A stretch of DNA of 32,000 nucleotides from Rhodobacter capsulatus SB 1003 (GTDB lineage: Bacteria; Pseudomonadota; Alphaproteobacteria; Rhodobacterales; Rhodobacteraceae), in the NCBI RefSeq assembly GCF_000021865.1, contig NC_014034.1, positions 1,020,001 through 1,052,000 on the forward strand, written 5' to 3'. The translations under genes were made by a program, and so were the position numbers. This document shows positions 1 to 32,000 of this stretch, piece by piece. How positions within the stretch are numbered: position 1 is the stretch's first letter; every line of letters starts with the position of its first letter. The notes below the pieces were generated by a model. It saw only the letters and a program-made list of their open reading frames with translations. It made no database searches and was not told the DNA's origin.

Positions 1-440
1 CCGGACCCTTGCGCCACCCCGTTCAGCGAAACGGTGACGGTGCCAGCCACGGGTTTGATGATCGCCCGCGCCCAGGATTGCGCGCCGGAGGTATAGGTCT
101 TCACCAGCTGAAACGCCGTCGCGCTGCCATTCCCGGTTCCGACGATTTGGTCAGTGGAGGAAGGCGCCGCCGAAGGCAGGCAGGATTTGTAGTCCGACCA
201 GTCCTTGAACCGAAACGCGTGCAGGCGGCCGTTGCGAGCCTCAAAGAAGGCGACGACCGCGGCCAGATCGTCAGCCCGGCGCACGCCATAGGAGACGTCA
301 TAACGCCGCCGCGAGTTGGCCCAGGAGGCATTGCGTTCCTCGTCGCCCGAGGCCAGTTCGACGATCCGGGTGCGCCGTTCGGGCCCGCCCTTGGCGCCCC
401 GGCTGATGCTGTCCGGAAACCTGATCTCATGAAACGCCAT
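1..440 (-). CDS. Distal tail protein, DUF2460/TIGR02217 family (RcGTA g12-like); 5' part only, continues past window start
   Basis: Not in the ORF track because no stop lies in the window. Manual translation from ATG (438-440, - strand) gives MAFHEIRFPDSISRGAKGGPERRTRIVELASGDEERNASWANSRRRYDVSYGVRRADDLAAVVAFFEARNGRLHAFRFKDWSDY..., which is the signature N-terminus of this family. The start abuts the tape-measure stop (441-443). Confidence 0.8.
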   Translation of the reverse strand, partial: MAFHEIRFPDSISRGAKGGPERRTRIVELASGDEERNASWANSRRRYDVSYGVRRADDLAAVVAFFEARNGRLHAFRFKDWSDYKSCLPSAAPSSTDQIVGTGNGSATAFQLVKTYTSGAQSWARAIIKPVAGTVTVSLNGVAQGS

Positions 441-2537
441 TCAGCTGCTCCTTCGGCCATAGGCGACGGCCCGGGCGATGTCGGAGGCGACTTGCGCGCG
501 GGAGGCGCGGAAGCTTTCGGCATCGCGTGCATAGATGTTGACAGTGGTGCCCGCGCCCCTCTCCCAGGCGCGGGTCTCGGCACGGTTCAGAACGCGTTCG
601 CCGCGCAGAAGGACGGCGGCGTATTCGTCGGAGCCGAGGCCCATCCCTCCGCCATTGTGGAACCGCGGGGCGGCGGCGAGGGCGGCGGCGGGGATCATCA
701 TGCTGGCGGGGCCGGGCACCCGGCCGCCGGAATGGTAGACCCCGGCCGAAATCGAGCCGCCGCCGATGCCCCCACCTATCCCACCCAGCACGCCGCCCAG
801 CGCCGAGGCGAGGGGGCCGAAGACGAAGCGGCGGAAGGCGATCTTCGCCAGATCGGCGATGATCGAGGTCGCGAGGCTCGAGAAGTCGAGCTTCCCTGTC
901 CGGACGAATTCCGCGACGGCCTCTTCCCCGGCGCGGAAAGCCGAGGTGATCGCCTCGCCCACGTTGGCGCCCCAGTTCGCGGCCTCGGCGGCGTAGGTCG
1001 ACAACGCCTCGCTGACCGCCGCCCAGCCGGTCGCGGCCACGTCGGCCGCGGCGGCGACTTCCTCGGCTGTCTGCAACGGGCCCCCGCCGCCGCCCGCGCC
1101 GCCTTCGGCCGGATCGTCGGGCGTGACCGAGATTTGCAAAGCCCGATCACGGACATCGTTGAAGTATTCCGACAGGGGCGAGCCCGAGACGATGCCGCGG
1201 ATTTGGGCGGCCAGCGCCGCGCGGCGTTCGGCATCGCGGGCAGCATAGGGGTTCGCCACGCTGTCGATGCGGAAGGTGGCTGGGTCCAGTGTCGAGAGAG
1301 CCGGGTCCAGGCCAACCGCTTCCAGCGCCGCGCTCGCCGCCTCGGCCAGGGCGTTGATCCCTGCGAGCGCCTTCTCGATCATCCAGTTCACGGCATCGAT
1401 CACGGCGTTCGCGGCGCCAACCGCGAGGGCTCCGACGGCATCCGGCACACCCTGGAAGGCATAGGTGGCGCCTGCGGCCGCGACCTTGAAGGCGTTGATG
1501 ACGAGGTCGCCCATCCAGATGACGCCATCGACGATCCGCTCCCAGGCCCAATCTGCCCAGGCGACGGCATTGTCCCACCAACCGCGGATCGTATCGAAGA
1601 CCGGCTTGCCGATCTGGTAGACGTTCTCGGCAAAGACCTGCCAGGCGGCCCGCGCCACGTCGGTGAAGCTCACCTGCGCGCCGGTGGTCTCGTTGATCTC
1701 ATTGCGCATGCCCGCGATCGCGGCCGAGCCCAGCGCCACGGCGGCCGTCACCAGTGGAAAGCGCCCGGCGACCTGAAGGATGCCTTGGCCGAGGGTCCGC
1801 GCCATGCCGCCCAGATCGCGAAAGAGCGCACCGACACCGCCATTCCCGAACCCATAAATCTGAGAAATCTGGCTGCCCTGCTGCGCCATGACCATGAAAG
1901 GGTTCATGCCGCCTGCGAGAGACACCCCGATGTCCTGAAGCTGGAAGGACAGGTTGGCCATGCGGTGGCTGGCATTGCGCGTGGCCGTGCTCATCCCGCC
2001 CAGCGCGGTGGTCCGTCCCTTGATCGCCGCGATGCTGGCAAGGGTTGCCTGCCGTTCCCGCGAGATCGCCGCCGTCATCTCCTCCGCTGAAATTGCCCCC
2101 ACGCGATGGGCCTGCCGGATCTCGATCAGGGTGGTCCGGTAATCCCGCACCACCGCGAAAAGTGGGTTGTGCTTGGCGCGGAGGTCATCAAGGGCCCGGC
2201 CATAGGCCGCCACATCCACCGCATCGCGCGCCATGCCGCCCGAGACGCCGGTTGATCGGTTCACGGTGTTCATGACCGTGCCGGACACGGCGCCTGCCTG
2301 ACGCAAGGCAGCGGCCGCTCGGGCCGCCCGATCGGCAAGGTCCTGCATCTGCCGCATGGCCTCGCCTGCCGACACCCCGGCCGCGTTCAAGCCTGCCGCT
2401 GCCCGCGGGCCAGCCGCTTCGATCAGGGTCAGCGCCCGGGCGCCTTCCTGGCCGATGCCGACCAGTTCGGCCTTCAGCGCCTGACCGCCGGTCGCGACAA
2501 GGCGCACCGAGACCCGGCGTTCAGTCCGGCTGCTCAT
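441..2537 (-). CDS. Phage tail tape measure protein
   Basis: 698 aa, Ala/Gly-rich helical protein located between the tail chaperone and distal tail genes. Its start overlaps the upstream stop (ATGA at 2534-2537). Confidence 0.85.
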   Translation of the reverse strand: MSSRTERRVSVRLVATGGQALKAELVGIGQEGARALTLIEAAGPRAAAGLNAAGVSAGEAMRQMQDLADRAARAAAALRQAGAVSGTVMNTVNRSTGVSGGMARDAVDVAAYGRALDDLRAKHNPLFAVVRDYRTTLIEIRQAHRVGAISAEEMTAAISRERQATLASIAAIKGRTTALGGMSTATRNASHRMANLSFQLQDIGVSLAGGMNPFMVMAQQGSQISQIYGFGNGGVGALFRDLGGMARTLGQGILQVAGRFPLVTAAVALGSAAIAGMRNEINETTGAQVSFTDVARAAWQVFAENVYQIGKPVFDTIRGWWDNAVAWADWAWERIVDGVIWMGDLVINAFKVAAAGATYAFQGVPDAVGALAVGAANAVIDAVNWMIEKALAGINALAEAASAALEAVGLDPALSTLDPATFRIDSVANPYAARDAERRAALAAQIRGIVSGSPLSEYFNDVRDRALQISVTPDDPAEGGAGGGGGPLQTAEEVAAAADVAATGWAAVSEALSTYAAEAANWGANVGEAITSAFRAGEEAVAEFVRTGKLDFSSLATSIIADLAKIAFRRFVFGPLASALGGVLGGIGGGIGGGSISAGVYHSGGRVPGPASMMIPAAALAAAPRFHNGGGMGLGSDEYAAVLLRGERVLNRAETRAWERGAGTTVNIYARDAESFRASRAQVASDIARAVAYGRRSS

Positions 2538-2737
2538 GATCCCGTCTCGTCATGTTGGGTGGCTCTCACTTGGGCGTTGATGCCGCGGACGGCGAAGGGT
2601 TCGATCAGGGGCAGAAGCTCGGCCGCGATCAGACGGTTCAGGCCCAGCGCCTCGGCCATGGCCAGGGCAGCGGTCATGTCCCAGCCGACCACCCCGCCGG
2701 GGATGGCTCGGAACTGGCCGCGCAAAGCTTGGGCCAA
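2534..2737 (-). CDS. Tail assembly chaperone, T-like distal ORF, probably expressed as a -1 frameshift fusion with 2806-3213
   Basis: The track ORF begins with TTG and has a weak SD. Its frame stays open upstream to a TGA just before the slippery site at 2869-2875 and equals the -1 frame of the upstream chaperone. It sits immediately upstream of the tape measure gene. Confidence 0.6.
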   Translation of the reverse strand: MAQALRGQFRAIPGGVVGWDMTAALAMAEALGLNRLIAAELLPLIEPFAVRGINAQVRATQHDETGS

Positions 2738-2805
2738 TTCCCAGACCTGCCAGGCTTCAAGGGTGCGGGGGCGGTGCAGATCAGCGGGGCAGGCCGGGCA
2801 GGGTT

Positions 2806-3213
2806 TTACGCATCCGGCGCAGTAGCCTTCGCCCCCGCTGAAGTGCCATTCGGCAAGGGCGCGGAGGCGTTTCCCTCATCGGCCAGGATCAGGCCCTTGG
2901 CCACATAGTCCGTCTGGAAGCGCTGGAAGAGCGGGAAGAGATCGAGCAGTGCGGCGACCGCCTCAGGCGTCGGTGGCACCGGATAGCCCTCGGCATTGCC
3001 GACTCCCTCCCAGTCGAGGATCGCCAGCGACCCGATCGCCTTGGCCAGGGCGACGGCGACCTGATCGGCGGGCGCGTCTTCCTGGAGGCTGGCCACCTGC
3101 GCGTCGCTCCTGGCCGCGCCAATCAGGGCAGAGGTGAGCGGGGCCAAGCGCAGGCGGACCCCGCCGCCGAGGTCGAGCCAGGCGGGTTCGGGGGAGAGGT
3201 TCAGGCGGATCAT
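2806..3213 (-). CDS. Tail assembly chaperone (gpG-like / GTA g10-like)
   Basis: The start is trimmed to MIRLNLSPEPAWLDLGG (ATG 3211-3213), which has GAGGAG upstream. The longer track ORF would overlap the major tail gene. The gene lies between the tail tube and tape measure genes. Confidence 0.75.
   Translation of the reverse strand: MIRLNLSPEPAWLDLGGGVRLRLAPLTSALIGAARSDAQVASLQEDAPADQVAVALAKAIGSLAILDWEGVGNAEGYPVPPTPEAVAALLDLFPLFQRFQTDYVAKGLILADEGNASAPLPNGTSAGAKATAPDA
2869..2875 (-). promoter_or_regulatory. Candidate -1 programmed ribosomal frameshift site G_GGA_AAC (lambda G/GT-like)
   Basis: The - strand reads GAT GAG GGA AAC in the chaperone zero frame, so the heptamer is GGGAAAC. The -1 frame is open from here to the stop at 2534. 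Confidence 0.55.
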
Positions 3214-3224
3214 GGAGGGGCTCC

Positions 3225-4169
3225 TCAATAGCTGGTGGTCGTGTTGACAAGGACGGCGGTGCACATGCGGGCGGGCGAGGTGGCCCGCGCCGCCTGCCAT
3301 TCGAAGGTCGCCTGCACGCCCTGCGGTCCGTTGATCGGGATGCGGGGGCGGGGCAGATAGGCTGCGTGCACAGTGAAGGTGAGCGAGGCGTTCGCCCCCA
3401 GGCTCCAGGCGAACACGAGCTCGCAGGGATCACCGGCGATCGCTTGGTTCACCAAGGTCAGATCGGCGAACCGCGCCTCGATCGATCCGGTCAAGGCGGC
3501 CATTGATGGGTCGAGCCCTTCGAGGAGCCCGTCGTTGCGGATTGTCTCGATCCGGTCGAGGTTGTTGGCATAGGACACCTGCGCCCAGACGATATTGCCC
3601 AGCGCCGCCCCGTTCCGTGTGATCGACCCCTGAAAATTACCGAAGCGCTGCAAGGGAAGCGTGGCATCGGTGAGGACACCGGCGGCCGTCGTGGCCGCAA
3701 CCGTCTCGCCGCGGCCGATCAGGCCGACCGTCGCGGTCAACAGCCCTGACCGCTGCGATTGCCACTGGATGCGATCTGCGACGAGGCCGGAATACATCGC
3801 AAACCGCGGCACATCGGGCATTTGCGTCTCGATCGCCATGCTGGGCAGCGTGAAACCGCCCGACTGGAACGTGTGCGTCCGGGGCGTGGTGCCGGTGGTC
3901 GTGGGCTGGCCGAAGATCGCCTTCAGCCAGAAGCCGAGGTTCTCGGCATCCATAGGAATGACGACATCGCCGTCGACGTTCACCGCATCGCGGATCGGCG
4001 CCTGCGGGTCGCGGCCGTAGCCGAGGAGTTCGGGCGACAAGAGCCCTTGTTCGGAGCCGAGCGTCGTCGTGGCAAAGGGCATCCGGCGATAGCCGCTGGC
4101 GGGCGGCGTGCCGTAAACGGATTCAAAGGCGAACGCGACTTGCGTCCGCGCGCCGGGCTGGCGGGCCAT
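3225..4169 (-). CDS. Major tail (tube) protein
   Basis: 314 aa, MARQPGARTQVAFAFESVYGTPP...; located directly upstream of the chaperone pair. Confidence 0.8.
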   Translation of the reverse strand: MARQPGARTQVAFAFESVYGTPPASGYRRMPFATTTLGSEQGLLSPELLGYGRDPQAPIRDAVNVDGDVVIPMDAENLGFWLKAIFGQPTTTGTTPRTHTFQSGGFTLPSMAIETQMPDVPRFAMYSGLVADRIQWQSQRSGLLTATVGLIGRGETVAATTAAGVLTDATLPLQRFGNFQGSITRNGAALGNIVWAQVSYANNLDRIETIRNDGLLEGLDPSMAALTGSIEARFADLTLVNQAIAGDPCELVFAWSLGANASLTFTVHAAYLPRPRIPINGPQGVQATFEWQAARATSPARMCTAVLVNTTTSY

Positions 4170-4193
4170 GGGTCAGTCCTTTCGGGGGTGGGG

Positions 4194-4634
4194 TCAGAGA
4201 AGCGGGTCGGTCGTGGCGTAGGCGAGGATCACCGGGAACACCGCTGCCTTCAGACCCTCATTGCCGTCGATTGCCAGCAGCACCGGTTCCGGCGCCTCGG
4301 GCGCGATATAGTCGCAAAGGCCGCCAAGCGTGCGGTCGGCGGCGAGCGCCGTGCCGATCGCCAGGCGGAGAGCGTCAAAGGCGGCATCCCGGGCGGCGGG
4401 TGTGCCATCCACGACCACTTCGATCTCGGCCCGGTGCTCAAAGTAGTAGCCCGGCGGTGAAAGCCACACCTCCGGCGGCCCCGGATCGCCATCGCGCAGG
4501 ATCACCACCCCGGCGGCAGGCACCTTCTCGGGCAGGATCGAATTGCGCAGCACCTTGGCACCGGGCGGCACCGCGCCGGACAATAGGCTATGAAGCGACG
4601 CGAGCAGGCGCTCGGCCGTGGATTGAAATGGCAT
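4194..4634 (-). CDS. Tail terminator / tail completion-like neck protein (tentative)
   Basis: The start is trimmed to MPFQSTAERLLASL (ATG 4632-4634). The high-GC coding part begins there, and the upstream part of the track ORF lies in the AT-rich insert. The gene sits upstream of the tail tube gene. Confidence 0.6.
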   Translation of the reverse strand: MPFQSTAERLLASLHSLLSGAVPPGAKVLRNSILPEKVPAAGVVILRDGDPGPPEVWLSPPGYYFEHRAEIEVVVDGTPAARDAAFDALRLAIGTALAADRTLGGLCDYIAPEAPEPVLLAIDGNEGLKAAVFPVILAYATTDPLL

Positions 4635-4687
4635 CTCTGGTCTTTCCGAACTAAGTGCAATCAAAGACCCGAAAGTCTCACCGATTT

Positions 4688-5884
4688 CTAGTCCGAGCTG
4701 GTCGGTCCAGACCCACAAACGGCCTCGTATTCCAACAAATATTCACCCTCAGGCAGGATTTTTCCGCGCTCCGCTGAATGCAAATGTATATTGAAATCGA
4801 AGATAGTTCCCGTGTTGGCGCGCAGTGTGATGTTGGGTGTTTCAGTGGGGCTGGACAGAAGCTTTGCGCTTATGCTGGGCGGAGTGGTCATATTTGGATC
4901 GAAGCGGCCGCTGGCCGTAAAGTTTCGTACGGGTCTCGAAAGTAGTACTCTTATTCGGCCAGAATTTCTGGAGTCGTCAGCAAAATAGTACTCCTGCACA
5001 ATTTTGACTGCAGGCTCTCTCTGAAGCGAAACCTCGCGAATGTCCTCAAGCACGTCCTCATTCGCTTTTTCGCCTGCGCGCTCTTGATGGATTTGGAGGA
5101 ATCGCTCGGTCTGATAGATAAGAATGATCGATCCAGTCTCTTCGTGCGCTTCTTGAAGAAGCTCGAGTCGAGCGTTCAGCGTCTTTCCACTTTTCTTTTC
5201 CCACCAGTCCTCTTTTTGCTCAGAAGTAACCAGGATCAGTGGACGCTTTGACTGTTTCCCATAGTCTAGAATCTGCCTCCACATGAGATAATCACCGGCA
5301 AATCCGTTGCCTTCTTTTCCGTCGTCCATGTATCCAGGTGGAATCTTTTCCTTCTTGCGCCTTTCTGCCTCTTTAATAAGATCGGCAAGATTTCCGGGCT
5401 TGGAGCCAATGTTACCAGCTAACGCTGCTTCAAGGCGCGCAACAACCTCATCGTTGCTTTCGTATTCTGGAGTAGTGGACTTTTCTGTTGCTATGGAAGC
5501 CCTTGCGGTCTCAATGGCCTGTTTGAGTGATCCCTCAAGTTCCTCAGAGACAGATTTAGGGACTGCGCGAATGCCCCTAATTGCTGAAATTTGTCCCTGA
5601 GAGGATTTCATAATTTCTTCGAAGTGCTTCTCGGACTTTTCAAATTCCGAGGCGGCATCTAAAATCACTTTTCGGCGATTTTTCACGAATTCGTTGGAGG
5701 TTTGAAAAGAAATCCACAGACGACCCTTGAAGCTCTCAATAGCGCCAAGCAACGCTTCTCTTGTTGCCTTATTGTAACGGTAGAGATCCAAGAGCACATT
5801 TGCGTCAACTGTAAGCGTGCCCTTGTCCCACGCTTCCTCAAAGTCCTTGTCCGTCAGAAAGTACCATGGAAATTTATCGCGCAT
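4688..5884 (-). CDS. PIN-like domain protein (moron; candidate nuclease)
   Basis: 398 aa from MRDKFPWYFLTDKDFEEAWDKGTLTVDANVLLDLYRY (ATG 5882-5884, GGAGG SD). It later carries LILVTSEQKEDWWEK. The region is AT-richer than its flanks. Confidence 0.7.
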   Translation of the reverse strand: MRDKFPWYFLTDKDFEEAWDKGTLTVDANVLLDLYRYNKATREALLGAIESFKGRLWISFQTSNEFVKNRRKVILDAASEFEKSEKHFEEIMKSSQGQISAIRGIRAVPKSVSEELEGSLKQAIETARASIATEKSTTPEYESNDEVVARLEAALAGNIGSKPGNLADLIKEAERRKKEKIPPGYMDDGKEGNGFAGDYLMWRQILDYGKQSKRPLILVTSEQKEDWWEKKSGKTLNARLELLQEAHEETGSIILIYQTERFLQIHQERAGEKANEDVLEDIREVSLQREPAVKIVQEYYFADDSRNSGRIRVLLSRPVRNFTASGRFDPNMTTPPSISAKLLSSPTETPNITLRANTGTIFDFNIHLHSAERGKILPEGEYLLEYEAVCGSGPTSSD

Positions 5885-5906
5885 GACGCCTCCTCTATCA
5901 TTTTCA

Positions 5907-5935
5907 ACTATTGACCGCTTCCATCGGCCTTTCAA
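5907..5935 (-). promoter_or_regulatory. Candidate sigma70-type promoter for the PIN-like gene (TTGAAA-17 nt-AATAGT)
   Basis: The - strand reads cTTGAAAggccgatggaagcggtcAATAGTtgaaaatgatagaggaggcgtcATG. Confidence 0.35.
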
Positions 5936-6001
5936 GCGGACTTCTTGACCTCGGTGGACGCTCAGCTGTGCCTTCAAAGCGAAAACGCAGATGGATTGGT
6001 C

Positions 6002-6643
6002 TTATCTCTTCCACGCCCCCAGGATCGCTCCCGGCAGTCGTGCCGTCGCAGCCGGCGCCAACCCATCAAGGTCCAGCTTCTTCGGCATCTTCACCTGCCG
6101 TAAAAGGAGGAACACCGGCACGGTCTGGGCCCCGGTCAGAATACCATCCCGCCGCCGTCGCCCGCCCTTTGCTGCGGCAAGGCCCCGGCTGTTCAGCCGC
6201 GCATCATCGGCGACCAACAAACTAGGCCCGTTTCGGCGATAGACGAAGCGCAGGCGCATGCCGGTGCGCTGTTCCCAGCGCCAGGGGGTGATGCGCTGGC
6301 GGCCAAGACCGGTGACACCTGCCGCGGGCAAGGGAATGGCCAACCAGAGGCCGCCCTTGCCGCGGATCAGCACGCCGCCATCGAACGCGTGCAGGATGTC
6401 GGGCGCCTCGGTCCAGACGAGGCTTGCCGCGCGAAGGCTGGTGCCCGATCGCGGGAAGTCGGCCTGCCGAACGGTGTTGGCAAGGCGCGACCCAAGCCCA
6501 GAAGCCCGCACCTGCCCGCGCCAGTCGTCGCGCAGGCCCCGCCCGGCTGCAAAGACGCCGCGGGTGACGGCGGCCTCGGCCTCTTGCAGGATCTCGGTGG
6601 CGATTGCCGCCAGATCACCGTCGATGCTGGCGCCGATCTTCAT
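6002..6643 (-). CDS. Phage virion/neck protein (HK97 gp10-like or DUF6441-like, tentative)
   Basis: The start is trimmed to MKIGASIDGDLAAIATEIL (ATG 6641-6643), overlapping the upstream stop (ATGA). The call rests on its position in the head-tail joining block. Confidence 0.55.
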   Translation of the reverse strand: MKIGASIDGDLAAIATEILQEAEAAVTRGVFAAGRGLRDDWRGQVRASGLGSRLANTVRQADFPRSGTSLRAASLVWTEAPDILHAFDGGVLIRGKGGLWLAIPLPAAGVTGLGRQRITPWRWEQRTGMRLRFVYRRNGPSLLVADDARLNSRGLAAAKGGRRRRDGILTGAQTVPVFLLLRQVKMPKKLDLDGLAPAATARLPGAILGAWKR

Positions 6644-6954
6644 ACCTCTCGCGCCTCGGCCTTCCAGACGTGGCGCAGGGCGTCGCGCACGGGCTCGCCC
6701 CGAACCTCGTAGATCACACCCGCGATTTCGAACGTGTCCCCGGGCGCAAGGGCGCCCAGCGCGGCGCATTCGACATCGATCATCACGCTGTCGGTGACGA
6801 ACCGGCCTTCGCCGAAGCCTGACACCGCATCAGGCCGCCGCAGCATGACGCGCACGGCCATCGGCGCGCCCGCCCCACCAGATCGCCAGACCGCATCCTG
6901 TGCGAGGTTCGGATCGCGGAAGAGGGCGGCCGTGGCGCTGGCGAAGGCCGACAT
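6640..6954 (-). CDS. Head-tail connector/adaptor-like protein (tentative)
   Basis: 104 aa, ATG 6952-6954, tightly packed between the DUF2190 gene and the neck gene. Confidence 0.55.
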   Translation of the reverse strand: MSAFASATAALFRDPNLAQDAVWRSGGAGAPMAVRVMLRRPDAVSGFGEGRFVTDSVMIDVECAALGALAPGDTFEIAGVIYEVRGEPVRDALRHVWKAEAREV

Positions 6955-6955
6955 C

Positions 6956-7294
6956 TCAGGTTGCTCCCCCGTTCAGGCGCACGATGCCGGTCGTGTCACC
7001 CGCACCGCCTGCCACAGCTTGCGTGGCGATGCCGATCCGGGTGTTGCCGGTTAGAACGTTGGTGGTCCGGCTGTTCGCCGCATCCCAGTAGATCGTCTGA
7101 CCGACCGTCCAGGCCTGCGAGGGCGCCTTCGGCAGCGAGAACACGCCCACCAGCCGGATGACGGCGGTGTCGCCGGTCGCCGCAGCGCCCTCGGCCACGC
7201 CGAAGATGCTGCCGACCAGCACGCCCTGGCCTGAGGCGATGGCTGCTGCTGCGGTGATGTTGATGGTTTCGCCATTGGCGATGAAGTTTTTCAT
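6956..7294 (-). CDS. DUF2190-family phage head protein (decoration-like)
   Basis: 112 aa, MKNFIANGETINITAAAAIASGQGVLVGSIFGVA...; Gly/Ala-rich beta protein directly after the capsid gene, with an AGGAG SD. Confidence 0.75.
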   Translation of the reverse strand: MKNFIANGETINITAAAAIASGQGVLVGSIFGVAEGAAATGDTAVIRLVGVFSLPKAPSQAWTVGQTIYWDAANSRTTNVLTGNTRIGIATQAVAGGAGDTTGIVRLNGGAT

Positions 7295-7320
7295 CGGGGT
7301 TCTCCTTCAGAGTTTGGGAT

Positions 7321-9339
7321 TCAGACGCCCGCGTTGCGGAAGAGGCCGCGCCAGTCGATGGCTTTGGCGGCGAAGTCGTGGCGGGCCTTGATCTCGATGC
7401 CGTCGACCTCGAAGCCCGAGCGGGTCTCGGTGTAGACGCCCTGCTGGCCCTCGAGATAGGCGAACTCGATCGTGTCGATCCGCGAGGGATCGGCGGCCAA
7501 GAACCAAGGGTCGGGCCCGGCGGCGGGGATCAGGCGGGCTTCCTCGATCGGTTCCAGGCGGTTGGCGAAGGCGTTGACTCCGGCGACCGCATTCGGGGTG
7601 GTGGCGGTGACGTTCTTGCGCGCCTCAACCGACCGCACGCCGGGCGGGGTGATGATGTAGCGCGGCAAGACACTGATCTGGCGGCCCTCAAGGCCGCGCT
7701 GGTTGCCGAAGAGGCGATAGGCTTCGGCGAGGGTGGTTTCCGAGATCGTGCCCGCCGTGCCGAGGTTGGCGTGGGAGGCATGGAACAGCGGGTTGCCATC
7801 GGCCATGTTGGGATTGGTCGAAAAGATCGAATATACCAGATCGCTTTCCAGATCCGCTGCCGCGGCACCAAACGCGGACGGGATACGGGTGAAGGCATCA
7901 AGATCGTCATTGATCAGTGTCTGCCGGGTGATGCCCACAATCCGGCCGTAGGTCACCAGCGCATAGACCTCGCGGCTTTCGCCGATGGTGCCATAGGTGA
8001 ACTCTCCCGATTCCGGCACGCGCAGCAGGTCCGGCGCACCGCCAAGCTGGTTGCGGGCGACCGGCTTGAAGTCGGTGATCACGGCCTGCCGCGCCCAGGC
8101 CGTGAAGGTGCGGGGCGTGGTGTCATAGGCCGCGCGCAGGGTCTTGTTGGCGACATTGGCCAGGATCAGGGGAAAGTCGCTGGTCGAATGCAGACCGGAA
8201 CGGCCGATCAGGGCCTCGGTCGCCAGTTCCATCTTCGACAGGCCGCGCGTGGCGATGCCGCGGCGATCAAGGGCGTGGCGGGCCAGTTCGAGAAGGGTCA
8301 GGCCGCGGAACTCGCGGGCGCGGTCGGTCAGTTGCGCTCGGCCGGGGTTGTGGCGGTGCAGGAGCGCCTCGGACATGGCATCGCGATAGGCGGCCTCAGT
8401 TGCCCCGGTGCCGCGAGCGGTGGCCGCGACAGGTTCCGATCCCCGGGCCGCTGGTGCATCGGCCTCGGCCAGCTTGTCGAGGATCGCAGCCCGGGCGGCA
8501 TCCAACGACAGGCCCCGCCGGATCATATCGGCGGCGAAGCCTGCGCCAAGCGCGTGGCGTTCGCAGAGCGCCAGCACTTCGGCTGCGGAACGGTTCGCTT
8601 CGGTGCGGATCGCATCGGGGGAGGGATCGGCTGCGGGCGGCGTGATGGGCGCGGGCGCGGCGCGGGTTTCGGCGGGAGCGTCAGGTTCGGGGATCTGGGT
8701 GTCGGGCATGGTGGTCCTCGTCTGGTTCGGGGAAGGGGCGGGCGCGTCTGCCCGGGTGAGGAGGCAGGGGGTGAGGGTTTCAGTTCGGGCGGCGCCGGTT
8801 GCCGCATCGGCGCCGCGGATATGCGCGCCGGGATCGGCGGGCATGGCGACGGCGGAGATTTCCATCGGCTCCCAGTCGACCGCGCGCCACAACTCGCGCT
8901 GGCCTTGGGCCTTGGTGATGTCGTAGCGATGGACCCGGTAGCCGACGGAGACGGCCGAGACCGTGCCATCCATGATCCGCTGCACGATCGGCGCGGCATC
9001 AGGCGCCGACGTCAGCCGCACCCGGGCAAAGCCCTGGCCGCCTTCGATCCGGGCGGAACCTGGCAGAACGGCACCCACAACGGATTCCAGCCCCCAGGAC
9101 CGGTGCGAATCCAGGAACGGCGCGCCCGCATTCAGGCGGTCCATCCGCACCGCGCCGGGCGTGACGACCAGTTCCTCGTCATATTCGACGACATCATCCC
9201 AGCCCTCATAGCGCCGCCGCTGAACGGTGGCGCCGGTGGTCCAGATCACGTCGATCGTCATGTCGTCGCCCTCGCCGCGGACAAGGCGCAGCGAGGCCTC
9301 CCGCGTGATCAGCGGGAGGTTTCGGGTCTCAGGGGGCAT
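7321..9339 (-). CDS. Prohead protease - scaffold-like linker - major capsid protein fusion
   Basis: 672 aa with three parts. The N-terminal ~190 aa is HK97-type prohead protease-like (..LDSHRSWGLESVVG..VSVGYRV..). A Pro/Ala-rich linker follows. The C-terminal ~330 aa is capsid-like (..FTYGTIGESREVYALVTYGRIVGITRQTLINDDLDAF..). Confidence 0.8.
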   Translation of the reverse strand: MPPETRNLPLITREASLRLVRGEGDDMTIDVIWTTGATVQRRRYEGWDDVVEYDEELVVTPGAVRMDRLNAGAPFLDSHRSWGLESVVGAVLPGSARIEGGQGFARVRLTSAPDAAPIVQRIMDGTVSAVSVGYRVHRYDITKAQGQRELWRAVDWEPMEISAVAMPADPGAHIRGADAATGAARTETLTPCLLTRADAPAPSPNQTRTTMPDTQIPEPDAPAETRAAPAPITPPAADPSPDAIRTEANRSAAEVLALCERHALGAGFAADMIRRGLSLDAARAAILDKLAEADAPAARGSEPVAATARGTGATEAAYRDAMSEALLHRHNPGRAQLTDRAREFRGLTLLELARHALDRRGIATRGLSKMELATEALIGRSGLHSTSDFPLILANVANKTLRAAYDTTPRTFTAWARQAVITDFKPVARNQLGGAPDLLRVPESGEFTYGTIGESREVYALVTYGRIVGITRQTLINDDLDAFTRIPSAFGAAAADLESDLVYSIFSTNPNMADGNPLFHASHANLGTAGTISETTLAEAYRLFGNQRGLEGRQISVLPRYIITPPGVRSVEARKNVTATTPNAVAGVNAFANRLEPIEEARLIPAAGPDPWFLAADPSRIDTIEFAYLEGQQGVYTETRSGFEVDGIEIKARHDFAAKAIDWRGLFRNAGV

Positions 9340-9431
9340 GGGAGAGGCTCCGTTCTGAGGAGATTTCAGTTCGCGCTTGTGCGTCTCGGCGTTTTATGAA
9401 AATATGGATTTATGAAGGATAGGAGATTCGG

Positions 9432-9989
9432 ATGCCCACGATCGAAATCACTGACTACGACTTCGCCCGCCTGCAGAAAGTGGCCGTGCCGTTCATCGAC
9501 ACGCCCGCGACGGTCTTTACGAAGGTGATGGACGCCTTCGAGCGCGCCAACACTGCGGCGGCTGCTCCGGCCTCCGTTCCGGTCGCTACGGCCAACCTGC
9601 CGGTCTACCATCACGACAATCTCCCTCCGCTTACCCATACGAAGCTGCTTGAGGCTACTTTTGATGGGAAGCAGCCCGAGAAGGTCGCGTGGGACGCGCT
9701 TGTGCGGCTGGCCTTGATCGAGACCAAGGAGCAGGCGGGTTCGATCCAGGGGCTGCGCAAGATCGCGGCAGCAAACATCGTTGAAGGCCGCAAGGACGAC
9801 GAAGGCTACAAGTTCCTCCCTGAGCATGGCTTTTCCTATCAGGGCGTTTCGGCAGAGGATGCGGTCAAGATCGTCTTCCGCTGCGCCAAGGGGCTGAAGG
9901 TCAACCTCTTTGCCGAGTTTGAATGGCGGTCCAAAGACGATGCCTACCGCCCCGGCGAACGGGCGCGCCTCGAGTACCGCGCCAGCTGA
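9432..9989 (+). CDS. Hypothetical protein, opposite-strand moron between capsid and portal genes
   Basis: 185 aa with ATG 9432, AGGAG SD at 9421-9425 and an AT-rich upstream region. The amino-acid composition looks normal, unlike the shadow ORFs. Confidence 0.7.
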   Translation: MPTIEITDYDFARLQKVAVPFIDTPATVFTKVMDAFERANTAAAAPASVPVATANLPVYHHDNLPPLTHTKLLEATFDGKQPEKVAWDALVRLALIETKEQAGSIQGLRKIAAANIVEGRKDDEGYKFLPEHGFSYQGVSAEDAVKIVFRCAKGLKVNLFAEFEWRSKDDAYRPGERARLEYRAS

Positions 9990-9997
9990 ACAGTTGA

Positions 9998-11521
9998 TCA
10001 TTGTTCCTCCGTGGGCGGGTCGCGATCCGTCGCGTCCACGGCTTGCGCGAGACCGGCGCGGCTGACGCGGCGGGGATCAGCATCGAAAATCAGGCCCAGC
10101 TGATCGAAGAGGGCGGCGTACTTCTGCCATTCCTCGACGACTTCGCGCGGGTCGTAACCGCGGCGGGCGATCTGCTGGGCGGGGGTTGAGAAGCCCGCAC
10201 GGACCTCCATCAGATCGGCCGTCACGTCCTGCAGCGGGTTCACGCTTTCAAACCGGGGCGGGGCCCATTCGACGGCGATCTCGGGCTGGGGCAGGGCACC
10301 AGCCGTCCAGGCGGCCTCCATCACCCAATCCCAGATGCGCTGGCAGAACATCGGGATCACCACTTGCCACTGGACCGCTTCGACCATGCGCCGGAACTCG
10401 TGCAGGCCGACGCGCGAGGAGGCGAAGTTCACCTGTGACAGATCGCCCGTCATCAGCTCGTAGGGCACGCGGAACCCGGCCGAGATGATGTGCTGCTGAA
10501 CCTGGTTCCATTCGTAGATGCCCGAGGTGGAGGCGGGCGTGCTGAACTTGATGTCCTTGCCGTTGCGCACGTATCCGATCAGACCGGGTTCGAATTGTTC
10601 GATCCGGTTGCCGTCGGCATCCTGCACCACCGGCGCCATGGATTGCTGATCCTCGTCGGCGCCGAAGACGAAGCCGACCATAGAGGCTTCGATCTTCTTG
10701 CGGACCAGTTCGGCGGTCTGCCAGTCGCCCAGTTCCCTGAGCGCCCGCATGGCGGGCACGCCCCAAGGCACGCCGCGGTTCTGCACGCGCTGGCGTTCGA
10801 AGAGGTGGGCGACGCCGTCTGCCCCGACCCTCAGCGATTCAAACCGGCGCCCGAAGACCGGCATCGCATCGCCGGGATGGTCGGGGAACATCCAGTAGCC
10901 CCGGCGGCGGCCGAGCGCGTCGTATTCGATGCCCTGGACGATCCGGCCTCCGTCAGGCCGGTTGTCGAACTTGGCCCCATCGAGGTGATCGGCCTCGTTG
11001 AGCTGGATCTGCACTGGGGCTGCCAATCGGTCACTGGCCCGGCGGCGATGGCGCAGGGCAAAGACTTCGCCGCCTTCGATCATTTCGCGCACGGCCAGAG
11101 CGGTCAGGCCGTGGAAGTCGGTGTGCCCATCGGCATCGGCACGCGGCGCCCAGCGCTTCCAGAGATCATCGGCGAGCTTGTTCAGCGCCGGATCGGCCGC
11201 CGCGGCCCGGGGACGAATGCCGGTGCCGACGATGTTCGACACCAGAACCTGTACGGCCTTTGCGGCAAGCGGATCATTGCGGACCAGATCGCGCATGCGG
11301 TCGCGCAGGGCGCCACCCGCAACTGCGATTTCCGCGTCGGCCGCGGTGCTGCCTGCGCGCCAGCCATCCGTGCCGCGCCCGCGGGCGGCAGCATCGTAGC
11401 CCCGCCGAAGGTTGGCGATTGCCACCCGGGCGGCATAGCGCCGGGCGGCCGTGCGGGGCGCGACCGTCGCCACGATCCGATCGATCACGCCCCAGGGCAC
11501 ATCGGGCGGCGAGGGTTTCAT
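9998..11521 (-). CDS. Phage portal protein, lambda family
   Basis: 507 aa, ...RGYDAAARGRGTDGWRAGSTAADAEI..LRDRMRDLVRNDPLAAKAV...; ATGA overlap with the gpW-like gene. Confidence 0.9.
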   Translation of the reverse strand: MKPSPPDVPWGVIDRIVATVAPRTAARRYAARVAIANLRRGYDAAARGRGTDGWRAGSTAADAEIAVAGGALRDRMRDLVRNDPLAAKAVQVLVSNIVGTGIRPRAAAADPALNKLADDLWKRWAPRADADGHTDFHGLTALAVREMIEGGEVFALRHRRRASDRLAAPVQIQLNEADHLDGAKFDNRPDGGRIVQGIEYDALGRRRGYWMFPDHPGDAMPVFGRRFESLRVGADGVAHLFERQRVQNRGVPWGVPAMRALRELGDWQTAELVRKKIEASMVGFVFGADEDQQSMAPVVQDADGNRIEQFEPGLIGYVRNGKDIKFSTPASTSGIYEWNQVQQHIISAGFRVPYELMTGDLSQVNFASSRVGLHEFRRMVEAVQWQVVIPMFCQRIWDWVMEAAWTAGALPQPEIAVEWAPPRFESVNPLQDVTADLMEVRAGFSTPAQQIARRGYDPREVVEEWQKYAALFDQLGLIFDADPRRVSRAGLAQAVDATDRDPPTEEQ

Positions 11522-11727
11522 GTGCGGCCCCGGCTGAAGCTAGCCTTGCCCGCAACCGGCCGGGTATTGCCCGTGCCAGTTGCCATCTGCCCCTCGATGA
11601 AGCGGATGCGGGCCAGAAGATCGGCGGCATTCCCATAGGTCAGGCGGCGCCCATCGTATTCCACCACCAAGGCGCCTGCGGCATAGGCGCGGTGGAGCGC
11701 ATCAAGTTCGGCTTGCGAGAAGGACAT
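11518..11727 (-). CDS. gpW-like head-tail joining protein
   Basis: MSFSQAELDALHRAYAAGALVVEYDGRRLTYGNAADLLARIRFIEGQMA... The start at 11725-11727 overlaps the terL stop (ATGA). An alternative ATG lies at 11734-11736. The longer track ORF is not credible. Confidence 0.65.
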   Translation of the reverse strand: MSFSQAELDALHRAYAAGALVVEYDGRRLTYGNAADLLARIRFIEGQMATGTGNTRPVAGKASFSRGRT

Positions 11728-13709
11728 CAGAGCCATTTTCCACGTCGGGGCCCGAGCCAGCCGGTTGGGCGCTTCGGGGCAGATTGCGGTTGCGGCCGGT
11801 CGGGTTGACCGGCCGGGGTGGTTGCCGGGCGCGCAGGCCCGATCTGTTCTTCCAGCGCTTCCCAGCGCGCGTTGTCCCAGCGATCGATCCCCATCAGCCA
11901 GGCGGCGGCGCGGGCATAGACCCGGCAGTCGAGGGCCTCGTTGCGTTCCCGGGTCTGTTCCCATTCGAGCTTCTGATAGCCGGTGCGGGTTTTGCGGGTG
12001 ACGAGTTGTTCAGACGTCAGCTGCTTCACCCATTCGGCCGTGGTGCCCTTCGGGATATGCACAAAGCCTGCGGGCCAGTCGGCCCCGGCTGCCCGTTCCT
12101 CATCGGTCGGCGCGGCCAGGCGCAGGAAACGGTAGGTCTCGGCCTTGAAGACGGCACCCGCCACTTTCCAGAGCCGGACCCCGCGGCGGAGCTTTCGGCC
12201 GCCTTCAGTCGTTTCCACATAGGTGGGCCCGTCCACTGGCGTTGATCGATCAAACCCGGCCACGCCCTTGATGGCGATCACTTGTCCGTGCCCAGCTTGC
12301 CGGACCCAAGCATAAACCGCGTCGGTCGTGGCGCCGTCACCTGAGTCGATCGCCACCCGCGCCAGTGCCATCCGGGCGCCCGAAGCGTGTTCCCATGTCA
12401 TGCCGAGGAACTCATTCAGATCGGCCCAAACCTCCGCCCGGGCGGTGTCGCCCTCAAGGACGACGTGATCGACGAGCCAAGAGCGAAGATTCCGTCCCCA
12501 ACCCCAAACGTCGATCTCGATCCGGTCGCGCTGCACGTCGATCCCTGCCGTGAGGATCAGCACACCGACAGGCGCACGGCCCAACTGCCAATCCTCGCGC
12601 CGCTCATAGAGCCGCTGCCAGTCCGGCGCTTCGCCGCGCTCCGCCCAGGTTTCGCCGAGGACGGTGTTCTTGACGGTTTTCAGTGCGGAGTCGTTGCCTT
12701 GCGCCTGATCCCAGCGCCGGGCGATTTCTTCCCAGGACAACCACCCGAGGGGCGAGTAGAGCCCCGAGATGTGGAACCCGATCACGCCTGCCATCTCAGC
12801 CGAAGCCTGCACATCGGGTGCAGCCGTCGGCAGCCAATCCGCCCCGTTCTCCTCGTCCATCATCCATGTTTTGTGCCGCTCGGCGATTGGCGCCTCGCAA
12901 TGTTCGCAGAGATAGGCGGCGGTGTCCGGTCGCCCCTTTTCCCAGCGCAGCCGTTCGAACTTCAGCCATTGCAGCCCGCCGCAATGCGGGCAGGGGACGT
13001 GATAGCGGCGCTGGTCGGTCAATTCGAACTCCCGCTCGATCCGGCTGAGGCCCTTGATCGTGGGCGTCGAGGCCAGGAAGATTTTCTTGCGGTGGCCGAA
13101 GCTGTCGGTGCGGGCTTCAGCCAGCGCCACCGGATCGCCTTCCCCCTCAAGGTCGCCCGGATAGGCGTCGACCTCGTCCAGAAAGAGCCAGCGCGCGGGC
13201 ATTGACCGCAGCCCCACGGCCGAGTTCGCGCCGGTCAGCACCAACTGGCCGCTGGGGAAACGCTTGGCCAGCACCGTGTTTCCGGCGTCGCGCGACCGGG
13301 CGGGCAGGACGAGGGCCCGGAGGTCTGGGCTTTCCTCGATCAGGGGTTCGATCCGCTGCTGGCTGAGGCTCTTGGCCAGATCGGTCGTCGGTTGCACCGC
13401 CAAGATCGGCCCCGGCGCGCGGTGGATGCAGAAGCCGATCCAGTTATTTCCGGCCTCGGTAGCGCCGACCTGCGCCGACTTCATGAACACCACCCGCTGC
13501 GCCGGGTTGTTCGGCGACAGGGCCTCCATGATCGCCTTGAGGTAGGGCGTCCGGCTGGTGCGATAGGGTCCGGCCTCTGACGCTGCCCGCGACGACAGGA
13601 TGCGGTGCCGGTCTGCCCATTCAGCCACGGTCTGCGCCGGATCGGGCGCCAGACCCCGTGCCCAGGCGACAGCGATATCCTCCGCCCCCTCGAAGCTAGC
13701 GAAGTTCAA
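11727..13709 (-). CDS. terL: Terminase large subunit (lambda GpA family)
   Basis: 660 aa with a TTG start at 13707-13709 preceded by GGAGG. The N-terminus reads ...AEWADRHRILSSRAASEAGPYRTSRTPYLKAIMEAL.., and a zinc-like CPHCG...CEHC motif is present. Confidence 0.9.
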   Translation of the reverse strand: MNFASFEGAEDIAVAWARGLAPDPAQTVAEWADRHRILSSRAASEAGPYRTSRTPYLKAIMEALSPNNPAQRVVFMKSAQVGATEAGNNWIGFCIHRAPGPILAVQPTTDLAKSLSQQRIEPLIEESPDLRALVLPARSRDAGNTVLAKRFPSGQLVLTGANSAVGLRSMPARWLFLDEVDAYPGDLEGEGDPVALAEARTDSFGHRKKIFLASTPTIKGLSRIEREFELTDQRRYHVPCPHCGGLQWLKFERLRWEKGRPDTAAYLCEHCEAPIAERHKTWMMDEENGADWLPTAAPDVQASAEMAGVIGFHISGLYSPLGWLSWEEIARRWDQAQGNDSALKTVKNTVLGETWAERGEAPDWQRLYERREDWQLGRAPVGVLILTAGIDVQRDRIEIDVWGWGRNLRSWLVDHVVLEGDTARAEVWADLNEFLGMTWEHASGARMALARVAIDSGDGATTDAVYAWVRQAGHGQVIAIKGVAGFDRSTPVDGPTYVETTEGGRKLRRGVRLWKVAGAVFKAETYRFLRLAAPTDEERAAGADWPAGFVHIPKGTTAEWVKQLTSEQLVTRKTRTGYQKLEWEQTRERNEALDCRVYARAAAWLMGIDRWDNARWEALEEQIGPARPATTPAGQPDRPQPQSAPKRPTGWLGPRRGKWL

Positions 13710-14304
13710 CTTTGACCTCCGACATCTCCGCCAGATGGCGGCGCAGATAGCGCATCAGCACCTGCTCCACGGCATGCGGCTCGGCCCCGAGTTCGGCGGC
13801 GATGTCCGCGGCCACCCGCGGCGGCCAATTCAGCCAGGCGTCGCGTTCACGCCGTGCCAGATCGAACACCATCGCGGTGGCCCGGGCGCGATCGACGACC
13901 TCGCCCTTCATCTTCTGCAACCTCACCCGGGCGGTCTGCGCTTTCAGTACCTCATTCGCCATCCGGGCTTTAACGAAGGAGACCTCGCCTCCGTCACCCG
14001 CCGCCGCGCCCGGGTCGGCCCCGGCTTCGGTCAAGGTTTCCGCCACGGCTGCGAAGGCCTGCCGCGGCACGGCCTTGGTGCCCGCAACTATCCGGGTCGC
14101 CGCCGCCGTGCCCCGGCCCAGATCCCGGGCATGGGCGCCGCGTTGCTTCGCCGGATCGGTGGACGCATCCCACATCGCATCGGCCTTGGCGGCGTCGATC
14201 GTGCCATCGGCCTCCGTCGTGATCCGCCCGGTGGCGATGGCCTTGCGCACGGCGCTTTCATGCACCCCGCGCAAGGCGGCATAGGCGCGCCGCGACAGCC
14301 CCAT
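13696..14304 (-). CDS. terS: Terminase small subunit (Nu1-like HTH), tentative
   Basis: The start is trimmed to MGLSRRAYAALRGVHESAVRKAIATGRI (ATG 14302-14304). This is an N-terminal HTH, and the gene overlaps the terL start. Confidence 0.6.
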   Translation of the reverse strand: MGLSRRAYAALRGVHESAVRKAIATGRITTEADGTIDAAKADAMWDASTDPAKQRGAHARDLGRGTAAATRIVAGTKAVPRQAFAAVAETLTEAGADPGAAAGDGGEVSFVKARMANEVLKAQTARVRLQKMKGEVVDRARATAMVFDLARRERDAWLNWPPRVAADIAAELGAEPHAVEQVLMRYLRRHLAEMSEVKVELR

Positions 14305-14395
14305 CTTGCGACATTCTCCAATTAAGGCAGTGATTTGGACTTGCTCTTCGGACGGTCTCGGCAATGTCTGCGACACCTTGAAACGGAGGTTTCCG

Positions 14396-14617
14396 ATGCC
14401 CGCCAAGACCGCCCTGATGACCGGCCATGAGGCCAATTGCCTGGCCGCCGCCGACCATTTCATCGCCTGCCGCGGGTCGAAACCCGCGACCCGCATCCGC
14501 GCCCGGTTTGACCGAATCGATCAGGCCGAAGCCTTCGCCGCGACCTTCGGCGACAGCCGCACGATGATCTACGCCGTCACCGCCGAAGGCCGCTCGGCCC
14601 ACATCAAGAACGCCTGA
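14396..14617 (+). CDS. Hypothetical small protein (accessory cassette gene 1)
   Basis: 73 aa from MPAKTALMTGHEAN, ATG 14396 with GGAGG at 14386-14390. Confidence 0.5.
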   Translation: MPAKTALMTGHEANCLAAADHFIACRGSKPATRIRARFDRIDQAEAFAATFGDSRTMIYAVTAEGRSAHIKNA

Positions 14618-14628
14618 AGGAGGTACCG

Positions 14629-15214
14629 ATGTTCACCAACCTCTCCGCCGTCCAGATCAATCGCCTCGCCCAGCGCCTGAGCGATGCCCCCTTGGGCCGC
14701 AGCGCCAGCGTGGCCGCGGCCGCCGAACGGTTCGAACGGCTTCTGGCCGCCAAGATCGGCACCGACCGCGCGCCGAAGGCGATCAAGTCGATCCTGACCG
14801 CCCCGGGCTTGGAGACGGCCGCCGGGCGGTTGGCGGCCGAGATCGACGCCTTCGAGCAGGAAACCGCGGCAGAACCGGCGCCGCCCCCTGCCGCCCCAGA
14901 ACAAGCCGTCGAACCGGCGCCGATTGCCGAGGCTGAACCCGCCGCCGCGCCCAGCGCCCCGCGTCGTCGCCGGGATGCCGACCTCGAGGCCAAAGCCCGG
15001 CAGGGGGAACTCCCCCCGCCGCCCGATTTCTCCGCCCCGACCCACGCCCGTTTCCGGGCGAAACTCGCCGCGCTGGTGGAACTGGCCGGAAAAGGCAGAT
15101 GCCACGGGCCTGCGCGCAGTGCAAATCAACCCGGTGTCGTCCAGCCCCAAGGCGCTGGCCCGCTATCGCGACCTCGCAGTGCTGGCGATCGAAGCCCGGG
15201 AGGGCCGGGCATGA
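14629..15214 (+). CDS. Hypothetical protein (accessory cassette gene 2); needs a +1 frame change near 15090-15093 to reach its apparent native C-terminus
   Basis: ATG 14629 with a GAAGGAGG SD. Frame 1 gives ...PDFSAPTHARFRAKLAALVELAGKG and then turns Arg/Pro/Gly-rich. Frame 2 continues DATGLRAVQINPVSSSPKALARYRDLAVLAIEAREGRA* and ends in an ATGA overlap with the next gene. Confidence 0.5.
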
Positions 15215-15546
15215 AGATCACCCGCAGCTTCGAGCCCGGCGACCGCTATCGCTACGACTTCGACCTTTGTTCCTGCGCCCGGGGATGGGCGCAGGTCGAT
15301 ACCGCGCAGGATGCCGCGTGGTTCGGCACATGGGCCTCGCCCGCCGAGCGGACGATCCTCAACTTCGCCGAGGGCGATGTCACCCGCACTTTCTGCGACA
15401 CCGACGCAGAGTTCGCCGCCGCCCTGCGCGAGATCGATCGCTGGAACCGGGATCACGGCTATGGCCCGGCCCGGATCGACCCCGGCTTCGATCCGGCGCT
15501 GAAGGCGGCGTTCGAGGCGGTCGGGCTGGGGGATATGCTTCACTGA
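15211..15546 (+). CDS. Hypothetical protein (accessory cassette gene 3)
   Basis: 111 aa, MKITRSFEPGDRYRYDFDLCSCARGWAQVDTAQDAAWFGTW...; ATG 15211 overlaps the frame-2 stop of the previous gene. Confidence 0.6.
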   Translation: MKITRSFEPGDRYRYDFDLCSCARGWAQVDTAQDAAWFGTWASPAERTILNFAEGDVTRTFCDTDAEFAAALREIDRWNRDHGYGPARIDPGFDPALKAAFEAVGLGDMLH

Positions 15547-15579
15547 TCGCAAGTGCACTGAGTTCTTGCGGCGCGCATT

Positions 15580-15939
15580 CTAGGAGAAGATCTGAACCGC
15601 GCTTTTGACAAGCTGAACCACTTGCTCGTCGTTTAGATCACACGATCTCCTCAGCTTTGGGTCGCTATCGATATTGGGTGGGGCTCCAATGACGAGAAAC
15701 TTGGTCTCTTTCCCTTTTTCGTACGGAGCAGGCGCAAGGACTTCCCAATTATCAACACGCCCAAGTGTGACATAATGATCCGGCGAGCCAATCGCGTTCA
15801 GCAGATCCTTTTCGCTCGGATCAGAGTTTTGGAAGGTTACGTCAGTAATCTGCCCGCTGGGCTGAAGAATCTTTCCAATCAAGCGCACTTCTCCTCTAAC
15901 GGGTTCTTCCCGAACCAGAGCTATACTCCAATCTCCCAC
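15580..15939 (-). CDS. Hypothetical protein, AT-rich orphan ORF at the end of the early operon
   Basis: 119 aa if started at GTG 15937-15939 (VGDWSIALVREEPVRGEVRLIGK...). The AT-rich coding-looking part starts just after the PLP gene stop. The upstream part of the track ORF overlaps the PLP gene in another frame. Confidence 0.4.
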   Translation of the reverse strand: MGDWSIALVREEPVRGEVRLIGKILQPSGQITDVTFQNSDPSEKDLLNAIGSPDHYVTLGRVDNWEVLAPAPYEKGKETKFLVIGAPPNIDSDPKLRRSCDLNDEQVVQLVKSAVQIFS

Positions 15940-15950
15940 TTGAGAAGAAG

Positions 15951-16655
15951 CTATCCCCTCGCCAGCGGCGCCACGTTCCAGAACAGCACTCGCCCCGGCC
16001 CGCGCTTGGCAAGGCACAACTCCCAGGCCTTTGCGTCGTAGTGCGGATCGGCTGGGAAGGGCGCGGCCAGCGCCGCTCGATCGCTGAACTTGCGGGGATG
16101 GACGTGGATCGTGGCATCGGCCACCTCGCGCGGGGTGAGGTCGCGGCCGATCTGGACGACATGGCGGCGGGCTTTCGGCCATGCGGCGGCAAGGCCACGG
16201 GCGAGGACGCCGGACCCGGCGGCGCACCAGACCTCTTCGGGGTCAAAGGCTGCCAGACGGGCAGCAGCGGCGATTGCCTCGACGGCGCCGGGGATTTCGG
16301 CGCCAAAGGGGATCAGGCTGGCGCCGGTGTTGCGGCAGTATTCGCGGGCGCGCGATTGCACGACCGACAGATAGCCCGGGCTGATCGGCACCACTTTGGC
16401 GCCGAGGCGGGCGGCCTCAAGCGTCCGAGGATGCGGCCGGGTGCGGGCGGCGACGAAGATCGTGGCGCGTTTGCCGAGGCCCCGCGCCACCGTGGCGATT
16501 GCCGTCTGGGCGCCGCCCTCGGGCGGGCTGGCATAGACCGCCTCCTGCACCCCGTCGAAGACCTGCGCGATGAAGCGGGCCTTGGTGCCGCCCGGGAAGA
16601 GGTCGTCGCGGACAACGGCAATGCCATGGTGCATTTCAAGGATCGGGGCGGTCAT
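15951..16655 (-). CDS. PLP-dependent enzyme, fold-type II (ACC deaminase / D-cysteine desulfhydrase-like), short form
   Basis: 234 aa. The N-terminus ..GIAVVRDDLFPGGTKARF.. resembles the Lys-containing PLP motif of this family. ATG 16653-16655 overlaps the MTase stop (ATGA). Confidence 0.65.
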   Translation of the reverse strand: MTAPILEMHHGIAVVRDDLFPGGTKARFIAQVFDGVQEAVYASPPEGGAQTAIATVARGLGKRATIFVAARTRPHPRTLEAARLGAKVVPISPGYLSVVQSRAREYCRNTGASLIPFGAEIPGAVEAIAAAARLAAFDPEEVWCAAGSGVLARGLAAAWPKARRHVVQIGRDLTPREVADATIHVHPRKFSDRAALAAPFPADPHYDAKAWELCLAKRGPGRVLFWNVAPLARG

Positions 16656-17626
16656 TGGTCGTCCTCCGGTTCGTCGTCGGTATCCGGCCCTTCGATCTCG
16701 CCGAACTCCACCGGCCCGCAGGCCTCGGTCGCCTTGCGGGGATCGCCTTTGCGGAACACCAGCACGTTTTGGTGGGTCCGGCCGAGCTTGCGGGCGACGG
16801 TGAACTGGCGGCCGACACGGATCGGCAGCGAGCCAACGGCCGTGACGAGGATCGCGTCGTTGTAGAACCGTGCGCCCGCGGCCTCAAAGGCCTCGACCGT
16901 CAGGCCGGGCAGGTTGACGAAGAACCCATCGGTATCGCGCACATCGCCGATCACCCAGACGGCGAAGCGGTTTGGCCGCAGGCGGGCGACGGCCTGGGCG
17001 ATGATTTCGGCTTGGGCCTTCAGGAAGTCGGCCAGGGGCATGGTGGAAAGGTCCGAGGGGTCATCGGAATAGCGTTCGAGGTTCCAGTAGGGCGGGGAGC
17101 TGAACACCAGATCGGCCTCGATGCCAGCGGTCAGCCGGGCCAGATCGCGGCTATCTCCGGCGATCCAGTGCGGGGCCGGGTCGCCCGCGAGATCGGCTTG
17201 CGCTTGGTTCGCGGCCACCTGTTCGGCGCGGAGTTCGATCCCGACGTAGGGGCGGCCAAGGCGGGCGGCGACAATGCCGCGGACGGAACCGCCCGCGAAG
17301 GGGTCCAGGACGGTGCCACCCGGCGGGCAGAACCAGCGATAGGCGATTTCGCAAAGGACGGGATCGAAGATCGACGTTCCCGAGGCCGTTGGGGCGTCCG
17401 AGGCGGCGTAATGGTCGGCCAGGAATTCCTCGGTGGTCATTTCCCGGCCGAGTTCTGCCTCCTTGGCGCGCTTCTTGACGTAGAATGACGGGTCGCCAGA
17501 GGTGTGCGACGGCATCAGGACACCGCCATTCTGCGGGGTAGCCGATTGTGAGGCGGGCCCAGCGCCGACGACATGCTCGCCGCGCATCAGGTCCTGGCCG
17601 AACGTGCGGGCGGGGCCCTTAGCCAT
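16652..17626 (-). CDS. DNA amino-methyltransferase (N6-adenine or N4-cytosine)
   Basis: The start is trimmed to MAKGPARTFGQDLMRGEH (ATG 17624-17626, AGGAGG SD). Motif I is VLDPFAGGSVRGIVAARLG and motif IV is VFSSPPYWN. Confidence 0.85.
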   Translation of the reverse strand: MAKGPARTFGQDLMRGEHVVGAGPASQSATPQNGGVLMPSHTSGDPSFYVKKRAKEAELGREMTTEEFLADHYAASDAPTASGTSIFDPVLCEIAYRWFCPPGGTVLDPFAGGSVRGIVAARLGRPYVGIELRAEQVAANQAQADLAGDPAPHWIAGDSRDLARLTAGIEADLVFSSPPYWNLERYSDDPSDLSTMPLADFLKAQAEIIAQAVARLRPNRFAVWVIGDVRDTDGFFVNLPGLTVEAFEAAGARFYNDAILVTAVGSLPIRVGRQFTVARKLGRTHQNVLVFRKGDPRKATEACGPVEFGEIEGPDTDDEPEDDQ

Positions 17627-18395
17627 GAGCGGCCTCCTTCCGGGCACGCTTGCCCTCCTTGTGGCGATAGTGGTCGATGTCCTTGTGGATCGGGGCCGGG
17701 TCGGCGGTGCCCAAGCCGGGGACGGCGGGGAAGGACTTCTCGCCCGGCCAACCACGATCCAGCAGGCGGGGCGCACCGCCGGGGGCAGCGCCGCGGCCGA
17801 GTTCGGAGCGAATACCCAGATCCAGCCAGGCGCGCTTGCGATCCTGCCACCAGCCCTTGCGGGCCTCGAACACCGAGAAGGGCGGGATGCCGAAACGTTC
17901 GGCGAGGTTCGCCGACGGGGCGGGGGCAGCGGCGGCGCCGCCGGTGCTTTCGCCCTCGGCGTTGCCGTCACTTCCACCCATCCCGAACCCCTCGAACCCG
18001 GCCATGATTTCGTCGAGCTCCGTCTCGTCAAAGCCGATCAGGTCCAGATCGAAATCTGCCTCGCGCAGCGTCGCTAGTTCCGACCGCAAGAGGTCGTCGT
18101 CCCACCCGGCATTCTCGGCGATGCGGTTGTCGGCGATCACCAGCGCTCTGCGCTGGGCCTCGGTCAGATGGTCCAGCACGATCACCGGAACCTCGGTCAG
18201 GCCCAGCGCCTTGGCGGCCATCAGGCGGCCGTGGCCTGCGATGATCACCTCGTCCTCGCCGATCAGGATCGGGTTGGTGAAGCCGAACTCGGCGATCGAA
18301 GCCGCGATCTGGGCGATTTGATCCTCGCTGTGGGTCCGAGCGTTGCGGATGTAGGGAACCAGCCGGTCAACCGAGAGCATGTCGATCTGAAGCAT
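17619..18395 (-). CDS. ParB-like N-terminal (nuclease/NTPase) domain protein
   Basis: The start is trimmed to MLQIDMLSVDRLVPYIRNARTHSEDQIAQIAASIAEFGFTNPILI..IIAGHGR (ATG 18393-18395). The gene overlaps the MTase start by 8 nt. Confidence 0.85.
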   Translation of the reverse strand: MLQIDMLSVDRLVPYIRNARTHSEDQIAQIAASIAEFGFTNPILIGEDEVIIAGHGRLMAAKALGLTEVPVIVLDHLTEAQRRALVIADNRIAENAGWDDDLLRSELATLREADFDLDLIGFDETELDEIMAGFEGFGMGGSDGNAEGESTGGAAAAPAPSANLAERFGIPPFSVFEARKGWWQDRKRAWLDLGIRSELGRGAAPGGAPRLLDRGWPGEKSFPAVPGLGTADPAPIHKDIDHYRHKEGKRARKEAAHG

Positions 18396-18444
18396 GGGGC
18401 GCGGGGCCTTTCGGAAGGGGCGGCCGGGCGGTGCGGCCTCAGGT

Positions 18445-18476
18445 GCGCACCCGCGCACCCAAGATGCGCACCCAAG
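18445..18476. repeat. Tandem short direct repeats GCGCACCC x3 (last two extended to GCGCACCCAAG, 13-bp period)
   Basis: Read directly: copies at 18445-18452, 18453-18460(63) and 18466-18473(76), 50-80 bp upstream of the ParB-like gene start. Confidence 0.6.
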
Positions 18477-18523
18477 GCGCGGACCCAGATTTTTGTTCTG
18501 TCACTAGCGGTTAGACGCGCCTA

Positions 18524-18571
18524 GGCCCCCCGCATACGCCTCCCTTCCGGGAGAACCTAACGCGGGGGGCC
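18524..18571 (-). other. Nested GC-rich hairpin (10-bp outer stem GGCCCCCCGC/GCGGGGGGCC; inner CTCCC-TTCC-GGGAG)
   Basis: Read directly. It lies about 85 nt downstream of the DUF6362-like gene stop. No U-tract follows on either strand, so a terminator role is uncertain. Confidence 0.4.
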
Positions 18572-18655
18572 TGCCGGTAGCGGCGGCGGGAGCAGGGGTG
18601 ACGGGGTTGGGGCCGAAGCTTCGCGCTTCCGACACCCTTCGCCATCTTGCCTTCT

Positions 18656-19177
18656 TTATGCGTCAAAACCCGGGAAAGTGTCGCGCCCGAAGTTCGACGG
18701 ATCGGGCCGGTTGTCCTCGGTGTCCGCGCCGCTTTCGCGCGGGGTTGTGCGGGTGGTTGCGGTGAGGGGTTTTGCGCCCTTGCCTTTGCCCTTTGATTTG
18801 TCGAGCTTTTCCAGCTTCTTCGAGATGGTCAGAAGAGCGGCCACCCAGCGGCGCCAGGCGGTAGACCGCACCACCCCGGCGCGAATGCAGACCTGCCGCC
18901 AGCGGGCACCCTCGGCCCGAAGCCAGACGATCCGCGCATCCTCGGGGTTCAGCATGAGGAGCCAGTCGAAGCATTCCTCCATCCGGCTGATGGCGGCGGC
19001 GCTGGGGATCACCCGCATCGGCCGCTCGGGCGTGTAGCCGTAGGCATGCTTGGCGTCATGCACCACCGGCGGCCACGAATTGCCATAGCCGCGGGGGCGG
19101 TCCTTCTCGGGCAGGTTCCTCAGGGTGTAGGCGGCTTCCTCGAGGCGATCCTCGATCTCGCGGGGCGTCAGGCGCAA
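18656..19177 (-). CDS. DUF6362-like phage regulatory protein (tentative)
   Basis: 173 aa with a TTG start at 19175-19177 and an AGGAG SD. MRLTPREIEDRLEEAAYTLRNLPEKDRPRGYGNSWPPVV... includes an HTH-like ARWRQVCIRAGVVRSTAWRRW and a basic tail. Confidence 0.6.
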   Translation of the reverse strand: MRLTPREIEDRLEEAAYTLRNLPEKDRPRGYGNSWPPVVHDAKHAYGYTPERPMRVIPSAAAISRMEECFDWLLMLNPEDARIVWLRAEGARWRQVCIRAGVVRSTAWRRWVAALLTISKKLEKLDKSKGKGKGAKPLTATTRTTPRESGADTEDNRPDPSNFGRDTFPGFDA

Positions 19178-19206
19178 TGGGGGGCTCCTTCGGGGCAGGG
19201 GGCGGA

Positions 19207-20172
19207 TCAGTAGATTTGATGGGCGCGCAGGGTGGCCTCACTCACAAGGCCCGCCCGCAGCAGGGCATCGCGCTGGATGTTCGTGACGGCGCTGGTCGGC
19301 ACGTAGGCGCCTGAGTTCAGCCAGGCGGCCAAGCGCGCCAACCGGTCCTCGGGGGTCGCGGTCTGGCTGCCGGGCGCAACGGCCGGGCCAGCGCCAGCTT
19401 CCCCAGCCCCTTGCAACCTTGCCGCCTGGGAAATCCGCTTGGCATGGCGCGCCGCGATCGCCTGGCTGAAATACTCCCACGTTCGGATCGGGCTGCTCCG
19501 GGCTTTTGCGGTGCGGTCTGCGATCACTGGCAGGACGTCCAGTTCGAGGTCGTAGCCTGCCGCCAGCCAGGCGCCGATCGTCGCCGTCGTTCCGGTGATG
19601 GCTGCCCGCGCTGCTGGGGTCATGCCTTCGCCGCAAGCGGCAAGGCAGGCGGCCTCGGCTGCGTCCAGATCGGGGCCTTCGTCGGCGGCGTCAACCTCAA
19701 CCCGGGCCTCGCGCGTCGCGCCCGCGTCACGCGCGGTAGTAATTACTGGTTCTTTACTTACAAGGTTAGTGTCCAGATTCTGGACATGGCTTTTCGCAAA
19801 ATCTGGACATGGCTTTTGCCCATTTCCATGTCTGGATTCTGGACATGGGTCAGGCCGGTTTTCGGGGCCCAGCGGCAGTTCCGCCTGCGCCGAAAACTCC
19901 GGCTCGAAGGCCAGGAAGTACCGGGTTGATTGCCGCCGGTGGGCGCCCTCGGAGTGGCGCCGTTCGCGGCGGATGAGCCCGGCCTGTTCCAGCTTGTCGA
20001 GATGCACGTTCAGGCTGGAACGCGAGATTTCGGCATCGGCCGCCAACTGGTCCTGCGACGGGAAGCACCCGTAATCCGGGTTGTGCCGGTCGCAGAGATG
20101 CCAGAGGACGAGCTTGGTCGCAGGCGCCAGCCCGCGCTGCTGGATCGCCCAGTTGGTGGCTCGATGGCTCAT
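19207..20172 (-). CDS. Replication initiator-like protein (N-terminal winged-helix, lambda O-like role)
   Basis: 321 aa, MSHRATNWAIQQRGLAPATKLVLWHLCDRHNPDYGCFPSQDQLAADAEISRSSLNVHLDKLEQAGLIRRE. The coding sequence carries an internal iteron cluster. Confidence 0.7.
   Translation of the reverse strand: MSHRATNWAIQQRGLAPATKLVLWHLCDRHNPDYGCFPSQDQLAADAEISRSSLNVHLDKLEQAGLIRRERRHSEGAHRRQSTRYFLAFEPEFSAQAELPLGPENRPDPCPESRHGNGQKPCPDFAKSHVQNLDTNLVSKEPVITTARDAGATREARVEVDAADEGPDLDAAEAACLAACGEGMTPAARAAITGTTATIGAWLAAGYDLELDVLPVIADRTAKARSSPIRTWEYFSQAIAARHAKRISQAARLQGAGEAGAGPAVAPGSQTATPEDRLARLAAWLNSGAYVPTSAVTNIQRDALLRAGLVSEATLRAHQIY
19771..19849. repeat. Iteron cluster / putative phage origin inside the replication gene
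   Basis: TCTGGACATGGCTTTT occurs at 19779-19794 and 19802-19817, and TCTGGACATGGG at 19838-19849. A partial TCTGGA lies at 19831-19836 and an inverted GTCCAGA at 19771-19777. An AT-rich patch at 19735-19770 is adjacent. Confidence 0.6.
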
Positions 20173-20375
20173 AGTGCGGCCGTCACCGTGAGGCGCTTGA
20201 CGATCGCCTCCATCAGCGCGATCCGCCGGTGCGCGTCGTCCTGGCGCATCTTTCCGGCCCGAACCCGCGCCCAGTAGAACTGGCGCCGCAGGTCAAGTTC
20301 GCGCTGGGCTTCGTTGATCAGGGCGGAGACCGGAAACCGGCCCTCGGGGGTAACTTTGGTCATCGGCGCCCCCAT
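20169..20375 (-). CDS. Hypothetical small early protein
   Basis: 68 aa from MGAPMTKVTPEGRFPVSALINEAQRELDLRRQFYW. An alternative ATG lies at 20361-20363. The stop overlaps the replication gene start (ATGA). Confidence 0.5.
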   Translation of the reverse strand: MGAPMTKVTPEGRFPVSALINEAQRELDLRRQFYWARVRAGKMRQDDAHRRIALMEAIVKRLTVTAAL

Positions 20376-20376
20376 C

Positions 20377-20631
20377 TCAGCGCCGCCCGGCCACGGCCTT
20401 GTGCTGGCCAGTCTTGCGGGCTTCCTGATCGCGCAGCCAGTCGCGGACAGCCTCCTTGCGGTAGAGCACTTTGCGGCCGACACGGACGCAAGGAGGGCCC
20501 ACGCGCCGGGTTTCCCAGCGCTGCAACGTGTCGACGGACAGGGCCAGTTGCCGGGCCAGTTCCGCCCTATCAAGCCAGCCATCCAGCAGCGCCGGATCGG
20601 CGCCCGTGTCCTTCAAGGGATTGGTATACAT
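20377..20631 (-). CDS. Excisionase/AlpA-type HTH DNA-binding protein (first gene of the leftward early operon; Cro- or Xis-like role)
   Basis: The start is trimmed to MYTNPLKDTGADPALLDGWLDRAELARQLALSVDTLQRWETRRVGPPCVRVGRKVLYRKEAVRDWL (ATG 20629-20631, GAGGAG SD). Confidence 0.75.
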   Translation of the reverse strand: MYTNPLKDTGADPALLDGWLDRAELARQLALSVDTLQRWETRRVGPPCVRVGRKVLYRKEAVRDWLRDQEARKTGQHKAVAGRR

Positions 20632-20705
20632 GGGTTTCTCCTCGCGCCGCCGCCCCGGGGATCGGGGCCGGTCATCGGCCAGGAGAGGCAAGCACGGGGC
20701 AGGGA

Positions 20706-20755
20706 CCGGCGAAGAGGCGGAAAACGGCGGAAAGGAAAAGGGAATTACGCCGGTC
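20706..20755. repeat. Left copy of a 50-bp imperfect inverted repeat (43/50 match to the reverse complement of 21562-21611)
   Basis: ccggcgaagaGGCGGAAAacGGCGGAAAGGaaaagggaattacgccggtc, aligned by hand to the reverse complement of the right copy. Confidence 0.85.
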
Positions 20756-20945
20756 ACGCTGGATCGTAGTTCAACCGGCGAAACAGGCCCTCCAACCGGC
20801 TTGATTGGCGACAGGTTTATGACAATCTGAAGGGGAGCAGTTCACAACAGATTCGCCGAAACGTCGCCGCGCCCGGAAGGGCGAGGTGCACGGCCCCTGT
20901 GCGTTCAGGGGCTGGAGAAAGGAGGGCGGTAACGGGGGGCAGGTA

Positions 20946-21536
20946 ATGGCGTTTGTCGCCCGGAATTTCTATTCAATTCTCGAGACCTCCTTCCGCTGGG
21001 AGTGCAGCCAGACCGAGATCGTCGAACTGGCGATGGCCGAGAAGATCGACCTCGTCATCGCGCTGCCGAATGTCCGGTTCGACGATGGCACCGAAGCGAG
21101 GATGGGCGTGATCGAGGGCGGTGCTGTGCGCCCCTTGTTCCGCGGCTATGGACTACTCGAGGAGCATGTCTTCATCCGCCAGGCGCGACCTGCGAACTGC
21201 GGCTGGAAGCGGATCGAAGAGCCTAAGGGGGGCATCCGCGTCATGGCGCCCGACGTGCTGATCACAGCGGCCGAGGTCGAACGGTTCGAAGACGAAAACA
21301 ACCTTGTGCGGAGGGTCGTGTCGGGGCCCGGGGCACAATCCCGCTATGACTGGGATGGGTTCTATTGCGAGATCATCTGCCGGATGCATAACAACGGCCT
21401 CCCAGAGAAGCAGAAGGAACTCATCGAGGAGATGTTCAATTGGTTCCTCGGCAAGTCAGTCAATGGGGACGCGCCTGACGAGTCGACAATCCGCAAGAAG
21501 ATCAGAGGTTTCTGGGGCAGGCTCTGCCCCGATTAG
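20946..21536 (+). CDS. Hypothetical protein at the repressor/immunity position (no canonical HTH-S24 architecture recognised)
   Basis: 196 aa from MAFVARNFYSILETSFRWECSQTEIVELAMAEKIDLVI (ATG 20946). It is divergent from the early operon, lies upstream of int and is AT-richer than the phage core. Confidence 0.6.
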   Translation: MAFVARNFYSILETSFRWECSQTEIVELAMAEKIDLVIALPNVRFDDGTEARMGVIEGGAVRPLFRGYGLLEEHVFIRQARPANCGWKRIEEPKGGIRVMAPDVLITAAEVERFEDENNLVRRVVSGPGAQSRYDWDGFYCEIICRMHNNGLPEKQKELIEEMFNWFLGKSVNGDAPDESTIRKKIRGFWGRLCPD

Positions 21537-21561
21537 TCTCTCGCCCGCCCAGCGCGGTTCT

Positions 21562-21611
21562 GACCGGCGCAATTCCCCGGACCTTTCCGCCGGTTTCCGC
21601 CTCTGCGCCGG
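21562..21611. repeat. Right copy of the 50-bp inverted repeat
   Basis: gaccggcgcaattccccggacctttccgccggtttccgcctctgcgccgg. It lies between the repressor-position gene and int. Confidence 0.85.
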
Positions 21612-21678
21612 TTTGGCCCGAATGAGACATTGCTCCGCGCCGCGGGTCGTCGCTGACTGCGGGTGAAAGGAGCGTCGC

Positions 21679-22908
21679 ATGAAGGCAAAACTCTCTGAAC
21701 GCGTTGTAAAGGCTGCCGAAGTCGGCAGCCGCAAGTACGTCCTGTTTGACGAAGACACCCCCGGCTTCGGGCTCTGCGTCTACACGACGGGGCGAAAGGG
21801 CTTCGTCCTGATCTATCGGATCGCGGGCCAGCAGAAGCGCTTCACGATCGGCGTCTGGCCGACATGGTCGGTCACCGCCGCCCGGGATGAAGCGAAGCGC
21901 CTGATCCGTGAAATCGACCGCGGGGAAGACCCTCTCGACACTCGCAAGGCGGCCCGCGGTGCGCCGACGGTCAAGGAACTGGCCGAGCGGTTCATCGAAG
22001 AGCACCTGCCGAAGCTGGCCAAGACCAACGCTTCGGACCAGAAGAGCATGCTGGAAAAGCTGGTGCTGCCCGAATGGAAGAACCGGAAGGTGGCGGACAT
22101 CACGCCCACGGACGTCGATCGCCTGCTGACCAAGATCGCGGCCGGGCGGGCGCGGCCGTCGAAGAAGAAGCCCACGCAGAAGCGCCGCAAAAAGCTGGCC
22201 CCGCCCAAGCCCACGCCGGTGCGCGCCAACAGGGCGGGTGAAATGCTGCGCAAGATGTTCAACCTCGCCATGCTGTGGAAAATGCGCACCGACAATCCCG
22301 CCTTCGGTTTCCGGCGCCGCCCCGAGGTTGCCCGCGACCGGTTCCTATCTTTCGAGGAGATCGAACGCCTAGCCAACGCGCTGGCAGTCGACGAAGACCA
22401 GCGCGCCGCCAGCATCATCCGCCTCTGCATGCTGACCGGCGCCCGGCTGGGCGAGGTCCGCACCGCCACCTTCGACCAGTTCAACCTCGATCTGGCCATC
22501 TGGACCAAGCAGGCCGCTTACACAAAGCAGCGCCGCATCCACCGCGTGCCGATCTCGCACGAAGCCGTGGCGCTGATCCGCCTGCGCAGGGAAATCGTGC
22601 CGAAGGGCTGCCCGTTCCTCTTCCCCGGCGACGTACCCGACCAGCCCGTTGGCGATCCCAAGCGCTTCTGGCCGAAGATGCAGAAGGTCGCCCTGATCCC
22701 CGACGTGCGCATCCACGACCTGCGCCACACCTTCGCCTCGCTGCTGGTTTCCGGCGGCGCATCGCTGGAAATGATCGGCCGCCTCCTCGGCCACACCCAG
22801 ATCGGCACCACCCAGCGCTACGCCCACCTGATCGACGCACCCCTGCGGGCGGGGGTCAACGCAGTGGGTGAGATGCTGAAGCCGCGGTTGAGGGTGGTGG
22901 GGGAGTAA
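21679..22908 (+). CDS. int: Tyrosine site-specific integrase (P4-type with DUF4102-like N-terminal arm-binding domain)
   Basis: 409 aa. The N-terminus is MKAKLSERVVKAAEVGSRKYVLFDEDTPGFGLCVYTTGRKGFVLIYR. The catalytic region is ..TGARLGEV..HDLRHTFASLL..LLGHTQIGTTQRYAHL. Confidence 0.95.
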   Translation: MKAKLSERVVKAAEVGSRKYVLFDEDTPGFGLCVYTTGRKGFVLIYRIAGQQKRFTIGVWPTWSVTAARDEAKRLIREIDRGEDPLDTRKAARGAPTVKELAERFIEEHLPKLAKTNASDQKSMLEKLVLPEWKNRKVADITPTDVDRLLTKIAAGRARPSKKKPTQKRRKKLAPPKPTPVRANRAGEMLRKMFNLAMLWKMRTDNPAFGFRRRPEVARDRFLSFEEIERLANALAVDEDQRAASIIRLCMLTGARLGEVRTATFDQFNLDLAIWTKQAAYTKQRRIHRVPISHEAVALIRLRREIVPKGCPFLFPGDVPDQPVGDPKRFWPKMQKVALIPDVRIHDLRHTFASLLVSGGASLEMIGRLLGHTQIGTTQRYAHLIDAPLRAGVNAVGEMLKPRLRVVGE

Positions 22909-23078
22909 GGTGCAGCCTGCAAGGTCGGCTGGCGGTAGCGCAGTCCGAATGGTTGTGGTTCAATGCCTTGCAGGCCGTGCAACCTCTTGTTGCGCGACGA
23001 TTGTGCTGTAAAGGTTATCTGGCGAGGAATTTGCTCGGGGGTGCAGTGGGTGGGAGTGGGCAGGATTGATGAGACGTC

Positions 23079-26000
23079 ATGCTCAGCCAAAGTTTTCGGC
23101 ATAGCATGAAATCGAACGAGTCAAATTTCGGATTTTTGCAATCCCACGAACCCCAGCTTTACAGGCTGGGGACACTAGCGGAGCGCTATTTTTCTGAAGA
23201 CCCGAACACATGCAACATTAAGCTGCGACAGTTCTCGGAATTGGTGGCGCAGTTTACTGCGAGCAGATTGGGTCTTCCGATTGCACAATCGGACAACCTT
23301 GCCGACCTGCTTCGGTTACTAAAGATCGAGCGCAGCCTTCCAAAACAAGTCCTTGAGATACTCCACAGTTTGCGAATCGCCGGTAACCAGGCAGCGCATC
23401 AAAATACCGATGACCACTCAAGTGCCTTAAGCGGACTCAAGCTCGCGCGCCAATTGGCGATCTGGTATTTCAGAACATTTCACAAGCCCTCTGGTATTTT
23501 TGGTCCTTTCATTCCGCCAGAAAGGCCCAAGGACGTTTCAGAATCGATCGTCTTGGAGCTGGAACGTTTAAAGGCGGAGTTGGAGGCCTCCCTCACTGAA
23601 GCCGATCAACTACGGGAAGCGGCAAGGCAGGCCGAAATTGAAAGGAAAAGCGCTGCAGATCGCGCCGAGCAGGAGCGAGTTGACCGCGAAACTTGGGAGA
23701 AGCTTGCGGAGGAAGCGGAGGAAGATCGCAGGGCCCTTTCCTCACAGCTACAATCATTGCAAGTTCAGGCTTCCTCCAAGGACGCTCTAACGTTTGAGGC
23801 AGTCACCGAACTGGCTCGAGATGCTGCCAGCAAGATCAACCTGGACGAGGCAGACACACGGGTTCTTATCGATAAGCAATTGCGCGATGCAGGATGGGAG
23901 GCGGACACGAAACAACTTCGGTTCGCATCCGGTGCTCGCCCCATGAAAGGCCGCAATCGCGCGATCAGTGAATGGCCAGCCGAAAGTGGACCGGCCGACT
24001 ACGCACTCTTCTGCGGCATGGTCTTGGTGGGAACCGTGGAGGCAAAGCGGCAGAACAGAAATGTCATGGAGGTCTTGCGGCAGGCAGAACGGTACTCAGC
24101 GGGCTTCAAGCTGAATGAAGGTGAACTGGCACAAGGTGCTCCTTGGGCAGGTTTCAAAGCTCCCTTTGCGTTCTCGACAAACGGACGGCCCTACCTCAAG
24201 CAGGTTGAAACCTTGTCGGGCATCTGGCGGCGGGATTTGCGCGATGCCAACAACCCTGCCGAAGTGCTTGTCGGATGGCCTTCACCTCGCGGGCTGCTTG
24301 AGCGGCTGACTGTGAATAAGTCCGCAGCGCACCATGACCTTGCATCGCAGCCCTTCGACTTTGGGTTTCCGCTAAGACCATATCAACACAAGGCGATCGA
24401 GGCGGTTGAACAGGCATTGCTTGAGGATCGGCGGGCGATGCTCGTCGCTATGGCAACCGGAACGGGGAAGACAAAGCTCGCAATCGCTATGCTTTACCGG
24501 CTGATCGCCGCCAAGCGGTTCCGCCGCGTCTGCTTCGTTGTGGATAGAAGCGCGTTGGGTGAGCAGACCGAGAGCGAGTTCACCACTACCAAAGTGGTCA
24601 ACGGCAAGTCTTTTGCGGACATTTTTGGCCTCAAGGGGCTTGATGACGTGGTCCCCGATGACGAAACCCGCATCCACATCTGCACGATCCAGGGGTTGGT
24701 CCGCCGAGTGCTGTATGCCGCTGATGAGGCTGATGCGCCCACAGTCGACCAGTATGATCTGATCGTGGTGGACGAATGCCATCGCGGGTATCTGCTCGAC
24801 CGCGAAATGTCTGAGGGCGACATTACGTTTCGCAGCCAGGACGACTACATCTCGAAGTACCGCCGAGTCCTCGAGTACTTCGATGCGGTAAAGATTGGCC
24901 TGACGGCCACACCAGCGCTACACACCACTGAAATCTTCGGTCTTCCAGTGTTCACTTATTCCTATCGCGAAGCAGTGGTTGACGGTTACCTTGTTGATCA
25001 CGAACCGCCGGTGCGCATCGGAACGCTGTTGTCTGAGGGTGGTATCCATTTCTCTCGTGACGACCAAGTTGATTTCATCCACCCAACAAGCGGAGCAATT
25101 CAACCCGCTACTTTGCCAGACGACATCGACTTCGAGGTTGACCAGTTCAACAAGAGCGTTATCACCGTCCCTTTCAATCGAGTAATCGCACAAGAGCTCA
25201 CGAAGTTCATCGATCCAAGCTTGCCAGATAAGACGCTGGTCTTTGCTGTGTCCGACGCGCACGCGGATATCCTTGTGAACGAGTTGCGGGTCGCATTCCG
25301 TTCAGCATTTGGCGCGCTGCCTGATGCAACTGTGCAGAAGATCACGGGGAAAGTCGACAAGGTCGGAAAGTTGATCCGATCGTTCCGCAACGATCCACTG
25401 CCTAAAGTGGCGGTGACAGTAGACCTCCTGACTACTGGGATCGACGTCCCTCGGATCAGCAATCTGGTGTTCATGCGGCGCGTCAACAGCCGTATCCTTT
25501 ACGAACAAATGCTTGGCCGTGCCACCCGGCTATGTCCAGAAATCGACAAGGAGGCTTTTCGCATCTTCGACGCGGTGGACCTCTACGCTCATTTGCAAAA
25601 CCTTACCGACATGCGGCCGGTGGCTGCGGACCCAAGCTTCACCCTCACAAAGCTGTTCGAAGAACTCAGCCAACGCGGCGACGTAGAACATAAAGAGCGT
25701 GTGCGTGAGCAGATCATCGTTCGCCTCCGACGCAAGCTGCGGCGCTTGTCGCCAGAGGCACGGGCTCGATTTGAAAAGGCTGCGGGTGAAACTCCGGAAG
25801 AAAGCCTGCAGCGTTTTATCTCTGGCGATGCCAGCGCGCTTGCAGAATGGGCGGCCGAGCGACCTTCTTTGGGCCCGATCCTTGACTGGACCTCGGAGGA
25901 TGGCACTCCAAACTATATCCCGATCTCTGAACATCCTGATCAGGTAACGACCGTTTCACGCGGCTATGGTGCAGCAGACCGGCCCGAGGACTTTCTGGAT

Positions 26001-26486
26001 GCTTTCGCCACTTTTGTCAGGTCCAACGTCAATACTATCGCTGCCCTGAAGATCGTCGTGCAGCGCCCCCAAGAGCTGACCCGCGAGGAACTGCGGCAAT
26101 TGCGCCTTGAGCTGGACGCGGCGGGCTTCACCGATAGTAAGATCAGACGCGCCTGGGCCGATGCCAACAACGTAGAAATCGCGGCCTCGATCATCGGTTA
26201 TATCCGCCAAGCGGCGCTGGGTGATCCCCTCGTTCCCTATTCTGATCGCGTGCGGCATGCCGTGGATACGATCTTGCGCCAGCGGCAATGGACCGATGTG
26301 CAGCGAAAGTGGATTGACCGGATCGGGCGGCAGCTTGACCTTGAGACTATTGTGGATCGTGCGGCCTTCGATGCCGAGCCCTTCGCATCGCTAGGGGGTT
26401 GGTCTCGGATTGACCGCGTGTTTAATGGCGAACTGGCGCAAGTGGTTCGCGACCTTAACGAAAACATCTGGAAAGACGCAGGCTGA
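23079..26486 (+). CDS. hsdR: Type I restriction enzyme R subunit with N-terminal DUF4145-like domain plus coiled coil, and EcoEI_R_C-type C-terminus
   Basis: 1135 aa. The N-terminus is NFGFLQSHEPQLYRLGTLAERYFSEDPNTCNIKLRQFSE...HSLRIAGNQAAH, followed by an E/R/A-rich coiled coil. The nuclease region is ..PADYALF..VGTVEAKRQ. The helicase motifs are MATGTGKT and VVDECHRG. An alternative start lies at ATG 23106. Confidence 0.93.
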   Translation: MLSQSFRHSMKSNESNFGFLQSHEPQLYRLGTLAERYFSEDPNTCNIKLRQFSELVAQFTASRLGLPIAQSDNLADLLRLLKIERSLPKQVLEILHSLRIAGNQAAHQNTDDHSSALSGLKLARQLAIWYFRTFHKPSGIFGPFIPPERPKDVSESIVLELERLKAELEASLTEADQLREAARQAEIERKSAADRAEQERVDRETWEKLAEEAEEDRRALSSQLQSLQVQASSKDALTFEAVTELARDAASKINLDEADTRVLIDKQLRDAGWEADTKQLRFASGARPMKGRNRAISEWPAESGPADYALFCGMVLVGTVEAKRQNRNVMEVLRQAERYSAGFKLNEGELAQGAPWAGFKAPFAFSTNGRPYLKQVETLSGIWRRDLRDANNPAEVLVGWPSPRGLLERLTVNKSAAHHDLASQPFDFGFPLRPYQHKAIEAVEQALLEDRRAMLVAMATGTGKTKLAIAMLYRLIAAKRFRRVCFVVDRSALGEQTESEFTTTKVVNGKSFADIFGLKGLDDVVPDDETRIHICTIQGLVRRVLYAADEADAPTVDQYDLIVVDECHRGYLLDREMSEGDITFRSQDDYISKYRRVLEYFDAVKIGLTATPALHTTEIFGLPVFTYSYREAVVDGYLVDHEPPVRIGTLLSEGGIHFSRDDQVDFIHPTSGAIQPATLPDDIDFEVDQFNKSVITVPFNRVIAQELTKFIDPSLPDKTLVFAVSDAHADILVNELRVAFRSAFGALPDATVQKITGKVDKVGKLIRSFRNDPLPKVAVTVDLLTTGIDVPRISNLVFMRRVNSRILYEQMLGRATRLCPEIDKEAFRIFDAVDLYAHLQNLTDMRPVAADPSFTLTKLFEELSQRGDVEHKERVREQIIVRLRRKLRRLSPEARARFEKAAGETPEESLQRFISGDASALAEWAAERPSLGPILDWTSEDGTPNYIPISEHPDQVTTVSRGYGAADRPEDFLDAFATFVRSNVNTIAALKIVVQRPQELTREELRQLRLELDAAGFTDSKIRRAWADANNVEIAASIIGYIRQAALGDPLVPYSDRVRHAVDTILRQRQWTDVQRKWIDRIGRQLDLETIVDRAAFDAEPFASLGGWSRIDRVFNGELAQVVRDLNENIWKDAG

Positions 26487-27955
26487 TGAACGGAACAAGG
26501 GCACGGGAAACCGTTCAGAAGCTTTGGAACGCAAGCAAGAGTTTGCAGGGCGGCGGCGTAAGCTACTACGAGTACGTCACGGAGCTGACCTACCTGCTGC
26601 TGCTGAAGATGCTGGAAGAGGTCAAGCGCAACGGGGTCAAGCTGGAGGAGCGCCTGCCGCCGAACCTGCGCTGGGGGGAGCTAAAGCGGCTTGAGGGCGA
26701 ACAGCGCCTGATCCGCTACCGTGCGATGCTGCTGGAGCTGGGCACCTCCGACAAGTTTAACTTCCCGCTCGTCAAACAGGTTTTCACTGATGCGAAAACC
26801 TCGCTGACCAAGGCCACGGCCCTCACCAGCCTTATAACCACCATCGACACGGTCGACTGGTATGCGGCCGAAGAAGATGGCCTGGGTGACCTTTACGAGG
26901 GCTTGCTTGAACGCACCACATCTGAGCGCAAGTCCAAGGCGGGCCAGTATTTCACGCCCCGGCCGCTGATCGAAACCATCATCCATTTGATGAAGCCCAA
27001 GGTTGGGGAGGTTATCCAAGACCCCGCGGCGGGCACCGGTGGCTTTCTAATTGCCGCTCACCGCGCCATCATGCGCGATACAGACGACCTAACGACAGTT
27101 CCCAAGGACGTCGCCTTTGCCCAGCGGAACGGAAAGTACCAGGGCGCGGAACTAATTACAGGCACGCACCGGCTGAATACGATGAACTTGCTTTTGCATG
27201 GCATTGACCAGCCGATCGACCCGATTGATGCATTGACGTCGGACGCCAAGAAGTTCGATCCCGCCGATCTGATCCTGACCAACCCGCCCTTCAACAAGTT
27301 CCCCGAAAGCGTGGCACGCGATGACTTCGTTATCACTGCAGAGGCCAGAAAGGGCCCGCTTCCCTTTGTCGAACACGTCATCCGGGGGCTGAAGGTTGGC
27401 GGGCGAGCCGCGATCGTCGTGCCCGACAACACCCTGTTCGAAGACAGCATGGGCCGCGATCTGCGCAATTGGATGATGGACCTGTGCGATCTGCACACCA
27501 TCCTGCGCCTACCGACCGGCATCTTCTACGCCCAGGGCGTCAAGACCAACGTGATCTTTCTGACCAAGAAGTCAGAGGAACGGGTCGGGGCGACCAAGGC
27601 GGTCTGGTTCTACGATCTGCGCGCACAGATGCCTAACTTCGGCAAGACCCGCACGCTGACGACCGCTGATTTCGAACCCTTCATTGCCGCCTATGGGGAT
27701 GATCCCCACGGCAAATCGCCTCGCATCGACGAGGGCGAAGCCGGACGTTTCCGCAAGTTCACCCGAGACGAGATCTCCAAGCGTAATGACAACCTCGACG
27801 TCACTTGGCTGCGCGACGATGTCGAAGTCGTCGAAGAAGGGCTGACCGAACCTGACGACATCGCATCCGCGATCATAGGGCATCTGCGCGCCGCGCTCGA
27901 GGAGATCGAAGCCGTGGCCGACGAACTCGCCGAAGTGGCCGAGGCTGACGAATGA
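26486..27955 (+). CDS. hsdM: Type I R-M N6-adenine DNA methyltransferase subunit
   Basis: 489 aa with motifs IQDPAAGTGGFLI and LILTNPPFN. The start overlaps the hsdR stop (TGATG). Confidence 0.95.
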   Translation: MNGTRARETVQKLWNASKSLQGGGVSYYEYVTELTYLLLLKMLEEVKRNGVKLEERLPPNLRWGELKRLEGEQRLIRYRAMLLELGTSDKFNFPLVKQVFTDAKTSLTKATALTSLITTIDTVDWYAAEEDGLGDLYEGLLERTTSERKSKAGQYFTPRPLIETIIHLMKPKVGEVIQDPAAGTGGFLIAAHRAIMRDTDDLTTVPKDVAFAQRNGKYQGAELITGTHRLNTMNLLLHGIDQPIDPIDALTSDAKKFDPADLILTNPPFNKFPESVARDDFVITAEARKGPLPFVEHVIRGLKVGGRAAIVVPDNTLFEDSMGRDLRNWMMDLCDLHTILRLPTGIFYAQGVKTNVIFLTKKSEERVGATKAVWFYDLRAQMPNFGKTRTLTTADFEPFIAAYGDDPHGKSPRIDEGEAGRFRKFTRDEISKRNDNLDVTWLRDDVEVVEEGLTEPDDIASAIIGHLRAALEEIEAVADELAEVAEADE

Positions 27956-28878
27956 CCACCGCTGAAACCTTTGGCCGCACGATCCAGCTTTTCCTTGTCG
28001 ACGGCACCCCCAACGGTCTGCGCAAGGCGACCATCCACGGCTGGACCGGTCTGATCTTTGTCGCGACAACCTCCACCTTCGGCGCTCTGACGTCCCGCAG
28101 GGAACTCGATCGCACCGGCATTAACCTGCTGGCGGGGCCCGACCCAGAAAAAGAGGGCGGCACACGGGTCTACATCGGGTCAGCCAACAGTGTGCAGGAG
28201 CGGATCAGGCAAAGCGCCGTCCAGCGCGACTTCTGGGAAATCGCCATCGCCGTCACCACCAGCGACGATGACTTGTCGAAAGGCCATGTCGAATACCTCG
28301 AGGCTCGGCTGATCGAACTGGCCACCCAAGCCCAGCGCGTGGCCCTGGACAACGGGAACAACCCCGCAAGCCAGCGCAGACGGCTGCCCGAGGCCGATCA
28401 GGCGAACATGGAACAGTTCCTCGCCAATCTGAAAATCATGCTCCCCGTGATCGGGCTGGACCTGCTTAAACCGCAACCGCGCGCTGCGTCACTGGTTAGC
28501 ACGCCGGTCGAACAGCGCACCTCGGGCGAGGTAAAGTTCGAGATGCGCCACAAGACCGGCGTGCAGGCCACGGCGGTCGAAGAGGATGGCGAGTTCATCG
28601 TTCTGGAAGGCTCGCAGGCCTTGATCAACACCGGCCATGTCCAGCAAAGCTATGGCAGGCTGAAGAAAAGCCTTGTGGATCAGGGCATCCTTGTTCCGTC
28701 TGCCCCGAACATGCTGGTGTTTGCCAAGCCCCATGCGTTCAACAGCCCTTCAGCGGCAGCGGCCGTAGTGCTGGATCGGAACAGCAACGGACGGATTGAG
28801 TGGAAGGTGCAGGGATCAAGGCAGAGCTACCACGAATGGCAGCAAGCGCGGATCGCTATTGACGGGGTGAGCGCATGA
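27952..28878 (+). CDS. GIY-YIG nuclease-like / DUF4357-like protein embedded between hsdM and hsdS
   Basis: 308 aa, GRTIQLFLVDGTPNGLRKATIHGWTGLIFV..TGINLLAGPDPEKEGGTRVYIGSANSVQERIRQS..VEYLEARLIELA. There are ATGA overlaps at both ends. Confidence 0.8.
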   Translation: MTTAETFGRTIQLFLVDGTPNGLRKATIHGWTGLIFVATTSTFGALTSRRELDRTGINLLAGPDPEKEGGTRVYIGSANSVQERIRQSAVQRDFWEIAIAVTTSDDDLSKGHVEYLEARLIELATQAQRVALDNGNNPASQRRRLPEADQANMEQFLANLKIMLPVIGLDLLKPQPRAASLVSTPVEQRTSGEVKFEMRHKTGVQATAVEEDGEFIVLEGSQALINTGHVQQSYGRLKKSLVDQGILVPSAPNMLVFAKPHAFNSPSAAAAVVLDRNSNGRIEWKVQGSRQSYHEWQQARIAIDGVSA

Positions 28879-30500
28879 GAGAGCTGCCGAATGGGTGGGC
28901 AGAGACCACGCTAGGCAAGGTAACGTTGCCTTTCGAAACAACAGATCCAACCCGACGCCCGGACGAGACGTTTCAGTACATCGACATTGGCTCTATCGAT
29001 AATCAGACCCAAACTATCACGCAGCCCAAGTCTATTTTGGGCCGAGATGCACCCTCGCGAGCGCGGCGCGTTGTCAAAAAAGATGACGTGCTGTTTTCGA
29101 CAGTCCGAACCTACTTGAAGAACATTGCAGTAGTTCCAGAATCATTGGATAGCCAACTTACCTCCACTGGCATTGCTGTTTTGCGCCCAAGTGAGGCACT
29201 TGATGGGCGCTACCTCTTCAATTGGGTGAAGTCAGATGAATTCATCTCGACGATGTCCAAGGCGCAGGATGGCACTCTTTATCCCGCGGTGACGGATAAA
29301 GACGTGTCGGGCGGAAGAATTCCACTACCGCCGCTCCATGAACAAAAACGAATAGTGGCCAAGGTGGATGGGTTGACCGCCCGCACCGCCCGCGCCCGAG
29401 CCGACCTTGACCGCATCCCCACCCTCATCGCCCGCTACAAACAAAGCCTCCTGGCCCTCGCGTTTTCGGGTGAACTGACCGCTGGCTGGCGAAAGACTAA
29501 GGCGCTCAATGACTTCGAAACGGTCAAACTTCACTCGCTTTGTTTGTCAGTTACGGACGGCGATCATCAAGCACCACCGAGGTCAGATTCCGGGATTCCG
29601 TTCATCACAATCTCTGCAATGAATACCGGACGGATCGATCTTTCGAAGGCAACCCGCGCTGTTCCCCGCAGTTACTTTGACGAGATCAAGGAATCGCGAC
29701 GCCCTGCCATTGGTGACGTTTTGTTCTCCGTTACAGGTTCCATCGGAATTCCGGCACTGGTTGAAACCGACCTTCCTTTCGTCTTTCAGCGGCACATCGC
29801 AATAATGAAACCGAATACTGAACGGGTGAGCGGTCGTTTCCTGTCTTATCTACTCGCGTCCCCGCAGATCAGAGAACAAGTTGATGCAATCGCCACTGGT
29901 ACAGCTCAGTTGACTGTTCCTCTTGGTGGGTTGAGACAATTCGATTTTCCTTGTCCCACCCTAGAGGAGCAAGCCGAAATCGTTCGTCTCATCACGTCTG
30001 CCTTCAACTGGGTGGACCGCATGGCCGCCGACCACGCCGCCGCCGCCGACCTCCTCCCCAAACTCGATGCCGCCATCCTCGCCAAAGCGTTCCGTGGCGA
30101 ACTCGTCCCACAAGACCCGAGCGACGAACCCGCCAGCGCATTGCTGGAGCGTGTTCAAGTGGAGCGTAATGCCACCTCAAGAAACCCTCGCGGCCGACGA
30201 CTAGCCGGAGTCTCCGAGGTCATCGAGATTCAACTGCCGCCAATTCAGATACATGTATCAGTCGGCCCAGTTACAATAATAGAAACCCGCGGGAGGCAGG
30301 CGATGACCAAAAGCCGCCAAGATGATGATGTGATGGGCAAACCCTATTTGGCCAGCCTACTGAAGGAGGGGCACAGTGCATCAGCGCAAGATCTGTTCAA
30401 GGCCGCTGATCTGCCTGTGGCCGATTTCTACAAGCAACTCGCCTGGGAGATCGCCAACAAGCATATCCGCGATGACGATGAAAAGCTGGAAGCGCTCTGA
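28875..30500 (+). CDS. hsdS: Type I R-M specificity subunit (two TRDs) with ~110-aa C-terminal extension
   Basis: 541 aa. The conserved helices are LPPLHEQKRIVAKVDGL..IPTLIARYKQSLLALAFSGELT and CPTLEEQAEIVRLITSAF..LLPKLDAAILAKAFRGELVPQDP. The tail is ..MTKSRQDDDVMGKPYLASLL..LPVADFYKQLAWEIANKHI. Confidence 0.9.
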   Translation: MRELPNGWAETTLGKVTLPFETTDPTRRPDETFQYIDIGSIDNQTQTITQPKSILGRDAPSRARRVVKKDDVLFSTVRTYLKNIAVVPESLDSQLTSTGIAVLRPSEALDGRYLFNWVKSDEFISTMSKAQDGTLYPAVTDKDVSGGRIPLPPLHEQKRIVAKVDGLTARTARARADLDRIPTLIARYKQSLLALAFSGELTAGWRKTKALNDFETVKLHSLCLSVTDGDHQAPPRSDSGIPFITISAMNTGRIDLSKATRAVPRSYFDEIKESRRPAIGDVLFSVTGSIGIPALVETDLPFVFQRHIAIMKPNTERVSGRFLSYLLASPQIREQVDAIATGTAQLTVPLGGLRQFDFPCPTLEEQAEIVRLITSAFNWVDRMAADHAAAADLLPKLDAAILAKAFRGELVPQDPSDEPASALLERVQVERNATSRNPRGRRLAGVSEVIEIQLPPIQIHVSVGPVTIIETRGRQAMTKSRQDDDVMGKPYLASLLKEGHSASAQDLFKAADLPVADFYKQLAWEIANKHIRDDDEKLEAL

Positions 30501-32000
30501 TGCGGATCGATCGGGTATACATTGACGGGTTCCGCAACCTGCAGGACGTCGAAGCGGACTTTGACGAAGGCTGCCTGACAACGGTCATCATCGGCCAAAA
30601 CGGCGCGGGCAAGTCGAACCTGATCGAAGCGATCGTCGAGATTTTCCGCCATCTTGATCCGCCCACCAGCAAACACGGCGGCAAGCTGCGCTTCACGTTC
30701 GAAATCGACTACATCATCAAGGGCCGCAAAGTGCGTGCGAGCAATCGCGACGGGTCAACCAAGGTGCTGGTTGACGGCGAGCTGATGCCCATGACCCGGT
30801 TTCAGGACAGCAAGGCCGACCTCTTCCCCGATCTGATCTTTGGCTACTATTCCGGCACCGGCCGACGCTTGGAAAAGCTCTTCGACGACCATCAGGCCCG
30901 GTACTACAACGTCATCAACAAGGACAGACCAGAGGCCGAGTACGCCGCCGCCCGCACCGCCCGACGCTTGTTCTATTGCCGCCCCGTGCACGGCGTGTTC
31001 GCGCTGCTCTGCCATTTCGCGAAACCGAGCGAAAAGCCCGATTCAGCAAACGTCCTCAGCAAACAACTGGGGATAACCGGGTTTCATTCGGCCTTGGCGC
31101 ACTTCAAGGAACCGTCCTGGTTCAACCAGTCAAACTGGAAAAAGGCCCGGGCCTCAGCTTCGCCGGGGCGAGGGCGGCGAAGCTACAGCGATCTAGGCGA
31201 ACAGGCCGAAGATGTATGGGGTGCAAGGGGCCCCGCAGGTGAATGCGCCCGTGCCCTGAAGGACATGGCCTTCCACCCCTTGTCGGTCACCGGGAAGGTC
31301 GTGGACGACTATCGTGACAAGCCAAAGGTCGAAGCGCAGCTTGCCTGCTTCCTCCGCGACAAGGCAGCCCTGCAGAAGTTCGCAGCGAGGTACGAAACAG
31401 ACCAAGACATGTTTGCGGCCCTCGAAGCCGCTGACATTTCAGACCTGTTCCGCGAAATGCTCGTGTGGGTCACTCGCGACGGTAACGACAGCGGCGACGT
31501 CAGTTTCAGCGACCTGTCTGATGGCGAGCGGCAGCTGCTGATGGTGCTTGGCCTGATCCGGGTGTCGCGTGGCAGAGAGGCCCTGTTCCTACTGGACGAG
31601 CCCGATACCCACCTGAATCCTGCATGGCAGCTGACCTACCTTGAGCTGATCAAGGAATGGACCGACGTGGCTGCGGACAAGGATCGGTGTCAGATCATCA
31701 TGACCTCACACAATCCGCTGACCATCGCGTCGCTCACCAGACAAGAGGTGCGCGTGATGCAGCAAAGCGAAGCTGCCCGGCTGGTCGTTTCGGAACCATT
31801 TGCGGACCCACGTGGCATGGGTTTCACCGCCACTCTGACGCAGATATTCGGTCTTTCCACGACCTTGGACTTGGCGACCCAGCAACAGATAGATGATCGG
31901 AACGCCCTTGCCCGCATCGAACAGCGCAGCGAGGAGCAGCAGAAGGAGTTGATCTCCATCAATGAGAAGCTTAATAGGCTGGGCTTCATGAATGAAAGTC
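30500..32000 (+). CDS. ABC/SMC-type AAA ATPase, restriction-system-associated; partial (runs off window end)
   Basis: Not in the ORF track because no stop lies in the window. Manual translation from ATG 30500 (TGATG overlap with the hsdS stop) gives MRIDRVYIDGFRNLQDVEADFDEGCLTTVIIGQNGAGKSNLIEAI (Walker A). About 300 aa further come FSDLSDGERQLL (signature), ALFLLDEPDTHLNP (Walker B) and IIMTSHNP (H-loop). The frame is open to position 32000. Confidence 0.85.
   Translation, partial: MRIDRVYIDGFRNLQDVEADFDEGCLTTVIIGQNGAGKSNLIEAIVEIFRHLDPPTSKHGGKLRFTFEIDYIIKGRKVRASNRDGSTKVLVDGELMPMTRFQDSKADLFPDLIFGYYSGTGRRLEKLFDDHQARYYNVINKDRPEAEYAAARTARRLFYCRPVHGVFALLCHFAKPSEKPDSANVLSKQLGITGFHSALAHFKEPSWFNQSNWKKARASASPGRGRRSYSDLGEQAEDVWGARGPAGECARALKDMAFHPLSVTGKVVDDYRDKPKVEAQLACFLRDKAALQKFAARYETDQDMFAALEAADISDLFREMLVWVTRDGNDSGDVSFSDLSDGERQLLMVLGLIRVSRGREALFLLDEPDTHLNPAWQLTYLELIKEWTDVAADKDRCQIIMTSHNPLTIASLTRQEVRVMQQSEAARLVVSEPFADPRGMGFTATLTQIFGLSTTLDLATQQQIDDRNALARIEQRSEEQQKELISINEKLNRLGFMNES

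Follow-up and report, generated by a model that had tools for sequence, protein, structure and literature searches.

A PIN_8 nuclease fused to a C-terminal beta-sandwich, carried at a prophage cargo hotspot in Rhodobacteraceae, is a candidate single-gene anti-phage system

The window analysed here, a 32-kb stretch of DNA taken as a whole, contains a prophage of the Rhodobacteraceae that combines a lambda-type terminase and portal with an RcGTA-like distal tail. Between the neck and tail-terminator genes of this prophage lies a cassette of distinctly different composition. A sequence-only reading of the same DNA had described an AT-richer insert of about 1.3 kb interrupting a packed virion operon, and both elements of this description were recovered: measured between its flanking genes, the insert spans 1,367 bp, with a GC content of 0.49 versus 0.68 in the flanks, and the two genes that flank it overlap or directly adjoin each other in Rhodobacter phages of the RcC cluster and in Nostoc phage Nsp-JY21. 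In 300-nt windows, GC content ranges from 0.46 to 0.52 over positions 4651-6000 and from 0.65 to 0.72 on either side, and the lowest-GC 1-kb bin of the whole window is 5001-6000 (0.481). The insert fills exactly the gap between the ATG of the tail-terminator gene (4634) and the stop codon of the DUF6441 gene (6002), and homology with relatives stops at that stop codon and at that ATG. No tRNA gene that could mark an att site was found in the window. The insertion and the foreign composition of the inserted DNA are direct observations, and they are best explained by the 1.37-kb segment being a moron, accessory cargo that a temperate siphovirus lineage of the Rhodobacteraceae acquired horizontally.

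The insert carries a sole ORF, of 398 aa, which was confirmed on the minus strand (start ATG at 5884-5882, stop TAG at 4690-4688) and which resolves into two domains, a PIN_8 nuclease domain and a C-terminal beta-sandwich, instead of the three parts into which it had been divided (Table 1). The Shine-Dalgarno-like sequence previously attributed to this ORF is in place four bases from the ATG, and the promoter proposed for it, TTGAAA-17-AATAGT, is present as a weak candidate, in a region where three promoter-like sites are observed versus 0.9 expected by chance. No intrinsic terminator was found 3' of the ORF, where the one hairpin does not outperform shuffled controls (z=0.32), and there is no terminator on either side of the gene. 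Since the ORF is co-oriented with the late operon, late transcription is expected too; the gene may have a promoter of its own, as the sequence-only reading held, but would not be expressed solely from the lysogen or in isolation from late read-through. The ORF is preceded by 117 nt and followed by 53 nt of free space; neither stretch contains a further ORF, and there is no room for an antitoxin gene.

Table 1. Coordinates of the cassette, its flanking genes and the features of the encoded protein, numbered from the first letter of the window.
Feature	Position	Strand	Support
Tail-terminator gene (phrog_4204), right flank of the hotspot	4194..4634	-	E=6e-40
AT-rich cargo cassette, 1,367 bp	4635..6001	.	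GC 0.49 vs 0.68 in flanks
398-aa ORF, PIN_8 nuclease domain and C-terminal beta-sandwich	4688..5884 (stop codon included)	-	
C-terminal seven-strand beta-sandwich (predicted), residues 293-389	4718..5008	-	pLDDT 90.4, pTM 0.79
Pfam PIN_8 domain, residues 25-242	5159..5812	-	E=2.8e-57
Long helical insertion inside the PIN domain (predicted), residues 60-178	5351..5707	-	AF2 model m2bc70cba6e00
Shine-Dalgarno-like AGAGGAGG	5889..5896	-	4 bases (5888-5885) upstream of ATG, read from sequence
Sigma-70-like promoter candidate TTGAAA-17-AATAGT	5907..5935	-	Scan, 9/12 matches, weak
DUF6441 (phrog_6367) neck/minor tail gene, left flank of the hotspot	6002..6643	-	

The N-terminal PIN-like signature noted in the sequence-only reading is borne out by the Pfam scan, in which the protein matches the whole PIN_8 profile (PF18476; positions 3-227 of 227) at 194.7 bits, well above the cut-off of 26.1, and PIN_12 more weakly. 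Both motifs on which that signature was based, TLTVDANVLLDLYRY and LILVTSEQKEDWWEK, fall within this one PIN_8 domain. The charged middle region was rightly described as helical, but it is predicted to be an insertion within the PIN domain and not a separate part of the protein: the AF2 model (pLDDT 89), in which short strands alternate with helices, places helices at residues 60-103, 110-137, 146-155 and 166-178, with a pLDDT of about 90. Across 42 homologues of 41-100% identity there are 55 invariant positions, and the acidic residues D27, D33, E65, D198, E222 and D226 are invariant, the metal-coordinating four probably being among them. With the whole protein as query, Foldseek matched beta-sandwiches alone, and PIN structures were absent at E<1e-3.

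These features agree with what has been described for the family. PIN_8 has been assigned to the VapC-like group and retains 4-5 conserved residues of the active site, and the related DUF4935 family has a long helical insert after strand S2 (Matelska et al. 2017, PMC5499597). The protein described here resembles the PIN_8 family (PMC5499597), whose members are typically monocistronic and bacterial with a few viral representatives, in its full profile match, its conserved acidic residues and its long helical insertion. It differs in that the Pfam model ends at residue 242, and the beta-sandwich beyond that point defines a subfamily of about 400 aa. The PIN_8 family itself has no assigned function; our literature search found no paper naming PF18476.

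The C-terminal domain of about 100 aa had been reported to carry no known motif, and in agreement with this it has no Pfam match, no PADLOC match and no sequence relative in the PDB by family-profile search, where matches were at chance level (E>=0.02). Structure prediction yields a seven-strand beta-sandwich without a recognisable relative. Foldseek comparison of the whole model with the PDB gave nothing at E<1e-3; when the query was restricted to the C-terminal domain, the top PDB match was the tailspike of phage phi297 (TMq 0.59, E about 7e-3), and the best matches in BFVD were H-type-lectin and tail-fibre sandwiches, with TM at most 0.63. Given that the fold is a generic beta-sandwich, we do not draw a function from its likeness to lectin, CBM or tailspike sandwiches.

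A word-indexed search with the C-terminal profile recovered just 10 fragments, and the informative search was an exhaustive one of representative sequences, which located the beta-sandwich in 204 representative clusters, about 60 of them without a PIN_8 N-terminus. The non-PIN partners to which it is fused comprise TIR_2, RelA_SpoT, HerA/DUF87 ATPase, nSTAND1-ankyrin and Pkinase-TPR domains, together with a Nuc_deoxyrib_tr-like domain, and in 48 clusters the beta-sandwich is joined to two-TM/coiled-coil N-termini. One such protein, P0205, consists of a RelA_SpoT domain and a homologous beta-sandwich; its genomic context, like that of a second non-PIN protein (P0144), is restricted to contigs of 2-3.5 kb and is little informative. 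PIN_8 proteins of phages and plasmids, for their part, align with the protein over residues 1 to about 286 only, and their C-termini are different and unrelated. A conserved enzyme with variable C-termini and a beta-sandwich with alternative effectors are thus both observed. These predicted architectures show that both domains are modularly shuffled, a behaviour typical of immune proteins, and by the logic of domain shuffling alone the beta-sandwich would have a sensor role.

The ORF matches phrog_9788 over its full length (E=1.6e-145), and 675 homologues were identified among 8,000 candidates scored; among the 120 matches listed, most are about 400 aa long and aligned nearly full length. The identical protein is found on 117 contigs, and the family is present on 23 viral contigs and in Clostridium phage phiCp-A. 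Homologues are single genes with unrelated neighbours and no conserved neighbour, and in almost every case their GC content is far below that of the neighbouring DNA (for instance 0.38 vs 0.63 and 0.40 vs 0.66 GC). Some adjoin NERD-UvrD, SIR2-STAND, a DNA methylase or an IS element, one is the sole cargo of a 4.2-kb plasmid, and several lie among housekeeping genes and not in defence islands. The PIN_8 gene is, in short, a solo, mobile gene without a partner.

Comparison with an allele of 89% identity gives a dN/dS of 0.06, indicating that the gene is functional and under purifying selection. This allele and another of 62% identity occupy the same slot with the same spacing, in backbones that are 91-99% identical. 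The dS of the cargo (0.86, and saturated for the 62% allele) lies above that of the backbone (0.3-0.5). Accelerated evolution of the cargo was therefore rejected, and the elevated dS points to old alleles swapped in, not to fast evolution in place.

To place the cassette in its wider setting, we compared 31 distinct loci from close relatives, defined as those whose DUF6441 is at least 89% identical. At the identical site, each of the 31 prophage loci holds an insert 812-3,731 bp long, with a GC content of 0.46-0.61 versus 0.61-0.69 in the flanks, and these inserts represent about 20 unrelated cargo types. Across these loci, identity in the flanking genes is 84-96%, with junctions at the stop codon and the ATG; among relatives holding other cargo, identity is 89-96% for the DUF6441 gene and 84-95% for the tail-terminator gene. 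Relatives at <=65% identity have no insert, with a spacing of 12-21 nt, and the junction is likewise free of cargo in RcBaka and Nsp-JY21, both cultured phages. The synteny comparison that the sequence-only reading had called for thus finds the PIN gene missing from related neck modules and identifies it as one of about 20 alternative cargoes, with 27 of the 31 close relatives holding something else. As judged from these alignments, the junction is shown to be a recombinational cargo hotspot with a fixed site and core-gene borders.

The commonest alternative cargo is a Phd and VapC pair, whose VapC matches VapC30 in the PDB at 4e-27. Other inserts hold a Gp49/HigB-like gene paired with HTH_3, SocA_Panacea with a partner gene, an HTH gene with Abi_2 (PADLOC match to PD-T4-5, 1.8e-16), a CSD-Mrr_cat gene (match to PDC-S02, 3e-14) or DUF3800. 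Recognisable TA, Abi or defence-like genes are present in 6 of the 20 cargo types, and most of the others are unannotated. Several cargoes are opposite in strand to the late operon, and these must be expressed independently of late transcription.

The closest precedent for such a site is provided by the antiviral hotspots of P2-like prophages and P4-like satellites (Rousset et al. 2022, PMC9122126), which share with the present junction a fixed slot, conserved borders and many alternative cargoes in close relatives. The cargoes of those hotspots are mostly defence-type, whereas the Rhodobacteraceae cargoes are candidates known from sequence; the phage lineage also differs, and the slot described here lies inside the late structural operon, between neck and tail-terminator genes.

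Taken together, we somewhat favour the interpretation that the protein is an autoinhibited nuclease joined to a sensor which aborts infection by rival phages, making it a candidate new single-gene anti-phage (Abi) system. The N-terminal PIN_8 domain, of the VapC group, would be a metal-dependent nuclease, most likely an RNase, acting as the toxic effector, and the C-terminal beta-sandwich would both silence this effector and sense an infection cue. In the lysogen, the protein would be present at a low level and autoinhibited. A trigger from a superinfecting phage, either a protein or a nucleic-acid state, would engage the beta-sandwich and release the PIN nuclease, which would then cut cellular or phage RNA; translation would stop, the infection would be aborted, and the lysogenic population, and hence the prophage, would be protected. 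In this scheme, the RNA substrate, the autoinhibition, the trigger, expression from the lysogen and the protection itself are inferred. The TA, Abi and defence-like genes predicted among the alternative cargoes lend support to this defence interpretation, and the housekeeping-gene setting of several homologues counts against it. The sequence-only reading could match the gene to no named defence system, and the databases bear this out: PADLOC-DB 2.0 returned 0 families at E<=1 for the 398-aa protein and the NCBIfam scan returned no match, so that PIN_8 has no precedent in defence there.

Several characterised systems follow the logic proposed here with different parts. CapRel (SJ46), a prophage-borne, fused toxin-antitoxin defence protein with an N-terminal toxic enzyme and a C-terminal regulatory/sensor domain (PMC9712102), likewise joins toxic enzyme and C-terminal sensor in one polypeptide. 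The likeness is one of logic and not of membership: the effector of CapRel is RelA/SpoT rather than PIN, and the effectors have no sequence or domain homology. DARNA/PD-T7-3 is a single-gene abortive infection system made up of a HEPN RNase and a C-terminal sensor (bioRxiv 10.64898/2026.02.22.705581), and bacterial Schlafen nucleases are fused to diverse sensors (PMC12330615). Both resemble the proposed arrangement in coupling an N-terminal RNase to a non-catalytic C-terminal receiver of an infection signal, but their nuclease folds are HEPN and Schlafen instead of PIN, their sensors are helical instead of a beta-sandwich, and there is no homology. VapBC resembles the protein in using a PIN-fold metal-dependent nuclease, predicted in our case, as its toxic part. 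The VapBC toxin is, however, small (about 130 aa) and single-domain, and is accompanied by an adjacent antitoxin gene. The PIN_8 protein is three times larger, exceeds VapC by a helical insert of about 120 aa and an extra domain, and has no antitoxin gene, so that its regulation would have to be in cis.

PIN domains are archetypal TA toxins (Matelska 2017, PMC5499597), and this raises the alternative that the gene is an addiction or stabilisation module, in which a fused or solitary PIN toxin penalises loss or inactivation of the prophage, or serves in competition between elements, with no sensing of other phages. That the commonest alternative cargoes are type II TA pairs (VapBC, HigB-like/HTH and Panacea) speaks for this explanation, as does the 4.2-kb plasmid on which the PIN_8 protein is the only accessory gene. 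Post-segregational killing nevertheless requires an unstable antidote, for which there is no candidate, the insert having neither an antitoxin gene nor space for one; moreover, the C-terminal domain is common to TIR, STAND, kinase and TM proteins, which are not TA toxins. We regard addiction as unlikely, and because TA and anti-phage Abi systems overlap heavily, it is partly compatible with the defence reading.

Similarly improbable, in our estimation, is a nuclease that serves the phage itself, made with the late genes and acting in host RNA shut-off or degradation, nucleotide recycling, destruction of competitor transcripts or counter-defence. The gene has the orientation of the virion operon, and read-through into it is expected; this should lead to its expression during the phage's own lytic growth and fits a phage-serving role equally well. 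The family also has its own PHROG (phrog_9788) and the viral contigs described above. The gene is nonetheless dispensable, being replaced by other cargo in most close relatives and by none in distant ones, many full-length homologues are chromosomal solo genes without phage context, and the alternative cargoes are of TA/Abi type, several of them on the opposite strand.

The placement of the insert exactly between two conserved genes, with the 89% and 62% identical alleles in the identical slot at identical spacing, could also be read as the mark of a selfish homing-type nuclease which cuts the empty neck/terminator junction and copies itself in, like the free-standing homing endonucleases of T4-like phages. 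We consider this very improbable. The slot is common to about 20 unrelated cargoes, most without a nuclease, and the site is thereby explained by recombination in the flanks and not by homing; homologues occupy many unrelated chromosomal and plasmid sites; and the C-terminal domain is common to non-nuclease proteins. A homing endonuclease was rejected, as Pfam gives PIN_8 and PIN_12 only, with no homing-endonuclease family, and the site is not specific to this gene. Finally, a decaying, non-functional foreign remnant, which atypical composition and lack of a known function might suggest, is effectively refuted by the intact 398-aa ORF, its dN/dS, its invariant positions and the recurrence of the identical protein across contigs.

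Beyond the single gene, we tentatively advance a joint proposal to which we give somewhat less than even weight. The beta-sandwich would be an undescribed, widely shuffled infection-sensing domain combined with no fewer than eight classes of effector or signalling partner (PIN_8 nuclease, two-TM pore-type, TIR, RelA/SpoT, HerA-like ATPase, STAND-ankyrin, Ser/Thr kinase and deoxyribosyltransferase-like). Proteins with this domain would then form a new family of immune receptors, each a single protein, that answer one common phage cue. At the same time, the neck/tail-terminator junction would be a natural repertoire of about 20 interchangeable defence cassettes, the majority of them still uncharacterised.

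If the proposed function is true, it would give PIN_8, whose hundreds of members have been recorded as of unknown function since 2017, its first biological role. A compact beta-sandwich would then have been reused in evolution as a plug-in for many toxic and signalling modules, and its recognition target would be directly testable with one small domain. That a late structural operon accommodates cargo in its midst, on either strand, is also relevant to the way in which operons of this kind are transcribed. With more than half of its roughly 20 alternative cassettes lacking any annotation, this one slot with exact borders, in an alphaproteobacterial prophage that is widespread, would offer a resource for the discovery of defence systems outside enterobacterial models.

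The late (virion) operon of a temperate siphovirus runs along the minus strand of the window. Within this operon, the AT-rich segment that a sequence-only reading had placed at 4635-6001 is exactly the interval of 1,367 bp separating the stop codon of the DUF6441 neck gene (6002) from the ATG of the tail-terminator gene (4634). Its GC content in 300-nt windows is 0.46-0.52, compared to 0.65-0.72 on either side, and the GC minimum of the whole 32 kb falls inside it. The sole long ORF in the insert encodes 398 aa, and the ribosome-binding site attributed to it was located as AGAGGAGG four bases upstream of the ATG. The proposed TTGAAA-17-AATAGT promoter does exist as a site, but it matches just 9 of 12 consensus positions, and three such sites occur in the region against 0.9 expected. 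No intrinsic terminator was found 3' of the ORF, which is co-oriented with the late operon, so that late transcription of the prophage itself should produce the protein as well. This orientation is the chief caveat to the abortive-infection reading proposed below, since it leaves room for a role in serving the phage and for an addiction-type role, each of which we consider unlikely.

Features of the window and of related loci (L-numbers, on other contigs)
Sequence	Feature	Coordinates	Strand
Window	Tape measure	441-2537	-
Window	Chaperone (between tail tube and tape measure in gene order)		-
Window	Tail tube	3225-4169	-
Window	Tail terminator	4194-4634	-
Window	398-aa ORF	5884..4688	-
Window	Promoter-like site	5935..5907	-
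Window	DUF6441	6002-6643	-
Window	Phage_attach	6640-6954	-
Window	Cement protein	6956-7294	-
Window	Protease-capsid fusion	7321-9339	-
Window	Second insert	~9340-9997	
Window	185-aa ORF of second insert	9432-9989	+
Window	Lambda-type portal	9998-11521	-
Window	Large terminase	11727-13709	-
Window	Tyrosine integrase	21679-22908	
Window	Type I restriction-modification system	23079-30500	+
L014	Unannotated cassette	5677-6957	-
L015	Unannotated cassette	3923-4930	+
L018	DUF6998	2718-3218	-
L021	DUF6998	6350-6856	-
L024	DUF6998	5710-6222	+
L044	DUF6998	6022-6528	+
L111	P0144 locus	130-2140	
L114	169-aa gene	5668-6177	-

Consistent with the PIN-like signature noticed beforehand, profile matching assigns the protein to Pfam PIN_8 (PF18476; residues 25-242, whole profile, E=2.8e-57), with a weak additional match to PIN_12/DUF4935. 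Matelska et al. (2017), who defined PIN_8 and gave its function as unknown, assigned it to the VapC-like group, in which 4-5 active-site residues are conserved; the catalytic-type residues D27, D33, E65, D198, E222 and D226 do not vary among the homologues, the most distant of which is 41% identical. PHROGs returned a full-length match to phrog_9788 (function unknown; E=1.6e-145). Neither PADLOC-DB 2.0 nor NCBIfam returned any match, and the sequence-only reading had likewise failed to name a defence system. AlphaFold2 modelling from 42 homologues (mean pLDDT 89.2, pTM 0.70) gave an N-terminal domain in which short strands and helices alternate in PIN-like fashion, broken up by a helical insertion (residues 60-178), and which is followed by a separate seven-strand beta-sandwich (residues 293-389). 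Two domains thus replace the three parts initially described, both quoted motifs being present in one PIN domain. A VapBC system was ruled out by the lack of an antitoxin and the different protein size.

The interruption of the operon is corroborated by cultured relatives without the insert, the RcC-cluster Rhodobacter phages (e.g. RcBaka) and Nostoc phage Nsp-JY21, in which the DUF6441-type and terminator genes overlap. With the DUF6441 protein as query, 67 loci were recovered from genomes and viral contigs. All 40 loci with both flanks and DUF6441 at least 89% identical are interrupted by 812-3,731 bp at exactly this site (31 distinct sequences, from Gemmobacter, Aliigemmobacter, Paracoccus, Thioclava, Rhodobacter, Tabrizicola and others); at DUF6441 identities of 65% or less, the flanking genes lie 12-21 nt apart in every case. 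The inserts (GC 0.46-0.61, flanks 0.61-0.69) represent 20 unrelated sequence types, and homology among relatives ends at the DUF6441 stop codon on one side and the terminator ATG on the other. Most related neck modules carry other cargo or none, and the PIN_8 gene is not a core component.

The commonest type pairs Phd and VapC with a DUF6998 gene on the reverse strand. The others comprise DUF6998 alone, Gp49/HigB-like with HTH_3, SocA_Panacea with a partner gene, HTH_36 with Abi_2 (PADLOC PD-T4-5, 1.8e-16), DUF2806 with CSD-Mrr_cat (PDC-S02, 3e-14), DUF3800, DUF4747 with a TM protein, a pentapeptide-repeat protein with a Polbeta nucleotidyltransferase, an IS element with a methyltransferase and an NTP transferase, and at least seven cassettes without annotation. 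Several cargoes are encoded in the opposite direction to the late operon and hence cannot depend on late transcription. Furthermore, three prophage-lineage copies in the genome of Gemmobacter denitrificans JM10B15 (L018, L023 and L024; contigs 11 and 13) each hold different cargo: a DUF4145-like protein with DUF6998, HTH_36 with Abi_2, and DUF6998 alone.

DUF6998 (PF22522, function unknown; no PADLOC match) is the most recurrent cargo (14 of the 40 loci), occurring alone or beside Phd-VapC, there on the opposite strand. The proteins of the unannotated cassettes (L014, L015, L022, L027, L052, L056 and L058) measure 248-426 aa and lack a Pfam family or significant PADLOC match; one has a signal-peptide-like N-terminus and one is apparently membrane-spanning, and all are candidates for accessory or defence functions. 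Draft assemblies of Paracoccus salsus (L016/L036) and Paenirhodobacter enshiensis (L029/L035) break off at the DUF6441 3' end, at the hotspot or immediately ahead of it, as would be expected of a genome that holds several related prophages differing in cargo.

A second insert (662 bp, GC 0.59), at the portal/protease-capsid junction, is confined to the window's own prophage type plus three relatives (L037, L039, L046); all other close relatives with a measurable junction show a spacing of 8-13 nt. Its ORF, opposite to the virion operon, has no relative found in the PDB. The tail-terminator/tail-tube junction is a possible third variable site, holding an extra 169-aa reverse-strand gene in L114 compared to 26-33 nt in other relatives. 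Beyond the operon, a type I restriction-modification block of lower GC (0.53-0.61), encoding HsdR (DUF4145 N-terminal and EcoEI_R_C domains), HsdM, a DUF4357 protein and HsdS, directly abuts the prophage's integrase.

A protein identical to the window's occurs on 117 contigs, two of them 3.8-Mb chromosomes, and its context is the same throughout. Alleles of the PIN_8 gene that are 89% and 62% identical (the latter in L114) are found at this site too, at unchanged spacing; the prophages that carry them share 91-99% identity with the window in their virion proteins. Synonymous divergence is 0.3-0.5 for backbone genes, compared to 0.86 for the PIN gene against the 89% allele and saturation against the 62% allele. 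Judged by these values, the PIN alleles are older than the backbones carrying them, as cassette exchange via recombination in conserved flanks would give. A homing endonuclease is a poorly supported and improbable reading of the gene, and a decayed pseudogene is more improbable still, given the strong purifying selection indicated by a dN/dS of 0.06 against the 89% allele. Across 3225-9339, compared with L112 and L114, the hotspot-flanking genes diverge more than the remaining backbone: DUF6441 and terminator show 91-95% amino acid identity (dN/dS 0.07-0.16) and the tube and capsid genes 97-99% (0.02-0.04), with synonymous divergence alike throughout (0.3-0.5).

Among 8,000 candidates scored, 675 are homologues of the 398-aa protein; most of the 120 listed have about 400 aa and align nearly full length, their hosts being Alpha-, Beta- and Gammaproteobacteria and Bacteroidota. 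In each of seven further contexts the gene stands alone: no neighbour is conserved, and the spacer around it measures 200-400 nt. Housekeeping genes flank it in Aeromonas and Parvibaculum, and other homologues lie in variable regions or beside NERD-UvrD, SIR2-STAND with a transposase, or a large N6-methylase with IS66. The GC of the gene is almost always far below that of its surroundings (0.38 vs 0.63, 0.40 vs 0.66, 0.49 vs 0.70). PIN_8 domains are also carried by 47 plasmids and 23 viral contigs, in many cases close to a contig end; on one 4.2-kb plasmid the PIN_8 gene is the sole accessory gene. In these plasmid and viral proteins, the alignment is limited to residues 1 to about 286 and the C-termini are unrelated.

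The beta-sandwich, in which no motif had been recognised at the outset, has no Pfam match, no PDB sequence relative and no significant structural neighbour (best, a phage tailspike sandwich, TM 0.59, E about 7e-3); the best BFVD matches, none significant, are H-type-lectin or tail-fibre sandwiches. A profile of residues 283-398 searched against 1.84 billion representative proteins retrieved 204 clusters at E<=1e-3, 156 of them at E<=1e-10. In about 60 of the 147 listed clusters screened with a local HMM of the PIN_8 part, the sandwich follows another N-terminal region, 120 aa or longer: two-TM with coiled-coil (40 clusters), another TM and coiled-coil group (8), a multi-TM group (3), HerA/DUF87-FtsK-type ATPase (2), a Nuc_deoxyrib_tr-like domain (2, below Pfam's cut-off), and one each of TIR_2, RelA_SpoT, nSTAND1 with ankyrin repeats (1,399 aa), Pkinase with TPR, and an unannotated N-terminus. 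For ten non-PIN proteins tested, Pfam confirmed the N-terminal assignments and reported no PIN_8. By the positive-inside rule, we read the TM versions as placing the sandwich in the cytoplasm. The gene for one two-TM sandwich protein (P0144, on a short metagenomic contig) adjoins a Peptidase_C14 (caspase-like) gene and a DNA methylase. The repeat protein P0257, matching only 29 profile positions, was taken as spurious.

A non-catalytic domain with such partners, together with a nuclease with alternative C-termini, is the pattern of bacterial immune proteins such as CapRel (PMC9712102), DARNA/PD-T7-3 and bacterial Schlafens (PMC12330615). We lean towards a prophage-borne, single-gene abortive-infection protein, in which the beta-sandwich would hold a PIN_8 RNase inactive until a trigger acted through it; expressed in the lysogen, it would confer protection. 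This proposed mode would be like that of CapRel/DARNA-type fused effector-sensor proteins, without relatedness. The DUF6441/tail-terminator hotspot is previously unreported; it resembles the P2/P4 antiviral hotspots (PMC9122126), but lies in another phage lineage and inside a structural operon. In its PIN_8 cargo we see a candidate for a new single-gene defence family, one whose promiscuous domain is undescribed.

What the first reader, a model, noticed from the sequence alone, without database searches (positions are those of the whole stretch)
23079..32000. Five-gene, fully overlapped operon: type I R-M plus two extra components as one composite system
All four junctions overlap: TGATG at 26484-26488, ATGA at 27952-27955, ATGA at 28875-28878 and TGATG at 30498-30502. 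The genes are hsdR (with a sensor-like N-terminal extension), hsdM, GIY-YIG/DUF4357, hsdS (extended) and the ABC ATPase. They should therefore be made together as a unit. A canonical type I system needs only R, M and S. This locus encodes a second putative nuclease and a second ATPase. That suggests a layered or hybrid defence, R-M plus a backup effector or guard, rather than an R-M system with random neighbours. It lies directly beside a prophage that carries its own orphan methyltransferase.
Basis: partly seen in the sequence, partly recalled or inferred. Interest (0 to 1): 0.7.

Follow-up and report, generated by a model that had tools for sequence, protein, structure and literature searches.

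The report
Type I restriction operon with tethered Septu
This is a phage-borne six-gene anti-phage operon: an ordinary type I restriction-modification system with two known kinds of add-on defence genes built in, and the second add-on (a Septu ATPase-nuclease pair) always comes with a small winged-helix module fused to the restriction system's DNA-recognition subunit.

Summary
Five + strand ORFs have the four stated stop/start overlaps.

The window cuts the operon short. A contig 100% identical to window 21303-32000 continues into a sixth overlapping gene. The "ABC ATPase" is PtuA (550 aa), followed by the HNH partner PtuB (284 aa), which together make a Septu system.

Gene 3 is PADLOC candidate PDC-S14, one of 145 candidates catalogued as embedded in RM/BREX loci. 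It is optional and promiscuous: 8 of 11 PtuA-anchored loci have it, and it also sits in unrelated RM families. Here its otherwise invariant GIY tyrosine is mutated (Y58N; Y in 86/86 relatives).

The hsdR N-terminus is typical of its family, not an add-on.

The new point is the hsdS "extension". It is a 65-aa predicted winged-helix module with three properties:
- It occurs only where an ATPase plus nuclease pair directly follows hsdS (18/18 loci versus 0/7).
- Its divergence tracks PtuA, not HsdM (Spearman 0.81 versus 0.40).
- It keeps its own start codon (27/27) and a Shine-Dalgarno-like motif (22/27).

All 11 PtuA-anchored loci have hsdS-wH directly upstream. I infer that Septu is docked on the type I complex, possibly as a PrrC-like guard.

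Embedding of defence genes in type I RM is already known, so this is a new variant of a known kind.

The parts
1..21540 (-). Prophage body: tape measure, minor tail, capsid/protease, portal, large and small terminase, DNA methyltransferase (16652-18031) and a replication-initiation O-like protein (19207-20172). A + strand 216-aa phage protein lies at 20886-21536.
   Evidence: PHROGs hits; Pfam HTH_36. GC is about 0.62-0.71 in most 1-kb bins (0.48 at 5001-6000), against 0.53-0.61 in the defence operon.
21679..22908 (+). Tyrosine integrase (409 aa), 170 nt upstream of hsdR.
   Evidence: Pfam Phage_integrase, Arm-DNA-bind_3 and Phage_int_M. It is 99% identical and in the same position in Thioclava sp. 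FR2, locus L001.
23079..26486 (+). hsdR (1135 aa): DUF4145 plus a coiled coil at the N-terminus, an SF2 motor, and the EcoEI_R_C domain. The true start may be ATG 23106.
   Evidence: Pfam; PADLOC REase_I PDLC03042, 1.3e-247; NCBIfam NF008521 at 1564.6 bits against cut-off 729, aligned over its full length.
26486..27955 (+). hsdM (489 aa), N6-adenine methyltransferase.
   Evidence: PF02384, 1.5e-67; PADLOC MTase_I PDLC03026, 8.5e-182 over the full length.
27952..28878 (+). PDC-S14 (308 aa): GIY...YIG-like middle region plus a C-terminal DUF4357 domain. An embedded candidate defence gene.
   Evidence: PADLOC PDC-S14 PDLC04923, 3.5e-111; PF14267, 2.8e-14. Relatives are 68-99% identical across 80 genomes.
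28123..28125 (+). Codon AAC (Asn58) where every relative has Tyr (TAC), the tyrosine of the 'GIY' motif. Probably an inactivating or attenuating substitution.
   Evidence: Y in 86/86 homologous loci. N occurs only in the window's own sequence, seen again in L091 and L092.
28875..30500 (+). hsdS (541 aa): two target-recognition domains and conserved regions up to about residue 440, a variable linker (about 441-476), then the winged-helix (wH) module.
   Evidence: PF01420, two stretches; PADLOC Specificity_I. Solved HsdS structures align only to residue about 439. The recognition domains are only 41% identical to L001 while the flanking genes are 90-99%.
30292..30296 (+). GGAGG Shine-Dalgarno-like motif 6 nt upstream of the in-frame ATG at 30303, inside hsdS.
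   Evidence: Sequence read. Such motifs precede the module's start in 22/27 loci, against a background of 19-24%.
30303..30500 (+). 65-aa wH module (MTKSRQDDDV...DFYKQLAWEI...EAL), fused in frame to hsdS. It can also be read as a nested gene. Its stop overlaps the ptuA start.
   Evidence: phmmer found 127 relatives, almost all at the extreme C-terminus of 480-610-aa proteins. It is a separate gene in L094. The first codon is a start codon in 27/27 loci. The AF2 model is helix-helix-helix-beta-hairpin at pLDDT 72.7, and the top PDB matches are all winged-helix proteins. It has no Pfam or PADLOC hit.
30500..32000 (+). ptuA (Septu ABC ATPase), cut by the window end. The full length is 550 aa (to about 32152). 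Walker A GQNGAGKS, signature LSDGERQ, Walker B LFLLDEPD and H-loop TSHNP are all present.
   Evidence: PADLOC PtuA PDLC00293, 8e-166. Full-length sequence from L091. ptuB (284 aa) follows with a 4-nt overlap, outside the window. The L001 copy scores PDLC00343 at 1.6e-93.

Best explanation
The locus is a single six-gene defence operon carried on a temperate phage or integrative element: hsdR-hsdM-[PDC-S14]-hsdS::wH-ptuA-ptuB. It combines three layers.

(1) A complete type I restriction-modification system of the PRK11448/EcoEI_R_C kind. This is shown by homology.

(2) PDC-S14, an autonomous embedded gene with a GIY-YIG-like region and a DUF4357 domain. It probably acts on its own, plausibly as a nuclease that reads DNA modification, and in this strain it probably carries an active-site mutation. 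The function is inferred.

(3) A Septu-type effector, the PtuA ABC ATPase plus the PtuB HNH nuclease. In this subtype it comes with a third part, a 65-75-aa winged-helix module. That module is encoded in frame at the 3' end of hsdS and still carries its own ribosome-binding site and start codon. Comparative evidence shows that the wH-ptuA-ptuB block moves and diverges as one unit and is joined to hsdS.

I infer that the wH module docks PtuAB onto the HsdS/HsdM complex, as a tethered copy and perhaps also as a free copy. Septu would then be held and controlled by the restriction complex. It would fire when that complex is blocked by phage anti-restriction proteins or is otherwise perturbed, as PrrC does with EcoprrI. 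Its target would be tRNA or DNA.
For: Composition.

Sixth gene: L091 is 100% identical to the window and continues into ptuB.

Conserved order: the full R-M-S14-S-PtuA-PtuB order occurs in L001, L002, L016, L019, L020, L067 and L068, and probably L066, which is cut by its contig end. In loci found with PtuA alone, 11/11 have hsdS ending at the ptuA start and ptuB after it, and 10/11 have hsdR and hsdM.

Extension tied to the ATPase: HsdS is 514-589 aa with a C-terminal module in 18/18 loci where an ATPase plus nuclease pair follows. It is 433-487 aa, ending at the canonical ...EPAS.LLERI...KRGRRKKA tail, in 7/7 loci where no such pair follows, including loci with Shedu or an OLD-like ATPase in that place.

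Three extension types match three ATPase clades.

Co-variation: Spearman correlation of pairwise identities is 0.81 for wH against PtuA, 0.40 for wH against HsdM and 0.36 for wH against S14. In L019, HsdM is 84% identical to the window's but wH and PtuA are both 33%.

Own translation signals: start codon in 27/27 loci (24 ATG, 2 GTG, 1 TTG) and an SD-like motif in 22/27, against 19% in the ORFs overall and 24% in the linker. L094 has an unfused version with an ATGA overlap and an AAGGAG motif.

Fold: winged helix.

Precedents from papers: EcoprrI keeps PrrC latent and the phage T4 peptide Stp triggers it (10.1101/2024.01.29.577857; PMC12707154). PtuAB pairs cleave tRNA-Tyr and, in retron Eco7, act as the retron's effector proteins (PMC11555353; PMC13096335).
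Against: - There is no protein-protein, expression or phenotype data. Docking and guarding are inferences.
- The retained internal start, the unfused L094 copy, and the Rhizobium phaseoli locus L087 (a truncated hsdS::wH plus ptuAB without hsdR or hsdM) are all compatible with wH working as a free Septu subunit that does not need the restriction complex.
- The site downstream of hsdS also receives unrelated cargo such as Shedu and an OLD-like ATPase, so it is an insertion hotspot in any case.
- The loci are phylogenetically related, so the counts and p-values overstate independence.
- Homology between the three wH types is not shown: hhalign gives E 0.0035 at 9% probability for A against B, and nothing for type C.
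- The wH model has only moderate confidence, and the Foldseek E-values are 0.03 or worse.
Confidence: 0.55

Rival explanations
1. Co-located but independent systems. Type I RM, PDC-S14 and a three-part Septu (wH, PtuA, PtuB) are separate defences that accreted at an insertion hotspot and share only a transcript and a vehicle. The wH protein is made from its own internal start and works only with PtuAB. Its in-frame fusion to hsdS is a tolerated read-through with no function.
For: - The internal SD and start codon are conserved.
- The wH gene is unfused in L094.
- L087 keeps wH-ptuAB without hsdR or hsdM.
- Other cargo (Shedu, OLD-like ATPase, DUF1016/YhcG, 8xMP) sits at hsd junctions.
- The published view is that embedding can simply link horizontal transfer (10.1101/2024.01.29.577857).
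Against: - An incidental fusion should be lost often, yet 26 of 27 loci keep wH in frame with hsdS across three sequence types and down to about 26-37% wH identity.
- None of the 11 PtuA-anchored loci lacks hsdS directly upstream. By contrast, a cited paper describes Septu in general as mostly found outside other systems, with only 0.7% embedded in Hma.
Confidence: 0.3
2. The wH module is a small transcriptional regulator (C-protein, BrxR or RptR style) that sets expression of ptuAB or of the whole operon, not a structural adaptor.
For: - The fold is a winged helix, and the top structural matches are DNA-binding proteins and regulators.
- Small regulators of RM-centred defence islands are known (RptR, PMC12255303).
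Against: - It sits in the middle of the operon and is translationally coupled to ptuA (stop/start overlap in most loci), not in front of a promoter.
- It is fused to the C-terminus of a subunit of a large complex.
- It is 65 aa with no obvious dimerisation element.
- Its divergence tracks a protein (PtuA), which is what a binding partner would do.
Confidence: 0.08
3. Retargeted nuclease. HsdS::wH recruits PtuAB so that the HNH nuclease cuts DNA at or near unmethylated HsdS recognition sites. PtuAB would be a second restriction endonuclease alongside HsdR, not a guard.
For: - One Septu PtuAB was reported to cut DNA (as cited in PMC11555353).
- The module is tethered to the DNA-recognition subunit.
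- L087 keeps an hsdS fragment with ptuAB.
Against: - L087 has no hsdM, so nothing there would protect self DNA, and its hsdS is truncated.
- Other PtuAB pairs cleave tRNA-Tyr (PMC11555353, PMC13096335).
- There is no direct evidence.
Confidence: 0.07

Closest known systems
Defence genes embedded in type I RM loci ('guilt by embedding', Payne et al., bioRxiv 10.1101/2024.01.29.577857); for example DarTG2 in an EPEC type I RM (PMC12255303)
   Same: Extra defence genes are nested between hsd genes in one operon. PDC-S14 is itself one of the 145 candidates defined that way. The cassette rides on mobile elements.
   Different: Here the appended system is joined to the host system at the protein level, through the hsdS::wH fusion. 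I did not find that described for these systems in the papers I could search.
PrrC / EcoprrI (anticodon nuclease embedded in a type IC hsd locus)
   Same: An ABC-ATPase-based effector is encoded inside a type I RM operon. The paradigm is that the RM complex holds it latent and a phage anti-restriction factor releases it (10.1101/2024.01.29.577857; PMC12707154).
   Different: PrrC is one polypeptide (ATPase plus anticodon nuclease) lying between hsdS and hsdR. Here there are two proteins (PtuA, and an HNH nuclease PtuB) plus a wH adaptor fused to HsdS. No trigger or target is known.
Septu (PtuA/PtuB) and retron I-A (Ec78/Eco7) PtuAB effectors
   Same: An ABC ATPase plus an HNH nuclease pair with overlapping genes. 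PADLOC PtuA scores 8e-166, and PtuB scores 1.6e-93 for the L001 copy. Like the retron type, this subtype has a third, clade-specific partner.
   Different: It is only distantly related to solved Septu and retron PtuA structures (E about 1e-8, C-terminal lobe only). It falls below the NCBIfam PtuA and PtuB cut-offs. The third partner is a wH module on HsdS, not a reverse transcriptase with msDNA.
PADLOC PDC-S14 (untested candidate), with its DUF4357 domain
   Same: Full-length HMM match (3.5e-111). The context is embedded in, or beside, RM systems.
   Different: This copy carries Y58N in the GIY motif. No defence phenotype for the family turned up in the papers I searched.

Membership tests
Type I restriction-modification system | HsdR: SF2 translocase with an endonuclease region | tested here: met
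   NF008521 at 1564.6 bits against cut-off 729, aligned over its full length; ResIII, Helicase_C and EcoEI_R_C; PADLOC REase_I, 1.3e-247.
Type I restriction-modification system | HsdM N6-adenine methyltransferase encoded with HsdS | tested here: met
   PF02384, 1.5e-67; PADLOC MTase_I, 8.5e-182. NCBIfam TIGR00497 scores below its cut-off (49.9 against 242.75).
Type I restriction-modification system | HsdS with two target-recognition domains and conserved spacer regions | tested here: met
   PF01420, two stretches. Matches solved HsdS 5ybb/3okg (about 3e-60) and EcoKI HsdS 2y7c over residues 101-439.
Type I restriction-modification system | Sequence-specific methylation and ATP-dependent restriction | not testable with these tools
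   Needs methylome sequencing and plating assays.
Septu (PtuA/PtuB) | ABC-type ATPase PtuA with intact Walker A, Walker B, signature and H-loop motifs | tested here: met
   PADLOC PDLC00293, 8e-166. Motifs read in the translations.
Septu (PtuA/PtuB) | Adjacent HNH nuclease PtuB | tested here: met
   It lies outside the window but on L091, which is 100% identical to the window. The L001 orthologue scores PDLC00343 at 1.6e-93. The DVDHFRPK...WDNF motif is present. Pfam HNH does not hit.
Septu (PtuA/PtuB) | Membership of the curated retron-Ec78-type PtuA and PtuB equivalogs | tested here: not met
   NF041760 scores 66.9 against cut-off 500, and NF041761 scores 36.7 against cut-off 150. This is a different PtuAB clade.
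Septu (PtuA/PtuB) | Anti-phage activity that depends on the ATPase and the nuclease | not testable with these tools
   Needs an experiment.
PADLOC PDC-S14 | Match to the PDC-S14 HMMs, single gene, embedded in or near RM/BREX-type systems | tested here: met
   PDLC04923, 3.5e-111, plus four more PDC-S14 models. A type I MTase-like gene lies within 10 kb in about 55 of 80 loci.
GIY-YIG nuclease superfamily | GIY...YIG motifs with catalytic Tyr, Arg, Glu and Asn, and a match to a GIY-YIG profile | tested here: inconclusive
   The pattern GI[Y]-x15-YIG, followed by the conserved residues R84, E117 and N134, is visible in A1, and NCBI names relatives 'GIY-YIG nuclease family protein'. However, PF01541 reaches only E 0.23 in 3 of 14 members, there is no PDB sequence hit, and the AF2 model is too poor to use (pLDDT 45). 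The window copy has N in place of the GIY tyrosine.
PrrC-type RM guard | A single-chain ABC ATPase plus anticodon nuclease, held latent by the type I complex and triggered by an anti-restriction factor | tested here: not met
   The architecture differs: two proteins, an HNH nuclease and a wH adaptor. There is no PrrC hit among the top PADLOC matches. The functional analogy cannot be tested here.
MADS (methylation-associated defence system) | Match to the mad gene set above curated cut-offs | tested here: not met
   mad2, mad3 and mad5 hits are far weaker than the type I and PtuA hits. NCBIfam MAD2 scores 87.5 against cut-off 720, and MAD5 scores 53.2 against 400.

The most novel reading that the evidence does not exclude
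A subtype of Septu is physically built into type I restriction enzymes. A small winged-helix module is produced in two forms, as the C-terminus of HsdS and, from a conserved internal start, as a free 65-aa protein. It docks the PtuA/PtuB ATPase-nuclease on the methyltransferase/restriction complex. The restriction enzyme thereby serves as the infection sensor for an abortive effector: a modular, swappable PrrC-like guard in which the wH adaptor and the ATPase co-evolve.
Probability: 0.3. Interest if true: 0.75.

Novelty: new variant of a known kind. Interest (0 to 1): 0.55.

Why it matters
How Septu senses infection is unsettled in the papers I read. They report different targets for different PtuAB pairs (nicked DNA or tRNA-Tyr) and found no trigger for Septu Ec B88.

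How, or whether, embedded defence systems talk to their host RM system is known in detail mainly for PrrC. A conserved protein-level link between HsdS and a Septu module gives a concrete, cheap test of this: pull-downs, a stop codon between hsdS and wH, and challenge with Ocr, ArdA or Stp.

If the link is real, it shows that the 'guard of restriction' arrangement has evolved repeatedly with exchangeable adaptor-effector cassettes.

It also matters for annotation. Gene callers split the wH module off as a 65-aa hypothetical protein and leave the hsdS core uncalled.

If the link is not functional, the locus is an ordinary prophage-borne stack of known or catalogued systems.

Tried and rejected
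- Promoter and terminator consensus scan over L091: no sigma-70-like promoters, and terminator-like hairpins at the shuffled expectation (13 against 12.9). It is uninformative for or against a single transcript.
- AF2 model of PDC-S14 from a shallow alignment: pLDDT 45. It was not used for a fold search.
- PDB sequence searches with the PDC-S14 and wH profiles found nothing meaningful.
- 'Stand-alone' 65-70-aa wH proteins in the protein databases looked at first like free genes. In L091 and L093 the full hsdS::wH ORF is intact and the short protein is a gene-caller choice. L081 is too short to judge. Only L094 is truly unfused.
- Homology between the three wH types: hhalign is weak for A against B and absent for C. 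I therefore call them positional analogues, not a proven single family.
- MADS membership is rejected on scores.
- The metagenome scan with PtuA returned only 5 loci. I complemented it with look-ups of PtuA homologues.
- tRNA search: there is no tRNA gene in the window or in L001/L091. Only a 3' tRNA fragment lies after ptuB, and it has no second copy inside the window, so the left end of the element was not found.
- Krishnan et al. 2020 on ABC ATPases (PMC7544218) was not available to read.

Full report
**1. The observation**

The five + strand ORFs and their four junctions are exactly as described.
- hsdR 23079-26486 and hsdM 26486-27955 share TGATG.
- hsdM and gene 3 (27952-28878) share ATGA.
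- Gene 3 and hsdS (28875-30500) share ATGA.
- hsdS and the ATPase gene (30500 onward) share TGATG.

Short overlaps are routine in operons, so they carry little weight on their own. The weight comes from conservation, described below. GC falls from about 0.62-0.71 in most of the neighbouring DNA to 0.53-0.61 across the operon, as expected for acquired DNA.

**2. What the genes are**

- **HsdR** is a full-length member of NCBIfam NF008521 (1564 bits against a cut-off of 729, profile positions 2-1122 of 1123). It carries DUF4145, ResIII, Helicase_C and EcoEI_R_C. Its N-terminal DUF4145 and coiled-coil part is therefore typical of the family. It is present in every HsdR homologue I recovered, with or without the extra genes. 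It is not a locus-specific sensor add-on.
- **HsdM and HsdS** are standard.
- **Gene 3** matches PADLOC PDC-S14 at 3.5e-111 and Pfam DUF4357.
- **The ATPase** matches PADLOC PtuA model PDLC00293 at 8e-166, and its Walker A, signature, Walker B and H-loop motifs are intact.

**3. The window truncates the operon**

Contig L091 is 100% identical to window 21303-32000 over 10,698 nt and continues beyond it. There ptuA is 550 aa, and a 284-aa gene overlaps its stop by 4 nt. The orthologue of that gene in Thioclava sp. FR2 (L001) matches PADLOC PtuB PDLC00343 at 1.6e-93. So the 'second ATPase' is half of a Septu system, whose HNH nuclease lies just past position 32000. The unit has six genes.

**4. 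Conservation of the order**

I fetched 80 genomic loci around PDC-S14 relatives and mapped the window's proteins onto them.
- 29 loci have a window-type hsdM directly upstream of S14.
- 18 of those carry an extended hsdS followed at once by an ATPase and a nuclease gene.
- 7 have a normal-length hsdS followed by something else or by nothing. Examples are Shedu SduA in L010 and L023, and an OLD/Gabija-like ATPase in L078.

I then anchored on PtuA instead, which is unbiased with respect to the hsd genes. This used a metagenome scan and look-ups of seven PtuA homologues at 55-75% identity.
- All 11 loci have hsdS ending at the ptuA start, with ptuB after it.
- 10 of 11 have hsdR and hsdM.
- 8 of 11 have PDC-S14.
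- At least 3 also have an 8xMP membrane-protein gene between hsdM and S14.

**5. PDC-S14 is an optional hitch-hiker**

The protein is 68-99% identical across all 80 loci, yet its partners vary:
- between hsdM and hsdS of this family;
- between hsdS and hsdR of an unrelated type I family (MTase_I PDLC03029);
- upstream of, or opposite to, other type I systems;
- next to a type III enzyme with an Snf2/HKD protein;
- next to a GajB-like UvrD-family helicase gene.

PDCs were defined precisely as genes embedded in BREX, DISARM or type I RM systems, and they are untested (10.1101/2024.01.29.577857).

DUF4357 is reported as a domain that is either commonly fused to McrB GTPase homologues or belongs to a larger family containing them, and it is found in some GmrSD homologues (PMC11090510, PMC4619093). 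Eight of 14 relatives also give weak RAMA hits. A modification-reading nuclease is therefore a reasonable guess, but only a guess. The GIY-YIG assignment itself rests on motifs and on NCBI's naming. Pfam GIY-YIG reaches only E 0.23.

In this strain the GIY tyrosine is Asn (AAC in place of TAC), while 86 of 86 relatives keep Tyr.

**6. The hsdS extension is the informative feature**

Canonical HsdS in this family ends at ...ELVPQDPNDEPAS.LLERI.AER...KRGRRKKA (433-487 aa). Wherever an ATPase plus nuclease pair follows, HsdS is 514-589 aa. It then carries a variable linker and a 65-75-aa module whose stop overlaps or abuts the ATPase start. The split is 18 of 18 against 0 of 7.

There are three module types, and each goes with its own ATPase clade:
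- Type A (MTKSRQDDDV...DFYKQLAWEI) goes with PDLC00293-like PtuA at 55-90% identity to the window's.
- Type B goes with PDLC00302 PtuA and PDLC00330 PtuB.
- Type C goes with a PtuA-like 533-aa ATPase and a 360-aa HNH-like protein.

Pairwise identities of the module correlate with those of PtuA (Spearman 0.81) far better than with HsdM (0.40) or S14 (0.36). L019 combines an HsdM 84% identical to the window's with a type B module and PtuA, both at 33%. The block wH-ptuA-ptuB is therefore the evolutionary unit, and it is grafted onto hsdS.

A full phmmer search of 1.84 billion representative proteins finds the type A module in 127 clusters, almost always as the last residues of 480-610-aa proteins. 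It has no Pfam, PADLOC or PDB sequence match. Solved HsdS structures stop aligning at about residue 439. AlphaFold2 gives three helices and a beta hairpin at pLDDT 72.7, and all the top PDB matches are winged-helix domains (TM 0.6-0.7, E 0.03 or worse).

**7. The module keeps gene-like start signals**

Its first codon is ATG, GTG or TTG in 27 of 27 loci. An SD-like purine motif lies 5-22 nt upstream in 22 of 27 loci. The background is 19% at in-frame positions of the same ORFs and 24% within the linker itself. In the window this is GGAGG at 30292-30296, six nucleotides before ATG 30303.

In L094 the module is a truly separate gene, with the hsdS stop overlapping its ATG behind an AAGGAG motif. 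Gene callers often report only the 65-70-aa product and leave the hsdS core uncalled, although the long ORF is intact.

A free copy may therefore be made alongside the fusion. Alternatively, the signals may be kept for another reason.

**8. Mechanism**

Shown by homology and comparative data:
- a complete type I system;
- an optional PDC-S14;
- a Septu pair whose clade-specific wH partner is fused to HsdS.

Inferred:
- wH docks PtuAB on the M2S or R2M2S complex.
- The restriction complex controls the effector.

The nearest precedent is PrrC in EcoprrI. It is kept inactive by the restriction enzyme and released by phage T4 Stp (10.1101/2024.01.29.577857; PMC12707154). PtuAB pairs are also known as retron effector proteins, and they can cleave tRNA-Tyr (PMC11555353, PMC13096335).

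The main rival is that the three systems are independent and wH is simply a third Septu subunit made from its internal start. The start signals, L094 and the Rhizobium phaseoli remnant L087 (a truncated hsdS::wH plus ptuAB, without hsdR or hsdM) fit that view. The near-universal in-frame fusion across three diverged types, and the absence of any hsdS-free locus among the 11 PtuA-anchored loci, argue against it.

**9. Context**

Window 1-21.5 kb is a prophage with tape measure, tail, capsid/protease, portal, terminase, a methyltransferase and a replication O-like protein. Its integrase lies 170 nt upstream of hsdR.

Thioclava L001 shares the early phage region, the integrase and the operon at about 90% nucleotide identity, while the HsdS recognition domains are swapped.

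About 190-240 nt after ptuB, L001 and the end of L091 carry the 3' half of a tRNA (T arm, acceptor strand, CCA), followed by a terminator hairpin. This looks like an att remnant. No copy lies between the phage body and the integrase, or anywhere else in the window.

The operon is therefore most likely cargo in the integrase-att arm of the phage. I could not reach the left end to confirm this. Related cassettes sit next to other integrases and on conjugative elements.

**10. Novelty and score**

The following are already known or catalogued: RM systems with embedded defence genes, PDC-S14, Septu, and the guard idea. I found no description of an HsdS-fused winged-helix partner of PtuA in the searchable literature, though the key ABC-ATPase survey was not available to me.

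I rate this a new variant of a known kind, of moderate interest.

Noticed in passing
window 28123-28125: PDC-S14 has Asn (AAC) at the tyrosine of its GIY motif. All 86 homologous loci examined have Tyr. A single T-to-A change probably disables or attenuates the predicted nuclease in this strain.
   Followed up: yes
window 30292-30305: GGAGG lies six nucleotides before an in-frame ATG inside hsdS, at the start of the winged-helix module. This may be a nested 65-aa gene. Databases hold this 65-aa product as 'hypothetical protein U717_05990 [Rhodobacter capsulatus R121]', and gene callers leave the hsdS core uncalled.
   Followed up: yes
L091 11886-11916; L001 15198-15300 (about 190-240 nt after ptuB, outside the window): The 3' half of a tRNA (an anticodon-loop-like CTCATAA, the T arm, the acceptor strand and CCA) is followed by a terminator hairpin. 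ARAGORN does not call it a tRNA. It is probably an att remnant marking the right end of the integrated element. L091 ends inside it.
   Followed up: partly
window 28888-30300 versus L001 10958-12304: The HsdS recognition domains are only about 41% identical between this locus and Thioclava, while the flanking genes are about 90% identical at the nucleotide level. Only the central conserved region (29325-29481) still matches. This is a typical type I specificity swap inside an otherwise shared cassette.
   Followed up: partly
L003, L019, L020, L062, L064, L066-L068, L070, L090, L095, L096 (between hsdM and S14): An extra 230-265-aa gene of Pfam family 8xMP (PF24838, octameric membrane protein) sits between hsdM and PDC-S14 with overlapping junctions. 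It is absent from the window. It may form a pair with S14.
   Followed up: partly
L010 12229-13608, L023 12391-13788, L078 12327-14177, L093 5618-6661 and 10649-11623: Other cargo occupies the same hsd junctions. Shedu SduA, or an OLD/Gabija-like ATPase, follows a non-extended hsdS. A DUF1016/YhcG nuclease replaces S14. A DUF5655/NucS-like gene follows ptuB.
   Followed up: partly
L087 6368-10489 (Rhizobium phaseoli): This is a remnant locus: a 93-aa ORF, a truncated hsdS::wH (451 aa), ptuA and ptuB, with no hsdR, hsdM or S14. It sits among sugar-transport genes.
   Followed up: no
window 4688-5977: A low-GC gene (0.48 in a region of about 0.68) inside the prophage's structural region. It encodes 429 aa and matches phrog_9788 of unknown function. 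It is possibly a moron.
   Followed up: no
I did not examine its specificity or its relation to the type I system.
   Followed up: no
window 23079-23108: The hsdR start is ambiguous. Family models and several orthologues align from residue 10-13, so ATG 23106 may be the real start.
   Followed up: no
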